Origin: a virus
Taxonomy: Duplodnaviria; Caudoviricetes
DNA length: 64,000 nt
Virus record (IMG/VR): IMGVR_UViG_3300031555_003522
Span: 96,001 to 160,000 of that record
Reading direction: 5' to 3' (one strand)
Of the stretch, positions 1 through 64,000 are shown in pieces. How positions within the stretch are numbered: position 1 is the first letter of the stretch; every line of letters begins with the position of its first letter. The notes beneath the pieces are model-generated. The model made no database searches. It was not told the DNA's origin and saw only the letters and a list, made by a program, of their open reading frames with translations. The translations under genes and the position numbers were made by a program.

Positions 1-236
1 AGTAAAACCGCAAGCTAATGGCGGAAGAAAAATCCGGCTCCTTTATAAAGTCACCCATTTATAAAGGATGAATATATAGTCTATACACTATTGAAAAATA
101 GTGGTACCCTATGGTGACAGAAGGTACTCTTATAAAGTTGCGTTTATAAGAAACTATCAATATCTAACGTAATTTAATCAATATATTCTCTCTAACCTTT
201 CATTAATTCTATATGATGAAAGGAGGTGTAAAACAG

Positions 237-1415
237 ATGGCTCAAAAATGTAAAGCCAATTCTGATAATTTGCGCGGTCATAAAGTTAGAATATATCCTA
301 CTGAAGAGCAAAAGGATAAAATACTATCTTTTATAGATTCATATAGAGCTATTTATAATATAGCTATTGGGTCTCAGATAGATTATTATCGTTCTGGCGG
401 AATATTTATTACATTTAATCAAATGTGTAAGAAATTTGCCGATATGAGAAATAATAATGAGAATTTCAAATGGCTAAATAATATGTCTATAGGAATTATA
501 AGAGAAGCTTTAATAGATGCTGATGTAGCATTTACAAAATTCTTTGCTAAGATTAATAGATTTCCTAAATTTAAGTCTAAGAAAAGATCTAAAAAATCAT
601 TTGGAACTAGATCCGATAGGTGTCATATCGATGGAAGAAATATTTATATATCAGGAGTAGGTTTGGTTGATGCTAAAGATCATCATATTCCAGAAGGGGT
701 TAGAATGTATAAAACCAGAATAACTTACGACGGATATGATAAATTTTGGTTTTCATGTACAACCGAAAAAGATATGGAATTTCTTCCTATTGAAGGATTA
801 GGTAAGCCTATAGGTGTTGATGTGGGTATAAGACACATGATAACAACATCGGATGGCGAAGTTTATGAACTATCAAATTTTTCGAAATTAAACAAAAGAC
901 TTAAACAAAAAACGCGAAGAGCTATGCGCTCTATGAGGAAATATATAAATCAATCAAAACGTACGAAAATCAAGTATGAGGATATACCAAAATCTAAGAA
1001 TCACTATAAACGAATGAAAGAATGGGTTAAGATTAGTAATCGTATAGAGAATAAAAAATCTTATGATACTAATGTGGCTACTAGACGTATAATAGATAAA
1101 CATCCTTCTGCTATTGTAATAGAGGATTTGTGTTTATCTAAAATGCGAAAAAGAAATTGGATGAAGAAATTCGTACCACAAATAGTATTTAGAGATATAC
1201 ACAGACAATTGGAATATAAGGCTGCTGAATTAGGTATACCTGTAATAAAAGCAGATCGATTATACCCATCATCACAATTGTGTAGTAATTGCGGTTCAAT
1301 ACGTAAACTTAATTCTTCCGTTTATAAATGTAAAGTTTGTGGATTACGGATAGATCGTGATCTGAATGCTGCTATAAATCTTAGAAATTTGGCATATAAA
1401 AATGCATATGTTTAG
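237..1415 (+). CDS. tnpB: TnpB RNA-guided endonuclease (IS607/IS605-type)
   Basis: N-terminal HTH (KVRIYPTEEQK), FPKFKSKK, RuvC-I GVDVG, RuvC-II VIEDL, Zn finger CSNC..CKVC, RuvC-III DRDLNAAINL; all three acidic catalytic residues are present. RBS AGGAGGTG at 221-228 favours ATG 237 over 213. Confidence 0.95.
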   Translation: MAQKCKANSDNLRGHKVRIYPTEEQKDKILSFIDSYRAIYNIAIGSQIDYYRSGGIFITFNQMCKKFADMRNNNENFKWLNNMSIGIIREALIDADVAFTKFFAKINRFPKFKSKKRSKKSFGTRSDRCHIDGRNIYISGVGLVDAKDHHIPEGVRMYKTRITYDGYDKFWFSCTTEKDMEFLPIEGLGKPIGVDVGIRHMITTSDGEVYELSNFSKLNKRLKQKTRRAMRSMRKYINQSKRTKIKYEDIPKSKNHYKRMKEWVKISNRIENKKSYDTNVATRRIIDKHPSAIVIEDLCLSKMRKRNWMKKFVPQIVFRDIHRQLEYKAAELGIPVIKADRLYPSSQLCSNCGSIRKLNSSVYKCKVCGLRIDRDLNAAINLRNLAYKNAYV

Positions 1416-1467
1416 TTTGCATATTACCACTTTCGGTGGATAGTGATATAATGTAAAAAGAATATAT

Positions 1468-1638
1468 GTACCGTGCACTATACACGGGAGTTAAAGCCTT
1501 TGGAGAGCCTCGTACCACGAAATTTATCTAAATTTTGTGGCCGACATGTACTCGCGATATATGTTGGAGGGGTTCTGTGAATTAGGAAATCATACTTAAC
1601 ACGTACAATAATTACGTTAGAAGTTGATATATAGAAGG
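1468..1638 (+). ncRNA. TnpB omegaRNA scaffold / transposon right end
   Basis: Immediately 3' of tnpB: hairpins 1471-1487, 1515-1540, 1541-1567, stem 1505-1511/1569-1575, TGAATTAGGAA, terminal hairpin 1590-1628, ending ..AGAAGG. The layout resembles IS607-type right ends. Confidence 0.75.
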
Positions 1639-2632
1639 CAAGTCGAGCACAATGATGAATATCTTATATCAGTTAAAGAAGTATAATCGTGACTATAAAA
1701 CAAAAGACCCGACGAAGAGACCATGTATCGTATTATTGACAATGGAGAATACAGTTATAGAGTCTATTGATCGACTCTTTAATATGGCTACAGGTCATAA
1801 GAGGATGACGGATTACTCTCCTGAGGGAGCAATGAGAATGTTCAGAGAAGAGGGTGAGCTATATCTAACGGATGAATCTCCGATAGATATCATCATCAAA
1901 TTTGAACCTTCTAATTCTGTGGACACAAGTTATCTATATACTCTTACCGAAGATCTTGAAGATCAAGGTATGGAAGTAATAGCACTATTCCAGGATTATA
2001 TTGGCCGTATTCGTTCAACTGAACGGCTCCAAGAAACTCGTTTGGAATATGGTGCAATTGTTGATGAGTTTAAAACATTTGCTGAGATTAAAGATATTCC
2101 TGTAATAACTGCTGCTCAGCTAAACAGAGATGCTTCTAAGCATATAGATGAAGGTCGTAAAGCCAGTAAGTCCGATCTTGTTAGACTTATTGGTAGATCT
2201 AATATTAGTGAGTCTATGTTGATCCTGAACAATATCGATGCAGGATTCCTGATAGCTCCAGAAACTACTCAAACAAATGAAAGATATCTTGGTGTACAAA
2301 GAATAAAAATTAGATATGATGCTGGAGATAGAGAATTTGTATACTTGCCATTTGTCGGCGATACACTAAAGCTAGAGGAAGATTTTGGAAGGGTTGCCGT
2401 ATTTAAGACAACTATGAAAAATGATCCCTTTGGTGGACAAATTGGCACAAATAAATCTCAGTATCAAACTAATACAATTATGGATCTTGGCCAGGTTATG
2501 AGATCTTCCGGAAATGAGAATAATATGTTCTCGGCCAAGGTCATGAGTGGATCTATGGATACTTTAGCAAATAAAAGTTCCATGGTATTCACAGAACTTG
2601 TTGAACCAATTATATTCGATGATGTTGTATAA
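1634..2632 (+). CDS. dnaB: DnaB-like replicative helicase, 3' exon
   Basis: In-frame (E)GKS Walker A remnant just upstream of ATG 1652; LTME, FQDYI (Walker B), ITAAQLNR, ISES motifs. Confidence 0.88.
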   Translation, partial: EGKSSTMMNILYQLKKYNRDYKTKDPTKRPCIVLLTMENTVIESIDRLFNMATGHKRMTDYSPEGAMRMFREEGELYLTDESPIDIIIKFEPSNSVDTSYLYTLTEDLEDQGMEVIALFQDYIGRIRSTERLQETRLEYGAIVDEFKTFAEIKDIPVITAAQLNRDASKHIDEGRKASKSDLVRLIGRSNISESMLILNNIDAGFLIAPETTQTNERYLGVQRIKIRYDAGDREFVYLPFVGDTLKLEEDFGRVAVFKTTMKNDPFGGQIGTNKSQYQTNTIMDLGQVMRSSGNENNMFSAKVMSGSMDTLANKSSMVFTELVEPIIFDDVV

Positions 2633-2635
2633 ATA

Positions 2636-2680
2636 AAATAGGCTAGAGGTTGAATCCTCTAGCCTATTTATTTTTTTTTT
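2636..2680. terminator. Bidirectional intrinsic terminator
   Basis: AAATAGGCTAGAGG-loop-CCTCTAGCCTATTT plus T-run, between convergent genes. Confidence 0.85.
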
Positions 2681-3095
2681 AATCTTTTTTATCATTATAA
2701 AATGATATAGCTTTAGCTTCAGAATTATATATATGGCTTATTAAAGATGACATATGATCTTTTCTAAGCATTTTAAGTCTCGGCTTAGTAAACTCTTTTA
2801 CATCTGCCATATCATTTAAGAGAAGTATTATAAAGTATAGTTCCGGATTACCATAGATATCATAGCATAAGACTTTAGGCTTATAGAAATATGCCCACTG
2901 TTGTGCCTCAGTAAGTTCAACGGTAACACAAGCATTTTTAAGCTCAGCTAAATAATCATTTACAACATTCAATACGGTAACCCAAGTTCCATTACTTATT
3001 TTATCTACAAAAGATAGATCCATATAATCTATACTAACGCTTTTACCAGATTCGATAAATTCCTCTATAGTCGTTGTTTCTTGAGGTAAAGACAT
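2679..3095 (-). CDS. LysM-like baseplate wedge protein (T4 gp53-like)
   Basis: Motif YKPKVLCYDIYGNPELYFIILLLN. Confidence 0.65.
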   Translation of the reverse strand: MSLPQETTTIEEFIESGKSVSIDYMDLSFVDKISNGTWVTVLNVVNDYLAELKNACVTVELTEAQQWAYFYKPKVLCYDIYGNPELYFIILLLNDMADVKEFTKPRLKMLRKDHMSSLISHIYNSEAKAISFYNDKKD

Positions 3096-3231
3096 CTCAA
3101 AGGCCTCGCTTCCTATAATTATTAATCCTATGGGGAACTATTATTTAATTAATAGTTCGGGCTTACTCAATTATATTACAGTTCTTGGGTGTTGTAGCCC
3201 AAGAACTAATTTTATTTAGAGGTATTAAACT

Positions 3232-3699
3232 ATGAATGACTTTGATAAGGAAATCAATCTCAAAATCATGCAGGAACTGGGTTTAGAGCCCAATAGACAC
3301 AGACAATTAATAGATCAAGATTCTGGAATGGCTATTGCTATTAATGGCATGCCAGTAATGGCTCCTGGTTATTATGGTGGTCGCAACTCTATTGAATTTG
3401 ATCCGTATAATAATAAAAAGATGATGAATCAGTTATTCGGTCTTTTCTTAGAAAAATATGCCGATGAAAATGGCGTAAATGTATCTGCTTTCTATAATAT
3501 CGATGGGAAAGATAATTCTGGTCGAGTAGAATGTAAGTTTAGTGATAATCAGACAGTTACATCTGAAAGCTATTCTAGGGATACTTTAAAGTATGTAGAT
3601 ATAGTTATGCAACTTAATGGAGATAGCAGATGTAGCGAAGATCTTCGTAAATATGATATTGTAGAAAAGAAGCAAGCGGTTAGAGCAAAAAGGGGTTAA
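3232..3699 (+). CDS. Hypothetical protein
   Basis: 155-aa ORF with GAGGT RBS. Confidence 0.8.
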   Translation: MNDFDKEINLKIMQELGLEPNRHRQLIDQDSGMAIAINGMPVMAPGYYGGRNSIEFDPYNNKKMMNQLFGLFLEKYADENGVNVSAFYNIDGKDNSGRVECKFSDNQTVTSESYSRDTLKYVDIVMQLNGDSRCSEDLRKYDIVEKKQAVRAKRG

Positions 3700-3702
3700 G
3701 CT

Positions 3703-4911
3703 ATGGGAAATATAGTACTAACCCCAAAGCAGCAATCTATCGTAGATGCTGCTGTAAAATGGTATTATAATTCATCTGAACAGATATTCCAATTTGCCGG
3801 TAATCCTGGTACTGGTAAGTCTGTTGTTATGGATGCAATTATAAAAGCTATCGGAATAGAGCCTATGGCTGTAGCTCCTATGGCATATGTAGGAGCTGCA
3901 TCAATAAATATGAGACTAAAGGGTTTGACAAATGCTAAAACAATTCATTCCTGGATTTATGAAATCGTAGAAGTTCCTGTTAGGGATGAATTAGGACGCA
4001 TTAAGATGAATGAATACTTTAATCGTCCGGAGTTTGTATATAAATATAGACTTAAAGATTTATCTCATATAGATCTTATAGCAATAGATGAGGGTGGAAC
4101 GGTTCCACTTAAAATGAGAAATGATATTTTAAGTCTTGGTAAAAAGGTTCTTGTTGCTGGGGATCTTGATCAATTACCTCCAGTTGTTGATCAACCAGCA
4201 TTTTTGGTGGATGGAGAGATTCACGTATTAGATGAAATCCTTAGGCAGGCTGCAAATTCAGCAATTATATATTTATGCCAAAGGGCTAAGAAAGGACTTC
4301 CTATCCATACTGGAATGTATGGTAATGAAGTTATGGTTATGGAAGAAAAAGATTTCCTTCCTATAGCCCCTCAAATGTTGCTTGCTGCTGGGGTTGTATT
4401 ATGCGCAAAAAATGAAACTAGAGCCAAATATACAGATCTTATTCGTCATGATGTTCTTCATAAGCACAGTATTCTACCAGATCAAGGTGAGAAATTGATC
4501 TGCAAAATGAATGACTGGAGAATGGAAAGTGGCGGAATTAATCTAACAAATGGTCTTACAGGTCGTGTTATAAATCAGCCGGATGTTTCTACATTCGATG
4601 GAAAATGCTTTAGAATTGATTTTATGCCAGATCTAGGCAATGCGCCATTTATGGAACTTCCTGTTGACTATGAATATTTCTCTGCAGATCCTCAAATGAA
4701 GAAGGATATGAAGAATTTTAATTTCCGTAATGGAGAAGCTTTCGAATATGGATACGTTCAAACTGTTCATACTGCTCAAGGATCTCAGTGGACTAATGGT
4801 ATTTATTTTGAAGAATGGCTTCCTCAAAATAATAATCAGCTTCATTATACAGCCTTAAGTAGATTCAGGAGTAAATGTATCTATATTAAGAAAAATAGAA
4901 AGTATTGGTAG
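3703..4911 (+). CDS. SF1B (RecD/Dda-like) DNA helicase
   Basis: GNPGTGKS, TIHS, IDE, GDLDQLPPV, EILRQ, TVHTAQGSQW, YTALSR. Confidence 0.92.
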   Translation: MGNIVLTPKQQSIVDAAVKWYYNSSEQIFQFAGNPGTGKSVVMDAIIKAIGIEPMAVAPMAYVGAASINMRLKGLTNAKTIHSWIYEIVEVPVRDELGRIKMNEYFNRPEFVYKYRLKDLSHIDLIAIDEGGTVPLKMRNDILSLGKKVLVAGDLDQLPPVVDQPAFLVDGEIHVLDEILRQAANSAIIYLCQRAKKGLPIHTGMYGNEVMVMEEKDFLPIAPQMLLAAGVVLCAKNETRAKYTDLIRHDVLHKHSILPDQGEKLICKMNDWRMESGGINLTNGLTGRVINQPDVSTFDGKCFRIDFMPDLGNAPFMELPVDYEYFSADPQMKKDMKNFNFRNGEAFEYGYVQTVHTAQGSQWTNGIYFEEWLPQNNNQLHYTALSRFRSKCIYIKKNRKYW

Positions 4912-4921
4912 GTGGATTTAT

Positions 4922-5509
4922 ATGTCTAATGAAGATAAAAAGCTAGTACAACCTATTATATTTAATGATGAGAATACTAGCAAACAAGACGAAAATGCTA
5001 AACTTATAAGACCAATAATTTTCGATGCCCCGACTAAGGACGTTGAAGAAAAGACGTATATCATTCTATACAATATAGATCCAGAAGATGATATGGATGA
5101 AATATATAGTAGAATTTTCTCTGTATGTATAGGAAGAACAGATGCATATTTCGATATTAAAGAAAAATTAACCTCTGGACTTGGCGTGAATATTTACACA
5201 TCTAAAGTTATTACAGAGACTAAGCAGACTGAAACAGAGAGTGGGGATACGAAGTATTATCTTCTTCCTTATGATGAATGTGTGAATATTTATGCATTCT
5301 GTACTGGTATCCAATCATTTTATGGAGAAGATGGTTTTGATATAAATGATTATGTCAATAATGGTTCTCCCGATGATAAGGATGATATGGAGAATAATAC
5401 ATTCTTTCTAACTCCAGAGCAGAAGGCTTATAGAGCTATGATAGATGAAGCTATGAATATGCGAAGAAGTACTAATAACCCGCAGTCTAATGACAATCCT
5501 ACTGTATAA
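4922..5509 (+). CDS. Acidic hypothetical protein with two N-terminal PIIF motifs
   Basis: 195-aa ORF; VQPIIFND and IRPIIFD. Confidence 0.8.
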   Translation: MSNEDKKLVQPIIFNDENTSKQDENAKLIRPIIFDAPTKDVEEKTYIILYNIDPEDDMDEIYSRIFSVCIGRTDAYFDIKEKLTSGLGVNIYTSKVITETKQTETESGDTKYYLLPYDECVNIYAFCTGIQSFYGEDGFDINDYVNNGSPDDKDDMENNTFFLTPEQKAYRAMIDEAMNMRRSTNNPQSNDNPTV

Positions 5510-5530
5510 AAATAATATAAGATTTGATCA

Positions 5531-5545
5531 TATATTATTTATATG
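5531..5545 (+). promoter_or_regulatory. Putative early promoter TATATTAT-N5-TG (representative copy)
   Basis: Same spacing at 8683, 20090, 23168, 26916, 31060, 35776, 45271, 46930 and on the minus strand near 62730; variants at 7557, 14712, 15931, 18153, 18663. Resembles the phiKZ early TATATTAC. Confidence 0.8.
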
Positions 5546-5598
5546 AAAACTATTAAAGTTTATTATGAATATCAAATACACATAAGGAGAATCAAATT

Positions 5599-6012
5599 AT
5601 GGGAAACAATAATAACAAAAATAAAAAACGTAGTATGCCTAAGAATCCTGATCCATTGTCCAATGCTAAGGTAATGGGCAGAGAGGGCATGAAAATGATT
5701 CGTAATATCGCATTTGGTAATTTCAACTTTTATAACGAGGGACATGTGTTCCGTAATCCTGATTTTGTCAGAAATATCATAATTGAAGTGGATAAGAGAA
5801 TTCTTGATGCTAGTATTCATCTTACTGCTTTAAATTATGCGTATCCTGGAACAAATGAGCCGAGTGTACTTGGTTTGATCCATAGAGATACGAAGACTTA
5901 TGAAGGATACATGCTTGTACGACAGGTTCTTGAAGGTATTCTGAAGACTGGAGACACACGTCTTCTTTATACACTCATGACCAAATTGCCTGAGTATAAG
6001 TACAATATGTAA
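5599..6012 (+). CDS. Hypothetical protein (candidate sRNA target)
   Basis: 137-aa ORF, AAGGAG RBS, own promoter and terminator. Confidence 0.85.
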   Translation: MGNNNNKNKKRSMPKNPDPLSNAKVMGREGMKMIRNIAFGNFNFYNEGHVFRNPDFVRNIIIEVDKRILDASIHLTALNYAYPGTNEPSVLGLIHRDTKTYEGYMLVRQVLEGILKTGDTRLLYTLMTKLPEYKYNM

Positions 6013-6100
6013 CATTTTAATAAGAGCAATGGACATAGGGCTTGGCTCTATGTCCATATTTCTTTATTATAATTATCTTTTTTTATAAGGAGGAAAAATA

Positions 6101-7438
6101 ATGGATGCTAAACAGATCCAACTGTTAAAGGAAACACATATGCAGGAAGTAGAAAAGGAAGATGGTACTAAAACTACTCTTGGTGCATATATGCGTTTCT
6201 GCTTAGATGGCGGTATTGATTTTGTAACATCTAAAGATCTCGTTGTCTTTGATGATGCAAATAATATGCTGCATTGTGTTGCTGTTAATGAAGATGGTAA
6301 ATCTCAGTGCAATTATCCTGTTAAGGTTATTAGCACAGACTATGGTATCGTACAGCAGGTAGAATCTATCTATAGTCAGAAGGACTTCGAAAAGGCTTTG
6401 AATAGTGGATTCCTGAAGGATGTTGTAAGTGAAGAAAAGCGCAATGCTATGTTGGCTTGGTCTCGCAATATTCGTAATCAGGCCATTCAGCCCAGTCGTC
6501 CTACTCCCTACTATACCATCGACCCCACTATTATACCTATGGGTAATACATCTATGCCTCGTGTAGATGGACTTACTGGTACGACTGGTAATTCTGCTCC
6601 TGTAATTCGTTCTGCATCTTCTGCCGCAGAATTGACCAAACTGATGAGTAGCGGTTCTTTGAAATCTGGAGATAGCATTGTTGTTGATGCAGATGTTGTC
6701 TTTGATGAAGATTTCACATTCAAGGGTGATGGTATTACCCTACGTTCCAATGGTGCCACTTTCAATGGTGTATTGACTGCTGAAGGTAAGGATATCAACA
6801 TTACTGGATTTAACTTCGCATGTACAAATGATGAAACAGATGCATATGCGGCAAAGGGCACAGCAATGGTTAAGATCGATGGTACTGCTACTATTACTGG
6901 TTGTACTTTTAAGCCCACTGGTAAGTACTATAATGCTATCAATGCTAATGGTAATCTGACTCTGGAGTCTAATAACTTTGAAGCTTGTGAAGATAACGTA
7001 TACAATCTGATCGAGTTCTCTCAGAGGGAGGACCAGAAGATTGCTAATGTAGAAATCTCTTACAATACGTTTGCTAAGGGTGCTTCTAAAAATAATACAA
7101 TTAGCATGTTCCAGTTCGAGGATGGTGCAACAATCAATATCCTCAATAACATTTGGGATTATGCTGCTAATGCTATTCGTATCAGTAATTATAGTAAGGC
7201 TATTGGTGTCATTATCAACTGCGTGGATAATGAATACAAGGAAACTTCTGAAGATGAATATGCTGGATTCTTGCTTGCTCAAGGTACCGAACAGAATAAG
7301 GATATGTCCGGTATTACGGTTAATCTTATCCGTCTGGTTGGCCCCAATGGTAATACTGTTACCAAAAATGGTACTGGTAATGATCAGGTCTGGTATACCT
7401 ATGGTACAGAGGTTGACCCTGTCGTTAAGTTCCATTAA
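6101..7438 (+). CDS. Protein with C-terminal parallel beta-helix (pectin-lyase-like), possibly virion-associated
   Basis: Repeating ITGFNF/ITGCTF/LESNNF/ISYNTF/ILNNIW strands; strong RBS. Confidence 0.65.
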   Translation: MDAKQIQLLKETHMQEVEKEDGTKTTLGAYMRFCLDGGIDFVTSKDLVVFDDANNMLHCVAVNEDGKSQCNYPVKVISTDYGIVQQVESIYSQKDFEKALNSGFLKDVVSEEKRNAMLAWSRNIRNQAIQPSRPTPYYTIDPTIIPMGNTSMPRVDGLTGTTGNSAPVIRSASSAAELTKLMSSGSLKSGDSIVVDADVVFDEDFTFKGDGITLRSNGATFNGVLTAEGKDINITGFNFACTNDETDAYAAKGTAMVKIDGTATITGCTFKPTGKYYNAINANGNLTLESNNFEACEDNVYNLIEFSQREDQKIANVEISYNTFAKGASKNNTISMFQFEDGATINILNNIWDYAANAIRISNYSKAIGVIINCVDNEYKETSEDEYAGFLLAQGTEQNKDMSGITVNLIRLVGPNGNTVTKNGTGNDQVWYTYGTEVDPVVKFH

Positions 7439-7709
7439 TACTTTACTAGAAAATGAACTAACTAATACATGTAGGGGTTTATGCCCCTACATGTATATAC
7501 TATTTTGCCAATCTATTTATTGTTATATTTTACTAGACTAAACGCAAAAATAACGATATAATATATTGGTGACCTCAGTATAAAGGGCGGATGTTTTCAT
7601 CCACCTTTTCATTATTAAATTATATCCCTAGCAACAAATTTATAATGGAAAAGTGATGTTTATATCTGATCCAAAATAAAATTCAAAATCATTATTAGGA
7701 GGAACAAAC

Positions 7710-8576
7710 ATGAACAACGCACAGTTTTATCCCAACAACGCCTACGCAAATCCTTATGGCGTCAACTACGCTGTCCCCGCTAAGCCCCAGGCGAAGAATG
7801 GCCAGCCTCTGACTCAGGAAGAGATCAATCACCTGAGATCTATGTCTGGTGCTGAAACTCTTGATATCAAGATCAGCACTGATGACGTTCTGATCGCTAA
7901 GTGTACTCACCGTGAGAAGAATGGCACAGATTCCCTGGTTAACCTTGGTGGTGACCGTTGGCGCTGCACGATTTGTGGCCAGGAGTTCAACATGTTCAAT
8001 GGAACCGTCGAAGAAGTCACTAATGCTGTTGGTACCATTATTGATATCCTGCAGACTTCTAAGTCCATCTATCGTGATGCTCCGGATAGCTTGACCGGCC
8101 AGTATTATCAGCTGATTCCTCTGCTGAAGAAGCTGCCCAACGTCTTCCAGGCATCTCTGAACAATTTCTCCAAGTATGAAAATTGGCAGCAGGCTCCCGA
8201 ATTCACTGCTAATGGCTACTATCCCGGCTTTACCGCTATGCATAATCTGTTGACCGGTCAGTTCATGCCCGGCATGGCTCCTGGCTATGGCTATCAGCAG
8301 CCCGCATACGGTTATCAGCAGCCCATGATGCAGCCCATGCAGGGTGGTTATGCACCTAACCCTGTTGTGACTCCTCAGCCCACTGCTGGTTATTATCAGC
8401 AGCCTGTGATGCAGCAGTACGATCCCAGCGGTAATCCTCTGGCTTACGGTGCTCCTGTTGCTCCTGCACCCGTAGCTCCCGCTCCTGGTGCAATTCCCGC
8501 TGCTCCCGTAGCAGCACCTGCAGCTGCTCCCGCTGCTCAGTCTGAGGTTCAGCAGACAGCTGTCTTCAATGTGTAA
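7710..8576 (+). CDS. Zn-ribbon protein with Q/P/Y/A low-complexity tail
   Basis: CTH..CTIC; C-ending-rich codon usage; both promoter motifs upstream (7557, 7633); terminator 8612-8651. Confidence 0.85.
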   Translation: MNNAQFYPNNAYANPYGVNYAVPAKPQAKNGQPLTQEEINHLRSMSGAETLDIKISTDDVLIAKCTHREKNGTDSLVNLGGDRWRCTICGQEFNMFNGTVEEVTNAVGTIIDILQTSKSIYRDAPDSLTGQYYQLIPLLKKLPNVFQASLNNFSKYENWQQAPEFTANGYYPGFTAMHNLLTGQFMPGMAPGYGYQQPAYGYQQPMMQPMQGGYAPNPVVTPQPTAGYYQQPVMQQYDPSGNPLAYGAPVAPAPVAPAPGAIPAAPVAAPAAAPAAQSEVQQTAVFNV

Positions 8577-8724
8577 GATTTAGCTAAATCCTATACAATG
8601 AAATAATACCTAAAGAGGGTAGAAGAGAAATCTTCTACCCTCTTTCTCTTTCATATGTATATTTCATTTTTCCTTTTATTTGTATATTATTAATATGACG
8701 AAAATAAAGGAAGGAGATAACTCC

Positions 8725-9273
8725 ATGCAAAAGATGAAAGTATATAGAATTGAATTGTGTGATAGAGGTAATTCAATAACTTATGAGCCTTATATCCCAA
8801 AGAGTGTTGCGCATTATGAGGATCATCATACTCCTCGTATTCCATGTGCACCTACAATATTAGGATGCTTAAGATCACTTCAGATCACCCAAAATCCCGA
8901 TATAGATAAACATCAACTCGATAATCACTATGTAAACCTATATTTATATGAGGCATATGTAGATGTAGAATTTCTTCATGCGCCTACAGAAACAGAAGTA
9001 TTTGATGCTTTCTTTACAGGAGAGTTATGGATACTAAATACAGATATCACTTTCTTTAAAGTAAGTGAGTATAGAATTAGAAAACATATGGAACTTCCTA
9101 ATTGTGCCTATAATAGATATGCTATTACTAGAGCGGATGGAGATGAGGTTCTTGATATGATAGCCACAGCTGCAGTATACGGAGATGAAACTACTTTTAG
9201 TTATATCGACTTTGATCCTGATCGTGCAGCTTCGGCTAGAGCTTATGCGGAGACTAATCAATTATATCCGTAA
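8725..9273 (+). CDS. Hypothetical phage protein
   Basis: GGAG RBS before ATG 8725; TPRIPCAPTILGCL and FTGELW motifs. Confidence 0.8.
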   Translation: MQKMKVYRIELCDRGNSITYEPYIPKSVAHYEDHHTPRIPCAPTILGCLRSLQITQNPDIDKHQLDNHYVNLYLYEAYVDVEFLHAPTETEVFDAFFTGELWILNTDITFFKVSEYRIRKHMELPNCAYNRYAITRADGDEVLDMIATAAVYGDETTFSYIDFDPDRAASARAYAETNQLYP

Positions 9274-9298
9274 TCTTATAGTCTCCAAATAGCCTAAT

Positions 9299-9310
9299 AA
9301 CAACTAATTA
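9299..9310 (+). promoter_or_regulatory. Putative late promoter AACA-N6-TA (representative copy, before gyrB)
   Basis: Same motif at 7633, 19216, 19781, 23703, 43793, 45145, 49269 and on the minus strand before the sheath and fibre genes. Matches the AR9 nvRNAP consensus AACA-N6-TA/G. Low information content in AT-rich DNA. Confidence 0.7.
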
Positions 9311-9352
9311 AGCGTTGTAAGACGTAAAACTACGAAAGGTGGAAGTATTAGA

Positions 9353-12300
9353 ATGGCTAAGCCTACTAAGAATAATGAAGCCACAAATTTTGAAGAAAGC
9401 ATTCGTAGTTATGGTGATAAGATCGAACACATTGATACCTTTGTAGAAGCTGTGCGCCGATTCCCGGGTATGTATATCGGTGCAAAAAGTGATACTGGTT
9501 GGAAGGCATGTGGTCGAGAAATTTTCCAGAATGCTGTTGATGAGATTATCCGTGTAGAATCTCCTTGTCACTACGTAAAGATGAGTTTTGATGAAAGAAC
9601 TCAAGCTGTGGTAGTAGAAGATACTGGACGCGGTATTCCTCATGGTAAAATTATTGAAATCTATGCTAGTCAGCATACTAGTTCTAACTATTCCAAGAAA
9701 CCCGGTGAGTATACATCTGGTGTTCATGGTGTTGGCTCTGGTGTTGCTATGGCATTATCAAAATCTTTTGATATCTATTCGTACGTGCTTGGTGAAGCTA
9801 GGCATGTACATTTTGATTCTGGTGTATTATGGCCTGAAGGGGAAAAGGTTATTCCTTGTCCTGAGGGCAGACAGGGAACTACTGTTGTCATGACACCAGA
9901 CCTTGATGTATTAGACGAAGTAAATCTTACTTGCGAAGATTTCCTTGATCTAGTATTGAAGGTATATCCTCTTGTCAATGTCGGTGATAGAATAGATTTT
10001 ACCGGTATTGATAGAGATGGTAAAATCAAGTATCAGGAAGAATTAGTGAATAAGGATGGTATTATATCATCTCTTATGGTTAGAACTCAAGCTCCTCTTG
10101 TAACACCAGTACAGTTTAAAGATGATACTGGTTACATGAAAGCTGAGATCGCCTTCACTTATGACTCAAGTGATTTAACGTCTGTAGAAGATATTGTAAG
10201 TTATGCAAACTTTACACCTACAACTGGCGGCACGCACGTTGCTGGTTTTATGGATGGTGTGTGTAACTTCTTCCGAAACTACATGAACAAGATTTATCTT
10301 GGTGAGAAGTCTAAAGTTTCTGTGGTAAATAATGATGTCAAGACAGGTCTTAAAGTCATTATTGCAGCTGCTCATCTGAATCCTGTATTTGCGGGTCAGT
10401 TTAAGGGCATTCTGTCAAATGAAGATATGTATAAATATATCAAAGATCTGACTATGAAATCTTTGGAAGAATGGTCTAAGACGAGTCCTGGTGATTTGCA
10501 AAAGATTTGCAAGTTCATCAAGGAGATTGCTGAGATACGAATGAAGAGTGATGATAGTAAGATCAAGCTATCTAATAACTATGAAGCGAGTTCTCTTACT
10601 GGTAAGCCAAAGAAATATGTCCCACCCTCTGGACATAAAAATCTGGAGTTGATTATTGTAGAGGGTGATTCTGCATTAGGTTCTACTAAGAATAGTAGAG
10701 ATACTGCAACGCAAGGCGTATTCCCTGAAGTGGACGGGGCATTGACTAGTAATAGTCAATCGTAAACTTCCTTAATTGCTGGGATGCTAAGTATTATATG
10801 AAAGCCTTAGAAACTTTTATATAATATATGCTAATCAGCAGCCAAGTAGAAATCGGAAGTGATGCACTATGTATAATCCAATTATCTTTAATAATGAAGA
10901 GTTTAAAGATATAGTAATTCCAAATGTTAAACCGATATATTCTGTAAGCAATTATGGTACTATAATTAATAAAATAACCGGTGAGCAGATTAGCATGCAA
11001 ATTACAAGTGATGGATATTTAAGAGTGGGTTTATCGTGTTTAAATGGTAATACCAAACACTTTCTTGTCCATAGATTAGTATTAATGGCATTTTGTCCAA
11101 TACCTAATCCTGAATCGTTCGAGGGAAATCATCTTAAAGGAATAAAGATAGATAATAGGGTAGAGGAATTAGAGTGGACAACCACGTTAGAGAATAATCA
11201 TCATTCTTTTGATACGGGGTTGAATAATAATATACGAGAAAATCATGCAAAAGCTAAACTCACCAATGATCAAGTTCATTTAATATGTCAATGCTTAGAA
11301 AAAGGAATGACTATTAAAGAGATAGAACCTTTGATTATAGATACAGGATGTATAGATCTTGGAAGAAATATAAGAGCTATACGAGAAAGAAAAGCATGGG
11401 TTACTATAAGTAAGGATTATTCGTTTAGTAGCAGAAACAATAGAGATATGTTTTGTGATGATGAAGTTAGAATTATCTGTAAAATGATAGAAGCAGATGC
11501 CGGATATAAGAATATTTTAATATCATTAGGAATAGATATTTCTACTTTATCTTCAAAAGAGCTAGCAAATTATTGTGATATAATAAGTAATATTAGAGTG
11601 GGTAAATATTACTCAGATATATCTAAGGATTTTGATTTTTCAAAATCAAAGTTATTTAGACATGACCAAACTTTAGATAATGATAAAATAACTAAAGTGT
11701 GCAAATGTTTAGAATCTGGTATGAGTAGTACTGAGATACTAAATAAGCTTAATATATCAAAAGAATCCGTAGGTTATGAGAAATATGATAAAAGTCGACG
11801 GATTATAAATAAAATTAGAGCTAGAAAAGCATTCATTTCAATCTCTAAAGATTATGATTTCTAAAGGTTCAACGACTATCGAAAGGTATCTTATGATGAA
11901 CCGAGTAGAGTAGAACTCAAGCGAGTTTCGAAATGGGAAGGATCCATATAAATGGATCGTGATATAGTCTCATCTGTATGGAAACATACAGCAGTTCATA
12001 AGAGAACGGTATAGAAGTAGCGACTCTATATGAAGATATTGATCCGTGGTAAGTTGCCTAATGCATTTAAAACATCTAAAACATCTTTCTTAGCAAATCA
12101 AGAAATTGCTTCCATTATCACAATTATTGGTTGTGGATATGGTAAGAATTTTGATATAACTAAGTGTAAATTCGATAAGATAATTTTCTTAGCAGATGCG
12201 GATCCGGATAAGGTTGTGAGCTGTCCGGCTTAATAGAAATATTAAGAAAATAACTCTCTTAATTGCTGGAATATCTTAAAAATTGAGACAATCAGCAGCG

Positions 12301-13526
12301 AAGCCTCTTATATGAGGAACGTTCAACGACTAGTCGAAAGACGTAGGGTTCAAGCGAGCTCGAAATGGAGAGCCCTTAACAGGCAATGCTGAAGGTGAAG
12401 ATATAGTCTAACCTACATGGTGACATGTAGCAGTTCATAAGAGAACGGTATAAGTTTAGCGAACTTATATGAATATTAGGGTTCACACATTAATACACTT
12501 CTGCTTAGATTCTTTATCATGTATCTGCCAGAATTGATTACAGCTGGTAGGGTTTATCGTGCTGTTCCTCCTCTGTTTGGTATTAGAGGTAAGGGCAATA
12601 GTATGAAATACTTTACTACAAAGCTTGATTTCACTAAATATGTCCAGAATTTGTTTGCTCACAATCATGTGCTTACAGATATTAATGGGCGTAGACTTAC
12701 TAGCAATGAAACTACAAATTTATTCTTTAAGAATATAGATTATAAAGATCAAATTGAATCTATTGCAAATACTTTTGCGGTAGATCCTGATCTATTAGAA
12801 TCTGTATTATATCATCTCGCAAGATTTGTTGAGATTGGTAATCCTGAAGCTGTCGCCAGTATGGCTGCAAGGGCTAAAGCCGTAAAGGCTACTAGTAAGA
12901 AAGCAGAAAGTGCGACAAAAAAGAAAACAGAGGGTGCTAGTAAGGCAAAGAAGCAGACCTCTAAAAAAGAAGAAGATATTTCTGATGATGGAGATTTTAA
13001 TATAGAAGATATTCCTATCACAGAAACATCTGTATCTGCATCTGTAGCTTATTACATTAAACCTACGTTTAATGCAAAAGCTCTGAGAACAGAACTGAAG
13101 AAGTTATACAGATTCGTTGATATCGTTGAAGATAATGGTGTCATTAGAATTGAAGGACTTGTCAATAGTAGATATCAATATGTATTTATTAATGATAAAT
13201 TTATAGCTTCTTGTATTCCCCTTATCGAGACCATTAAGAATAATACTGACTTGTATTATCGTGTAAATGATGAAGCTGTTAGTTTGTATTCCTTAATGTG
13301 TCAATTCGATAATATGATCCCATCCGGCCTGATTAGATATAAGGGCTTGGGCGAACAGGATCCAGATCAATTGGCTGTATCTGCACTTCATCCCAAGGGT
13401 GATAGAACTCTTATTAGATATACTATTGAGAGCGCTAAAGAAGAAATCGAAAGTCTTAGACGAATCGATTCTAGTATGGCATCCTTGCTTAGAGAAGTTA
13501 AAATTACTAAAGCAGAGATTGAATAA
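9353..13526 (+). CDS. gyrB: DNA gyrase/topo II subunit B in three exons: 9353-10726, 12042-12209, 12480-13526 (862 aa spliced)
   Basis: RRFPGMYIG, EIFQNAVDE, DTGRGIP, GVHGVG, IVEGDSA; splicing restores QGVFP|IRGKLPN and DADPD|GSHINTLLL; C-terminal RYKGLGE. Confidence 0.95.
10727..12041 (+). mobile_element. Group I intron 1 of gyrB with HNH gene
   Basis: P1 CCCU|G..CGGGG with U-G wobble; core TTAATTGCTGGGA, AATCAGCAGCC, GTTCAACGACTA, GATATAGTCT; terminal G at 12041; frame restored. Confidence 0.93.
10869..11864 (+). CDS. Intron-encoded HNH homing endonuclease
   Basis: YSVSNYG, GYLRVGL, VHRLVLMAF, NHLKGIKIDNRVEELEW; three C-terminal repeats ending ISKD(Y/F)xF. Confidence 0.9.
   Translation: MYNPIIFNNEEFKDIVIPNVKPIYSVSNYGTIINKITGEQISMQITSDGYLRVGLSCLNGNTKHFLVHRLVLMAFCPIPNPESFEGNHLKGIKIDNRVEELEWTTTLENNHHSFDTGLNNNIRENHAKAKLTNDQVHLICQCLEKGMTIKEIEPLIIDTGCIDLGRNIRAIRERKAWVTISKDYSFSSRNNRDMFCDDEVRIICKMIEADAGYKNILISLGIDISTLSSKELANYCDIISNIRVGKYYSDISKDFDFSKSKLFRHDQTLDNDKITKVCKCLESGMSSTEILNKLNISKESVGYEKYDKSRRIINKIRARKAFISISKDYDF
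12210..12479 (+). mobile_element. Group I intron 2 of gyrB (270 nt, no ORF)
   Basis: P1 CCGGAU|A..UGUCCGG; P10 GUGAGCU with exon GGUUCAC; AAGATATAGTCT; terminal G at 12479. Confidence 0.95.
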
Positions 13527-13628
13527 TTTAATAGGGATGGAGAATATATTCTCCATCCCATTATTTTTTAATTAGATATTATATCTATAGAATAAGTCTA
13601 AATAATTATTTTTAAGGAGGAAATATAA

Positions 13629-14057
13629 ATGATTTATAAACTAAATGATCAAAATGTTTTAACTGAAGGTACAATATATCTTAGAAATGCTAATATAAAT
13701 AAAATAAGAATGTATAAATTTCATGTACTCGAAGGTGAAACTAATAGACATGGTCCAAGAATTAAGGTCATGCTAAAGGATAATGAAGTTGCGACATATA
13801 GGATTAATATACATAATGGAGATATTTCTCTAATATCTAGTAGTATAAATACAAATCATAGGTCCCATATAGAAGATGTGGTGAGAGAGGTATCGTATGG
13901 CTGTTATAAGCTTATATATGAATTATCTAAAAATAATTCAACTACAAACACTAAAATCATGCAATATTATACAGATCTAATAGTAAGCTCTCCTAGATAT
14001 GATATGCATAAAACAGCAGAAAGGATTAGGATTGAATTAGATGGTAAAATTTATTGA
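13629..14057 (+). CDS. HGPRxK-motif small protein (cassette 1, gene A)
   Basis: Paralog of 14757-15194 (HGPRIKV / HGPRMKI; SYGCY). Confidence 0.85.
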   Translation: MIYKLNDQNVLTEGTIYLRNANINKIRMYKFHVLEGETNRHGPRIKVMLKDNEVATYRINIHNGDISLISSSINTNHRSHIEDVVREVSYGCYKLIYELSKNNSTTNTKIMQYYTDLIVSSPRYDMHKTAERIRIELDGKIY

Positions 14058-14667
14058 CAAAATATATATTCCAAGTGGTACAATATTTTATTATGATTAT
14101 TTTGGATTGAGTAGCCATACTTTAGAAGGCCTTATCGAAATGCTTCCTAAAGAAGAACCTCATAATTGGTATGATATACATGTACTCGAACCAGATAAGA
14201 AAATGGTTCCTTTAGATAGTGAATTAGAATATATGACATCGGATGCTAATGAATTCAGAAGAAAAGTAGAAAATGCTTCCAGATATAGAAGGCTTATACT
14301 ATCTGGTACTCTGGATGAAGTATTTATAGAAATATGTTCCATATTCTTACAAAAATATGGTGCCGAATTAAATTATTCATTTGATATGGGATATATGTAT
14401 GGAAACTATCCAAAATATTCAGATGGAGAACATGTGAAAGTGCCATATAATTCTTGGTGGGAATCAGATGGATATTATGACGATACCGAGCATGCCATAA
14501 TATTAAGAAAATGCGGTTCAGATATCGAATATCCGAGACCAGTATGTAAAGAAGGTTATATTGGTTATGCTGTATCCCCATCAAATAGTAATGGTGATAT
14601 ATTAGGAGATGCATATAATAATCTTATGACATTCCCTACTGCACTATTATCTAAGTTGCAAAAATGA
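14041..14667 (+). CDS. Hypothetical protein (cassette 1, gene B)
   Basis: Overlaps gene A; paralog of 15184-15873. Confidence 0.85.
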   Translation: MVKFIDKIYIPSGTIFYYDYFGLSSHTLEGLIEMLPKEEPHNWYDIHVLEPDKKMVPLDSELEYMTSDANEFRRKVENASRYRRLILSGTLDEVFIEICSIFLQKYGAELNYSFDMGYMYGNYPKYSDGEHVKVPYNSWWESDGYYDDTEHAIILRKCGSDIEYPRPVCKEGYIGYAVSPSNSNGDILGDAYNNLMTFPTALLSKLQK

Positions 14668-14756
14668 TATAAAGCGGTAGTCTTAATGGCTACCGCTTTA
14701 TTTTTTAATTGCATATTATAATCATGAATAAATACCTAATAAGGAGTAAAATAATT

Positions 14757-15194
14757 ATGATTTATAAAAATGAAGTAGATTTAATTCTTAAAGAAAACAA
14801 TTTCAAAATCGAGAATTTTAATGGAAGCGGTAATAGAATAGTAATACATCTGTTATCAGGAAGGGGCAGAAGTTTACCTCATGGACCTAGAATGAAAATT
14901 ATTCTTGGAGGAAGCACTACTGGATATTTTGAAATAAGACAACATACCGGAGAAGTAGTATATGATAAGAAATATTCTGATTTGAGTGCTAGTGAATTAT
15001 CCAATATACTTCCTGTTATAGAAGATATATCATATGGTTGCTATAGGGCTATAACAGCGTATTTCTATTTTGGCTCTTATAAAAGTGATTTGGAAGAGGC
15101 CTTACAAAGAATAGGATCTGCTAATAGATCTGAAAGAAAAAGATTAGCTAAAGAATATAGAGAAAGGTTTAGTAATATATCATATGAAAAATAA
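14757..15194 (+). CDS. HGPRxK-motif small protein (cassette 2, gene A)
   Basis: AAGGAG RBS before ATG 14757; paralog of 13629. Confidence 0.85.
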   Translation: MIYKNEVDLILKENNFKIENFNGSGNRIVIHLLSGRGRSLPHGPRMKIILGGSTTGYFEIRQHTGEVVYDKKYSDLSASELSNILPVIEDISYGCYRAITAYFYFGSYKSDLEEALQRIGSANRSERKRLAKEYRERFSNISYEK

Positions 15195-15873
15195 AAATTT
15201 AATATACATGCCTAAAGGCTGTATTTTTGGATGTAAATATTTTCATGAATACTCTAATAGTTTAGATAATTTGATAGAATATATAAAGAGTAGAGATACT
15301 TTATATTATCTCGGAGTTCCATTTCATGTAATATCTATATTTAATCCTAATCAGTCTGGTATGGTAACGAGATTCGAGTATAATTCTATACACGAATTAA
15401 GAATGAATATATCCGTATTTTGTAGGTATCGTGAATTGATAGTGTCGCCTAAATTTGATGAAGTATACGAAGAAATATGCTATTTTGAATATGAAAAAGA
15501 GCCGACTGTTGGAAGAGAAGAGAATATATCTTCATTTGATTTAGGCTTGATCTACGATCAATATCCTATTCCAGAAACTGGATTGGTCAAATTATGTGGG
15601 TTTGAAAATGCATCTGATTGGCCTATGCCTATGGAGAATAATTTTTACGGAATCGGATATCTATACGGAATATATGGAATGGAAGATCAGACAGGAATTT
15701 ATTCTGGGCTTGATTTAAATATAGGATGTTCTGTATATCCATATTCTATAAATAAAAATATGGAACCTATTTCATTTGAAGAAGCAGCAACTTTTACTAT
15801 TCCAATCGCTTTATTAAACTCAGATCCGGATGAGGTAAAAACACAACAGATTAAAGAATCATGTATTGAATAA
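15184..15873 (+). CDS. Hypothetical protein (cassette 2, gene B)
   Basis: Shares IYxPxGxIF, YRxLIxS..DEV..EIC, SFDxG.xY..YP and T.P.ALL with 14041. Confidence 0.85.
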   Translation: MKNKNLIYMPKGCIFGCKYFHEYSNSLDNLIEYIKSRDTLYYLGVPFHVISIFNPNQSGMVTRFEYNSIHELRMNISVFCRYRELIVSPKFDEVYEEICYFEYEKEPTVGREENISSFDLGLIYDQYPIPETGLVKLCGFENASDWPMPMENNFYGIGYLYGIYGMEDQTGIYSGLDLNIGCSVYPYSINKNMEPISFEEAATFTIPIALLNSDPDEVKTQQIKESCIE

Positions 15874-16004
15874 AGAAGGATGAAATAAAGTGGTAGCTTA
15901 GACATGCTACCACTTTATTTTTTATTTATATAATATAATTATGAATAAGAAATTTCATGTAATAAGACCACAAAAACATGAAAATAATTAGGAGGATGAA
16001 AACT

Positions 16005-16592
16005 ATGGAAAGAAAAACTAAGTTTAGTTGGAAGGATAAGTTTGCATATTTAGGATATTCTGATAAACAGATATCAGAATTACTCAAGTATCCAGTGCAT
16101 ATACTCCAGTATATCCATGAACGTGGTTATGTAAATCCAGATATGAATTGTGGACAAATCAAACAGGTTATACTTGGTATCACGAAAAACCATTTAAGCG
16201 TATTAGTGAAAGATTATGCTAAAAATGAATATTCTACAGCTCATATGAGAGTATTAAGGCTACTTCTGAATATAGGTATGAATTCTGATTATATTGCTAA
16301 ATATATGGACCCTAAAGTCCTAAATTATAAACAATGCTTTGTACTCGGTATGGTTCTCTTGTCATCTAAAGGAATCGGAGTAGATGCTCATATAGAATTT
16401 GTTAAAAATGCTCATAATCAGGTGAATGCACTTTATGATATCTATAATCGTAAAGTATCGTCAATTCAATATGATTATTTACAAGCAGATTTAGTGGCAA
16501 AGAAACTTATATCTAATTTTGATAAAAATTTCTATGCTGCACAAATAGAATATAATTTGGAATTAGTATCAGGAAAAGGAGATAAACAATGA
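16005..16592 (+). CDS. Hypothetical protein
   Basis: AGGAGG RBS; helical-repeat-like sequence. Confidence 0.8.
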   Translation: MERKTKFSWKDKFAYLGYSDKQISELLKYPVHILQYIHERGYVNPDMNCGQIKQVILGITKNHLSVLVKDYAKNEYSTAHMRVLRLLLNIGMNSDYIAKYMDPKVLNYKQCFVLGMVLLSSKGIGVDAHIEFVKNAHNQVNALYDIYNRKVSSIQYDYLQADLVAKKLISNFDKNFYAAQIEYNLELVSGKGDKQ

Positions 16593-17245
16593 TTTTTAAT
16601 AGTAATCTATTGAGTGACAATTTCGATACTGAACAGGTAATGGAGCTTAGAGATATTTATGAAAATGGATATATAAATCTATTTACATTTCTATCTGATC
16701 ATCCAGAGATAAATTCTGATTGTCTTTTTGAAATAAATCAAATAATCAGAAATAGAGAAACAACAACAGAAGAGACAATAAATACTATTATCTCCGTGCT
16801 TGATGTTTATACAATGCATATTTTAGAAAGTGGGGAGAAATGTTCATTTGATAGAATAAAGTATGGAATGTATGCCATTAAATCTGGTATGCAATATCCA
16901 TATATAGTATATCTCATGTGTACCAGTACTATTCCAGAAAGTAATATTGTGGATGTCTATGAGTGCTTTAAGAATAATATTACTTTAGCTCGTATCACCG
17001 AGACAATACGTATTTATTCTATATATACCAGTGATCAGATACGTCAAATATGCGGATGTCTTACCGATGTGAATAGTGGTAAATATGATTCTAAATTTAT
17101 AAGGATAATAAAAGATCCTTTAAATAGCGCAGATGATATGTATACTTTACGTAAAGAGACCGAAAAATTAGCTATATCATTACGTAGTATAAACACAATA
17201 TCCAAAAATTTATATTTGGATGTTTCTATAGAAGAAATAGTGTAG
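16589..17245 (+). CDS. Hypothetical protein
   Basis: ATGA overlap with upstream gene. Confidence 0.8.
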   Translation: MIFNSNLLSDNFDTEQVMELRDIYENGYINLFTFLSDHPEINSDCLFEINQIIRNRETTTEETINTIISVLDVYTMHILESGEKCSFDRIKYGMYAIKSGMQYPYIVYLMCTSTIPESNIVDVYECFKNNITLARITETIRIYSIYTSDQIRQICGCLTDVNSGKYDSKFIRIIKDPLNSADDMYTLRKETEKLAISLRSINTISKNLYLDVSIEEIV

Positions 17246-17320
17246 AATTATCCCCTATGGTTGACATCAACCATAGGGGCTACATTTTAATAAGAGTATT
17301 TATTTTTGGAGGAATTAAAT

Positions 17321-17995
17321 ATGATAGATAAAATTCTGAAAAGGATGAATTTATGTCGCGCAGAGGAACTAGAGGATGCTAATAATTTAATTAGTGTTTA
17401 TAAAAATGAATTTGCTAATTTTAATAGAAGGATTATAGAAATAGGTAATAATACAGACTTTTTAAGGAAGCAGCTAAATGCTGTACTTGGTAAAGAACAA
17501 GAATTACGTAGCGATCTAGCTGTTAGGGATGAAAAAATTGCCAAACTCGAACAAGAACTTCTTAATGAACTCAATCGTTCTACGGGTTATGAGACTAAAC
17601 TAAAATTTTATGAAGATGCTGATAGAGCTGGACTATTGATCAAGGCCCCTTGCTTGCCAGGCACTACCGTATATTGGGTTTCTGGAGGTTTCGATGAAAC
17701 TATAAAGCCTTATGCTATAGAATTCAGTGAAAAATTTGGATTTGCTATCATTGAGTTAACTGTAAGTACTATTATTAAAAATGATAAAGGATGTGTAGTA
17801 CTTATGGATACAACTTTTTGTATTAACAATATACCTTCTTTTCATATTGATGATTTTGATAGATTTATATTTACTAATCTTGATGATGCTAAATCTCTTT
17901 TTCATAAAATAATAGAAAATAGTACCCCTATGGAAAAATATCATACTAGTGGATATACACAAGCAATAAATGGAATGGATATAAAATTCTTATAA
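17321..17995 (+). CDS. Hypothetical protein with N-terminal coiled coil
   Basis: GGAGG RBS; GLLIKAPCLPGTTVYWV motif. Confidence 0.8.
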   Translation: MIDKILKRMNLCRAEELEDANNLISVYKNEFANFNRRIIEIGNNTDFLRKQLNAVLGKEQELRSDLAVRDEKIAKLEQELLNELNRSTGYETKLKFYEDADRAGLLIKAPCLPGTTVYWVSGGFDETIKPYAIEFSEKFGFAIIELTVSTIIKNDKGCVVLMDTTFCINNIPSFHIDDFDRFIFTNLDDAKSLFHKIIENSTPMEKYHTSGYTQAINGMDIKFL

Positions 17996-18218
17996 TAGAA
18001 TCTGAGAGTTCTAAAGTGGTTATCAGTTCTTAAGCCAATAGATATTTCAACATTCTGTATAAAGGATACTTATTTCTATTAAAATAGATGATGAATAGAG
18101 TATGGTAAATTACCATACTCTATTATTTTCGTATTTTCATACTTTTTTATTATATAGTATAATTATGAATATGAGATAGAAATATCTCATAAAATATACT
18201 TATGAGGAGATAATAATT

Positions 18219-18602
18219 ATGAAGATTCGTATCGAAATGGAACACAAGGAACTGTACAGCTATGCCGAGCTGGCGTCCGAAGTGGACAGCGACATCAACG
18301 TTCATGAATTCGTTGGTGAAGCATCCAAGAACATGAGAGCTACATCCAAGATGGTTTCCCTTACCAATACGCGCAACGATACCAACAATTCTGTTGTAAC
18401 AGAAATGACCATCGAAGCAGATTTGATCATAAAGATCATACGTAAGATGATGCCTATCATCAGCGCCTGCAAGATGATCGTAAGCATGATCACAAACTTC
18501 TTCGAAGATATCACTGATGATATCGGCGAGTCCAATGTCTGGATTGAGGGAGAAGACGATGAAGAAGAATCCAACGAGGATGAAACTGCCCACAATGAGT
18601 AA
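18219..18602 (+). CDS. Acidic hypothetical protein
   Basis: Own promoter and terminator; paralog of 18729. Confidence 0.85.
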   Translation: MKIRIEMEHKELYSYAELASEVDSDINVHEFVGEASKNMRATSKMVSLTNTRNDTNNSVVTEMTIEADLIIKIIRKMMPIISACKMIVSMITNFFEDITDDIGESNVWIEGEDDEEESNEDETAHNE

Positions 18603-18728
18603 TAAATATGGGGATCTTGATGATCCCCATTATTTTTTTGTTAAAGTTGTTTGTATTAATTGTATAATATTCGGGTGATAAACAAAGTTGTTTATCTAAA
18701 TAACATAAATTTCAAAGGAGAATTACGT

Positions 18729-19133
18729 ATGGAAGTTTTAATTAAATGCGATCATAGGGAAGAGGCCGAACTCTACGGTATGGTATCTAAATTATGTCCA
18801 GATCTAAAGGATATATTTTGTGAAGATGTGGAAATAAGGTCATTGGATGTTAAATTCCATAAAGTAAATGATGAAATTGAATTATATATTTCTGAGGATG
18901 TATCTAGAATGATTATAAAAAAGATATCTTCTGCTGGAAGTGTATTCAAAATTATATGGACTATTATGAATAATTCCATTAATGATATCATTGATGAGAT
19001 GGGAGAATTTGACGTTCTGGTTAATGGAAAATTAATGAATACAGACTATAGTGGAGATGATGAAAATGAGGACTTTGGTTTCACATTTAGTGATAAAGAT
19101 CATATTCCGACTATGCAATTTGAAGGTGTGTAA
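18729..19133 (+). CDS. Acidic hypothetical protein
   Basis: AAGGAG RBS; paralog of 18219. Confidence 0.8.
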   Translation: MEVLIKCDHREEAELYGMVSKLCPDLKDIFCEDVEIRSLDVKFHKVNDEIELYISEDVSRMIIKKISSAGSVFKIIWTIMNNSINDIIDEMGEFDVLVNGKLMNTDYSGDDENEDFGFTFSDKDHIPTMQFEGV

Positions 19134-19291
19134 TTAATGGGGGTCAATAGACCCCCATTATTTTTTAATAAATAACTCTAATATAACTTCAAATTAATGA
19201 GATTTAGTATTATTTAACATATTAATGGCATTACGTAATATTAAATCTAAAAATCGCGCCACATAATTATTTTATAAAGGAGAAGAAAACA

Positions 19292-19720
19292 ATGTATAAG
19301 AACAACAACCCCAAGGGTAATAACAACTTCAAGCCCGCAAAGCCTGTAACTAAGGTCATCCCTCTGGTAGCTACTGGCGATGCTGGCCATGGTAAGCAGT
19401 ATGATACCAATACTCTTCGCGATCTGCTTATCGATCTGACCAATTCTGAAGCTTTTAACAAGCTGTCCATCATGGCCACCATGCCTAAGGCTCTGGTTTT
19501 CGATAAGCCCGATGCTCGCGGCACCATTGGTGTTGCTCGTGTTAATGGCTATGATAAGACTAAGGATGAAATTACTGTAACCTTCTTCGGTAAGAATCTT
19601 CCTTATGCCGATAAGATCGATGATTCTATGGTAATTACCATCAAGGTTCATGCTGATCGTTCCGGTGTTGTAGATAGCCTACTGTCTTTCGATATCGTTA
19701 ATGCTAATGATGCAGAATGA
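19292..19720 (+). CDS. Hypothetical protein, probably highly expressed
   Basis: Strong RBS, C-ending codons, three late-type motifs upstream, terminator 19729-19768. Confidence 0.85.
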   Translation: MYKNNNPKGNNNFKPAKPVTKVIPLVATGDAGHGKQYDTNTLRDLLIDLTNSEAFNKLSIMATMPKALVFDKPDARGTIGVARVNGYDKTKDEITVTFFGKNLPYADKIDDSMVITIKVHADRSGVVDSLLSFDIVNANDAE

Positions 19721-19791
19721 TTAATTACATAATCTCGTGTGTTAAATAAACACACGAGATTATTTTTTATTAAATACATAAACAATATAAT

Positions 19792-20084
19792 AAGTCATAG
19801 GTTGCGTTGAGAAAGATATAATGTTTTATCTTATACAATATCAACTGAAGCGAAGATCTATAAAGTAATTTGATTACATGTGCAGATGGTCTTCTTCATA
19901 CATGATAACACTCCTTATCTTCCATATTCCATATTTCACATTCCAACAATCAATACTATATAGGGAGCCAGTGATAATTGTAACCCGGCGATAATTCTAT
20001 ATATTCTTCTCACTGACCACGCAATAAATGACCTCCTGTAATTAGGGTGCTAGACTTTAATCGTCTAGCACCTTATCTCTTTTT
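19792..20084 (+). ncRNA. Candidate structured ncRNA A (~290 nt)
   Basis: AACA-N6-TA at 19781; ends pair (GTCAT/ATGAC, TTGCGT/ACGCAA, TGAGAAAGATATA/TATATTCTTCTCA); terminator 20044-20084; no ORF. Confidence 0.7.
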
Positions 20085-20140
20085 GATCGTATATTATAGA
20101 TCTGCAAACTCTATAGTAATATAAAAAGGAGTGATTAGAA

Positions 20141-22513
20141 TTGGCTGAAAAGATCTTAGAATCTACATCTAGTAATCAGTTTAAAACAGACTATATTAGA
20201 TATGGTGTTTATATCTTATTCCGTCGAGTATTATCTGATTATAGGGATGGACTTAAACCCGTTCAACGTCGAATCTTATGGGCCATGTTTAAAAATACAA
20301 AGGCTATGGGAAGTAAGGTTAAATCTGCAGCTATTGTAGGAGATGTGATGAAGTATTATCATCCTCATGGAGATGCTGCTATTTATGGAACTATGATTCC
20401 TATGGCTAACTGGTTTGAAACAAAAGTTCCTTTAATTGATCCGGGCGGAAATTTTGGTACGTTTCAGGGAGATCCTTATGCTGCCGCACGTTATACCGAA
20501 TGTCGCTTATCTAAATTTGCAATTGAAAATGTTCTTGGCGATATAATGGATACACCGGAATCTGTCGATTGGAGCTCGACTTATAGCGGTGCTACCATTG
20601 AACCAGATTATTTGCCTGTCAAATTGCCTTTACTACTTGTAAATGGTAGTTTTGGTATAGGCCTAGGAATGAGAGCCGAAATTCCTACCCATAATCTTGC
20701 TGAAGTAATAGATGCAACTTTGTATCTCATGGATCATCCTGATGGCGAAATTACATTAATTCCCGATCACTGTATGGCATGTGAGATAATTAATACAGAC
20801 TTTGATAAGATCTGTAAAGCTGGATTTGGCCATTATAGAATTCGTGGTAAGGTTACCGTTGAGGATTATAAGAATAGAAAAGCTCTTATAATCAATTCAG
20901 TGCCTAATTTGACCAGTCTTAATAGTATAACGGAAAAAATTGAAGATCTGATTAAGAAGAAGAAAATTATTCAGATTGATACTTGTTTTGATGAATCTAA
21001 TGGAGAAGTAATGAGATTTGTAATATTGCTTAAACCTGGTTCTGATCCTAACTTTGTAAAAGAGGTTATTTATAAGAATACTGGTCTTGAGCAAACTCTT
21101 AGAATTAACTTCGAAACCCTTAATGGATTAAATCCTCTTAGAATGTCTTATAAGTCTTATTTATTAAGCTTTATAGACTTTAGAAGGATGACCAAGTTTA
21201 GAGTTTATTCTAATAAACTTCAAGCAATTCAAACAAAGATTCATGAAAGAGAAGCATATATTAGAGTACTCGAATCCGGAGAAATTGATAATATCATTGC
21301 TATGATAAAGAAGCAGAAGACTGTGGATGATGAGTATCTTATCGAGTATTTGATTAAAAAGCTCAAAATCACTGATCTTCAAGCTAAATATATCATAAGT
21401 GCAGATTTAAAGAAGCTGTCTTATGGCTATCTATCCAAATATAAGCAAGAAGCTATGGAGCTTGAGCAAGCTAAATCTATATTAATGGGCAAAATTATGA
21501 GCGATAGAGCAATAGAAGATGATATAAAATCTGAATTGCTTGAAATCAAGGCTAAGTATGGAAAGCCTCGTTGCTGCGCAATTATAGATTCCGCTGAAGC
21601 TAATGATATTCCTAAAGGCGAAATGGTCGTATCTATTACTGAAAAGAATTTCATCAGAAAAACACCGGCTGGTGGCCCTGTTGGAAATATAAAAGGTGAT
21701 AGTATAAAGACAATGATCAAAATAGATAATACTGATAGTATTATTATATTTGATGAAATGGGTAAAGTATTTAAACTTCCTGTTCATAAGATTCCTCTTA
21801 CTGATAAAGGCGGTGCTGGTACTGATATTCGTTTCCTGATCAAAACTCTTACAGCAAATATTAATACAATCATACCAGAAAGTGTTATTAAAATGCTGTC
21901 TGAAAAAGGCCATCATAATAATAAGCATTATCTTGTTACCTTATCCAATGCCGGACTGATTAAGCGTATGGACTTAGATGATTTTACTACAGTTCCTCCG
22001 TCTGGTATTTTGTATGCAAAGGTAGATAAGGGCGATTTTATTAAAGATATAGTAATTGCTCATAGCAATTTTGATCTTATAATTTATGCTCATAGAAAGG
22101 CTGTTATTATTCATCTGAATGATATTCCTTATCTGAAGAGAAATACTAAAGGATCAAAAGCCATGTCTGGTGTTGATTGTGTGGATGGTATGTGCATCAT
22201 TCATAATAATTGCACTGACATAGTAGTAATTACAGAATCTGGACGTGCTAATAGAATTAATTTAATTCATGGCATGCCTAATAATGGCCGTGGCAAATCT
22301 GGCTCTAATCTTATCAAACTTTCATCTGGAGATAGGATTGTAGGAGTAGTCAGTGGTAATGAAAAAGATTTAATCCACATTAAGTGTACTGATACTGATT
22401 CGGTTATTCCAATTGCAAATCTTCAAATTGGAAGTTCTATAAGCACCGGAGATAAGGTCTTGACGACACGTGGAAACAAAATCATTCATTGCTATATTGA
22501 AAAACAGATGTAA
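20141..22513 (+). CDS. gyrA: DNA gyrase/topo II subunit A
   Basis: DGLKPVQRRIL, YHPHGD, AAARYTE, LLVNGSFGIG; C-terminal pinwheel-like repeats; TTG start. Confidence 0.95.
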   Translation: MAEKILESTSSNQFKTDYIRYGVYILFRRVLSDYRDGLKPVQRRILWAMFKNTKAMGSKVKSAAIVGDVMKYYHPHGDAAIYGTMIPMANWFETKVPLIDPGGNFGTFQGDPYAAARYTECRLSKFAIENVLGDIMDTPESVDWSSTYSGATIEPDYLPVKLPLLLVNGSFGIGLGMRAEIPTHNLAEVIDATLYLMDHPDGEITLIPDHCMACEIINTDFDKICKAGFGHYRIRGKVTVEDYKNRKALIINSVPNLTSLNSITEKIEDLIKKKKIIQIDTCFDESNGEVMRFVILLKPGSDPNFVKEVIYKNTGLEQTLRINFETLNGLNPLRMSYKSYLLSFIDFRRMTKFRVYSNKLQAIQTKIHEREAYIRVLESGEIDNIIAMIKKQKTVDDEYLIEYLIKKLKITDLQAKYIISADLKKLSYGYLSKYKQEAMELEQAKSILMGKIMSDRAIEDDIKSELLEIKAKYGKPRCCAIIDSAEANDIPKGEMVVSITEKNFIRKTPAGGPVGNIKGDSIKTMIKIDNTDSIIIFDEMGKVFKLPVHKIPLTDKGGAGTDIRFLIKTLTANINTIIPESVIKMLSEKGHHNNKHYLVTLSNAGLIKRMDLDDFTTVPPSGILYAKVDKGDFIKDIVIAHSNFDLIIYAHRKAVIIHLNDIPYLKRNTKGSKAMSGVDCVDGMCIIHNNCTDIVVITESGRANRINLIHGMPNNGRGKSGSNLIKLSSGDRIVGVVSGNEKDLIHIKCTDTDSVIPIANLQIGSSISTGDKVLTTRGNKIIHCYIEKQM

Positions 22514-22573
22514 TTATATGGGAGGGTTCTGCATGATCCCTCCCATTATTTTTTATAAAGGAGAGTAATTTTT

Positions 22574-23164
22574 ATGTCTAATGAAAAGAAAATATTTGAA
22601 ACTAGAGATGATTCTATTATAGAATATTCTAAATATGTAAATGATCATATTGCTCATATACATATGGCATTTACAGAATTTGGACCTAAATTATGTAAAG
22701 ATATAGAGGAAATGATTAATCTTCATGAAGATTTATATCTTTTAGTAAGGCCTAGAATATTAAAACATGACGAATCTAAATTTACTGAAGAAGAGTTTAT
22801 GCCGTATGCACAAAAATTCTATGCATGGAAAGGCATGGATAAATCTCAAGAGGAAGTAGAGGAAGAATTCAATAAAGCTTGGGATCATCATTATAAAAAT
22901 AATGATCATCATCCTGAGTATTGGGTAAAGGATAATATTCCAACCAATATGTATCCTTCTGCTATTGCAGAAATGTTAATAGACTGGATAGCTATGAGTA
23001 TGGCAAGAAATCAGAATATGTATGAATGGTGGACAAATGATAAGGGTGGTAAGGATGAGAAATCTAAATTAATGACCAAAACAGATTTTGATATAGTAAA
23101 TCGATGGATGGAAATGAGTAAAAATTTTATAGATTTCTCTAAGCGTAATAATGATAATGAATAA
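22574..23164 (+). CDS. HD-like metal-binding protein (DUF5662-like)
   Basis: HI.H, HDESK, WDHHYKNNDHHPEYW, EMLIDW. Confidence 0.75.
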   Translation: MSNEKKIFETRDDSIIEYSKYVNDHIAHIHMAFTEFGPKLCKDIEEMINLHEDLYLLVRPRILKHDESKFTEEEFMPYAQKFYAWKGMDKSQEEVEEEFNKAWDHHYKNNDHHPEYWVKDNIPTNMYPSAIAEMLIDWIAMSMARNQNMYEWWTNDKGGKDEKSKLMTKTDFDIVNRWMEMSKNFIDFSKRNNDNE

Positions 23165-23252
23165 AAATATATTATATAGATGAGTACGATCCACATAAGT
23201 ACTCAGAAAACCACATTTTACCACAAGACAAAAACAAAGAGGAGAATGAATT

Positions 23253-23609
23253 ATGAAAATGCACCAGAGCGATGCTATCGATGGAAGCACTGTGAGGCCT
23301 TTAGCCAGTACAGCATCGAGAGCAAAGAAACCCATGTCCAAAAGCAAAAAACAGAAAATTCGTAAACAGAGAATGAGACTCCTTTGGATTGCCACAAAGA
23401 TCATCTGCAAGAGATTGCTGATGTTCATCGGACTCCTTTTCGCATATGCTTGTACCTTTGGCGGTATGTTAGGCCTAATCGTTCTAATGGTACAGCCTGA
23501 AAATCCTTGGGCATATGCGATTCTTGGGGTATCCATTGGGTATATGTTTCTGGTATGCAACTGCAGAATTTTTGAGTACATTGGAGAGAAAAAGTGGTGG
23601 AAGAAATAA
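23253..23609 (+). CDS. Small membrane protein
   Basis: Basic N-terminus followed by two hydrophobic segments; GAGGAG RBS. Confidence 0.75.
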   Translation: MKMHQSDAIDGSTVRPLASTASRAKKPMSKSKKQKIRKQRMRLLWIATKIICKRLLMFIGLLFAYACTFGGMLGLIVLMVQPENPWAYAILGVSIGYMFLVCNCRIFEYIGEKKWWKK

Positions 23610-23740
23610 TCACCATACTCTGATGTGCTAAAAAAGATATAAGAGGGGCTCCGGCCCCTCTTTTCTTTTTTTTTTTATATTTTGGCGTGTTTTCAATATC
23701 TCAACATCTGAATAAATGAATTAAGGAGGTAATCATAGAT

Positions 23741-24976
23741 ATGTCTATTTATGATATTACATCTGAAGATAGAGTGATTTTAAAAGAAGCTGCAATGAAA
23801 TTAGATGCAGATACTGATGCTATAAAAAGAAAAATATATCCTAAGGTTGAAGAGGTATTACAATCTTCTTCTATAGTAAATGCTTATAAACGAGTAGTAA
23901 ATGATTTTGTATCATATAGGTATGAAGAGCTATACGATTCTCTTCCGTGTGCTAGAATGGTGTGTTCTGATGCAGAAATGGATAAAACCTTTACTGCTCT
24001 TAAAATAGATAAAACTTTTGTAAAGAAAGTTATTATTGATGAGACCTATTATGGAAAGATAGAGCACTTTTCTCCTCTTGCTGCTAAACATGAATTTACT
24101 ATTCTTATGCTAAATATTATTAGATATTTTTCTAATAAGAAGATGAATAAGGAAGCTGAATTGGCTCTTATACATCTTGCATTTTCTGGTAAATTTTATC
24201 CTTCTCTTCATTATAGATCTTATCCAATAGTACCAGCAAGATATGTAATGGAGTATGTTGTAAATAATAGACTTAGTAAAAAATTCGATCTTGCTACATA
24301 TGGTAGTGTAATTGGAGCGGTTAAGTCTGTTAGTAAAACTTGGTTAGAAAGATATCAAGATAAATTTAAATCTTTTACCGATGATGATATTAAATATCTG
24401 ATTGATCAGTTATATTCTAGAATCGGATCTTTTATAAAAAATGTAGCTACAGAGTACTACGATGTATATAATAATAAGGATGCTTATTTTGCATACTATT
24501 CTGATTCTACAGATCCTGATGATTATCATATAGCCGATAACGACATGTATAAAATTTCTCGCTATACAGAAAAAGCTGTAAATTATATAAATATTAATGG
24601 TATAGATTATAAGACATGTAAGGTCTGTTCAAATTCTGATATAACTCCAAATGAGTGTAAAGCTGTTATAGAAAGTATTATTTCTACTAAAGAAAATATT
24701 ACTACTATAAAAGAATTAATTTCTCTTATGATAGCTTTATATTTCTCTACCGGAGAAAATGATCTTACCAATATAAATTTCATTACATATACTATTTCTC
24801 CCAAACCTAATGCAAAACAGAAAGAAATAGTTCGAATGAAAGAAATTATTGAAGAATGGTTATGCGAATCTGGTACAGCATATATGAGACGTCGTTCTAG
24901 AGTTGCTACAAGAAATGCTTATGAACGAGCTGTTCGTATGTACTTTGCTCTTACTATTCATAAAGCTAATAGATAA
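23741..24976 (+). CDS. Hypothetical protein (late-type promoter)
   Basis: 411-aa ORF, AAGGAGGT RBS. Confidence 0.85.
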   Translation: MSIYDITSEDRVILKEAAMKLDADTDAIKRKIYPKVEEVLQSSSIVNAYKRVVNDFVSYRYEELYDSLPCARMVCSDAEMDKTFTALKIDKTFVKKVIIDETYYGKIEHFSPLAAKHEFTILMLNIIRYFSNKKMNKEAELALIHLAFSGKFYPSLHYRSYPIVPARYVMEYVVNNRLSKKFDLATYGSVIGAVKSVSKTWLERYQDKFKSFTDDDIKYLIDQLYSRIGSFIKNVATEYYDVYNNKDAYFAYYSDSTDPDDYHIADNDMYKISRYTEKAVNYININGIDYKTCKVCSNSDITPNECKAVIESIISTKENITTIKELISLMIALYFSTGENDLTNINFITYTISPKPNAKQKEIVRMKEIIEEWLCESGTAYMRRRSRVATRNAYERAVRMYFALTIHKANR

Positions 24977-25149
24977 AAGAATAATCCCCATGCCAAATAT
25001 AGGCATGGGGATTATCTTGTGTACAATTGTTATAAAGAAAGAAGAAACAAGACATGGAACTTTTTCTTTTATAAAAAACTGAAGTGGAATGATGAAAAGT
25101 ATTAAAATGGCGAATTTTAAAATACCTTCCACCCTCATCCACCAGCTTT
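24971..25149 (-). ncRNA. Candidate sRNA B (~175 nt), antisense to the RNAP beta translation start
   Basis: Minus-strand AACT-N6-TA at 25160-25149; 5' hairpin domain; segment 25062-25025 complementary to 31101-31132; terminator 25016-24971. Confidence 0.7.
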
Positions 25150-25284
25150 ATTCTAAAGTTCGTTAACTTTTTAATCTTTACATTTTACTTCTTTATTTTC
25201 TTATTTTTTTTTAATTTTTAGTTATAAAAAAATATTTTTCTATATTTAAATATCATAGGTATAATATAATCACTAGATAATTAT

Positions 25285-25377
25285 ATTAAAAACGGGAAAC
25301 AGAATTAAAAACGGGAAACAGAATTAAAAACGGGAAACAGAATTAAAAACGGGAAACAGAATTAAAAACGGGAAACA
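25285..25377 (+). repeat. Tandem 19-bp repeat ATTAAAAACGGGAAACAGA, 4 full copies plus 17 bp
   Basis: Exact copies start at 25285, 25304, 25323, 25342 and 25361; the last runs into a 13-bp inverted repeat (25373-25404). Confidence 0.97.
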
Positions 25378-25439
25378 TGGAAAACTCTAATGTTTTCCAT
25401 GTTTATTTCTAGAATATAAAATATATTTAACTAATAGAT

Positions 25440-26110
25440 AAAAGAATATATAAGAAAATATATCTATTATATATTTTGTAGCATTCACTTCTATATTATT
25501 ACCTTCTCTTTATCAAGAGATAAATAATTTTATTTATAATCCTACAATTTAATATTCAATATTATATTAGTGTATCATCTTTCACGAAACACGGTGGACT
25601 GTCTTTCCAAATGATATAATAATATAACAAACTCCAAGCTCTAGACGATTCTGCATGTCTATACTTACACTCACTTCTTATCTCTTTTTCTTATAAATAA
25701 AATTATTATTTAATTTTAATAAAAATGAAGGTTTGGTCTATAAATATATTATTTATAGATATATTCTATTATAGTATTCTTTGTCATGTATGCTATACCA
25801 ATATGCGCGACATTTTTAAAAAGCCGAAGTAAAAACTATTCAATACTATCTATCTAACTACCTTGGCAAGAGCGAGAGGCAAATAATGCATCTGCCAGAA
25901 AAGAGATATAAACATATTTCATTATCTCTTTTATATTAAACCTTAATAAATTTTATTGGTTTAATATAAATATTAGTATCGAGTATCATCAAAGGCTAAG
26001 AGCTATACTTTTTAGGTAATCGCTTGATTTCGTTTTTTCTAATCTATGCTATATTTCTCTCTATAACATTACCCTCTAGATCTATATAGATCTAGAGGGT
26101 ATTTTCTTCT
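25440..26110 (+). ncRNA. Candidate long structured ncRNA C (~670 nt)
   Basis: AACT-N6-TA at 25429; no ORF of 60 aa or more; several nested stems; terminator 26070-26111. Confidence 0.45.
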
Positions 26111-26169
26111 TCTAAAATACTGGACATATAATTAAACATAATTCTTTATTTTAGGAGGTTCATAAAATA

Positions 26170-26901
26170 ATGAATGCTCAACGTGAAAAAGCAGAAGCTT
26201 TGATATATAGTGTATTTGATAAATTAGATAGTAAGCAATATAATTCATCTTACTATAAAAATCTATTTTCTAAAATGAGTGATACTCAATTCTTTGAGTT
26301 TTGTAAAAGAAGATTACCTTTTAGGTTTCATACTAAACCTTTTATAGTTGAACCTAAGATGTTTGATATAGAAGAAGCATTAAAAGTATTAGGCGTTCCT
26401 CTTCTTGAAAAAGTAGCTTTACCTTATCTTTATATAAATAAAGATGGAGAACCTGTTTGGTCTAAAGAAGCTATGGTAATATATATTCATATTAAGAAGA
26501 TGAAACAGTTTATTACTAAAAAGAACTCTACACCTACATCTATAAGTAATCGAGATATGAAAACTGGTCATCTTGTATCCTTTGATAAAGGTGGAAAGAC
26601 CAGCGACAGGGAAATGGAATCTCTTGCTGTTATGGGTCTTGATCATACTATGGATGAATTCTCTACTTGGAGAGCAGATTATATGGATGCTAAAGCAACA
26701 GCATACCAGACAATCAGTACTTTAGGTACGATATCAAAATCCGATATTCCGATTGATCCTATGGATTCCATATCTAAAAATACATTAAACGTATATATGA
26801 CAGCATCATTAATTAATTCTAATATGCTTAATCAAGATTATATGCTTCCTAAAACTATAGCAGATAGACATGCTAAAGTTGAAAGAGAAACTGAAAATTA
26901 A
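26170..26901 (+). CDS. RNA polymerase beta, extreme C-terminal fragment (probably virion RNAP)
   Basis: YIHIKKMKQFITKKNS..RDMKTG..DKGGKTSDREMESL aligns to the beta YxxKLxH..DK..GGQRFGEME region. Confidence 0.75.
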   Translation: MNAQREKAEALIYSVFDKLDSKQYNSSYYKNLFSKMSDTQFFEFCKRRLPFRFHTKPFIVEPKMFDIEEALKVLGVPLLEKVALPYLYINKDGEPVWSKEAMVIYIHIKKMKQFITKKNSTPTSISNRDMKTGHLVSFDKGGKTSDREMESLAVMGLDHTMDEFSTWRADYMDAKATAYQTISTLGTISKSDIPIDPMDSISKNTLNVYMTASLINSNMLNQDYMLPKTIADRHAKVERETEN

Positions 26902-26970
26902 TATTACTTTAAGTATATATTATACTTATGAGTGGTAAACCTATAAATATAAAATGGAGGATAAATAACT

Positions 26971-27117
26971 ATGATGAATAATACCACTAAACCCGAGTAT
27001 GGCGTAATCAATGAACAGGGATTTGTAGCAGGCAATGGTCTTGGCTTTAATCCCTTCGATGAAGCTGAATTGGATCCCAATAAGAATGAAAATTCTGAGG
27101 ATGAAGATAATAAGTAA
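26971..27117 (+). CDS. 48-aa acidic peptide (not in the ORF track)
   Basis: Early-type promoter 26916, GGAGG RBS, MMNNTTKPEYGVINEQGFVAGNGLGFNPFDE.., followed by a hairpin. Confidence 0.75.
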   Translation: MMNNTTKPEYGVINEQGFVAGNGLGFNPFDEAELDPNKNENSEDEDNK

Positions 27118-27219
27118 CTAACTACCTTATAAATCAAATGAGAGCAGAGACCCACATCTCTGCTCTCATTTGTTTAAATATATAAAAAAAAAACAAATTT
27201 TAAAAGGAGAATATTTTTC

Positions 27220-28197
27220 ATGAAGAGTTATTTCCAGAGACTACTTAAAAAGGAGAACGGTAAAGCCAAGACAGTATTTCTGTTCTGTAATATTGTTCTT
27301 CTTGTAGCAGTTATGGTAGGTGTATGGGGAGTATATAATCCTGTTACAGGCCAGATCATTCTGCCGCCTCCTGCAGCAGATAAGATCATCGAAACCACTT
27401 CTCCCAGCACTGAAGAGACAATTCCTACTGAAAGCACAACCACTCCGACAGATACAACAGTACCTATCGAAACTACAACCCCTAAGGAGGATGAGACTAC
27501 TACAACTGTACCTGAGACTACAGTACCCGAAACCACAGTTCCTCCTACTACAGTTGTAGATACTTATCCTATTGAGCATATCGTTCAACCTGGTGAATCC
27601 TGGTATAGTATTTGCAGAAGTTATTTTGATAATTACGAATACGTAAATGCTATCGCCTATACGAATAAGAGTCAGCTCAATGATTGCATTTTTGTAGACC
27701 AGATCATCATCATTGAAGATGAAGAAACTCTTAAAGAGACCAATGAATATATTAATTCTATTCAAAATGGCTCTAATAATCTTATTACTTTCTTTAAAGG
27801 CGAATATGGTTATTCATATGGAACAAGACCTAATCCTGCAATTGATATTACTGTAAGCGAGAATAGCTTAGGTAGGAATTATACTGGAGAAGTCGATGTT
27901 TCTGAATTTGAGTTCGTTGGTGAACATTTTATTACAGCATATGATCCTTACTGCACACATTGTTGCAGTGGAACTGGGTTAATGGCATCTGGTGTTTATG
28001 CGGTTAATGGTTATTCCGTAGCAGCAGGAGCCTATCCTCTCGGTACCACTCTCTATATCGAAGGATATGGATTTTATGTTGTTGAAGATAGAGGTGTTGA
28101 GGGTAAGCATATTGACATTGCTGCACCTAGCCATGAAGCCTGTTATGATCTTACCGCTAAAAATATACGCGTTTATATTGTACCCAACAATAATTAA
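27220..28197 (+). CDS. Membrane-anchored LysM + 3D-domain cell-wall protein
   Basis: N-terminal TM, Thr/Pro/Glu linker, LysM (HIVQPGESWYSI), 3D domain (ITAY..VEDRG..HIDI). Confidence 0.88.
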   Translation: MKSYFQRLLKKENGKAKTVFLFCNIVLLVAVMVGVWGVYNPVTGQIILPPPAADKIIETTSPSTEETIPTESTTTPTDTTVPIETTTPKEDETTTTVPETTVPETTVPPTTVVDTYPIEHIVQPGESWYSICRSYFDNYEYVNAIAYTNKSQLNDCIFVDQIIIIEDEETLKETNEYINSIQNGSNNLITFFKGEYGYSYGTRPNPAIDITVSENSLGRNYTGEVDVSEFEFVGEHFITAYDPYCTHCCSGTGLMASGVYAVNGYSVAAGAYPLGTTLYIEGYGFYVVEDRGVEGKHIDIAAPSHEACYDLTAKNIRVYIVPNNN

Positions 28198-28274
28198 TAA
28201 GAGGTAAGTTTTACATACACCCAGGGAACTTATCCCTGGGTGTTATTTATTTTTCTTATGAAAGGAGAAGAACA

Positions 28275-29171
28275 ATGTATAACCAAAACCCGCACTATAT
28301 CGTTCCTTTTCAAGATCTTATGCAACAGACACAGCAACATCCTGCTCCTCAGTCAACACTTATTCAGCCCAGCCTTGATGAGCTTAATAAAACTTTTTTC
28401 AAGAATAAGTTAGCCAGCAATCAGCTTAATGAGTATGAATTGGCTAGTCTTATTAAGAATAATATCGAGACTATGGCTGATGATATTCTTGGCGGCGATC
28501 AGTTCTATAGCCCCTATCTCATGAATCCTTCTTTTGTTAAGGCATTCATTAGAGCAATTTCTTCTATCCCTATTGGATATAAGGAGAGATTGCTCTGTAA
28601 TAAAATAGTCTATGACTACTTTACGTTTGATAATCCTGATAGATCTCTTAAAGAGCAATACTTGTCTATGGCAAGAATTGTAAATCAGGACATCATTCAT
28701 AGGCTCCAGAGTATTGGGGTTGATGAAAATACCGCATGTAATCTCGCTCTTGCAAGATATTCTTCTAAGAACGAAAAGACAAATGTTAAGCGCCTAAACT
28801 TCGTTATCTATCATAAGGATCCTGAAATTATGACAGAGCAGCGTGTTGTATGGATTTATGAGAAGCTTTTCGCTCCTCATATGAATGATCTATTTCAAGC
28901 AACAATGTTTGAGGTATATCCGCCTATCCAGCAGCAAGAGTTTGGTGAAAACTTTATGGAAGTCTATGGTGTAGTCGGACTTGCAGTTCTTTGTATTCTG
29001 AACAATATGAAGTCCGATGATATTCGTAGAATTCTTATTGGATATCATTCCGAATGGGAATATAAAGGACATCCGGAAGTGAGATTTGGCCTACGATCCT
29101 TGAGTGAGGATTATTCCAGAATTGCAAGAATGGTTGAAATGCTTCATCAGCAGGGTATTGATATCCCCTAA
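28275..29171 (+). CDS. Hypothetical protein
   Basis: 298-aa ORF with RBS and terminator. Confidence 0.85.
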   Translation: MYNQNPHYIVPFQDLMQQTQQHPAPQSTLIQPSLDELNKTFFKNKLASNQLNEYELASLIKNNIETMADDILGGDQFYSPYLMNPSFVKAFIRAISSIPIGYKERLLCNKIVYDYFTFDNPDRSLKEQYLSMARIVNQDIIHRLQSIGVDENTACNLALARYSSKNEKTNVKRLNFVIYHKDPEIMTEQRVVWIYEKLFAPHMNDLFQATMFEVYPPIQQQEFGENFMEVYGVVGLAVLCILNNMKSDDIRRILIGYHSEWEYKGHPEVRFGLRSLSEDYSRIARMVEMLHQQGIDIP

Positions 29172-29299
29172 ACAGATAAGAATGGGTACAATTAGTACCC
29201 ATTCTTTTTTTTTTACTTTTTATACCACAGACAACTTTTTAATAAATAATTAATAGGTATTGGTAACCTATTAAAATTTTATTTGGAGGTCGAGTAATT

Positions 29300-29767
29300 A
29301 TGGTAAATTTAGCATATGTAACCCCCGAGCAAAAGCCCTTTACTATTGGTGAAGAATCCAATTATCAATTTATCTATACTAAATATGATGATTCCATAGA
29401 TTCTTTTGGTATAGATAGAAAAGTAATTGAACTTGCGAAATGTGCATACAATGGATCTTTTAGACACCATTTGATTTTTGAAATGCACAATCCTATTATG
29501 GGATTGATTAAGGAAACTAATTTGGATAATGTGGATATAGATTCTACGGTAGACAAAGTTTCTTCAATCATCAAAAAGTTAATCGAATATGATTATAGAA
29601 TGTTTATCGATGCTATGACAATTTTAGCTGCAATGCTAGAATCTGCAGATTCTGAACAACGTGTTGGCTATTTAGAGTTTGTAATCGATAGCTTATTCCC
29701 CAATGATTTAGAACCTGCAGATGGCCCTCAAGAATCTGCAGGAGAAGTGAATGCATCCAATGAATAA
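29300..29767 (+). CDS. Hypothetical protein
   Basis: GGAGG RBS. Confidence 0.8.
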   Translation: MVNLAYVTPEQKPFTIGEESNYQFIYTKYDDSIDSFGIDRKVIELAKCAYNGSFRHHLIFEMHNPIMGLIKETNLDNVDIDSTVDKVSSIIKKLIEYDYRMFIDAMTILAAMLESADSEQRVGYLEFVIDSLFPNDLEPADGPQESAGEVNASNE

Positions 29768-29793
29768 AAAATATTAAAATATAGGTGATAAAA

Positions 29794-31041
29794 ATGGCAG
29801 GAATTTTATCTCAACAATTTAGATCCGTTGCATCTAAGCATAAAGATTTTCGTATGAAAGACGAATCTTCTGCTGGTGTTGGCTATTCTACTGGATTTTT
29901 AAATTTTGATTTTATGAACGGAACGGTTGTTCACGTTCGTTCTGAGCAGAGAAATCACAATTACTACTCTGTAGGCATTCAGGATGGTAGTCTTGTTATG
30001 CTTATTGGTAGATCTGGCTGTGGTAAGACCACTTGGGCTGTTCAGACTGCTTCTAATATTATAAGACCTTTTGCTACTGCATGTATTTTTCATGATGATA
30101 TCGAAGGTGGTCTTACAGAATATCGTAAAGAGCTTCTTAGTGGTTTCCATGGAGAGGAACTCAAAAATAGATATATCTCTCGTAATACAGGTATTACAGC
30201 AGAAAACTTCTATGAAAGAGTTAAGATGATTCATGATCTTAAGCTTAATAACAGAGAAGAATATGAATACGATACTGGTTGTTTCGATAGCCGCGGAGAA
30301 AGAATGTTTAAGCTAGAACCCACAGTGTATATTCTAGATTCCGTAGCATTGTTAATGCCTGAAAAATATACAGATGAAGAAGAACTTTCTGGTTCTATGT
30401 CTTCTACTGCTGCTGCTAAGACCAATTCTATGAGTTTTAAGCGTATCGTTCCAATGCTTAAAGCTGCAAATATTATCCTTCTGATGATTAATCACATCAA
30501 TAAAGCAATTTCCATTAATCCTATGATGAAGCAAAAAGCACAGGTATCCTATCTGAAGCAGGATGAATCTCTTCCTGGTGGTAATACTATCGTGTATTTA
30601 ACCAATCTTCTTCTGAGATTTGATGATAATTCTAAGTTTAAGGAAGATGAAGCATTCGGCATTCCTGGAAACTTGGTTGATATCACTCTTGTTAAATCTA
30701 GAAATAATCGTGCTGGTAAAACATGTACACTCGTCTTCGACCAGAATAGAGGATTCGATCCTGAGTTGTCTCTATTCGTTATGCTGAAGAATGAAAAGAG
30801 AATTAATGGCGCTGGAGCATATCTCTATATTGGAGATCGTTCTGATATTAAATTCTCTCAGAAAGCATTTAAATCCAAGCTCAAAGAAAATCCTGAATTA
30901 AGACAGATTTTCATTAAAGAAGTAATGGATGTGCTGAAAGCCGATCTAGATAGATATGATACTGAAGATAATACAGAGTCTTTTGACTATAGCCTTGGTT
31001 CTGATATCATGTCTCAGATTAATTCAGATCTATCTGTGTGA
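29794..31041 (+). CDS. recA: RecA/UvsX-like recombinase
   Basis: STGFLNFDF, GRSGCGKT, ILDSVA, MINHI, PGG, LVKSR. Confidence 0.9.
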   Translation: MAGILSQQFRSVASKHKDFRMKDESSAGVGYSTGFLNFDFMNGTVVHVRSEQRNHNYYSVGIQDGSLVMLIGRSGCGKTTWAVQTASNIIRPFATACIFHDDIEGGLTEYRKELLSGFHGEELKNRYISRNTGITAENFYERVKMIHDLKLNNREEYEYDTGCFDSRGERMFKLEPTVYILDSVALLMPEKYTDEEELSGSMSSTAAAKTNSMSFKRIVPMLKAANIILLMINHINKAISINPMMKQKAQVSYLKQDESLPGGNTIVYLTNLLLRFDDNSKFKEDEAFGIPGNLVDITLVKSRNNRAGKTCTLVFDQNRGFDPELSLFVMLKNEKRINGAGAYLYIGDRSDIKFSQKAFKSKLKENPELRQIFIKEVMDVLKADLDRYDTEDNTESFDYSLGSDIMSQINSDLSV

Positions 31042-31125
31042 TAAAATCTAGATTGAGAATATATTATAGATCTGATGAGAATCATACTCTCATCAGATCT
31101 AATTATTCAGAAGGAGAAACTTGAT

Positions 31126-33333
31126 ATGGCTTCTATGGATTTAATGAATCAGATCCGCCGAGTTAGTGTTCAGAAAGAAGATCATATGCTCGGTAAGGGT
31201 CTTCAAATGCCATTTGCGGCATCAAACTCCGGTAGTAGAAAACTGATGTTTGGAACACAGCTTGAACACAGACTTCCTCTTTTAAATCCGGAGGTTCCGT
31301 TTATTCAAACTGGTTACGAAATGGAGTTCGGTAAATACTCCTCTTCTTATATTACCGCCAAAGAAGATATGACTGTTGTGGGAATTGTTTCAAAATTCTC
31401 TTGGAAGCCTCAGCATCACTATTATATCTTCTGTATTGGAAATGAGACCAAAACTCTGTATATGTTTGAACGTAGAACGTATAAGCATATCACAGAAAAC
31501 TATGGATACCTTTTCAACAATAATGTTATGGATAGCATGACTATTGGGCAGAAGGTATCTAAAGAACAAGTCATTCAGAGCAGTACATCATTTGACGAAT
31601 ATGGAAATAGAATGGATGGCTGCAATCTTCTCACTCTATATACTGCCTGTGAAGAGACTATGGAAGATGCTATCGTTATATCTGAAAGTGCTTCCAAAAA
31701 ATTAGCTTCTCCTCTTGTTAAGAAAGTGAATATTGTTATTAATGATAACGATATTCCGCTTAATTTGTATGGTACTGCTGATTTCTACAAAGCATTCCCT
31801 GATATTGGAGAGGAAAGTGTTCATAGTACTCTTTGCGGTCTTCGGAGAGAAAAGAAAGAAGAATGTTTGTTCTCTCAGTCTTATGCAAGATTAAGAGAAC
31901 TTACTATTTCTGATGAAAAATATACAGTATCTGGTAGAGTTGTAGACATTAATGTCTATTGTAACTCACCCGATAGACTTGGTGAATATGAATATAATTC
32001 TCAGCTTAAGAAATATTATGATGAGAATCTCAGATTCAGCCAGGAAGTTATTAATGTACTCCATCCATATCTCGATCAGGGATATGCTCCCGAATACGAG
32101 TTACAAAGATTGATATCTATTTGTAATGGAGCACTTAATGGTAAACAATATTTTTCTGAAAGAGTATTCTCGAATATTGTATTAGAAGTTACTCTTATTG
32201 AAGAAATTCCTGTTCTTCGTGGTGATAAACTGTCTAATAGATATGGTGGTAAAGGCATTACCTCCAGAATCAAACCAGATAAGTTTATGCCTAAAACAAA
32301 AGATGGACAAACTGTAGATGTTATTCTCAATATGTGTGGTGTTTATGGACGTGAAAATGCTGGTCAGTTGTTTGAGATTACAGTAAGTTATGTATGTATC
32401 AAACTGCTTGAGTTTATTCAGACAAATACTCTAGACGTCGGAGAATGTATAAATCTATATTTAACGCTTTTGAAAATAGTGGCGCCATCTATGGTTTCTT
32501 ATATGGAAAATATGTTCTCATCTATGGATGAAGATGAGTGTATTAGATATATTGGAAATATTTTGTCTAGCGAGAAATCTATTTATCTTGTCATTGAACC
32601 TATGACAGAAAATATGACTATCGATAAAGTAGCAGAACTTTATGAAGCATTTAGCTGGATAAATCAGGAAAAGATGTTGATGCCTATCGTAGACTCTATG
32701 GGAGAAGTAAATTATATTCCGTCTAGACGTCCTATGGTTTATGGATATCAATATATCTATAGATTGAAACAGTATGCAGAGGAAAAGTTCTCCGTTACCT
32801 CACTATCTGCAACCAATATTAGAAATGAGAATAGTAAATCAAAGAGTTCTAATAACTATAAAGCTCTATATTCCCGCACTCCTATTAGATTCGGCGACAT
32901 GGAAACGGGAAATTTAATCCATCTTGGAGCTGAGCTAGTTGTTCAGATGCTTATGCTTTATTCTACATCTCCTAATGCAAGACGTCTTACAGCAGAAATG
33001 CTTACAGGAGATCCTTTCAATATTGATGTAAAACTCGATGATAATTCTACAAATAGAAATGTAGAAATCCTTAATGTGTATCTGAAGACAATGGGTCTAA
33101 AGATTACATTTAAGAAGATTCCCAAAGAAATTAATCATCCTATTCTTATTCAACCAATCACCTTTACCGATCCTAAAGAACACTATGGATCACCTATCAT
33201 ATTCCAGCATCCTGATGAGAAATTCTCTATAGAAGCTGAAGTAGAACGTTTGGTTAATGAGGAAAATGCACCCAAGCATCCTATAGAAATCATTCCCATT
33301 GATTTCCTTAGTGATCTTGAGCCATTTGAATAA
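31126..33333 (+). CDS. rpoB: RNA polymerase beta, C-terminal half (probably non-virion RNAP)
   Basis: SRKLMF, TGYE, MEDAIVISES, GDKLSNRYGGKG, VILN..R.N.GQ, YRLKQ, RFGDME; AAGGAG RBS before ATG 31126. Confidence 0.93.
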   Translation: MASMDLMNQIRRVSVQKEDHMLGKGLQMPFAASNSGSRKLMFGTQLEHRLPLLNPEVPFIQTGYEMEFGKYSSSYITAKEDMTVVGIVSKFSWKPQHHYYIFCIGNETKTLYMFERRTYKHITENYGYLFNNNVMDSMTIGQKVSKEQVIQSSTSFDEYGNRMDGCNLLTLYTACEETMEDAIVISESASKKLASPLVKKVNIVINDNDIPLNLYGTADFYKAFPDIGEESVHSTLCGLRREKKEECLFSQSYARLRELTISDEKYTVSGRVVDINVYCNSPDRLGEYEYNSQLKKYYDENLRFSQEVINVLHPYLDQGYAPEYELQRLISICNGALNGKQYFSERVFSNIVLEVTLIEEIPVLRGDKLSNRYGGKGITSRIKPDKFMPKTKDGQTVDVILNMCGVYGRENAGQLFEITVSYVCIKLLEFIQTNTLDVGECINLYLTLLKIVAPSMVSYMENMFSSMDEDECIRYIGNILSSEKSIYLVIEPMTENMTIDKVAELYEAFSWINQEKMLMPIVDSMGEVNYIPSRRPMVYGYQYIYRLKQYAEEKFSVTSLSATNIRNENSKSKSSNNYKALYSRTPIRFGDMETGNLIHLGAELVVQMLMLYSTSPNARRLTAEMLTGDPFNIDVKLDDNSTNRNVEILNVYLKTMGLKITFKKIPKEINHPILIQPITFTDPKEHYGSPIIFQHPDEKFSIEAEVERLVNEENAPKHPIEIIPIDFLSDLEPFE

Positions 33334-33437
33334 AAATATTATGGGTATAGAGAAAATCTCTATACCCATAATTTCTTAAAAAATCTTAATTTCTTTTTAG
33401 AATATATATTATTTTTATAGAAAGGAGTTAGATCAAA

Positions 33438-35735
33438 ATGCTTAATAAATTAAAAACAATTCTTAATTCCCTTTTAGAAGGAAGCCTAGAATATCTGACT
33501 GTTGATAATATTACACAAGTATCTCAAGAAGCAGTTAGAATTATTCAAAAGCCCGAGCCATTAGATCAGTATGATGTAATGTGTATGGGTATTATAATTT
33601 CTATTAGTCAGATCGTCTATAATAATACAGATAGATCTATATTATTCTTAGATGATGGCGTTTATGACCTACTGCTTGAAAGATATCGTGTATATAATGA
33701 AAACTTTCAAGTTGGAGCACCGGTTATAAACTTCAATCAAAACGGAGAAGAAACAAAAGAAATCGAATATTCTGAACCTATTAGTTTCATCTCGGATGAT
33801 CCTCAAAAGTTTATAGATAATAGTCTATATTATAATGACTTATCTAAACATCCGCCACTGGACTTGAGGCTATTTCCTCAAATCGATAGAAATTCTGGAG
33901 TATTAATATCAAAGAAGAATGTGAGTGTTCCTCACATGTATCCTAAGCTTGTTGGATCTTTAGATAAATGCAAGTTCACTTTGGATAATGAAGCTATTGA
34001 ACGCGGAGTGTATAATGATCCTTCTGTAAAGATCTTTGAACGAGATTTTCTTGCAAAGCATCTTAGAATGGGTCTTATTGATATGGCTACCCCATTTGAA
34101 TTAATAGCTGAATTAAAGTACGATGGCGTATCTGTAGAGGCTGATGTTACTCATGAAATATTGAGTGCAAGATCCAGAGGAGACGCCAATAATGATCTTG
34201 CAGCAGATATGTCTGAAATCTTTAGAGGATATCGTTTCCCTTATGCAGAGGTATTGCCTAAAGAAGAAGCTTTTGGCATGAAGTTTGAGGCCATCATGTC
34301 TTATGCGGATTTAAATGTAATGGCCGAGCTTAGAGGTAAAGACTACAAGAATAGTCGTAATGGTATCATTGGATTACTCGGTGCATCTGATGCATATAAT
34401 TTCAGAGATCTTATAACTCTTGTACCTCTTGCTACTTCATTTGAAGGTATTGATAGAGTTACAGAAATAGAATTTCTTAATAAGTATTACCATTCTGGAG
34501 AATATCTCAGATATTCTATTCTGCGTGGAACTTATGTAGATATCCTGTATCAAGTATATCAGTTTGTTAAAGAAGCTGAGACTATGAGATCATCTTTACC
34601 TTTTATGTATGATGGAGTAGTTATCTCTTATAGAGATCCGAAGATTATAGAGGCTTTGGGTAGAGAGAATTCTATCAATAAATATAGTATGGCTATCAAG
34701 TTTAATCCATTGGTTAAAGAAACTACCTTTATTGGATACAGCTATACTGTTGGTCAGGATGGAGTAATTACTCCTATGATTCATTATAATGCTGTAGAAT
34801 TCTATGGAACTATTCACACAAAATCTAGCGGTCATTCTTATAAGAGATTTATGGATCTTGGATTGGCTAAGGGCGATGTCATCCAGGTAGAGTATACTAA
34901 TGATGTAATGCCTTATGTAACAAAACCTAGGGTATCTAAAAACTTCATTAATAGAAATCCTCCTATTCCATTCCCGGAGTTCTGTCCTTATTGCAACACC
35001 AAGATTATCATTCATGAATCTGGAAGATCTGCCACATGTCCCAATATGAATTGTCCAGATAGAGTGGTATCTAGAGTTGCTAATATGGCTGCTAAATTAG
35101 GTCTTAAGGATTTTGGAGAAGAGACTTTTAGACGCCTTGGAACCAGATCTCTGACAGAGATGTTCAATTACACCTATGACGATCTTGCAATACTTGGGCC
35201 TTTAAACGCCGAAAAGCTACTGAGTAGAATAAATGAGCTCAAAACAACACCAATATATGATTTTAAAGCCATCGGTGCTATTGGATTTACAAGTGTTGCT
35301 ATTGAAACATGGAAGAAGATCCTCAATGTATTACCGTTTGCAAGAATTATTACAGATTCTGATGCAGATCTTTATGATGATCTTGTATCTATTAAGGGTA
35401 TTGGCCCAAAGATTGCTGAGACAATAGTAAATGAAAGAGTCTATTTAAAGGACGACATTAATTCTATTTTCTCTATGCCGAATATTGTATCCTCCCTTGG
35501 AATGAAAGCAAGTAAAGTTATAAGATTCACTGGCTGTAGACCAGATGACGACTTGTATAACTATCTTTGTTCAAGAGGCTGTGATGCAAATAAGGACGGA
35601 AGTGTGACTAAGAATACAGACGTTCTTGTTGTTCCCTATATTGGGTTTACTTCATCTAAAACAAGTAAAGTTGGTTTAGGTACAAGAGTTGTAGACATGG
35701 TCGCATTCAGAGCAAATCCTGACATGTATTTATAG
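33438..35735 (+). CDS. ligA: NAD-dependent DNA ligase
   Basis: ELKYDG, SRGD, YDGVV, AIKF, TVGQDGVITP, CPYC..CPNMNC, HhH, BRCT-like end. Confidence 0.93.
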   Translation: MLNKLKTILNSLLEGSLEYLTVDNITQVSQEAVRIIQKPEPLDQYDVMCMGIIISISQIVYNNTDRSILFLDDGVYDLLLERYRVYNENFQVGAPVINFNQNGEETKEIEYSEPISFISDDPQKFIDNSLYYNDLSKHPPLDLRLFPQIDRNSGVLISKKNVSVPHMYPKLVGSLDKCKFTLDNEAIERGVYNDPSVKIFERDFLAKHLRMGLIDMATPFELIAELKYDGVSVEADVTHEILSARSRGDANNDLAADMSEIFRGYRFPYAEVLPKEEAFGMKFEAIMSYADLNVMAELRGKDYKNSRNGIIGLLGASDAYNFRDLITLVPLATSFEGIDRVTEIEFLNKYYHSGEYLRYSILRGTYVDILYQVYQFVKEAETMRSSLPFMYDGVVISYRDPKIIEALGRENSINKYSMAIKFNPLVKETTFIGYSYTVGQDGVITPMIHYNAVEFYGTIHTKSSGHSYKRFMDLGLAKGDVIQVEYTNDVMPYVTKPRVSKNFINRNPPIPFPEFCPYCNTKIIIHESGRSATCPNMNCPDRVVSRVANMAAKLGLKDFGEETFRRLGTRSLTEMFNYTYDDLAILGPLNAEKLLSRINELKTTPIYDFKAIGAIGFTSVAIETWKKILNVLPFARIITDSDADLYDDLVSIKGIGPKIAETIVNERVYLKDDINSIFSMPNIVSSLGMKASKVIRFTGCRPDDDLYNYLCSRGCDANKDGSVTKNTDVLVVPYIGFTSSKTSKVGLGTRVVDMVAFRANPDMYL

Positions 35736-35851
35736 TCTGTAAAATCTTACAAAATTATAAACTGATTATTAAACGTATATTATAAGTTTGATCTGAGCCT
35801 CTCGGGTAGACTCGAGAGGCTTTAATCATAATACAAGGAGGACAAAAAGTC

Positions 35852-36466
35852 ATGAGCAAACAATTCGAACTCGGTAATACCTCTATCCCCAGTCAGTTTA
35901 GCGTAAATTTGAAAAATAATTACGGTCTGATCTGGCTGGAAGCTAGAACCGCGGACTTCTATCGTGTAGTCCTTGGAACTTTTGCAGATTGCTGCAGACT
36001 GTATCAGTCTAAGGCAAATTCTCGTATCGGCCTGTCCCTTAAGGATGATAAGGGCAATTTTATCTTTGGCACTATTCTGTCTTTCCAGAAGCCTGAGGAA
36101 GAGTCTGAAGATGATTCCGGTAACTGGTATCTGGAATTCACTATGGATGAGGCCGACATGATTGATCTCGATATTGATATTGACAATCATAGCCGTGAAT
36201 TCATCCAGACTGCTATTCTGAAATGCAATTCTGTTATGAATGGTCGTTTCAAGAATACAGAAGTTCTGTATCATATGTTTATCGAAGCAATTAATACACT
36301 CACCACCTTCCTTGATGTAAACGCTACCGAAGGTGAGGAAGTTGAAGTTGTTTTGCGTGCAGTATTTACTGCTACTGTTGCATACGATGATGAAGGAAAG
36401 AAAATCTTCTCCATCATTCCTGGTGAATATATTAAGCAGCTCATTAAGAACGATGCTGCTCTGTGA
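35852..36466 (+). CDS. Acidic hypothetical protein, first gene of the RNAP beta-N operon (candidate sRNA target)
   Basis: AAGGAGG RBS; early-type promoter 35776 and 5' hairpin. Confidence 0.88.
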   Translation: MSKQFELGNTSIPSQFSVNLKNNYGLIWLEARTADFYRVVLGTFADCCRLYQSKANSRIGLSLKDDKGNFIFGTILSFQKPEEESEDDSGNWYLEFTMDEADMIDLDIDIDNHSREFIQTAILKCNSVMNGRFKNTEVLYHMFIEAINTLTTFLDVNATEGEEVEVVLRAVFTATVAYDDEGKKIFSIIPGEYIKQLIKNDAAL

Positions 36467-36540
36467 TTTAAATCACGATGACCGGATGGGGTCTTCCCAT
36501 CCGGTTTATTTTTAATCTTCTAGAAAGGGGTTATAAACCT

Positions 36541-37203
36541 ATGTCTTTAGTAAAGGCTAAAATAGGTGAAACCATCTATGATGTAGTCAGCTACGAAGAA
36601 TATTATAGAAATATGTCACTATATCCAGCAGCATATACTGCTATTAGATATGGTGATGGGTATATATATCCCATTAGACCTCTGTCTGACTATAGACCTG
36701 GCGCATATATGACAGGATGTTTGGATGTTTTTAAACCTCCTACGACTGCTACAGAATGCGCTATGTATAGTGAACAGAATATCATAGATTTCACTAAGGC
36801 TGAAGGTATGAGAGATCTCATAACCTGTAGCCAGATGCTCAATGCCGCAGAGAGATCTATTCTTACAAATATAGACAACCTATTTATTCCCGATATTGGT
36901 GAGAATGATACTCCTGAAATGCAGGCTCTTAAACAGGCGATTATTGCAAAGCATATAGATCTCGATAAGTATGAACCTCGGTTTGGCCCTAATTATAATA
37001 ATGATAAGAGACTTCTGAGGAAGGATAGAATCACATTTGATAAATTCCGTACAATTGGTGAATGTTTGGATATTAAGGCAACTTTAACCATTGAAGATGC
37101 TAACCCTGATGTTCCTAATCCTATTGGACGAGCTATTAGTGTAGAAATTACTGGCCGTCCTATGTCTATCGATGGCGATGGTGAAGTGGAGGTACAGGAA
37201 TGA
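36541..37203 (+). CDS. Hypothetical protein
   Basis: Probable start ATG 36541; ATGA-coupled to the next gene. Confidence 0.8.
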   Translation: MSLVKAKIGETIYDVVSYEEYYRNMSLYPAAYTAIRYGDGYIYPIRPLSDYRPGAYMTGCLDVFKPPTTATECAMYSEQNIIDFTKAEGMRDLITCSQMLNAAERSILTNIDNLFIPDIGENDTPEMQALKQAIIAKHIDLDKYEPRFGPNYNNDKRLLRKDRITFDKFRTIGECLDIKATLTIEDANPDVPNPIGRAISVEITGRPMSIDGDGEVEVQE

Positions 37204-38975
37204 ATCAACGTGAAGCCATTGCTGGTTTTATAAATGAAAACCGAGCAAAATTTAATCCGTTATTCTTTCAAAGAGATGAAGATGAAATCATCAAAGAATT
37301 GATGAATGTAATTAAATCTTGTGAAAGAGATAATAAGTATTTTACTATTAAAGTACAATCATATAGAATCATTGATGATTATGATGAAATCAATCAGATT
37401 CTCTTTGATTATTATGAGAGTACTACAAAAAATAAATCCAAGGCTAAGAAACGAGACAATCAATATGGATTTATTAATCTTAATGAGTCTTATATTAGAC
37501 TCTTGATTGTGACTTATTATGTCAAGGATAGTAAAGAGGATGGTACAATTGATGTTGTGATCGCTGTACCTAGAATTATTGATAGATACTATTTCAAGAT
37601 TAATGGAATTATGAGATCCACTCTGTTCCAGATAGTCGATGGTAGTACCTATAATAATGGTACTTCTAATGCTAAAACTCCTAGTATTACTCTTAAGATT
37701 ATCTTTATGGCAACAAGAGTTACAAGATATTTCTTAAGTGTAAAAACAACTGAAGGAGACGAATTAAAGCTTACACATTATTACTCTCGTATCTTTAGTA
37801 AGGGTGTGAGCGCTGCAAAATATATATTTGCAAAGTTTGGCTTCTTAGGAGGATTAGATTTCTTCGGTCTTGCAAATGGATCTATCTTTATTACCAAAAA
37901 TGATCCTTGTGATACTAGCCTATATACCATTCAGTTACAGAATGAATGTTATATAAATAGTCCTAAAATGATTCTTGATAATAATGTGCTTGTACAATCT
38001 GTTATAGCAACACTATATCAAAATATCATTCCTTCTATGGATTATGAGACTATCTTTGATCCTGTTTTCTGGGTAAGAAGCCTTGGAGTAGAATTTAGTG
38101 GTGGCGGAGCCGAAAGACTTGCTGCTATTATGGATCCTGAAGATGATACCGTTACAGATACCTACGATAAAGGTTGTAGCATTCTTGATTCTTTCGAATC
38201 TATATATGATATCAGTACAAGAGAGTCTATTAAGCTCCCTGAAGAAGATAAAGCTACCACTTATCATATTCTTAGATGGATTATGAGAGAATTTAATGCC
38301 CTCAGAGTAAAGGATAATCTTGACATTAGTTGTAAGAAAATTCGATTCGCTGAGTATATTGCATCTCTCTATGCGTTTAAGATCGCTAAGGGTATATATC
38401 GTGTATCTGATATGAATAAGAAGGCTAGTATATTAAGCATTCGTAAAGCTATTAGAACCGATCCGAATTTCCTTTTAGCCGCTATAACCAAATCTAAAAT
38501 GGTATCTTATCGTAATATGGTTAGCGATATGGATTCTATGCAAGCCCTTAAATTCACATATAAAGGTGTATCTGGACTTGGAGAGAATTCTAATCAGTCT
38601 ATTCCTGATATTTATCGTTCTATTCATCCTAGTCATATAGGAAGAGTAGACCTTGATGCGTCTTCTGATGGTAATCCTGGTATTACTGGAACAATCTGTC
38701 CTTTCGCATCTATCTATGACGGCTTCTTTGAAGATTATCAGGAGCCTAATAGCTGGGAACAGGATTTTATGTCTGTAATGGATGACTATAAGAAAGCTAC
38801 CAATTTGAAAGATGCTATGATCTTTGAAGAAAAAATTCTTGGTACGGATAGACATGAAGATATAGAAGCTACCTCTGAAGTCATCGCTACGATGCAACAA
38901 ATCATTAAACCTGTTCTTTTTGCAGATCAGGGAGAGATTGTTTCATTGGAGGATGTTTATAATGGCAGCTATTAA
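37200..38975 (+). CDS. rpoB: RNA polymerase beta, N-terminal half
   Basis: YFKING..FQIVD and RSIHPSHIGRVDLDASSDGNPGITG (beta RDVHPTHYGRVC..EGPNIG). Confidence 0.85.
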   Translation: MNQREAIAGFINENRAKFNPLFFQRDEDEIIKELMNVIKSCERDNKYFTIKVQSYRIIDDYDEINQILFDYYESTTKNKSKAKKRDNQYGFINLNESYIRLLIVTYYVKDSKEDGTIDVVIAVPRIIDRYYFKINGIMRSTLFQIVDGSTYNNGTSNAKTPSITLKIIFMATRVTRYFLSVKTTEGDELKLTHYYSRIFSKGVSAAKYIFAKFGFLGGLDFFGLANGSIFITKNDPCDTSLYTIQLQNECYINSPKMILDNNVLVQSVIATLYQNIIPSMDYETIFDPVFWVRSLGVEFSGGGAERLAAIMDPEDDTVTDTYDKGCSILDSFESIYDISTRESIKLPEEDKATTYHILRWIMREFNALRVKDNLDISCKKIRFAEYIASLYAFKIAKGIYRVSDMNKKASILSIRKAIRTDPNFLLAAITKSKMVSYRNMVSDMDSMQALKFTYKGVSGLGENSNQSIPDIYRSIHPSHIGRVDLDASSDGNPGITGTICPFASIYDGFFEDYQEPNSWEQDFMSVMDDYKKATNLKDAMIFEEKILGTDRHEDIEATSEVIATMQQIIKPVLFADQGEIVSLEDVYNGSY

Positions 38976-39189
38976 ATACTTCCTGTATTCCTCTGAGCAA
39001 CTTAAACTTAGAAAGTCTGTAGAATCTAAGATGGGAAGAGTTTTTAGAACTGGTACAGTTATTGTGAATGGAAAGAGAAAGCCATTTACAGAACTGTCAT
39101 CTAAGCCTACATCTAGATTCTCAGATGCTATAGTTGTTGCTTCTGGGGATCCTACCTTGATGAACTATACACTGCCTGAAGGAGGCTAA
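38962..39189 (+). CDS. Small basic hypothetical protein
   Basis: GGAGG RBS before ATG 38962. Confidence 0.75.
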   Translation: MAAIKYFLYSSEQLKLRKSVESKMGRVFRTGTVIVNGKRKPFTELSSKPTSRFSDAIVVASGDPTLMNYTLPEGG

Positions 39190-39190
39190 T

Positions 39191-39466
39191 ATGTCATCAA
39201 AGAAGTTTAAGAATAAGCTTAAAGGTAAAAACAATAAAACAGCTTATTCTGTACCCGAGTATAATCACTATACTCAGTTTAAAGAAATCCATTTGGCATC
39301 AGATGGAATACTTACCATATGTAAAGCTATAACCATAGATGGTGTAGAAGAATTTTACGTATGGGATAACCCTAAACATCGTGAATTAGTTCGAAAGAAT
39401 TGTATCAAAGATGTAAAAATTATAGAAGGCCCTAATTTGGGTAAGGGGTGGAATTATGGAATCTAA
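39191..39466 (+). CDS. Hypothetical protein
   Basis: AGGAGG RBS, operonic. Confidence 0.75.
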   Translation: MSSKKFKNKLKGKNNKTAYSVPEYNHYTQFKEIHLASDGILTICKAITIDGVEEFYVWDNPKHRELVRKNCIKDVKIIEGPNLGKGWNYGI

Positions 39467-39794
39467 TAAAGAAATCCAAATAGAGCCTATAGAGATTTAT
39501 GGAGCAGGCGGATGTCCAAATTGTTCCTCAACTCTATATGTTGCTGATTCCGAATTAACTCTAATGGAAGTTAATAGAGATGGGATTCCTATCTCAGAAA
39601 CAACCACAATAACCTGTAAAGCCATATGCCCTAATTGTGGAACAAGAATACCTATGATGAGATACAATGGAGCATATGTTCCTTATAGTATTGATGCAGA
39701 GATTTGGAACGAAATTCAAAGAAAAGATAGAGCTGAGGCTCGTCTTAAGCAATTGAATGGTAATTCAAACCCTCTGGTAAATGAAGATACATGA
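39456..39794 (+). CDS. Zn-ribbon protein
   Basis: CPNC..CPNC. Confidence 0.8.
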   Translation: MESNKEIQIEPIEIYGAGGCPNCSSTLYVADSELTLMEVNRDGIPISETTTITCKAICPNCGTRIPMMRYNGAYVPYSIDAEIWNEIQRKDRAEARLKQLNGNSNPLVNEDT

Positions 39795-39828
39795 GGATAT
39801 TTAATAAAATTATTAAGGAGGAAGAAAG

Positions 39829-40515
39829 ATGAAAACCGCATATGCCAGCTTAAAGACTCATTTTGATACTATGATAATGGGTGGTAGACGTAGATATAGA
39901 CCTGATGGTTATGAATCTCTGCGCGATACCTATGAAATTGCATATGATATCAAGATTCCTTTGTTCGATATTTATAGGGAAAAACTCGATTGTAATACGA
40001 ACCCTATTGGTTATATCGCAACTCTTATGGGCCCCGAAGCAAAGGTTGATGATATTCCCTTTGGAATTATGGTAGATGGGGATAATATTGTTTATAGCCA
40101 TGCTATAAATGAAGATTACAGAAGCATAATTACAGATAAGCAGATATCTATATATATCTGTGAAGTATATTCTGCCATTAGAGGCATTATTAAGCAGGAT
40201 AAGTTCTATCTTGGCGATAAAGAAGCTAGAACTAATATGCTTGTAGCTGTAACTCGTGCTCTCCCCTTCTATTTAACCTTCTTCCACTTTAAGGCTATCC
40301 TTTCGAATGGATCTATTAGCGGAGACCCCAAGATTATTGGAGAAAAAGCATCAGAAGCATTTGTGATGATTCTTGAGAAGTATATCACAAATACAGAAGA
40401 AGATGCTAAAGCTCTTTTGGAATTCCTTCTGAATAAGAATAATACATTCAGCGATGATATATCCATTATTTACCGTCAGATGACGTTTAATAATAAGATT
40501 GAACTGTTTGTATAA
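39829..40515 (+). CDS. Hypothetical protein
   Basis: AAGGAGG RBS; terminator about 40525-40564. Confidence 0.8.
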   Translation: MKTAYASLKTHFDTMIMGGRRRYRPDGYESLRDTYEIAYDIKIPLFDIYREKLDCNTNPIGYIATLMGPEAKVDDIPFGIMVDGDNIVYSHAINEDYRSIITDKQISIYICEVYSAIRGIIKQDKFYLGDKEARTNMLVAVTRALPFYLTFFHFKAILSNGSISGDPKIIGEKASEAFVMILEKYITNTEEDAKALLEFLLNKNNTFSDDISIIYRQMTFNNKIELFV

Positions 40516-40581
40516 CTTATAAAATAAATGCGGGCGAGATTACATCAAACCCGCATTCTTTTTTGAAAGGAGAATCGATTT

Positions 40582-40926
40582 ATGGCTGCAAATAAACCAT
40601 ATGACATAACTCCGATTCCTCAAGAACCTATAGAAGAAGGACTTATAAATCCTATTATCTTTAATAGACCCGATATGTGCCCAAATTGTAAATCGCAAAA
40701 GGTAGAGCTTATGAGCTTTAATAACTATCCTCAAGGATATAATGGAGCCGTAGATGCTTTTCTATCTGGTTACTTGGTAACATTCGATAAATATGAGATA
40801 AGAAGTATGAGATGTAAGTCCTGTACTAAAGAATTTGTTATCGATTGGGCTGAGGGATTCCCAAAACCCTTAAGAGACACAGATAAAAGTAATATTTTCT
40901 TTATGGAATTTCTTGCAGGTATATGA
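40582..40926 (+). CDS. Zn-ribbon protein
   Basis: CPNC..CKSC; NPIIFN motif. Confidence 0.8.
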   Translation: MAANKPYDITPIPQEPIEEGLINPIIFNRPDMCPNCKSQKVELMSFNNYPQGYNGAVDAFLSGYLVTFDKYEIRSMRCKSCTKEFVIDWAEGFPKPLRDTDKSNIFFMEFLAGI

Positions 40927-41019
40927 CCACTATCGTTTATAAACGATAGTGGTTAGTTATTTTTATCACAATACCTGTCCTATAACTACCTAATAAGGTG
41001 CATTTAGGAGGCAACAAAA

Positions 41020-43731
41020 ATGAAATTCACATCATTACACCTTACCAATTACATTGGTATATATAATGGTATGGGATTATATGATATCCATATAGATATG
41101 ACAAAATCCCAAAATAGAATAATGATTATACGAGGAGATAATGGTAGTGGAAAATCAACTCTTGCAAAAGCAATGAGTGTATTTCCAGATCCCAATGATT
41201 CCTTTATTCCAGGTATGCCCGCCAGAAAAGAAATAGTTCTTGCAGATGGCCCAACTTTTTATCGACTTCTTTTTATTCATGGAGTAAAAGCAAATGGAGA
41301 TAGAGAGGTAACAAAGGCATATATAACTAAGACATTTGGAAACACAGCCATTGAATTGAATGAGAATGGTAATGTTTCTTCATATAAAGATATCTTATAT
41401 TCCGAGCTTGGATTGGATGCTAATTTTGTTGCATTATCTCAATTGAGCAATGACGATAGAGGATTGGCGGATAAGAAGCCAGCAGAAAGAAAGAGATTTG
41501 TTAATTCTATAATATCTTCACTTGAGACCTATAATAGTATTTATAAGACATTAACAAAAAGATCTACTAATCTAAAATCTATGATTAGTTCCATTGCAGC
41601 AAAACTTGGAGTTCTTGGAGATCAGCAAACCGTAGATGCAAATTTACAATCCGTTGAAGACAGAATAAACACTCTTCAGGATCTAAAAGATAAAGCTGTT
41701 ACAGAGATGGCAAAAGACCAGTCTCTTATATCTATACTAGATCCAGATGGATCTATTCAATTGAATAATACAAAAATATCTACAGATCTTGCAATTGCTA
41801 AAAAAGATGTAGAGAAAATTCAAGCTAAAATTCTTGCTATTAGACAAGAGAATTCTATACCAGATGGAGATTCTCATAATTTAAGAAGAATAGTATCTGA
41901 TAAAAAGGGATCTCTTATGGTAGCTAATCAGCTTGCTAGAAACAAACTAGAGAATTTATTAAATAGACAAGAAAATGAAGCTAAACTCTTAGGAGATAAG
42001 ACGAGAAGATTGGAGTCTCTTAAGAGTGAATATGATTATGGTATACTTGTAGACAAAATAGCTATTTATACACAAGATATTGCAGATATAGAGAATACTC
42101 TAGGAGCAATAGGAATACGAGATATAATGTCTATAAGTAAAGCTGAATATATATTGGCTCTCGAAACCCTTAGAGACTTATCGGAATATATTCTGAGATT
42201 TAAAGCTTCTACTGATTTGAAAATAATAGAAAGCATTATTGATGAGTATATGCCTACTGGAAAAATACCGGCAAGACAAAGTTCAGATGAAGATGCCAAG
42301 ATAGTTGAAGAAAGCAAATTCAAGATGGTTTCTATAGAAAAAGATGTTGATCTTTTGGAATCTAGACTTGGATTATTAGATAAACTTCAACTAAGACCAG
42401 ATGACTGTACCGATGATTCTTGTCCATTTATTAAAGAAGCTCTAGAATTTTCTAGAACTAATCCTCATAATGAAATAGATAGACTTGATGCATTGGTTTA
42501 TTCGTGCCAAGCTTTAATAGACCACCATTCTAAAGAAATAATTAGAAAAGATGATTATAATAATGCAGTAAACACATTTGCTATTATAGTAAGAGAGATA
42601 GATAAGAACGGAGCTATACTATCTAAAATGCCTAATGGTGAAATGTTTGCAGATAAAAAGCTATTCTTTTCTAGATTATTATCTGGATATAGTTTCGAGT
42701 ATATGGCAGAAATATATAAATATATTGAGTATGCCAATCTATTTGATACCTATAGACAGACTAAGCCAGTTCTTGCCGAGTATCAAGCAGAGCTTAAGGT
42801 TTATGAAAGCAAATCTGAGATTATAGAATCACTAATGAGCGATATACAATCTATAAGTATTGTATTAGACGAAATAATGAGATCTATAGACCCGATAAAT
42901 AAAGAAATTAGTGATAGAGAATTAGAAATATTATCATTACAAGAACTTGAAGGTATATACGATACCATCATTTCTTATGAAGATAAAATGAAACCACTAA
43001 TTCAAAGTATTTCTGAGCTTGAAACTATGCTGAGCAACAATCAGAAAAAAATGATAGATATTACAGAAGCATTAACTAGAATTTCTTCTCATAGAGAATC
43101 TATAGGTAGGTATACATTTGATTTGTCTCCTCTTATGCGAGAAAGAGATAAACTTGTGCATACCTTACAGATGATGAAAGATTATGAGAAAGAACGCGAT
43201 GAGCTTCAGTCGACCTATGATTTTATAGAGACTATTAAATATTACTCATCACCGACTACTGGAATTCAGTTGGTTTTCATGGAACTTTATATGGGTAAAA
43301 TAATAGCTTTAGCTAATAAATTATTGAGCCTATTATTTGGAGGTCAGTTTGTTATACAGCCGTTTGTAATAAATGAGAGTGAATTTAGAATTCCTTGTTT
43401 AGGAAATGGATATATAAATGATGATATATCTTCTATGAGTAGTTCTCAGATTGGAATGATATCGATGATTTTAAGTTTTGCATTATTGTATCATTCTAGT
43501 ACTAAGTATAATATTATTAAACTTGATGAGATCGATGGACCGTTAGATCAAAATAATAGACTATTTTTCTCAGATGTATTAAATAATATTATGGATATTA
43601 TGGGCACAGAACAGTGTATTATGATATCTCATAACTCTGAGCTTCAAGTAGATAATGCTGATGTAATTCTATTAAAGCATGATATAAACAATACTGAATA
43701 TAGAAGAGGAAATATAATTTGGAGTTATTAA
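41020..43731 (+). CDS. sbcC: SbcC/Rad50 ATPase
   Basis: GDNGSGKST, coiled coils, CTDDSCPF hook, SMSSSQ, KLDEIDGPLD, ISH. Confidence 0.93.
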   Translation: MKFTSLHLTNYIGIYNGMGLYDIHIDMTKSQNRIMIIRGDNGSGKSTLAKAMSVFPDPNDSFIPGMPARKEIVLADGPTFYRLLFIHGVKANGDREVTKAYITKTFGNTAIELNENGNVSSYKDILYSELGLDANFVALSQLSNDDRGLADKKPAERKRFVNSIISSLETYNSIYKTLTKRSTNLKSMISSIAAKLGVLGDQQTVDANLQSVEDRINTLQDLKDKAVTEMAKDQSLISILDPDGSIQLNNTKISTDLAIAKKDVEKIQAKILAIRQENSIPDGDSHNLRRIVSDKKGSLMVANQLARNKLENLLNRQENEAKLLGDKTRRLESLKSEYDYGILVDKIAIYTQDIADIENTLGAIGIRDIMSISKAEYILALETLRDLSEYILRFKASTDLKIIESIIDEYMPTGKIPARQSSDEDAKIVEESKFKMVSIEKDVDLLESRLGLLDKLQLRPDDCTDDSCPFIKEALEFSRTNPHNEIDRLDALVYSCQALIDHHSKEIIRKDDYNNAVNTFAIIVREIDKNGAILSKMPNGEMFADKKLFFSRLLSGYSFEYMAEIYKYIEYANLFDTYRQTKPVLAEYQAELKVYESKSEIIESLMSDIQSISIVLDEIMRSIDPINKEISDRELEILSLQELEGIYDTIISYEDKMKPLIQSISELETMLSNNQKKMIDITEALTRISSHRESIGRYTFDLSPLMRERDKLVHTLQMMKDYEKERDELQSTYDFIETIKYYSSPTTGIQLVFMELYMGKIIALANKLLSLLFGGQFVIQPFVINESEFRIPCLGNGYINDDISSMSSSQIGMISMILSFALLYHSSTKYNIIKLDEIDGPLDQNNRLFFSDVLNNIMDIMGTEQCIMISHNSELQVDNADVILLKHDINNTEYRRGNIIWSY

Positions 43732-43803
43732 ATAATAGAGGAAGGAGATAATCCTTCCTCTATTATTTTTTTTAATATTTTACATAATCTGTAACATTAT
43801 TAT

Positions 43804-44120
43804 GAGGAGAAGCTGCGTCCGCCCATATAAAATAACGCCTTTGGAATTACCCCACCTCAGCATGTTTTGGCAGAGGTTGATTTCCATTTGAGTTTTACAC
43901 TCTAACGCCGTATTTTATACGCACCTTCTTCTGACATAGCGGCTCGGGTCCTATACGATATATTTGCCACTTTATATTATCGGTAGGATCGAGCATGTGC
44001 TGGTTTCTCAATTGTCCATATGGCGATCTCCTATGTATGTTACCTTCGTGATGCTTGCGGTAAAATAAAAGTGGCAAAAGTATCCCCCGGCGTAAATGGC
44101 GCCGGGGGATATTCTTTTTT
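43804..44120 (+). ncRNA. Candidate structured ncRNA D (~315 nt) with pseudoknot
   Basis: AACA-N6-TG at 43793; GC-rich; stems 43807-43818/43919-43930, 43826-43833/43911-43918, 43942-43953/43983-43994; loop TTTGCCACTTT (43963-73) pairs with AAAGTGGCAAA (44068-78); terminator 44081-44120. Confidence 0.8.
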
Positions 44121-45078
44121 AATATTCATTCATTATATTATTTCCGTCTAATACAAGAGGCCATACCTGATTGATATTTCTATTTCTTGCTATCTGAGTA
44201 TGAATATCAATTGTAGTATCCTCTAATAAGAAATTATCTGGTCTAGGATAATTAGGAATACTAGCACCAGTAGTCGTATCGATTACGTCAAAACAACGCT
44301 GACCAGTAGCCTGATTATATCTAACTACAGTCTGTACATTAGGATTAGATTCCATACGCATTCTAGCCTGTTCCGGACTCAGTCCATTAGGAGTAATTCC
44401 ATTATTGGCAACCATCTCTACACCAGAAACGCCAGCGGCAGGATTATTTACACCAAGAGTGATATCCTGAATACTAGGAGCAGGAGGTGTATAAACGCCA
44501 ACAGGAGTATTTACAAATGCAGAATAGATATCCATCATCTTCATATCATCATTAGCTTCACTCTTATCCATTTTGAGAGTCTTAAATCTATTAAGATTAA
44601 GATTATGGGCCTGAGTAATAGTGCTGTTAAGTTCTTTAATAGCAGAGATCTTGGTGGATAATAAAGCACTAGCAGATGCTGTTAAATTAGTAAGGTAAGT
44701 GTATTTACCTTTAATAGTTTTGCTAGCGCGAATCTCATCAATATCTCCTTTAATAGCTGCACTCATTTCGTCAGCCTGGACTATAGCACCGCGTAAAAGA
44801 TTATTGGTTTCAGAGTACGAAGTGTGATAGTTTGTCTCTGCTATATCTGCACCGGGTACAGGATTTATCATTCCATTTATACCCAATTGATCTTCAGGAA
44901 TAACTGTGACACTAGCTTTCTTCTTTTTCTTGGATTTGGGATCAGGATCTACTGGTAAAGATGATGCTTCTTCAGAAGTAAAGAAACTAAAATCAACACC
45001 AATACTATCATTATCATTATTGGCTTCCGGTATGCTTTGTGCAATCATACCACCAAATAAAGAAGAGATCTGTTCCAT
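44119..45078 (-). CDS. Hypothetical protein
   Basis: GGAGG RBS before ATG 45078; late-type promoter upstream. Confidence 0.85.
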   Translation of the reverse strand: MEQISSLFGGMIAQSIPEANNDNDSIGVDFSFFTSEEASSLPVDPDPKSKKKKKASVTVIPEDQLGINGMINPVPGADIAETNYHTSYSETNNLLRGAIVQADEMSAAIKGDIDEIRASKTIKGKYTYLTNLTASASALLSTKISAIKELNSTITQAHNLNLNRFKTLKMDKSEANDDMKMMDIYSAFVNTPVGVYTPPAPSIQDITLGVNNPAAGVSGVEMVANNGITPNGLSPEQARMRMESNPNVQTVVRYNQATGQRCFDVIDTTTGASIPNYPRPDNFLLEDTTIDIHTQIARNRNINQVWPLVLDGNNIMNEY

Positions 45079-45155
45079 TATATAAACCTCCATTATTTTT
45101 TTTTAATTATTAAGATGTTTAAGGTAATACTTTACGACATCACAAACATTATTTT

Positions 45156-45256
45156 AATCCTTAAAGGATTAGAAATCGCTCATAACGACTTTTTGATCTG
45201 CCCTGTGTATTTGAAAATATAGCCACGCTTCTGCCGGAGCGTGGCTATATTCTTTT
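45156..45256 (+). ncRNA. Candidate sRNA E (~100 nt), antisense to the translation start of gene 35852
   Basis: AACA-N6-TA at 45145; 5' hairpin 45155-45171; linker 45178-45214 complementary to 35826-35857; terminator 45216-45256. Confidence 0.78.
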
Positions 45257-45348
45257 ATCATGGACAATTGTATATTATAATAGTGCAAAAAACTATTTAT
45301 TAATATCCTAAACGTACGCAATTCTATCGAATTAGGAAGGTGACTCTA

Positions 45349-48300
45349 ATGATTAAAGGTAGAAATCCTGGAGACAATATAACATTGATGAATACAATGT
45401 TTGTTCAAGGGACTGATCCATCTGATGGTAAATTCCATCAAACGATGACATTGGTTTATAAAGATCTTGATAGTGGTCTTAAGCATGTAGAGGAGATCGA
45501 CGATCCTGATTATGAATATTTTATGATTCACCCAGATAAGAGGGTGGATTATAATAGATTATTTGTATCTAAAGACGATGTAGAACGTATTGTAGTTCCA
45601 TATGGATCTTTGGAAAAAGATATAGCTTTGAGGCTTGGATTTAAAGAATTCTATTACGATAATATTCGTACTGGTAATAAAGGTGAGAATAGAAAACTTC
45701 ATATCCATCCTGATCTATTTAATAGTGATATGAATATAGAGGATCACTATAAATTCAGATTTGACAAGATGTATAGAAATGAAACTTGCCCTATAACAAA
45801 AGCATTTTTTGATATTGAGGTTGATAGTATTAATATGATGGGAGACTTCCCAGAACCTGGTGAATGTCCTGTTAATGCTATAACTCTTATTTGCCAAGAT
45901 GTTCATCAAGTATATACATTCTTGTTGAGAACTAAATCCAATCCTCAGATTATTGAATTTGAAAAGCAAGTTAATGACGGCTCTATATTTCCAGAATTAA
46001 CTAATTTCGTTATAGAGGCCGTTGGTGGTCCTCAAGTAGCAGCATCATATGAGATTAATTTTAATTACAATTTCTTATTCTATGATGAAGAAGATGAGAT
46101 TAATCTTATTAAGGATTTATTTGTAGCCATTAATATTCATAAACCAGATTTTGCACTGGCATGGAATATGGGCTTCGACGTTCCGTATATTATTCAGAGA
46201 ATAATAAATCTTGGATATGATCCTTGTGACATAATGTGCCATCAGGATTTTAAACGCAAGATTGTAAAATATATGGTAGATGAGAGAATGAAAAATGAAT
46301 TGGCTGAACGAGGAGATTATGCGGCAATATCTTCTTATACTGTATATCTCGATCAGATGATCCAATTTGCGTCTCGACGTAAAGGACAAAGTAAGTTTTT
46401 ATCATTCTCATTGGATTACATCGGTGAGCATATTGCTGGTGTAAGAAAGCTTGACTATAAAGCTATAACCACGAATATTGCAGAGCTTCCTTATAAATCT
46501 TATAAGACCTTTGTATTCTATAATATAATCGACACCATAGTTCAGTATTGTATTGAGATGAAGACAAAGGATATAGATTATGTATTTGGTAAGGCTCTTT
46601 TAAATAATACAAGATATTCTAAAACCCATAGACAGACTGTTTATTTGACTAATAGAGCTGCTAAAGTTTTTGATGCACAGGGATTTATTATTGGTAATAA
46701 TGCTAATAAGTTTAATAGCAAACCGGATGAAAAATTCCCTGGAGCGTTTGTAGCAGATCCTGAAAAAGTTAATAATACTTCTCGAATGCAAATTTATGGG
46801 TTATTTATAAACTTATTTGACAATTGTGTGGATTTCGATTAAGCAATAGTCGCTTAATTCAGTAATGGATTAAGAAAACTCCCTTAATTGCTGGAAACTC
46901 TAGCAGAAGTGATATAATTGCTTCATCCATATATTATAAATATGGTGCTAGACAATCAGCAGCCAAGAAAAATTGTAAAGGAGACTTTTATCGTGAGAAG
47001 ATATGAGTTCGAAATCCCTATAGATATAATAGATCCATCTATTCTATTGAATGGGGAAAGATTTGAATATATAACAGAAGATATTGTTCCTGGGGTATAT
47101 CCATATTATATGGTATCGAATTGTGGCAGAGTATATCACAGGTATCTTCAATGTATAATGAAACAGGGTTTAGAAACGAGTGGTTATCTATTTATAACTT
47201 TAGCTACTTGTAATGGGCCAAAGATAATTCAAATGAATAGACTAGTCTTAATGACATTTGACCCTAATCCAAATTGCCATGAACTACAAGCAAACCATAA
47301 AGATGGTAATAAGCTTAACAATTATCTCTATAATTTAGAATGGGTAACAAGATCTGAAAATATTATTCATGCATATGAAACTAAACTTCATATACCAAAG
47401 AGCAGTATTTCAGAAGATCAAGCTATTCAAATAGTAGAATTACTAAAAACCAATCAATATCAGTGTAAAGAAATAGCTATTATGATGGGTATTAATGAAA
47501 ATATAGTAAATTCTATTAAGAAAAAAGAATCTTGGAAAAGATTAACTAGAGATTGCAATTTTGATGCTAGACAAGGAAAGTTATATACGGATAATGATGT
47601 TCGTATTTTATGCGAATATTTTCAAAATAATCCAAAATTAGAAGGTCTAGAATCTAAAGCTTATGTACTAGAAGCTTTGATATCTTGTGGATTTGATAAC
47701 CCACAAGATAAAGTAGATACGGCAAGAAAGATCTATTCTAAAAAACATTATACTAGAATTTCTAAAGATTACAATTTTTAAGGTTCAACGACTATCGAAA
47801 GGATAATATGAGAGAAATACTCATATGAATAACCGAGTAGAGTAGAGTTCTAGTGAACTCGAAATGGGGAGCGTCCTATAAACGGTAACAGAATATAGGA
47901 TGATGATATAGTCTAATCTATATGGTGACATATAGCAGCTTACAAGCGGTATAAGATTAACGACCTTATATGAATAAAAATGTTTGCTTCGCTATACCCA
48001 TCTTTGATCCGTCAGTTTAATATAGCAGCTAATACTATTATTGGTAAGCTGATGATTAATGACAAAGTTCATGACAAAGAAAATATTTCTGATATGGATA
48101 ACTGGACTAGAGCTGGTGCATTTATGGAAGATATTCAGTCTCAGCAGTGGCTAGAGTTTACTTCCAGATGGTTTGGACTGCCAGATTATACTGTTCTGTA
48201 TCATGAAGTAGAGAGATTCTTTACGCAGATTGCTAATGCGTATCTCGGTCTTAGGGTCTACGAAAGAGATGGAACTATAGAGCCTATCACATTTGATAAA

Positions 48301-48441
48301 GATGGTCTTATGTGTGAGCCTATTGTATTTGAAGATAACGAAAGAAGAGAGGTTATAGATACCTATATCCCTCAGAATCTAAATAAATGGATGGAGTGGA
48401 GAAATCATGCAATTATGTATCCGAACCAGCAATTTAAATAG
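45349..48441 (+). CDS. polB: Family B DNA polymerase, N-terminal (exonuclease + motif A) subunit; exons 45349-46839 and 47983-48441
   Basis: FFDIEVD (ExoI), AWNMGFD (ExoII), YNIID (ExoIII), FPGAFV; splicing restores DFD|FASLYPS; motifs B and C are absent. Confidence 0.92.
46840..47982 (+). mobile_element. Group I intron of polB with HNH gene
   Basis: P1 CGAU|UA..UAGUCG; P10 AAGCAA with exon UUGCUU; 3' end closely resembles T4 td (GATATAGTCT..ATGGTGACAT..TAAGATTAACGACCTTAT.TGAA..AATG). Confidence 0.95.
46993..47781 (+). CDS. Intron-encoded HNH homing endonuclease
   Basis: YMVSNCGRV, GYL, NRLVLMTF, ANHKDGNKLNNYLYNLEWVTRSEN; AAGGAG RBS before GTG 46993. Confidence 0.9.
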   Translation: MRRYEFEIPIDIIDPSILLNGERFEYITEDIVPGVYPYYMVSNCGRVYHRYLQCIMKQGLETSGYLFITLATCNGPKIIQMNRLVLMTFDPNPNCHELQANHKDGNKLNNYLYNLEWVTRSENIIHAYETKLHIPKSSISEDQAIQIVELLKTNQYQCKEIAIMMGINENIVNSIKKKESWKRLTRDCNFDARQGKLYTDNDVRILCEYFQNNPKLEGLESKAYVLEALISCGFDNPQDKVDTARKIYSKKHYTRISKDYNF

Positions 48442-49207
48442 TGGAATGATTCCTATAGCAGATTTCAAATATCTCTATGAATTAGCAAAATGCAGTAAAT
48501 GTCAAATGTTTATATTAAAGGATAATGTATTATATGGAGCAAGTGATGAATGTGCTTCTATTCATGAAATACCTGTTCCATATCAGACTAATACTGATTT
48601 AATGTTTAGAGTGGATATGGTACCCAAAGATATGCTAGATCAATATGATACATTCTTTATTCCATCTGATTTTGATTGGGTTATTTTGCCATCATATTAT
48701 TGGAATATGTATATCGCTGGTGATCTTGAAGCTCTATACTCTCCAGAAATTGATCAGTATGTGGTTCTAGATAAAACTACGAAAATGCCTATACAGCAGA
48801 TATTTATAAATAAATATAGATCTGTAGACGACTTTGCGAGAAAAAGAATGATAACCCAATTAGATGCATACTTTAATAGAACTAAAACATTATTACCGAG
48901 ATATGAATTTAGAGACATTCATACAAATCCAGCAATTCAATATATCTTTGAATCTAAAACTATAGCTGGAGAATCTTTAGTTCATCTATCCGATGGAAAT
49001 AAAAATGTAGCTTTCTATTTGTTCAAAGGAATGTTTACGTTAGGTAAATCTGATGTACTCCATGTAGATATAAGATTTGATGCATTCGATTCTAATCTAT
49101 TTGTAGCTAGTTTTAAACCGGTAAAAAAGAAGAATCCTATGACACTCAAAACATATGGAGTTCCATTCAGTGAACAAATACATTGTATGTATATAAATTT
49201 GGTATAA
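48407..49207 (+). CDS. Hypothetical protein coupled to polB
   Basis: 266-aa ORF overlapping the polB stop; start uncertain. Confidence 0.75.
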   Translation: MQLCIRTSNLNSGMIPIADFKYLYELAKCSKCQMFILKDNVLYGASDECASIHEIPVPYQTNTDLMFRVDMVPKDMLDQYDTFFIPSDFDWVILPSYYWNMYIAGDLEALYSPEIDQYVVLDKTTKMPIQQIFINKYRSVDDFARKRMITQLDAYFNRTKTLLPRYEFRDIHTNPAIQYIFESKTIAGESLVHLSDGNKNVAFYLFKGMFTLGKSDVLHVDIRFDAFDSNLFVASFKPVKKKNPMTLKTYGVPFSEQIHCMYINLV

Positions 49208-49305
49208 TAATTAAACCCTGGAGGCTTATACTCCAGGGTTTATTTTTTTTTTATACCATTATACCTTCAACATTTATATAAATTCAAGTTTTGAGGTGAC
49301 TGAAT

Positions 49306-51717
49306 ATGGCTAGAAATGAAAGAGCTGCATCAGAAGCCAGTAAGAGACTACAGTCTATAGGTCAGGGTATTGCGTCTAATATGGATGCTCTATATAGAAG
49401 CACTTATATGACAACAACCACCCAGAGTAAAGACCTTCAGGATCTTACTGATAGAATTAATGATAATATTGATCAAATAGTTGCTAGAAATAATGATGCT
49501 CATGGTATTCCTAGTGTTAGTACGCTGTATACCAGAATTGCCAGAAATAACTCAAAAGATCAGAAGAGTTCTGATTTTATAAATGGCTTAGAAAATATGT
49601 TTGATAATGGTATGGTTACAGATGATCTATATGACCTATTCATGAGTAATAGATATTTGAGAGAATTGGATAACGAAATAGATACCATTTGTAAATATAT
49701 GCCTGATCTTGAAGAAGCATTGGCAGTTATGAAAGACTGTGTGCTTTCTGCAGATCACTTCTCCAAAGATTTTCTTAGCCTTACAACTACTTCATCTGGA
49801 GTTCAAGCAACTGTATTTTCCGAAAGGGTTAAAGACCTCAAGAAGAGATATAAACTTCTCCCTCTTGTAGAAGAGATATATGAAAATATGTCTAAATATG
49901 GTGAACAGTTTATCTATCGTGTACCTTATAAAGATGCTATAGGTAGACTATTATCTACAAAACCAGATACTTCTCTTGTTATGCCTCATAGAGGATTGCA
50001 TGAAAGTACTCAGGAAGAAGATAAAAACTCTCTGTTTATGCTTAGTATGAATAATGAATCCTGTACCATTATTGGCATGGATAATCATGAATATTTAAAT
50101 GAGTCTGCGACTATTATTACAGAAGGTACAACTCATGTGTCTAATGGAGAGGATGTTACTACTCCTATGCAGACAAGTATTCTTGATAAGAAAGAATCTT
50201 TCAATATAGGTATAGAAATATGTAGGTCTGGTGTCATAGAGAGTGTTATTTCTGGCTATAGAGATGCTATTGCTAAGAAAACAAAATACACAAATGAATC
50301 TATGATGAAAGCATATGCAGAATCTTCTAAGAAAAATATAGAAGCTAGTGGAAATATAACACTTCCCAAAGATAAGACAGATGGTAGGATACTTACCAAT
50401 GATGGTCTTATCGGAGGAAGTAGACCTGAACCTGTAAAAGTTGATCTTCCTGGTTGTGTTGTTAAAAAGCTTCGCAGAGATCATGTATATCCTATTTATA
50501 TTGAAGATATATGTATGGGATATTATTACTTTGAACTCAGACAGACTGATGAAGCCGATGCTTTTATGGGCTTTAAGAATATATTGGGAGACGTAACCAC
50601 TAATATGAGGAATAGTGGTAACGATGGTCGTACTCCCTTCAATGCTGTAGATAGCCAAAGACAGGATAATACTATTAAGTATGTAGCTGCTCAGCTATCT
50701 AAATTTATTGATAAGCAGTTTGTAAATGCAAATCAGGATATTGGTAAAGAAATTTATATGATACTGAAGTATAATGATCTTTTCAATACTCCTTCTATTG
50801 ATTCTATCAAAGTTACGTTTATTCCTCCTGAAGATATCGTACATTTCTTCTTTAGACAGGATCCGATAACCCATAGAGGTATTTCTGATCTTGAGAAATC
50901 TATGGTTCCTGCAAAGGTATATACTAGTTTGTATATCACATCTGCTATCGGTAATCTGACTAGAGGTTATGATAAGCGAGTATATTATGTAAAGCAAACT
51001 GTAGATACTAATATTGCTAAGAATCTACTCACAACTATATCTCAGATTAAACAGTCTAATTTTGGTATTAGACAATTCCAGAATATTAATCATATTCTAA
51101 ATATTACTGGTAGATTCAATGATTTGGTTATTCCCACCAATGCTTCTGGAGATCCTCCTATTCAGTTTGAGATTATGCCTGGACAAAATATAGAGGTTCC
51201 TACTGAGCTTATGGAAGAACTGAAGTCTAGTGCTGTTAGTAGTACTGGTATTCCTATTGAAATTATTCAGGCTAGACAGTCTATAGACTATGCAATGCAG
51301 TTGACAATGTCTAGCTCCAAAGTTCTTAGACTTTGCTATAAGAGACAGGAGCTGTATGAAGAACAACTTGCTACATTAATAGCACCTATCTATAATTATC
51401 AATATGATGAAAATATTTCTATCAATATTGAACTTCCCCCTCCGACATTTATCAATGTGACGAATACCAATCAGCTTGTAGATAATACTAAGAATTTGGT
51501 ACAATCTTTTGTTGATGTAGATCTTGCTGGAGTGAATGATGATGCATTGAGACAGAAATATAGTAAAGAGTTGTTCAAGCACTATATTGGTACTCATATG
51601 GACATCTCCAGACATCAGGATATTCTTGAAAGATGTAAAATAGAATTAGCAAAAGATAATGATGAATCTCATAGTGATAATGCTGGAAATGAAAATACTG
51701 GAGACGACTATTATTAA
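49306..51717 (+). CDS. Portal protein (phiKZ/AR9-like)
   Basis: 803 aa next to the sheath/tube genes; KYGEQF, RGYDKRVYYV, PIQFEIMPGQ, TGIP features. Confidence 0.7.
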   Translation: MARNERAASEASKRLQSIGQGIASNMDALYRSTYMTTTTQSKDLQDLTDRINDNIDQIVARNNDAHGIPSVSTLYTRIARNNSKDQKSSDFINGLENMFDNGMVTDDLYDLFMSNRYLRELDNEIDTICKYMPDLEEALAVMKDCVLSADHFSKDFLSLTTTSSGVQATVFSERVKDLKKRYKLLPLVEEIYENMSKYGEQFIYRVPYKDAIGRLLSTKPDTSLVMPHRGLHESTQEEDKNSLFMLSMNNESCTIIGMDNHEYLNESATIITEGTTHVSNGEDVTTPMQTSILDKKESFNIGIEICRSGVIESVISGYRDAIAKKTKYTNESMMKAYAESSKKNIEASGNITLPKDKTDGRILTNDGLIGGSRPEPVKVDLPGCVVKKLRRDHVYPIYIEDICMGYYYFELRQTDEADAFMGFKNILGDVTTNMRNSGNDGRTPFNAVDSQRQDNTIKYVAAQLSKFIDKQFVNANQDIGKEIYMILKYNDLFNTPSIDSIKVTFIPPEDIVHFFFRQDPITHRGISDLEKSMVPAKVYTSLYITSAIGNLTRGYDKRVYYVKQTVDTNIAKNLLTTISQIKQSNFGIRQFQNINHILNITGRFNDLVIPTNASGDPPIQFEIMPGQNIEVPTELMEELKSSAVSSTGIPIEIIQARQSIDYAMQLTMSSSKVLRLCYKRQELYEEQLATLIAPIYNYQYDENISINIELPPPTFINVTNTNQLVDNTKNLVQSFVDVDLAGVNDDALRQKYSKELFKHYIGTHMDISRHQDILERCKIELAKDNDESHSDNAGNENTGDDYY

Positions 51718-51763
51718 AAAGAATAATCCCCACTGGATAATTCCAGTGGGGATTTATATTTTA

Positions 51764-52621
51764 TTAGATACTGGTACGAGTAACAGAATCCTGAATCAGC
51801 TTAGTCTGAGCCAGACCACTATGAGCATCGCTAAGAGCAGCATAGTTGTAATCCCAGCTATTACGGTGTACCATCTTGCTATTGGCAGAGGAGTTCATCC
51901 AATCGAGGATCTTCTTTGCACGAGCATTGATAGCGGAACCAGTAATGGGGAATCCACTAAACTCAGCAGAGATTTCCTGGAACTGAACATCACCCTTATT
52001 GCCATTAAAGATAGACAACTGAGCGGTAGTGGGCATACAACCAACAAGGTAGACAGCTCTCTCAACCAGCAGACCAGTATTATCGGTATGCAGGTACAGG
52101 AAGCTAAAGCATTCCTTGTGGAAGCCAGCATCATTTGGCAGAATCTGTCCGTTTTCAAAACCGATCATACCATTATAGGTCTTAAAACCGGTTGCAGGAT
52201 CACGAACAGAACGCAGATACAGTTCATGCATCTTAGTAATAGTTGCACCAGACTTTTCCATGTAGTTCATAGAGAAGTTGGAGCCACCCTGGCCATTAAC
52301 CTTGGTAATGACATTCATAGCCTGGAGACCATTTTCGATAGGAGTAGAATCGGAACTCATATCCTCCAGACCAGAGCCAAATCCACGGAATTCATACTCA
52401 AGAATATGAGTATAGGAATTAACCAGCTGAGCAACCTCAGTATCAGCTTCGGCCATCTTACGCAAGAATTCGGGAATAGAAACCACGATCAGATAAGGAT
52501 AACCACTCTCGTACAGATCAAACTGCTGAAGCTGAGTAAAGTCCGTAGTACCACGGAACAGCGTATAAGCAGTAATATCACGAGGGGTCTTCAGATCGGT
52601 AAACATATTATACTGACCCAT
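51764..52621 (-). CDS. Tail tube protein
   Basis: Directly downstream of the sheath; EKSG..RDPATG, FLYLHTD, GCMPT. Confidence 0.75.
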   Translation of the reverse strand: MGQYNMFTDLKTPRDITAYTLFRGTTDFTQLQQFDLYESGYPYLIVVSIPEFLRKMAEADTEVAQLVNSYTHILEYEFRGFGSGLEDMSSDSTPIENGLQAMNVITKVNGQGGSNFSMNYMEKSGATITKMHELYLRSVRDPATGFKTYNGMIGFENGQILPNDAGFHKECFSFLYLHTDNTGLLVERAVYLVGCMPTTAQLSIFNGNKGDVQFQEISAEFSGFPITGSAINARAKKILDWMNSSANSKMVHRNSWDYNYAALSDAHSGLAQTKLIQDSVTRTSI

Positions 52622-52645
52622 AAGTATTATTCTCCTTTCTTAAGA

Positions 52646-54499
52646 TTAAGATTCGATCTCTTCGGTAGAGAGAGCAACAACCTTAATCATTTCGGTCTGG
52701 ATAAAGTCCTTATATGCGACCTTCAGAACAGCATAGAAGATCTTGTTGACAGAATAAGTTGCATCCTGGACGTACTCCAGAGTCAGAGTATTAAAGTTGC
52801 TACGATAAGCGGCAATGACTTCTTCAACATCAGCCTTATAAGCCTCGAGATCCTCACCCTCAAAGAAGGTATAACGGATAGCAGGGCAACGGGTACGGAT
52901 AGCCTTAACAACTTCCTGAATACCCATGACGTTGTTGACAAAAGACCACTGACTGTACTTCTCCTGAGAGGTGTACAGAGCTTCAATAACCAGACGGTTG
53001 TCGATATAGGAAGCATAGTTTACACGCATATCCTCAAGGATTTCCTTCTGGTTGACAGTGGGACAGATAACAGGAGAGAAGGACAGAGTGCCATAAATGG
53101 CATTGTCAATACTCATGTTATACTTCATACCAGCAGTAGGCAGAATCCGACCATTGTTAATATGCTGGACAAGCTTGATAGCAATGTCGTAGCCAATGGT
53201 GACAGAAATCTGACGCTTGGTATAGGGATCAATGATATCATAAGACTGAGGATAGGTTGCGCAGAACATGCTCTTAGCCTCATCCTTACAATTAGATTCG
53301 ATAGCATTGATAGTGGTAACCTTCAAGCCCTGATCACGGAAGTACATAAAGTCTTCACGGAACATCGCCAGAGCTTCGATGGCACGCTTAACCTTTGCAG
53401 GATAGTTAGCATCGACAATAGCATCAATCTTATACTGATCCATATTGTAGATGACATTATCGAAAGTGCCGTTAAATGCTTCAACAGCCTGATCGGCCCA
53501 AGCATCAACAGCTTCGATGGGGTAGTCACCAAATGCGCCATTGGAACCACCAGACAACATCTGACCATACTCATACTGAAGGTTAATGCCATCAGCATCG
53601 AAAGTAATATTGGGCAGATCGGTACCACGATTGGTGCAGCCAAACAGCACATCGTACTTATACATAGCAGCGGCATCAATAGTGTCGTCGCCAGTAGCAG
53701 CAGCCAGAGCTTCAACATAAGCATCCAGCTGATCGGGGTATTCAATACACTGCAGCTGAGAGGAATTGGTAGAAACCATTCCCTGCAGAGAGATATTGAC
53801 ACCATTAGCAATCAGAGCATGGTTAGCACTGAAGGTCATAGATTCAACCTCAATATTACCTTCAAAGACCTGAAGAGTGTACAGAACATACTCCAGAGAC
53901 TTAGAGACCTTATAGTTGGGGGTGATCTTAATACGCTTCTTGCTAGTACCACGACCATTGTCAGAAATGACATACAGAAGATACTCGCCCTCTGCCAGAT
54001 TTTCGAGAATTGCATCAGCAGCCTCTTTGATAGTTGCGGTATTTTCTGCAGACTTGATGGAATAAGTGACCTTATTCACAGTCTTGGAAACCATATAGGG
54101 AGTCTCAGTAACCTCAACAGTCTGGTTACCCTCGCTGTCAACATACAGCAGAGCGCCAGTTGCATCGGTACCCTGAACTTCGGTTTCCTCCTGAGTGATG
54201 GCGGCAACAATACCCATATTCGCCAGGGTTGCATCTTCAGCTACCAGACGCTTACACAACAGCTCTGCACCAGAGTTGATGGACATAGCGGCCTGCAGCA
54301 GAGGCTGACCATGACGCTTGAAGGAGATACTCTTGCCATACATCTTAAAGAAATCTTCGCCAGAGATACGGGTCCATGCTTCAGTACCCTTATCAGAACT
54401 AAATACAGCACAATACAGAGGCATATTACGGACTTCCGTAATAGGCAATGTAGAAATGCCGCTTTGGTCTTCATATTCAGCAATGAAACCAGGATACAT
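52646..54499 (-). CDS. Contractile tail sheath protein
   Basis: MYPG..YEDQS start, F.KMYG, LSGGSNG, DANYP..VKRAI, PTAG. Confidence 0.85.
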   Translation of the reverse strand: MYPGFIAEYEDQSGISTLPITEVRNMPLYCAVFSSDKGTEAWTRISGEDFFKMYGKSISFKRHGQPLLQAAMSINSGAELLCKRLVAEDATLANMGIVAAITQEETEVQGTDATGALLYVDSEGNQTVEVTETPYMVSKTVNKVTYSIKSAENTATIKEAADAILENLAEGEYLLYVISDNGRGTSKKRIKITPNYKVSKSLEYVLYTLQVFEGNIEVESMTFSANHALIANGVNISLQGMVSTNSSQLQCIEYPDQLDAYVEALAAATGDDTIDAAAMYKYDVLFGCTNRGTDLPNITFDADGINLQYEYGQMLSGGSNGAFGDYPIEAVDAWADQAVEAFNGTFDNVIYNMDQYKIDAIVDANYPAKVKRAIEALAMFREDFMYFRDQGLKVTTINAIESNCKDEAKSMFCATYPQSYDIIDPYTKRQISVTIGYDIAIKLVQHINNGRILPTAGMKYNMSIDNAIYGTLSFSPVICPTVNQKEILEDMRVNYASYIDNRLVIEALYTSQEKYSQWSFVNNVMGIQEVVKAIRTRCPAIRYTFFEGEDLEAYKADVEEVIAAYRSNFNTLTLEYVQDATYSVNKIFYAVLKVAYKDFIQTEMIKVVALSTEEIES

Positions 54500-54597
54500 T
54501 AACGTTTCCTCCTTTATAATATTTATAATTTAAAAAGATCTTTAATGCATAAAATTAGAGCATTACAGCTTTTTATTTTTATGTTATGAATAGCAAA

Positions 54598-55332
54598 TCA
54601 TTCATGAGTACCCATAAGGAGTTTTTCAAGAGGGGAATTAGAATCCGCAGGATTCATAATTGCTCCAACAACGCCCAAATCCCAGTTCTCGCTACTAATA
54701 GAAGCATTGGGAGATATATACTTAGGTAGATCTTTTATACTAATAGCTCTATAAGCCATTTGATCTGTAAACTTAGTATGTCTGAAAGCTACAGAAGGAT
54801 CTGATGCAGATCTAGACATTTCACTAACAACAACACCGAACATCTGCAGACTCATCCCATAAGAAGATCCATTTAATTCAATAGATTCTACAAAGTAATC
54901 CTGCAATTTATTATATGGTATTGTAGTAGGAAGTTTACCGGTAAGAAAGATTCTATAGAAGTCTTCTACGTTTGCAATATTCTGAGGAACCTTGGTAGAT
55001 ACTACAACAGCATCTCCCTTTTCAAATATTAGTAAGCGGTAATCTTGTGCTTCTGTAGCATGCTTTAAACGTAAATTTTTAGATTTCTCGATTCTAGAAG
55101 GCTTACACAAGAAGACTGTGGGAAAGTAAAATCTCTTAAGTCCTATATTAGATCCATCTTCATTAAAGATACTATAGTCTAATATTCCTAAAAGATTTAC
55201 ATATTCGCCCTTAATCTGTGCATCTCCTCTATCGAAGAAAATTTCAGGTACATAAAAAACAAATTGGCCATTTTGATTAAATAAGAGAGAATCTCCATCT
55301 CTCTTTAAAAAGCCAGGTACTTTATATGCCAT
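54598..55332 (-). CDS. Putative RNA polymerase beta-prime C-terminal fragment (virion RNAP)
   Basis: FGVVVSEMSR..ASISSENWDLGVVGA..SPLEKLL resembles the beta-prime C-terminal region; weak similarity. Confidence 0.5.
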   Translation of the reverse strand: MAYKVPGFLKRDGDSLLFNQNGQFVFYVPEIFFDRGDAQIKGEYVNLLGILDYSIFNEDGSNIGLKRFYFPTVFLCKPSRIEKSKNLRLKHATEAQDYRLLIFEKGDAVVVSTKVPQNIANVEDFYRIFLTGKLPTTIPYNKLQDYFVESIELNGSSYGMSLQMFGVVVSEMSRSASDPSVAFRHTKFTDQMAYRAISIKDLPKYISPNASISSENWDLGVVGAIMNPADSNSPLEKLLMGTHE

Positions 55333-55421
55333 ATAAATACCACCTTTTATAAGTATTAATTTAATGTAAAAATAATAAAAAACTAGAAGGGTGAGAATCA
55401 CCCTTCTAATATATAATAGAC

Positions 55422-55907
55422 TTACCAGACTAGTACTCTACCTATAATATTATAAGTAGCTGGGGAGACATTAATTGTTAAAGACCCATTAGTACAGTTC
55501 ACAGAGCAAGATTCAACTAAATCCAAGACAGAAAGATCTGGAATAAATTCTGCGTTAGAACTACCTCTGATCCTAGAATCAGAAATAATTTTTGTTCCAT
55601 TAATTACAAGAATATTATTTAACTCAAATCTATTTCCACTTAAATTTATCCACCCATTTGTTCCGCTATAGATATACAAAGTGCCCGAGTCTAATACAAC
55701 ATAGAGTTTATCAGTAATGGGGGCTAGAATTCTATCTTTTTCATCTTCTGTAGCAATAATTATAGTATCGCTACTCATTTTAATACGCTCACCCTGAGTG
55801 GGACTATCAAAATAAATATTCTTACTATCGACGCAATAATACAAAGCTTCAGACTCATAAGGCTTTGCAGATACGTCATTTTCTGTAAGATCATAATACT
55901 TAATCAA
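55422..55907 (-). CDS. Hypothetical virion-associated protein
   Basis: AAGGAG RBS; in the structural cluster. Confidence 0.7.
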   Translation of the reverse strand: MIKYYDLTENDVSAKPYESEALYYCVDSKNIYFDSPTQGERIKMSSDTIIIATEDEKDRILAPITDKLYVVLDSGTLYIYSGTNGWINLSGNRFELNNILVINGTKIISDSRIRGSSNAEFIPDLSVLDLVESCSVNCTNGSLTINVSPATYNIIGRVLVW

Positions 55908-55993
55908 GTCTATTCAACTCCTTTTTATAGTTTTATTATAATGTGGATAAAATAAGAAGAGAGATCTTTCGATCTCTCTTCTATTTATTTTAA

Positions 55994-57280
55994 TTAGAAG
56001 CTAGTCTTCCAAGTCAGAGCATCAACGACAGCCTTCTCAGAAGTAACCTTCTCGTCAGAAGCAGCATCAGCCTGAGCAGCAAATTCAGCAGAACCGACGA
56101 TATCGGTCTTAGCTACGGCATAGCCCTGGACATAAGCCTGAGCACCAGCCTCGGTAGCCAGTACAGTAGCACCACCGGTCATGGTCTCGCCACCCAGAGT
56201 GTAACCAGAAGCTTCAGCATCGCCTTCAGCAGATGCGCGGATAACCTGGCCAGCAGCGGCAGCGTCGACCTTGTTCATCTTCTTATTGATGGACTCATTC
56301 AGAGCATCACGAACACCAGCAATGTGAGCGGCAACAGCGGCCTCAGTAGCCAGAGTAGTTGCATTGGGAGTCTCAGCCAGAGTAGCAGCACCAGCCTTAA
56401 CACCAGAATCAGCAATGCCACCCTCAGCAGTCAGAGTTGCAACATTACCAGCAGTAGCACCAGCAACCTTATCAACCTTGCCAGACAGATCCTGAGCAGC
56501 AACATACAGACCATTGTCGGTCAGGGTCAGCATATTACCGTCTGCCTCGGAAACAATAGCCTCAGCGGTGAACTCATTACCAGTAACGGTCAGCTGAACA
56601 CCCTTACCGCTCTTAGCAGTGTAGGTATCAACCAGATCGCCAACAGGAATCTCCAGATCTTCAGACTCATCATTGAAGGACAGGATGATCTTCTTAGTCT
56701 CATCATTATAAGTTGCAGATTCTACGAATCTTTCGAGATCCAGGTTAATAGCAGTACCCAGAGCAGTACCCTCAGCGTTCAGAATGGTCAGAGCGCCAGT
56801 AGAAGGATCATATGCCAGGGAAGCTGCAACATTGGTCATGGGCAGATCCTGAGTATTACCATCACCAGTGGTAACCTTCAGAGTATTGGTAGCGGCGGTA
56901 TAAGATACGCCAGTAACAACACTAGCAGAACCAGTAACATTAGCAATCTGCTCGGTGACATAGTCGACAACAGCCTTGCCAGTTACGCCCTGAGTTTCAT
57001 TGGATGCTTCGACAGTATTTGCAACAGGCTTAATGACGGTGGTCCAAGCGGTACCATTCCATATACGGCCTTCCAGAGTTGCAGAGTCGATGTACAGCTT
57101 GCCCATGGCAATGCCAGTGGTGGGAAGCGTAGTATACAGCTCAACAGACTCATTGAACAACTGAGTGCCGCGATACAGTTCGCCAGTATCTTCCAGGAAG
57201 CACAGCATGTCGTTGGTTACTTTGCCAGCCTGGACAGCAGCCTTATATGCGTCACTCTTAATAAAATACCAAGATAACAT
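55994..57280 (-). CDS. Fibre-like structural protein
   Basis: Ala/Thr/Gly-rich; N-terminal half paralogous to 58975-60897, C-terminus to 57386-58957. Confidence 0.75.
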   Translation of the reverse strand: MLSWYFIKSDAYKAAVQAGKVTNDMLCFLEDTGELYRGTQLFNESVELYTTLPTTGIAMGKLYIDSATLEGRIWNGTAWTTVIKPVANTVEASNETQGVTGKAVVDYVTEQIANVTGSASVVTGVSYTAATNTLKVTTGDGNTQDLPMTNVAASLAYDPSTGALTILNAEGTALGTAINLDLERFVESATYNDETKKIILSFNDESEDLEIPVGDLVDTYTAKSGKGVQLTVTGNEFTAEAIVSEADGNMLTLTDNGLYVAAQDLSGKVDKVAGATAGNVATLTAEGGIADSGVKAGAATLAETPNATTLATEAAVAAHIAGVRDALNESINKKMNKVDAAAAGQVIRASAEGDAEASGYTLGGETMTGGATVLATEAGAQAYVQGYAVAKTDIVGSAEFAAQADAASDEKVTSEKAVVDALTWKTSF

Positions 57281-57385
57281 AATTTAGTTTCCTCCTTAAA
57301 TTTAGGTTTAATAAAATGTTTAATTTTTTCCTCATATAGTGATATGTTTTTATATAATGGGGTGGAAAACCACCCCATCAATATA

Positions 57386-58957
57386 TTACATAGTAGTCTT
57401 CCACTGCAACATGCTCAGAAGCAGTTCTTCAGAAACTACCTTACCAGAAGATGCAGCTTCAGCAGACTCTGCAACATTAGCAGAAGTGACAATGTTGGAG
57501 ACCAAAACAGCATTCTCATCAGTGTAAGTCTTTGCGCCAGCAATAGCTTCAGTCTTAACGCCTGCCAGAGTCTCAGTCAGACCAGTGATCTTAGACTGAG
57601 GAACAGCGTTAATAGAAGCAGTACCATTAGCATCGACACCGATAGTAGCACCATCGGGCTTAACACCACCAATGGAATTTACAGTTGCAACAGGAAGCTC
57701 ATAGACCTTGACATCCTGACCGTCAACAGCAATATGACCATTGGTTTCACCAGCAACGACACTCTGTACGGCAGTATCAGCCTTAGCACCCTGCTCAGCA
57801 GTAGCAAAAGCATCAGGATCGTAGGCATCAGTAACAGCCTTTACCTCAGCAATAGCATCAGCAAGCTCCTTTTCCTTGGCCATAGCACGAGTCTCTTCCG
57901 CTTTAACAGCCTCAGCAATGTAGCCAAATACAGTAGTAGCAGTAGCACCCTCGGGCAGAGCACCAACCAGTTCTTCCAGAGCCTTAATAGCAGTAGCATT
58001 GCTATTGATATTTTCATTCATCTTGGTGACATCGGTTGCATGATTCTCAGCCCAATCAACCAGTTCCTTCAGAGTGTCGAGGCCCTCAGAGCCTTCACCA
58101 TCCAGATAAGTACTAATAACCTGAGCAATCTTGTAATCGACGGAACCCTCAGTCTGAGCATTGGCATTCAGAGTCTTAATATCATTTTCGGTCTTAGTAA
58201 CACGATCAGACAGAGCACCTTCAGCATTAGTAGCACGCTCAACCTCTTCGGCCAGCGCCTCATCCTGAGTAGTCTTGTTGTTATCAACCTTAGTGTTGAT
58301 TGCTTCGACTTCCTTCTGCAGGGAAGACATACTGGAAGACAGACCTTCAACGGTAATACGAGAGGGCTCGTACCAAGCCAGCTCATAGCCATTACCGGCA
58401 GCATTAGCAACAGCCTTGGGCTCCAAGCCACCAACCCAGCCCTGGGTCAGTTCATAGTAGCCATTAGTCTGAGGAGTAGTAGTAGCCTGTGCCCAAGCAC
58501 CCTCGAGATACTGATAATAGACATCGCCAATCTTGACATAGTCTCTTTCAGAAGGAGATTCGGGCATAGCATCGGGATAGGTATACTCGCCTTCCAGAAC
58601 GACATCTTCCATGTACTTATAGTACTCGACGCCGAAAGCCTTCAGACCAATAGTGCCACCATCGCCGACAGAAATTGTCTTATCATCACCAACAACACGA
58701 GCACCCAGCTCCTTCAGAGTCTTATCGGGCTCGATAGAGTAATGAGTAACAACACCGTTTTCATAAACGGTGATCTTCTGGCCGATATAATACTTAGTAT
58801 TAGTAGAGCCAGCATTCTCAGCAGTCTGAGCCGCAGCAAAGGCTTCATTATAGCTACCAAACATGCTTCTCACGTCAAGCGGGAATGCACTCTTGGGCTC
58901 AAAGCCAACGGCAAAGCTCAGAATATTAGTTACCTTTTCATAACTATTTGCGCTCAT
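57386..58957 (-). CDS. Fibre-like structural protein
   Basis: AFPLD, LDTLKEL, E..RA..AE coiled-coil repeats, GGVKPDG. Confidence 0.75.
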   Translation of the reverse strand: MSANSYEKVTNILSFAVGFEPKSAFPLDVRSMFGSYNEAFAAAQTAENAGSTNTKYYIGQKITVYENGVVTHYSIEPDKTLKELGARVVGDDKTISVGDGGTIGLKAFGVEYYKYMEDVVLEGEYTYPDAMPESPSERDYVKIGDVYYQYLEGAWAQATTTPQTNGYYELTQGWVGGLEPKAVANAAGNGYELAWYEPSRITVEGLSSSMSSLQKEVEAINTKVDNNKTTQDEALAEEVERATNAEGALSDRVTKTENDIKTLNANAQTEGSVDYKIAQVISTYLDGEGSEGLDTLKELVDWAENHATDVTKMNENINSNATAIKALEELVGALPEGATATTVFGYIAEAVKAEETRAMAKEKELADAIAEVKAVTDAYDPDAFATAEQGAKADTAVQSVVAGETNGHIAVDGQDVKVYELPVATVNSIGGVKPDGATIGVDANGTASINAVPQSKITGLTETLAGVKTEAIAGAKTYTDENAVLVSNIVTSANVAESAEAASSGKVVSEELLLSMLQWKTTM

Positions 58958-58974
58958 TATTCTTTACCTCCTTC

Positions 58975-60897
58975 TTACAGAGTTACAGAGTAGGTGTTTT
59001 CCTTAGTGCTGGGATCAGAAGCATCCTCGTAGAAGACTACATAAGGAACAGCCTGATATCCATTAGCACCCTCGACATTCACCTGTACATTAAGGAAAGC
59101 GGTGTTGATCTGAGCCATCATACCATTGTTATCAATGACAGAAGCCAGAGCAGCAACACCAATAGAAGCGGGAACAGCAATAACAGTTCTCAGAGTACCG
59201 ACAGGAATAGTCATATCAAATGCATGACCAGCAGCAACAGCTGCATCAGACTTACTCAGACCACGAATGACAGCAGAAGTCAGTTCAGTCTTAGCAGTCA
59301 GACAGCCATAGAACATGTTACGATAGCCAGTAATAGCGGAAGAAGTCTTAGACTTGCTGCCACCTTTAATCTGACCTGCAGCATAGGGATTACAAGTATT
59401 GGTAACAGGAATAGCGCCATCACCATAAGTTGCAGTAGCAGAAACAGTATAGTTGGTGTCATCGGTAACAGTAATTCCATCAAAGGAACCATTGTTGCTA
59501 GTAGAGGAACCACCATCGGAGTTAGTTACCTCCCAAGAGGTAGCAGTAACACCAGTAGCGGGGCCATAAGTATACTTACCAGCATTCAGAGATGCAGCAT
59601 AAGTAACATCGACAGAAGTACCAACTTCATACTCGCCAGCCTGATTCAAGGTTATAGAAACAGAGGGCTGAGTAGTACTGGGATTAGCTTCCTTAATATA
59701 GATAGAATTCCAGACATCAATCAGGTTCTTTCCCTTAGCAGGAATAGTAGCCTGACCATTGGTCAACTTAAAGTTGCCAATTGCAGTCGTAGTGCTCAGA
59801 TCTTCAGGGAAGAATACATTAGCAGCACTGTAATTGCCATCCATAGCTTCCCATGCGGTGCCATTGAAGACATATGCAGTATGCTGATACTTACCAGTAC
59901 CCTCACCGATCTCAGTACGAACAATGCAAATATCGTGCTCAACAGGTGTATTGCCAGCAACAGCTTCATCGATAGAAGCACCGATATATACCTTAGAGTT
60001 GGAGCCCAGATCCTCGAAGTTCTTGCCAGAATCAACAGCCTGGCCATCAGCACCCAGAACCAGAATATTGCCCTCAACACCATCGGTAACCTTATCCATC
60101 TTACCAGAGATGTCAATGGGTGCAACATACAGACCATTTTCATCAACAGTAATCAGGTTGTCAGAAGCGGTAGAAATCTTGACAGCACCAGTAATAGTAT
60201 TACCAGTAACAGACAGATCAAGAGTGGTACTACCCTCGGCTTTATAGATATCAACCAGATCTTCAACAGGAATAGTGACAAAGTCAGTCTTCTCAGCATC
60301 GAAATACAGGTAGATAGCCTTTTCATCTACATTATATTCACCAGAGCTAACGAAACGTTCCAGATCGAGCTTAACTGCATTACCCAGAACATTACCACTA
60401 GCATCCAGCATCTTTAACTCACCACTAGCGGCAGTATACTGCAGGCTTACACCGAGACCATCGAATACGATACTTTCGGTGCTATCATCGCCCTTAGTAA
60501 CAGTTAACAGATGCTCAGCACTGTCCCAAGACAGTGCACTAACGCTACCTTCTGCAGTAGCCATCTTAGCCAGTTCACTAGCAACATAGGCCACGACAGC
60601 CTTGCCAGAAACGGGCACCTTTGCCTCGTCGATAACAGAATCAGACACAGCATTAATAACAGTCTTCCAACCATTAACAGCGCCCTGCCAGATCTTACCT
60701 TCGAGAGTTTCAGAATTAATGTACAATCTATTCAGAGCGGGAGACGTCGGCAGAGTTCCAGTATACATGATAACAGACTCTGTAAACGGCTCAGAACCCC
60801 GATAGATTTCTCGAGTGTCACTCAAAAAGTACATATGCCCTTCCTGGGGCGTACCATTGTGAAACATCTCAGATGTGACAAAATGCCAATTAATCAT
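58975..60897 (-). CDS. Fibre-like structural protein with beta-rich (Ig-like) C-terminus
   Basis: AAGGAGG RBS before ATG 60897; paralogous N-terminal half. Confidence 0.75.
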   Translation of the reverse strand: MINWHFVTSEMFHNGTPQEGHMYFLSDTREIYRGSEPFTESVIMYTGTLPTSPALNRLYINSETLEGKIWQGAVNGWKTVINAVSDSVIDEAKVPVSGKAVVAYVASELAKMATAEGSVSALSWDSAEHLLTVTKGDDSTESIVFDGLGVSLQYTAASGELKMLDASGNVLGNAVKLDLERFVSSGEYNVDEKAIYLYFDAEKTDFVTIPVEDLVDIYKAEGSTTLDLSVTGNTITGAVKISTASDNLITVDENGLYVAPIDISGKMDKVTDGVEGNILVLGADGQAVDSGKNFEDLGSNSKVYIGASIDEAVAGNTPVEHDICIVRTEIGEGTGKYQHTAYVFNGTAWEAMDGNYSAANVFFPEDLSTTTAIGNFKLTNGQATIPAKGKNLIDVWNSIYIKEANPSTTQPSVSITLNQAGEYEVGTSVDVTYAASLNAGKYTYGPATGVTATSWEVTNSDGGSSTSNNGSFDGITVTDDTNYTVSATATYGDGAIPVTNTCNPYAAGQIKGGSKSKTSSAITGYRNMFYGCLTAKTELTSAVIRGLSKSDAAVAAGHAFDMTIPVGTLRTVIAVPASIGVAALASVIDNNGMMAQINTAFLNVQVNVEGANGYQAVPYVVFYEDASDPSTKENTYSVTL

Positions 60898-61081
60898 AAG
60901 GTGTTTTTCCTCCTTTATAAAATAATTATAAATCGAAAAATTCATAGTCCCATAAGGAATCTATTACTCAAATGTTCATCATTGTAGGCATCTCTCGACC
61001 TTAGTTTTACCATCTATAAACCAACCAAAAAAAAATAAAATAAAAGATATAGAGGTCTCCACTGGGAGACCTCTATATTAA

Positions 61082-62635
61082 TTACTTTTCACTTTCCCTT
61101 TTCTTACGAATCTTATAGGAGTTAATAAGAGATCTTGCACGACTTGCCTGAACTGCAAAGGCACGAGCAACCCTTTCAACATCTTTGCTCTCAAGAGCAT
61201 CTTTCTGTGTTCTGGTAAGATGGCGGCTCTTACCGAGAATCATTCTGGGATTATAGTGGTTATAGAGCATGCTTAAGAAGAATTCCTTATCTTCATCCAT
61301 GACATTCTCTGGAACAGGCTTGGTACCATGAAGAATATCATAATGATTATTATAGGAATACTTATAAGGCTCGCTCAAACGCATTACGACTGTATAGATA
61401 TAAGAATCTATCACATTCTTACTGCAGGCTCTACCATTTGCAAAAGTATCTTGAAGATCTTCTTCATATGCTCTGTCTCCAAATACAACATAGAGAGGAT
61501 TAAATGCAAGAATTCTATTGATCTTGCCGAGTATACCCTCTGCTGTGGCAAGACTACAGCGCTCATTGATATGGAACTCATTTACATCAGATCTTGCAGC
61601 ATCAATGATGAGTTTCATATTTGCTGTAGATTTTATGGAACTTGTCATAATAATATCCCATTTTACAATAGCAGCTTTATCATCTTTTTCTACTTCCATA
61701 TCCTGATAGTAGCGTCTGATTCTATCTGCAGGGATATTACGATATTTGAAGATGGCGTCATCAAGACTCATGCCAGATTCGTAGATTTCTTTAACCGTGA
61801 TCTCCGGCTTTGTCCTAGTGGTAGGCTCTTTAGGATCAAAAAGTCTCTTAGCATTCTTCAACATCTGACTTGCATCGCTCTTAGATACATTATACTTCTC
61901 AACAATCATAGCGATACTGGAGCAAGCAATGCTGATACATTCTGTCTCGCTAAATAAATGCCTTCTATTTTTTGCAGGAGCTCTATAGGAAGGATTATTA
62001 TTCTTAGTCCTATCGTTTCCTACATTGTTTACAACAGGAGTAGGAAGCAGATCAAAGAATTGCTCGGCAGACTCTGTATTAGAATTATTAGTATAGATAG
62101 GAATTCCTGCTTCTTCTGCTTTACGAAGGATTTCGGAATTTGGAACTTCAAAGTCTACTGAGTCAGCATTCTGTTCAATGATAACTACAGCAGTCTTATC
62201 TTCCTTGGGCATTTCCTTTTTGACAGGAGATTCTACTACCTCCTTAGGAACTTCCTTTTTAGCTTCGGGAATATTAAGGGCTTCCTTATAGGGAACCTTA
62301 TCAATATACTCGAAAGCGGTATCTTCGATAATAATATCTCCGAGATAAAGAGAGGAGATTGCATTGATGATGAGCACATATTGACGTCTGCTGAGCTTCT
62401 TATAAAGCTCATACTTGGTAGTACTCATCTTAGTCCAGGGTACATAGATGATACGATCGATACATACTGTACCCACAGTATCATCAATCTTCAGCTCGGG
62501 GATATTCGCATATACTTCCTGCACATAGTTATCTGTATTGCAGTAAGCAAATGTAGCTCCGAATTTTGTTGTGTTGAAAACAAGCATAAAGCTACCTCTG
62601 CCGTTTCCATAGACATTACCATTTTCAAGTCTCAT
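61082..62635 (-). CDS. Hypothetical early protein
   Basis: 517-aa ORF with TATATTAT-N5-TG upstream and its own terminator. Confidence 0.85.
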   Translation of the reverse strand: MRLENGNVYGNGRGSFMLVFNTTKFGATFAYCNTDNYVQEVYANIPELKIDDTVGTVCIDRIIYVPWTKMSTTKYELYKKLSRRQYVLIINAISSLYLGDIIIEDTAFEYIDKVPYKEALNIPEAKKEVPKEVVESPVKKEMPKEDKTAVVIIEQNADSVDFEVPNSEILRKAEEAGIPIYTNNSNTESAEQFFDLLPTPVVNNVGNDRTKNNNPSYRAPAKNRRHLFSETECISIACSSIAMIVEKYNVSKSDASQMLKNAKRLFDPKEPTTRTKPEITVKEIYESGMSLDDAIFKYRNIPADRIRRYYQDMEVEKDDKAAIVKWDIIMTSSIKSTANMKLIIDAARSDVNEFHINERCSLATAEGILGKINRILAFNPLYVVFGDRAYEEDLQDTFANGRACSKNVIDSYIYTVVMRLSEPYKYSYNNHYDILHGTKPVPENVMDEDKEFFLSMLYNHYNPRMILGKSRHLTRTQKDALESKDVERVARAFAVQASRARSLINSYKIRKKRESEK

Positions 62636-62801
62636 GATTCATTCTCCTTTAATTTGTTTATTTTTATTTGTGTGTGGAGTTGAGTATAGAATTTAATATG
62701 TGTATGTGTGGTTTTGAATTATCCATACTCATAATTATAATATACAAGAAAAATAAATCAAAAATACAAGGGAAGGCTCTATTAAGCCTTCCCTTTATAT
62801 A

Positions 62802-63830
62802 TTACATACCTTCAATAAATCCATTATCTGTAGAAGAATCGCCCATACCATTAGTCCAGCTGATAGCACTTTTAATGGTTGTCACTTCTTCCTTAAGTTC
62901 TGTAACATCCTTCTCAACAACAGTAACATCACCGATTTTGGTTAGCCATTCCTCTTCAGTACCTTCAAACCCATTTTCTTTGGCAACCTCGTATGCAGAT
63001 AAACCTCTAGGTCCACGGATACTTTCGAGCCATTCCTCTTCGGTACCTTCATAACCATGGTCAAGAGCAATCTCATAAGCAGATTTTCCATCTTTACCAT
63101 TTTCTCCACTAGCACCCTTAAGAGACTCGAGCCATTCCTCTTCAGTACCTTCAAATCCATGCTCTACGGCAATTTCATAAGCAGACTTACCATCTGCCCC
63201 AGTACCGCCGCCACCAGCCATGATCATATTGATCCATTCTTCTTCAGTACCTTCATAACCGTATTCTACAGCGATCTCGTAAGCAGACTTACCATCTTTA
63301 CCACGGATACTTTCGAGCCATTCTTCTTCGGTACCTTCATAGCCGTTATTTACTGCAATTTCATAAGCACTATAGCCTCGTTCACCCTTAAGACTTTCGA
63401 GCCACTCTTCTCTAGTACCTTCAAATCCGCAATCTACAGCAATCTCATAGTTATCCTTACCAGGATCACCCTTCAGAGATTCCAGCCAGTCTGTTACAGT
63501 ACCAACGAAACCATGCTCAACAGCAATTCTATAAGCATCATTAGGAGTTACATCCTTTAACAACTGCACCTGATGGAAGTAGATTCTTTCTTTTCTACTA
63601 TTATTATCACAAGACCAGTCGAAAAGAATATAGCTATTCTGAGGCATAGCGCGATTCTGAACCACGTTCAGAATCCTACCAGTACGGTTTACACTCTTAC
63701 CGTCTTTAATATAATATAATTCATAAAGACCATCATCGGTAACAACAACATTCTCGACCATTCCATGACCGAGAGTGACAGTAATTCTATATACCTTTTT
63801 ATCAATAGGATCTGCGGAAATAATTGGCAT
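62802..63830 (-). CDS. Repeat protein with seven SAYEIA..G(F/Y)EGTEEEWL units and short Gly-x-y linkers
   Basis: Repeats are visible in protein and DNA; AAGGAGG RBS. Confidence 0.85.
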   Translation of the reverse strand: MPIISADPIDKKVYRITVTLGHGMVENVVVTDDGLYELYYIKDGKSVNRTGRILNVVQNRAMPQNSYILFDWSCDNNSRKERIYFHQVQLLKDVTPNDAYRIAVEHGFVGTVTDWLESLKGDPGKDNYEIAVDCGFEGTREEWLESLKGERGYSAYEIAVNNGYEGTEEEWLESIRGKDGKSAYEIAVEYGYEGTEEEWINMIMAGGGGTGADGKSAYEIAVEHGFEGTEEEWLESLKGASGENGKDGKSAYEIALDHGYEGTEEEWLESIRGPRGLSAYEVAKENGFEGTEEEWLTKIGDVTVVEKDVTELKEEVTTIKSAISWTNGMGDSSTDNGFIEGM

Positions 63831-64000
63831 TTCCTTAAGCACCTCCTTTAAGATTTTATTAGATAGTTAAGAGTAAGAAGCCCTATACCTAGCCAGGTAT
63901 AGGGCTTTAAATTTTATACACCGAGATAGAACTTTAGAACTTCGCCCAAATCTACATCAAACTTGGATTCTTTACTATTAACCGAAACTTTATCTCCATT

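Follow-up and report, generated by a model that had tools for sequence, protein, structure and literature searches.

A predicted late small RNA of an AR9-like jumbo phage is complementary to the start of a gene for its own late RNA polymerase

Introduction

Could an RNA made by the late RNA polymerase of a jumbo phage limit the synthesis of a subunit of that same polymerase? In jumbo phages with two RNA polymerases, gene timing has been attributed to promoter type alone (PMC5312081), and a 2026 review names the non-coding RNAs of these phages only as possible regulators (PMC13282480). A first-pass annotation of the locus studied here had proposed that a minus-strand RNA pairs with the start of the gene for the beta subunit of the late (non-virion) enzyme, nvRNAP.

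The window analysed is a stretch of 64,000 nucleotides, positions 96,001 to 160,000 of IMG/VR record IMGVR_UViG_3300031555_003522 (207,861 bp), and coordinates refer to it unless marked as genome positions. The phage is an uncultured AR9-like gut jumbo phage, and its relatives also come, by their record names, from gut metagenomes. Because of its strong SD sequences and its kinship with AR9, the host is presumably a member of the Bacillota. A tblastn search of the whole genome (G000) with the first exon of AR9 gave no clear nvRNAP beta'-N gene and a gp226-like match at genome 54780-55037 was weak (E 1e-4); the record may be incomplete or the genes split.

Results

A late transcription unit in an ORF-free gap

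A 1.2-kb gap separates a virion-protein gene from a piece of the virion RNAP, and the locus lies at its left end (Table 1). The virion-protein gene was also considered as a sigma-like subunit, which was ruled out: it has no PDB match and is homologous to AR9 gp052.

Table 1. Features of the sRNA locus and of its proposed target (window coordinates)
Feature	Position	Strand	Basis
Virion-protein homolog (AR9 BI022_gp052 / phiR1-37 gp205), convergent gene	23741..24976	+	homology
Predicted small non-coding RNA of late type, about 175-179 nt, consisting of 5' hairpin, pyrimidine linker and terminator	24971..25149	-	fold; layout in relatives; no conserved ORF
Intrinsic terminator (stem 25016-24980, U-tail on minus strand), directly behind the stop of the convergent gene	24971..25016	-	stem; compensatory pairs
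26-nt seed (anti-SD and anti-AUG)	25034..25059	-	identical in L018, L019 and L061; 21/26 against the seed of distant L006
5' hairpin domain; 5' strand conserved, 3' partner strand variable, length phage-dependent	25075..25149	-	individual folding of every homolog
First 13 nt of the RNA, best-conserved transcribed stretch across the clade	25137..25149	-	alignment
Late (nvRNAP-type) promoter AACT-N6-TA, predicted start 25149	25149..25160	-	AR9 consensus; motif enrichment; near-invariance in 10 aligned relatives
Iteron-like array of five 19-bp direct repeats, lying upstream of the sRNA promoter	25285..25379	.	array in most relatives, unit differing in each
Virion RNAP beta-type subunit piece, far border of the gap	26170..26901	+	homology
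Promoter motif of early (virion-RNAP) type, 31059-31067, with the predicted beta-C mRNA start (31074) and its 5' hairpin (31074-31094)	31059..31094	+	AR9 early consensus; close relatives
Predicted target site: SD, spacer and AUG of nvRNAP beta-C	31110..31129	+	complementarity
nvRNAP beta subunit, C-terminal part (beta-C), AR9 gp089 homolog, 735 aa	31126..33333	+	homology

Re-examination confirmed the sequences and positions of both the sRNA block and the beta-C start. The promoter recognized earlier at 25160-25149 matches the AR9 late consensus, AACA-N6-TA/G (PMC5312081), except for a T at position 4. Upstream of the genes of the window phage, this AACT variant was observed 42 times and AACA 41 times, compared with 12.4 and 7.8 expected from coding DNA. 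The unit thus carries the motif AAC[A/T]-N6-T[A/G] and would presumably be read by the phage's own late enzyme. The framing of the block by a 5' hairpin and a terminator also held up. Folding energy is -59.5 kcal/mol (z -8.1) for the minus strand and -46.3 kcal/mol (z -4.9) for the plus strand, and across homologs it is the minus strand that folds better in 13 of 16 units. With a predicted promoter and a terminator of its own inside an ORF-free gap, the unit has the layout of a trans-acting base-pairing sRNA. It has no Rfam match at the gathering score (the best, VrrA, reaches 28.7 bits against a cut-off of 50, and C4 is not matched).

Neither strand holds an ORF at this locus that is conserved across homologs. 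A minus-strand ORF of 92 codons (24860-25138) was rejected as a gene, being reduced to 4 codons in L061 and L019. Cis-antisense action was likewise rejected, given that the RNA lies in a gap 6 kb from its proposed target and pairs with it only partially.

Synteny and covariation in related phages had been suggested as a check; synteny was found, and covariation in the terminator. The late promoter, hairpin, linker and terminator recur on the minus strand behind the same virion gene in 13 other variants (L003, L016, L018, L019, L021, L023, L025, L029, L031, L033, L035, L061 and L066). Across an alignment of 10 relatives, the promoter and the first 13 nt hardly vary, and seven terminator pairs show compensatory changes among four sister sequences. 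The 5' hairpin rests on single-sequence folds; RNAalifold gave an alternative 5' pairing for the sister alignment because of indels, and covariation from that 5' region was not counted. Two alternative partners are available to the conserved 5' stretch at 25107-25144 (minus strand), namely a conserved loop and the far side of the hairpin, which may amount to a folding switch in the sister clade.

The seed is kept at 26 of 26 positions in L018, L019 and L061; at fourfold-degenerate sites of the neighbouring gene, identity is 47% in L018 and 57% in L061. The weak hairpin covering it in the window phage costs about 5.6 kcal/mol to open and is not predicted in L016 or L018. Other lineages have replaced the seed, and L003 has almost no linker and no seed. 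A scan for the promoter-5' motif gave no match in genome contigs and added only L066 from viral sequences, six further matches being unrelated. Among fragments, L001 and L002 do not contain the RNA locus and L066 does not contain beta-C. Taken on sequence grounds, a minus-strand RNA gene at 25149-24971 is very probably real.

That the resemblance to the beta-C start is instead sense-to-sense, with the block representing a copied leader or the beginning of a very small or decayed plus-strand ORF and any minus-strand RNA being irrelevant, seems hardly credible to us. An ATG does lie within the block in the sister clade and the plus strand folds too (z -4.9), but the ORF behind that ATG runs for 6, 18 or >30 codons in four sister phages and is absent in L016, its SD-like core reads GAAG, and both promoter and U-tail face the minus strand.

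Other units of this kind were seen. L013 (10606-11085) has three tandem minus-strand units, each with a late promoter, a 5' hairpin and a pyrimidine linker but with different seeds, forming an sRNA array in which two of the three have a clear terminator. ORF-free units running from a late promoter to a terminator also lie at 45156-45255 (+) and 25845-26107 (+) of the window and at genome 92757-92857 (+) and 41720-41888 (-); two of these four contain an ACCUCC anti-SD motif.

The neighbouring repeat array

A repeat array comes next after the sRNA unit in most of the 13 variants, with a differing unit. The array followed by a hairpin spans 25285-25404 in the window and occupies the same place in L003 (9270-9420), L016, L021, L023, L025, L029, L031, L035 and L061. 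Across the clade, repeat unit and copy number are unrelated in almost every phage, and many contigs end there. The array is a candidate replication origin; the cumulative GC skew of the window phage has no turning point at it.

The promoter might accordingly fire away from the iterons to open, prime or time an origin, the linker having no pairing role. The fixed position beside the array would fit such a transcript, as would the fact that conservation is highest in the promoter and first 13 nt, which L003 retains while dropping the seed. A 26-nt invariant seed is unnecessary for that role, however, the skew has no turning point at the array, and the origin function is itself putative. We consider this explanation of the linker decidedly improbable, although an origin role and a pairing role of the sRNA are not mutually exclusive.

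Complementarity to the beta-C ribosome-binding site

The target gene had been taken for the beta subunit of the late enzyme, and this assignment proved correct: its product is closest to the AR9/PBS1 non-virion RNAP beta C-terminal subunit (31% identity; AR9 nvRNAP chain 7s00_C, E 1e-82). Because the AR9 early motif stands at 31059-31067, the mRNA is predicted to start at 31074. The hairpin at its 5' end, at 31074-31094 and in homologs, covaries among relatives and is probably a 5' stabiliser.

On the plus strand, 25038-25048 and 25051-25057 mirror 31110-31120 and 31123-31129, the ATG of beta-C being at 31126. The three differences between them become G-U pairs for a minus-strand RNA. Of the 11 + 7 + 3 bp claimed for this pairing, the 11 + 7 bp over SD and AUG stand, separated by a 2-nt mismatch; the last 3 bp require a 2-nt bulge and contribute little. 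A further AATT.TT likeness upstream, also part of the earlier claim, is not a conserved feature in the sister phages and is probably due to chance. Where an SD would read GGAG, the linker reads GAAG, a change that G-U pairing tolerates and the ribosome does not.

Five scoring schemes were used in all, none of them IntaRNA itself, and the rank of beta-C among the 190 starts of the phage depends on the method. It came second by plain duplex energy, first when opening costs were included, first by local 22-nt duplex (-23.3 kcal/mol versus -20.9 for the next start) and eighth when a 7-bp seed was required and mRNAs were truncated at their early start (opening 8.0 + 5.6 kcal/mol). With shuffled linkers, the best duplex among the 190 starts averaged -17.5 +/- 1.8 kcal/mol and 0 of 60 reached -23.3; the linker therefore appears built as an anti-RBS element, a result that does not by itself bear on specificity. 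None of 117 other spacers of GGAGA-class SD-AUG starts reached the observed energy, for a pair that was chosen post hoc. The nvRNAP beta'-C start (genome 168482) ranks 4-8 of 190, and a rival target is a 116-aa gene at genome 177032 with 14 contiguous bp and a long-window energy better than that of beta-C.

The proposed target in independent genomes

The pairing had been predicted to be conserved in G-U-compatible form. This is true of part of the clade: complementarity to the target is present in the window phage, L061 and L023, and is not strong in eight other lineages. In the sister phage L061, which is not independent of the window phage, the seed is unchanged and the beta-C spacer has changed in such a way that the 2-nt mismatch is now paired, giving 19 bp with one bulge (-23.9); this spacer was matched by 0 of 117 substitutes and is shared by L059 and L060. 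L023, with 68% identity in the neighbouring protein, has a different seed, which pairs over 19 contiguous bp with the leader of that phage's own beta-C gene, its specificity lying upstream of the SD (0 of 311 swaps match). In these three phages beta-C outscores all 357 background starts, and cross pairs between the window phage and L023 fail (z -1.3 and +0.2 versus -4.5 and -3.0 for the cognate pairs). Of nine syntenic genes, beta-C is the sole one with a combined p below 0.1, namely 0.0017 without the window phage and 0.024 outside the sister clade, the latter driven by L023.

The remaining lineages mark the limits of this target. No strong beta-C match was found in L016, L003, L021, L025, L029, L031, L033 or L035 (p 0.09-0.83). 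Permuting cognate and non-cognate labels outside the sister clade gave no significance (p 0.13), and with long-window scoring the Fisher p was 0.063 and the permutation p 0.13-0.33. Beta-C is thus a plausible target, partly confirmed by independent genomes and not universal.

The RNA of G003, a near-whole genome, pairs with beta-C over 16 bp, yet beta-C ranks 14-56 of 178 because many leaders share the motif. Such a pattern would be expected of a broad anti-RBS RNA that, with a linker resembling the 3' end of 16S rRNA, dampens a whole set of early mRNAs of the common AGGAGAA leader class at once, beta-C coming out on top partly by luck. A UUCUCC/UUCUUC-type motif is present in almost every homolog, many starts lie within 2-4 kcal/mol of one another, and in G003 several leaders outscore beta-C and genes with early promoters pair better (p 0.002-0.005). 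AGGAGA leaders are commoner behind early promoters (p 0.04 and 0.08). The early enrichment is not robust in the window phage (p 0.007 or 0.19 depending on the scoring scheme), and beta-C-specific complementarity at the level of the spacer and upstream in the window phage, L061 and L023 speaks against this reading. Broad action with beta-C on top partly by luck is, in our judgement, unlikely but deserves real weight.

In a much more distant relative, L006, the same gap contains a unit on the opposite strand (8181-8285, +) comprising a late promoter, a seed-like stretch and a terminator. The L006/G008 seed agrees with that of the window at 21 of 26 positions, a value reached by no other 2-kb tile of G008 and by none of 300 shuffles. 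The G008 RNA places nvRNAP beta-N (139234) first of 168 starts, by a margin of 0.9 kcal/mol, and beta-C at 67-92 of 168. Separately, the beta-C start in this lineage is duplicated about 118 bp apart and the gene is split by intron-like inserts (L006 18690-20720; G008 145376-147849). One insert holds a 418-aa ORF that, we presume, recalls IS200/605 TnpB.

These observations also bear on another idea: that the expression cassette is fixed while its seed can be exchanged, that the main targets are other phage genes or host mRNAs (of defence systems, for example), and that the match to beta-C is incidental. Seeds differ strongly between lineages, L013 has its three tandem units, G008 retains the seed at 21/26 positions despite lacking a beta-C match, the sister clade has a good alternative target in gene 177032, and the L016 RNA pairs best with a neighbouring gene (p 0.006). 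Against this, two lineages converge on beta-C, no homolog of 177032 was found in G003 or G006, and, of the orthologs that the window phage shares with G008, only beta-N ranks high in both genomes, and that weakly. We therefore regard an incidental beta-C match as improbable.

Discussion

The reading we favour is that of a late anti-RBS sRNA with beta-C as its likely target in the window phage, acting as delayed negative feedback on polymerase synthesis, and we give it an even chance. nvRNAP would start at 25149 on the minus strand and stop at the terminator, as motifs and conservation suggest, and the RNA would be protected by its 5' hairpin and by the terminator hairpin at its 3' end. The U/C-rich linker would then base-pair with phage mRNAs across their SD and AUG and block 30S binding, its best partner in the window phage and sister clade being the early mRNA of nvRNAP beta-C. 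Weaker sites on other AGGAGAA-type leaders, often early and including that of nvRNAP beta'-C, may add a broader damping. Because synthesis of the sRNA would require nvRNAP, production of the polymerase would be capped with a delay, once late transcription runs. From the features of the locus we infer its expression, pairing in vivo and repression of beta-C. The original proposal that a late-RNAP transcript limits its own subunit is hence retained in part: a syntenic, terminated ncRNA gene with a late promoter is supported, but repression of beta-C is not supported as a general rule, with L003 seedless and a permutation p of 0.13. Beta-C would not be the target everywhere because the seed is retuned between lineages.

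Phage sRNAs that pair near the RBS of phage mRNAs and block translation are known from the c4 RNA of P1/P7 and the sar RNA of P22 (PMC12197685). The RNA described here is similarly phage-encoded and predicted to pair at the RBS of a phage mRNA. The c4 and sar RNAs, however, belong to temperate phages, act on antirepressor mRNA and depend on host RNAP, whereas the present RNA comes from an AR9-like jumbo phage and is preceded by a late promoter of phage type; it differs from c4 in having no Rfam C4 match and in its proposed target, the phage's own polymerase, 6 kb away.

In AR9, the closest studied relative, an abundant late start at 75478 (minus strand; "g090 antisense", 3757 reads, Table S3) was measured and given no function by the authors (PMC5312081). 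In our analysis of NC_031039.1 (locus L069), this RNA has an AACA-N6-TA promoter and begins with an anti-SD stretch, for which 8 bp are possible with the SD of g089 (beta-C), followed by a strong hairpin. It thus resembles the window RNA in its late promoter, hairpin and anti-SD against the beta-C SD; it differs in its locus just after g089/g090, in lacking sequence likeness, in the placement of the anti-SD at the 5' end and in matching only a generic SD core.

Trans-acting sRNAs of Bacillota with C/U-rich seeds, such as RsaE/RoxS, combine a hairpin, a single-stranded anti-SD seed and a terminator and have several targets; they are host genes with conserved seeds, in contrast to the RNA studied here, whose seed changes between phage lineages. 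Small RNAs also occur in phiKZ and 201phi2-1, jumbo phages that likewise have their own RNA polymerases; some are conserved by position, the conserved one is derived from a 5'-UTR upstream of a tail gene, no target is known and none has been reported to act against RNAP (PMC11512511, PMC8244752). No phage sRNA directed against the phage's own RNAP was found in the literature that we searched, the coverage of which is incomplete.

The RNA and target named here form a pair that is testable by reporter in Bacillus subtilis, and the natural compensating pairs of the window phage, L061 and L023 provide ready specificity controls. More tentatively, and with doubt outweighing confidence, AR9-like gut jumbo phages may share an RNA feedback on the late polymerase, in which the seed of the cassette would be retuned to nvRNAP subunits, with beta-C targeted by the window phage, L061 and L023, beta-N by G008, and beta'-C serving as an additional site. 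If true, this would be, in the literature searched, the first case of a viral multisubunit RNA polymerase regulating its own synthesis post-transcriptionally. One nvRNAP subunit of phiKZ reaches its maximum at 20 min and declines thereafter (PMC10612078). A late RNA that blocks an nvRNAP mRNA would offer a mechanism for such a polymerase shut-off.

Follow-up and report, generated by a model that had tools for sequence, protein, structure and literature searches.

The cuckoo, ar14 and CcsR sRNAs of Alphaproteobacteria are composed of 2–4 short hairpins with a fixed loop sequence, CCUCCUCCC, and contain no multiloops (PMC4615179). RNAIII of Staphylococcus aureus, as far as it is cited in the same paper, is a long multi-domain RNA from a Bacillota setting, which directs several pyrimidine-rich elements against ribosome binding sites. 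Among the phage-encoded RNAs, the prophage sRNAs DicF, PreS, VpdS and 24B_1 act in trans as base-pairing regulators; they are short, mostly Hfq-dependent, and belong to temperate phages of Proteobacteria (reviewed in PMC12197685). For the jumbo phages of the AR9 group, late and antisense transcripts were described in AR9, the antisense ones acting in cis (PMC5312081), and phiR1-37 produces misc_4, an ORF-less intergenic RNA of ~300 nt for which neither a structure nor a family has been described and no target has been proven (PMC4848604). In the literature, we found no trans-acting sRNA with a proven target for this phage group.

The RNA described here, designated RNA D, resembles the cuckoo sRNAs in its modular design, with several anti-Shine-Dalgarno (anti-SD) elements carried on variable stems. 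Unlike them, it is ~315 nt long, multibranched, pseudoknotted and phage-encoded, and its elements, called cassettes below, differ from one another and include anti-AUG segments. Neither CCUCCUCCC in each loop nor an array of 2–4 simple hairpins free of a multiloop was found in RNA D. The length, the multi-domain organization, the pyrimidine-rich elements and the Bacillota setting are as in RNAIII, but RNA D has no UCCC loop motif or conserved peptide ORF, and it has a pseudoknot, a phage late promoter and lineage-swapped cassettes. By analogy, RNA D may work like cuckoo and RNAIII, yet it lacks the motifs that define them. It would share base-pairing regulation with the prophage sRNAs, which are phage-encoded as well but are not multi-cassette. 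The phage group and promoter type are those of AR9, and the phage group, size, intergenic position and lack of an ORF are those of misc_4. No sequence similarity was detected among 50,697 phage records, and BLAST of RNA D against named phages returned chance matches only.

RNA D is located in a 64,000-nt stretch of DNA (the window, to which coordinates refer unless given as genome positions), corresponding to bases 96,001–160,000 of a 207,861-nt virus record, a ~208-kb jumbo phage. The SbcC/SMC gene and the RNA polymerase subunits are nearest to those of AR9/PBS1/phiR1-37-type jumbo phages, and animal faecal metagenomes contain near-identical DNA. Judged by sequence, the source is a gut jumbo phage, AR9/PBS1-like. 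The listed sequencing runs with near-identical DNA included no RNA dataset. RNA D occupies a 387-nt gap between the SbcC/SMC-like ATPase gene (41020–43731, + strand), which is syntenic in all relatives, and a convergent conserved hypothetical gene of 319 aa (44119–45078, − strand), for which Pfam and PHROG searches gave no match. Both flanking genes are intact, full-length ORFs. The first-pass annotation had noticed a GC-rich island here, and the GC content is indeed ~44% in the island versus ~30% in the flanks.

An AR9-type late promoter motif for the non-virion RNA polymerase (nvRNAP), AACA-N6-TG, lies at 43793–43804 (+). In the AR9 late consensus, the last base of the motif is +1 (PMC5312081), and the predicted +1 of RNA D is 43804. 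The motif is found upstream of 33% of the phage's genes, as compared with 6% of random windows, and it is also present at the locus in 6/6 close relatives. One strain contig (depth 5.9) carries 43796 A>T and 43804 G>A, both of which remain within the promoter consensus. An intrinsic terminator of the SMC gene (43730–43768, +) is predicted to insulate RNA D from upstream transcription. At the other end, an intrinsic terminator of RNA D (44079–44120, +) with a 15-bp stem and a U tract shows compensatory changes; the terminator proper is at 44079–44113, directly after position 44078 as had been proposed, and the convergent gene probably ends there too. No conserved + strand ORF was found in RNA D and its relatives. 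At the motif level, RNA D is thus an ORF-less, stand-alone RNA gene with its own promoter and terminator, as is typical of antisense sRNAs, and we infer that it is transcribed.

Syntenic loci were gathered via the flanking protein, and six distinct close relatives were compared with RNA D (seven RNAs). The flanking protein is 82–90% identical in these relatives and the four-fold sites are 39–53% identical; synonymous sites are near saturation. The multistem 5' domain (43804–43932, +), delimited earlier as 43804–43931, is closed by helix P1 (43805–43818 with 43919–43932), and in 7/7 RNAs the strands of P1 are paired yet different in sequence. A long hairpin (43942–43994, +) follows, and its loop bears the pseudoknot 5' strand (43963–43973, +), while the 3' strand (44068–44078, +) stands immediately before the terminator stem. 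The hairpin and this long-range pairing, both read from the sequence in the first pass, were confirmed. The pseudoknot consists of 11 perfect Watson-Crick pairs (P=0.009, 2000 dinucleotide shuffles), and the helix recurs in 6/6 relatives with 7–13 bp, always with the 5' strand in a hairpin loop, although the stem around this loop is of unrelated sequence in each phage. The comparison of homologues yielded compensatory pairs: in six aligned sequences every position of the pseudoknot core is paired, and A-U>G-C occurs twice and C-G>U-G once. Compensatory changes were also found in P1 and in the terminator, which is kept after the pseudoknot 3' strand at the same locus in 6/6 relatives, while the RNA interior varies in length and order. 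The z score of nested folding was −3.7 with the terminator and −0.5 without it; because the former value owes mostly to the terminator, it is the comparison, rather than the folding energy, that carries the structure. From these alignments, RNA D and its relatives form a real, undescribed family of structured RNAs within one clade of jumbo phages, and covariation backs their pseudoknot.

A model, R1, built without the relative L005 recovered this held-out sequence. R1 gave no confident match in the syntenic gaps of distant phages, and therefore the family is demonstrated for the close clade only. A scan of IMG/VR with the pseudoknot pattern returned 80 loci, of which the model confirmed none. 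In the same gap, distant phages have 1–3 ORF-less promoter-terminator units whose homology to RNA D is undetectable. L074 (4952–5837) and the L007 gap have in common a conserved, structured-looking element of ~300 nt that is unrelated to RNA D and had no match in Rfam. In one relative (L071, 4973–5097), the gap is only 125 nt long, which indicates that the RNA can be missing from this locus or have moved.

Rfam, at both thresholds, assigned RNA D to no family and gave only terminator-driven scores far below the gathering threshold; none of 15 related loci was assigned either, and a group I intron at 12208–12430 was detected as a control. ARAGORN found no tmRNA in the window or the 15 related loci, no tRNA matched RNA D, and for a tmRNA, both the conserved + strand ORF and a 3' end other than a terminator are missing. 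Models of RNase P, SRP and 6S RNA gave no match even at E≤10, nor was RNA D matched by group I or group II introns. These searches agree with the earlier judgement that the RNA does not resemble a tRNA, tmRNA, SRP RNA or group I core. A reverse transcriptase would accompany a retron, DRT or DGR RNA; the genome record (completeness estimated at 84%) had no PF00078 match, and the neighbours of RNA D are the SMC and hypothetical genes. Self-BLAST showed no repeats or paralogue of RNA D, as a type III antitoxin RNA would have, and no TnpB or IscB gene adjoins the locus, as it would an omega-RNA. No LSM/Hfq-like gene was found in the genome record. Elsewhere in this genome, further group I cores occur in many gaps, one of them adjoined by a tRNA-Leu gene (genome 54444–54531). 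A TnpB-family ORF (213–1415), ~35% identical to TnpB of Clostridium/Bacillus, directly follows a group I intron-like sequence.

The original account gave one anti-SD segment, whereas RNA D holds several such cassettes, each of which would comprise an anti-AUG followed 5–11 nt later by an anti-SD tract. Cassette M1 (43821–43842, +) has a GCCCAU anti-start, predicted to be unpaired, and a CCUUU anti-SD; GCCC(C)AU occurs in 6/7 RNAs at varying positions. A possible second cassette, M2 (43882–43903, +), has CAU and then UUACACUCU, and is likely a diverged version of cassette b of the relatives. Cassette a (M7; 44011–44046, +) lies inside the pseudoknot loop, with CAU at 44017–44019 and the anti-SD AUCUCCU at 44026–44032, both predicted to be mostly unpaired when the pseudoknot is formed. 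The pseudoknot may keep this cassette in an exposed loop and may also shield the 3' end. Cassette a is the most conserved of the family: the portion recurring in the relatives (RNA D 44025–44037) is identical over 13–14 nt in three phages; a fourth differs only by wobble-type C>U changes, and a fifth has one further change. Across the close clade, cassettes a, b and c recur in varying combinations, conserved or swapped individually. Their differences are mostly A<>G or C<>U, changes that would be tolerated because G-U pairing to a fixed partner is still possible. On the promoter strand of 11 syntenic gaps, 23 anti-(SD+AUG) motifs were counted against 9.1±3.0 in shuffled sequences (maximum 19, 500 shuffles), and on the opposite strand there were 3. 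The seven close RNAs alone contained 12 against 5.8±2.3 (P=0.018). Like trans-acting antisense sRNAs, RNA D thus has a seed that is conserved, predicted to be accessible and able to pair with initiation regions by its sequence. The core of the earlier proposal, a structured, pseudoknotted noncoding RNA outside known families that presents an anti-SD/anti-AUG segment, is supported. At the sequence level, comparison establishes the promoter motif, the terminator, P1, the pseudoknot, and the enrichment and conservation of the cassettes. A syntenic unit of another phage (L017; G001 56782–57252) carries five anti-start cassettes ~30–35 nt apart, within ~150 nt and inside a closing helix, and none of them matches its own genome well.

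Some of these features could also come from an RNA with a structural or protein-binding role (a scaffold, a decoy or a packaging-type RNA), in which the anti-SD and CAU words would be incidental or part of the internal structure; we consider this quite unlikely. The pseudoknot and P1, unlike the cassettes, are the most universal elements (7/7), an anti-SD tract at 43921–43931 is buried within P1, and cassette a is able to self-fold in three RNAs. A rigid RNP core, however, would not allow as much variation in length and order as the interior shows, the enrichment of anti-start motifs is strand-specific, and one relative, L085, keeps cassette a intact though its hairpin partner has been lost. 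The gap might also be non-functional, made up of remnants of small genes on the minus strand or merely spacing one terminator from the next, since every cassette reads as SD plus ATG on the minus strand and nested folding without the terminator is no better than shuffles. This is very improbable: ORFs on the minus strand are short and lack conservation (spot translations in G001 and L008 included), and between them and the transcript of the convergent gene lies the terminator. The + strand is indicated by the promoter motif, by the G-U pairs and by the U tract, and compensatory changes occur in P1, the pseudoknot and the terminator.

We favour, at slightly better than even confidence, that RNA D is a late, multi-cassette antisense repressor of translation, with the beta'C gene described below as the leading single candidate target. 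The nvRNAP of the phage would transcribe RNA D as a stand-alone small-RNA gene, and the scaffold of P1, hairpin-loop pseudoknot and terminator would display several exchangeable cassettes. These would pair in trans across the initiation regions (SD and AUG) of several mRNAs and keep the 30S subunit from binding, and the pseudoknot-enclosed cassette a would act on the phage's own beta'C start, so that late transcription would be under negative feedback. In this reading, base pairing inside the cell, the repressive effect and each of the targets are inferred.

Foreign phage start regions served as the fair control for target scores; block-shuffled nulls inflate significance because they destroy the SD–AUG geometry. 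The first-pass annotation had drawn a colinear pairing with the leader of gene 5599, had named gene 40582 as a weaker alternative, and had allowed for a target outside the window. The pairing with 5599 can be drawn, yet it is at chance level among the phage's own start regions, ranking 8/209 by duplex energy, 48/192 by alignment and 13/192 by segment energy; the leaders of its orthologues in three distant relatives are unrelated, and this target was rejected. Gene 40582 ranked 25–30/209 by duplex energy and was not supported either. A target beyond the window fits better, as the best partner is a start at genome 168482, 8.5 kb outside it. Its product is homologous to chain D of the AR9 nvRNAP structure, and on this homology the gene is taken as nvRNAP beta'C.

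Cassette a pairs with the beta'C start without gaps (score 52, rank 2/192), exceeding all four foreign sets in the alignment test (maxima 46–49). Across ~60 orthologous start regions near the locus, the beta'C start scored 50 versus 22–41. The beta'C start region is unusually conserved (37–38/40 nt in two relatives), L080 and L003 reach it using other cassettes, and single-base target changes in the beta'C starts of L085 and L003 are mirrored in their own RNAs. AUGUA, the conserved end of cassette a, has 3 mismatched positions against this start. As scored from sequence, the pairing lies only marginally above the foreign controls. A z of at least 4 was reached by 3/192 own starts versus 1/636 foreign starts; by duplex energy, foreign starts tie with or exceed the best own start for every segment. 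A combined score over the seven RNAs did not separate own from foreign genomes, and genome-wide own-versus-sibling co-evolution gave nothing significant (P=0.20). A preference of pairing for early over late genes was also not significant (P=0.15–0.25). Early-promoter genes prefer GGAG[A/U/C] over GGAGG (P=0.007; repeated in 3/4 relatives), and the cassettes match the former best. Since the 9 nt at the core of the cassette a target form an SD word that is common in bacteria, the cassettes may be generic. With early and late classes assigned by crude promoter motifs, early-type promoters go mostly with GGAG[A/U/C] and late promoters with GGAGG/GAGGU in G000–G003 (Fisher P = 0.007, 0.0006, 0.004 and 0.00007, respectively), a split that is absent in the G005 fragment. 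The top alignment score, 55, belonged to gene 75199, which was set aside as its pairing segment is a P1 strand, predicted to be buried. Cassette c of L003 forms 18 contiguous pairs with the start of the tail-tube gene; this target is plausible in the relatives, yet the own genome does not score above sibling genomes.

The cassettes may instead be aimed at host mRNAs, possibly of defence genes, by the same mechanism, an antisense counter-defence RNA that we judge unlikely. In five distant phages, foreign genomes offer every cassette a pairing at least as good as its own genome does, the five G001 cassettes read as natural protein starts, and fast cassette turnover fits an arms race. The exact target predicted for cassette c of the relatives has 5 scattered matches in GTDB, one of which falls where cas9 ends and cas1 starts in the type II CRISPR locus of a Clostridia MAG; a second genome of the same family has the identical 15-mer at cas1. 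These matches make the cas1 start a weak lead as a host-type target of cassette c. The match is, however, a single independent event, and one given by construction; in that family, counts with one mismatch were the same as for the reversed control, and the scores of 31 type II cas1 starts barely exceed those of starts from foreign phages. RNA D itself lacks cassette c and scores 24–27 on the two lead cas1 starts. A CRISPR spacer search found no match and no link to the cas1-bearing family, the exact predicted target of cassette b had no match in GTDB, and a late promoter is a poor fit to counter-defence. Scans of viral sequences for exact targets stayed at chance level. The two loci concerned (L106, 7–3850, and L235) are type II cas9-cas1-cas2-array loci in ~1-Mb Clostridia genomes, and the cas1 SD sits in the last cas9 codons, complementing cassette c over 15 nt.

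A broader form of the antisense-repressor model is possible though doubtful: AR9-like gut jumbo phages may keep a reprogrammable antisense RNA at a fixed locus, a pseudoknotted scaffold on which cassettes are added, lost or swapped, each silencing one phage or host gene (possibly cas1). If true, the phages would have a natural device for silencing the translation of several genes in multiplex. The family bears on how jumbo phages of this group balance early against late translation, or how they silence genes of the host. Since the cassettes are short and mutable and the structure is backed by covariation, the model is testable in a heterologous reporter and phage culture is unnecessary; a scaffold tolerating exchangeable anti-start cassettes could become a multiplex knock-down tool in gut Bacillota.

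The window contains three other ORF-less units with the late motif, at 19781–20090 (+), 24971–25160 (−) and 45145–45260 (+), with 2, 0 and 1 anti-start motifs, respectively, and none in the sense direction. The unit at 24971–25160 gave a weak match to R1, probably via its terminator. Long + strand shadow ORFs at 51659–54502, 56324–57277 and 57344–58993 oppose real minus-strand structural genes, such as the tail tube gene (51764–52621, −), and mislead simple gene callers.

Follow-up and report, generated by a model that had tools for sequence, protein, structure and literature searches.

Trans-encoded small RNAs (sRNAs) that combine a 5' hairpin, a single-stranded, pyrimidine-rich seed and a terminator, such as the RsaE/RoxS-type C-rich sRNAs of Firmicutes and the prophage-encoded DicF, occlude the Shine-Dalgarno (SD) sequence and the start codon of their targets. 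In phage T4, early phage mRNAs are shut off post-transcriptionally at their translation initiation regions by the proteins RegA and RegB. To our knowledge, the regulatory targets of sRNAs in virulent phages and in jumbo phages are almost unknown. The c4 RNA of P1/P7 and the sar RNA of P22, with lengths of about 70-77 nt, prevent the translation of a phage mRNA by pairing around its ribosome binding site; the target of c4 is the ant mRNA, the pairing partner of sar is the ant mRNA of P22, and both RNAs belong to temperate phages, where they control the antirepressor (PMC12197685). The T4 proteins, the translational repressor RegA and the endoribonuclease RegB, are covered by a review (PMC3014915). 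In the jumbo phages 201phi2-1 and phiKZ, short promoter-to-terminator sRNAs have been described, several of them upstream of genes and one conserved by position across genera, without an assigned function or target (PMC11512511).

How does the locus described here compare with these systems? It lies in a window of 64,000 nucleotides, bases 96001-160000 of a 207,861-bp IMG/VR virus record, whose genome is coded G000; coordinates below refer to the window unless another genome or contig is named. The DNA polymerase of G000 is closest to those of the Bacillus phages AR9 and PBS1, at 35% identity, and the phage is, by its sequence, a distant, uncultured AR9/PBS1-like jumbo phage. Like c4 and sar, the predicted RNA, sRNA E, is short, phage-encoded and complementary to the region around the ribosome binding site of a phage mRNA; unlike them, it forms a separate predicted late unit in an AR9-like jumbo phage, with an early operon 9 kb away as its proposed target, and it shares no sequence or Rfam relation with either. 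In design, the RsaE/RoxS type and DicF come closest, though by Rfam they are not homologous to it, and sRNA E differs from them in a longer duplex (26-41 bp in the lineages with a strong signal), in being phage-encoded and in its presumed synthesis by a phage RNA polymerase. In proposed role, the closest counterparts are RegA and RegB, with the difference that the T4 effectors are proteins and the effector proposed here is an RNA. The sRNAs of 201phi2-1 and phiKZ belong to another phage group and have no known targets, whereas for sRNA E a co-varying target is proposed.

Architecture and conservation of the sRNA E unit

Two promoter consensus sequences are described for AR9, early AAATATATATTAT-(6N)-G and late AACA-(6N)-TA/G, the last base of the latter being the start site (PMC5312081). 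In G000, the early-type motif TATATTAT-N6-G occurs 37 times; 24 of the 37 occurrences fall into intergenic DNA, which makes up 10% of the genome, and 19 lie at most 150 nt upstream of a same-strand gene. For AACA-N6-T[AG], 25.6% of the occurrences are intergenic, against 6-14% for controls in which the tetramer was permuted, the spacing set to N5 or N7, or the last dinucleotide exchanged. Both motifs appear to behave as promoters in G000, with the exact spacing of AR9; the promoter class and the timing that we assign to sRNA E and to its target gene 35852 are taken by analogy from AR9, whose polymerase is only 35% identical.

The unit is located in a 256-bp spacer between two divergent genes, 44119-45078 on the - strand and the DNA polymerase gene with its ATG at 45350, which encodes the N-terminal part of a family-B DNA polymerase. 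The spacer contains the following features:

45108-45119, - strand: divergent late-type promoter AACA-N6-TA for gene 44119-45078, 15-30 nt upstream of that gene
45145-45156, + strand: late-type promoter AACA-N6-TA according to the AR9 late consensus, predicted +1 at A45156
45156-45257, + strand: predicted sRNA E, about 100 nt from promoter to terminator
45156-45170, + strand: 5' hairpin of sRNA E, 6 bp with a 3-nt loop, beginning at +1 (centroid fold and co-fold)
45178-45214, + strand: anti-TIR segment (seed) of sRNA E, 30 bp with 35826-35857, containing the blocks GACUUUUUG and GCUCAU
45216-45257, + strand: intrinsic terminator of sRNA E, 16-bp stem at 45216-45251 with a 4-nt loop, then CUUUUA
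45271-45285, + strand: early-type promoter TATATTAT-N6-G of the DNA polymerase gene, +1 at 45285, downstream of the sRNA E terminator

The terminator was found by a terminator scan and has a folding energy of -24.8 kcal/mol; since the locus sits between divergent genes, there is no coding gene for it to terminate. The late-type motif agrees with an AR9-type late unit as served by the non-virion RNA polymerase, and use of that enzyme would follow from the situation in AR9 (PMC5312081).

No open reading frame in sRNA E is conserved among the relatives compared, which rejects a small protein gene at this locus: a 35-aa frame on the + strand begins upstream of the +1 and is closed in relatives, and an ATG on the - strand opens a frame of 4 codons only. 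Searched against Rfam 15, sRNA E matches no family at gathering or E-value thresholds; the top scores for 45100-45300, 17-24 bits against thresholds of 48-100, are sub-threshold hairpin noise, and a described family was rejected on this basis. A megablast of 44000-47000 against cultured phages gave no match. Also rejected were a transcript of the - strand, as the U-tracts stand on the + side only in all lineages, and a cis-antisense RNA of the sar/OOP type, as the target is 9.3 kb away on the same strand.

Relatives were searched with the DNA polymerase and with the 204-aa target protein, which yielded 14 further lineages carrying both loci on one contig and, with G000, a comparative set of 15; three further short contigs that cover only the spacer have the same layout. 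A bridge query with the SMC-like protein returned only two contigs, both already known. In all 15 lineages the order is the same, a late-type motif followed by the body, the terminator and the DNA polymerase's own promoter, with AACA-N6-TA at the same place throughout. The body measures 33-79 nt and the whole unit 77-118 nt, the terminators range from -16 to -25 kcal/mol, and the block around the divergent promoter on the - strand is kept in relatives as well. Among close relatives, L050, L051, L052 and L041 share the 5' hairpin, with a loop that varies. In the contigs L007/L043 and L049 (polymerase identity 53-56%), the sequence upstream of the polymerase is of another kind and lacks the unit; in AR9, an annotated early promoter precedes the DNA polymerase gene, and no equivalent of the sRNA E unit lies there.

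Within the unit, conservation is concentrated in the seed. Over about 36 nt of it, G000, L050 and L051 show 97-100% identity, in contrast to only 60% at the third codon positions of 35852 and a divergence of about 40% at synonymous sites; outside the seed the body is strongly divergent, with a mean column identity of 48%. The terminator stems of the relatives differ by compensatory changes. Seed identity and compensatory stems together are the signature of a functional RNA gene, and the seed is, by these comparisons, under purifying selection. We consider it highly probable that sRNA E is a real sRNA gene.

Complementarity to the start of gene 35852 and its co-variation

The proposed partner of the seed is the leader of an operon 9 kb upstream, with these features:

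35776-35790, + strand: early-type promoter TATATTAT-N6-G of the target operon, predicted +1 at G35790
35795-35822, + strand: 5'-proximal hairpin of the leader in the predicted fold, at the same place but with other sequence in relatives
35826-35857, + strand: target site with the SD AGGAGGA at 35837-35843 and the AUG at 35852-35854
35852-36466, + strand: target gene, 204 aa, first gene of the operon 35852-43731

The promoter fits the core of the AR9 early consensus (PMC5312081) and is kept upstream of the orthologs. In every lineage (L012-L015, L050-L061) a GC-rich hairpin, differing in sequence and followed by U's, stands a few bases after the predicted early start site; the leader hairpin could be a 5' stabilizer, or it could be the terminator of the upstream ligase operon, set after the next promoter. 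The target site itself is mostly unstructured in the predicted leader fold. As to the target protein, Pfam and PHROG gave no match. Its AF2 model is confident (pLDDT 92), and fold searches with it gave no convincing match in the PDB (TM about 0.47) and, in BFVD, only uncharacterized proteins of uncultured phages; tblastn against cultured phages found no match, and 77 homologs are present in metagenomes. The operon also encodes an SMC/SbcC-like ATPase and, at 37200-38975, a 591-aa protein that resembles the non-virion RNA polymerase beta of Staphylococcus jumbo phages.

An earlier sequence-only reading of this DNA had proposed about 30 bp of colinear pairing between 45178-45214 and 35826-35857, in blocks of 6, 9, about 6, 6 and 3 bp, spanning the initiation region of a gene that heads the operon with RNA polymerase beta. 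The letters quoted there are found at these coordinates, and the segment does form the linker between the 5' hairpin (45156-45170) and the strong terminator (45216-45251). The position of the gene at the head of that operon and the total of 30 colinear base pairs likewise hold, and RNAduplex reproduces the blocks as 6+9+3+3+9. The duplex extends from -27 to +7 relative to the AUG of 35852 and covers both the SD and the AUG. RNAduplex energies, which leave accessibility out of account, are -27.9 kcal/mol for the 37 nt against the 32 nt and -30.2 kcal/mol for the whole body against -45 to +12. Set against the hybrid energy of -27.9 kcal/mol are opening costs of 5.7 and, for the target site, 5.8 kcal/mol, and co-folding gains 21.9 kcal/mol over the monomers. 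In the minimum free energy fold of free sRNA E, about half of the seed is sequestered, part of it pairing with the region 3' of the 5' hairpin.

How unusual is this match within G000? By duplex energy the target ranks first among SD-preceded candidate starts, whether of 723 or of 398, and dinucleotide shuffles of the body give z = -3.3 (p ~0.008). In a scan of all 60-nt windows of the genome on both strands, however, unrelated sites reach -30.4, -29.8 and -29.0 kcal/mol against -29.9 for the target, which is thus no outlier on duplex energy alone. Because unrelated sites attain the same duplex energy, the match within G000 alone is moderately unusual and suggestive, short of decisive. The pairing becomes significant only through the relatives, so that the case is a comparative one.

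Orthologous leaders keep the early-type motif, the 5' hairpin and GGAGG and are otherwise strongly different, and the complementarity co-varies between clades. In a 15 x 15 matrix of bodies against leaders, the mean is -22.8 kcal/mol for cognate and -16.6 kcal/mol for non-cognate pairs, a result that no permutation out of 20000 equals; with 10 clade representatives, the values are -23.4 and -16.0 kcal/mol (permutation p ~1e-5). The difference persists after removal of the stickiness of RNA and leader (p ~5e-6) and with the discovery lineage left out (p = 2.5e-5). In 14 of the 15 lineages, the best duplex is colinear, begins upstream of the SD and reaches the start codon, and the letters that form it are specific to the lineage. 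Thus, ACAAAAA in the G004 mRNA faces UUUUUGU in its sRNA, where G002 has AGAAAAA and UUUUUCU; L054 pairs UAAAC with GUUUA and L056 pairs AUAAC with GUUAU; an insertion of CAA in the L055 mRNA is matched by an extra UUG in the sRNA; and L050 has lost the AAUACA block but acquired a perfect match of 11 nt that spans the start codon.

The strength of the signal is uneven. It is strong in five lineages, G000, G004, G002, L050 and L053, in which a complementarity of 26-41 bp is specific to the 35852 ortholog: the target ranks first among the candidate starts of G000 (398), G004 (466), L050 and L053 and sixth of 404 in G002, and shuffling gives z values of -6.5 in G004, -5.5 in L053, -3.3 in G000, -3.0 in L050 and -2.9 in G002. 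L056 and L057 are intermediate. The signal is weak in L051, L052, L054, L055 and L059-L061, and in L051, L052, L054-L056 and L059-L061 the target stands 6th to 16th among 20-41 local candidate starts, with shuffle p values of 0.04-0.39. In L058, pairing of the sRNA with the 35852 ortholog is absent. For roughly half of the lineages, neighbouring genes match as well as the ortholog or better.

Measured by the features of trans-encoded regulatory RNAs, sRNA E has its own terminator and its own predicted promoter, the activity of which we infer, at a distance of 9 kb from the target; it is non-coding; and its complementarity to the SD and AUG lies above chance and is held by co-variation, with support that varies between lineages. 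Our verdict is that sRNA E represents a putative new family of phage sRNAs with a predicted classical occlusion mechanism.

Alternative readings and proposed mechanism

Could the complementarity be a non-functional relic, either an inverted partial duplicate of the 35852 leader or a chance match beside a terminator that insulates divergent promoters? Read on the - strand, 45150-45275 is colinear to the sequence that leads up to 35852, with a hairpin, AAUACA, a degenerate SD, CAAAAAGUC and AUGAGC in the same order, and so the complementarity can be read as an inverted, diverged copy of the leader; the unrelated genome sites of equal duplex energy are compatible with chance. However, the two loci have hairpins of unrelated sequence, and the - strand ATG opens just the 4 codons mentioned above, in a locus where no reading frame is conserved. 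An inert duplicate would decay independently at both loci, whereas the seed is under purifying selection and cognate pairs outperform non-cognate ones in a lineage-specific manner. We therefore reject this reading as very improbable. Attenuation is an improbable explanation too, if not to the same degree; by this reading, the unit would be a late leader of the DNA polymerase gene that terminates early, read-through would serve late expression of the polymerase, the short RNA would arise as a by-product and its complementarity to 35852 would be functionless. The unit does lie on the same strand as, and directly upstream of, the polymerase gene in all lineages; AR9 genes that are expressed continuously carry both an early and a late promoter (PMC5312081), and in jumbo phage 201phi2-1, 8 of 11 sRNAs result from premature termination in 5' UTRs (PMC11512511). 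Yet in every lineage a separate promoter for the polymerase gene follows the terminator, the terminators are strong throughout and equipped with U-tracts, and the body has no conserved aptamer-like core such as would mark an attenuator or riboswitch. Attenuation would also leave unexplained the conservation of the seed and its co-variation with a site 9 kb away, and it is in any case compatible with a function in trans of the terminated product.

The uneven signal bears on another reading, by which sRNA E is a general anti-SD sRNA with a small regulon, its primary or ancestral target being another early start, for instance that of the Rpb2-like RNA polymerase (beta) gene, and 35852 being one of several targets or a lineage-specific one. 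The RNAs of L054-L060 carry an anti-SD seed of 10-12 nt (CUCCUUUGUU..) directly before the terminator, and the seed resembles the 16S anti-SD. In L056, L057 and L059, the seed target (AU)AACAAAGGAG, an exact complement of the sRNA seed over 12 nt in L056 and L057 and 10 nt in L059, has just two occurrences within 20 kb, one at the 35852 ortholog and one at the Rpb2-like gene start (L056:5262, L057:5253 and L059:5257, the target starting at about 9978). The beta start is the best local match to a true gene in L054, L055 and L058, and in L058 it pairs by 9+7 bp where the 35852 ortholog does not pair. In the clade of G000, moreover, conservation is higher in the seed than in the target site, so that a different partner, itself better conserved, is conceivable. 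Against this stand the long complementarity specific to the 35852 ortholog in the five lineages with a strong signal, where it is top or near-top genome-wide, and the beta start of G000 (31126), which has no comparable match. On balance, we regard a primary target other than 35852 as rather unlikely. As the seed matches the start of the Rpb2-like gene equally well in several lineages, sRNA E may have more than one early target, forming a small regulon in which 35852 is dominant in the window's own clade.

Returning to sRNA E as a trans-acting repressor of 35852, a function in repressing the initiation region of this gene appears to us moderately probable; if so, the RNA would probably switch 35852 off late in infection. 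How would this proceed? The steps that we infer comprise transcription, binding and repression, and a nuclease or chaperone could be involved. The non-virion RNA polymerase would transcribe sRNA E late, from the AACA-N6-TA promoter with a start at about 45156, and would stop at the strong terminator (45216-45257). The linker that separates the 5' hairpin from the terminator would then pair in trans with the leader of the early operon 9 kb upstream. The resulting duplex over the SD and start codon of 35852 should exclude the 30S subunit, and it may expose the polycistronic mRNA to double-strand-specific cleavage. By masking of the first cistron, the early operon with the non-virion RNA polymerase beta fragment would be shut off, the outcome being early-gene shut-off and possibly a negative feedback on the polymerase.

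What makes such a system worth pursuing? The sRNA E family offers a phage sRNA with a concrete, co-varying target and a simple logic, in which a late RNA would mask an early operon carrying a subunit of the late polymerase. Nature supplies more than 15 variants of seed and target, which could serve directly as controls with compensatory mutations. Confirmation would mean that temporal control by trans-acting RNAs extends to giant phages that bring their own transcription machinery. More tentatively, and as a possibility that we find doubtful at present, AR9-like jumbo phages of uncultured hosts might possess an RNA-based temporal switch, in which several sRNAs made by the late polymerase each mask start sites of early operons, the operons for that polymerase among them, with seeds and targets co-evolving by lineage. 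Were this true, temporal-switch sRNAs would accomplish early shut-off and polymerase feedback, as the RegA and RegB proteins do in T4.

Further elements of the genome and its relatives

Two more loci outside the window combine a late-type motif with a terminator. At G000:C1:185466-185559 on the + strand, the motif AACATATCATTG is followed by a 94-nt stretch that is free of open reading frames and contains UUUCCUUUCG, and by a 15-bp terminator, which makes it another sRNA candidate; a quick scan found no convincing target for it. At G000:C1:41722-41888 on the - strand, 167 nt lie between a late-type motif and a strong terminator; they contain two CCUCC stretches, each of them reverse complementary to an SD with its ATG on the opposite strand, and the locus may encode a cis-antisense RNA over the starts of two small genes.

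The only element of the window to pass an Rfam threshold is a group I intron at 12208-12430, with 94 bits against RF00028. A 77-nt element is present in three copies, at 11961-12037, 12400-12476 and 47905-47981; the last of these lies just before 47980, where the frame of the DNA polymerase resumes after the open reading frame 46918-47781, and the polymerase gene appears to be interrupted by an ORF-carrying intron. Repeats of other kinds are found at 25266-25379, where five tandem copies of a 19-bp unit (ATTAAAAACGGGAAACAGA) stand in a long non-coding stretch, and at 62927-63546, where seven repeats of about 80 nt at a spacing of 84 or 102 nt resemble a protein module that is repeated in frame on the - strand. 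In L053 and L055-L061, finally, a tubulin-family protein (PF00091) and a RecA-like protein adjoin the Rpb2-like gene upstream of the target operon, the former recalling the PhuZ-type tubulins of other jumbo phages.
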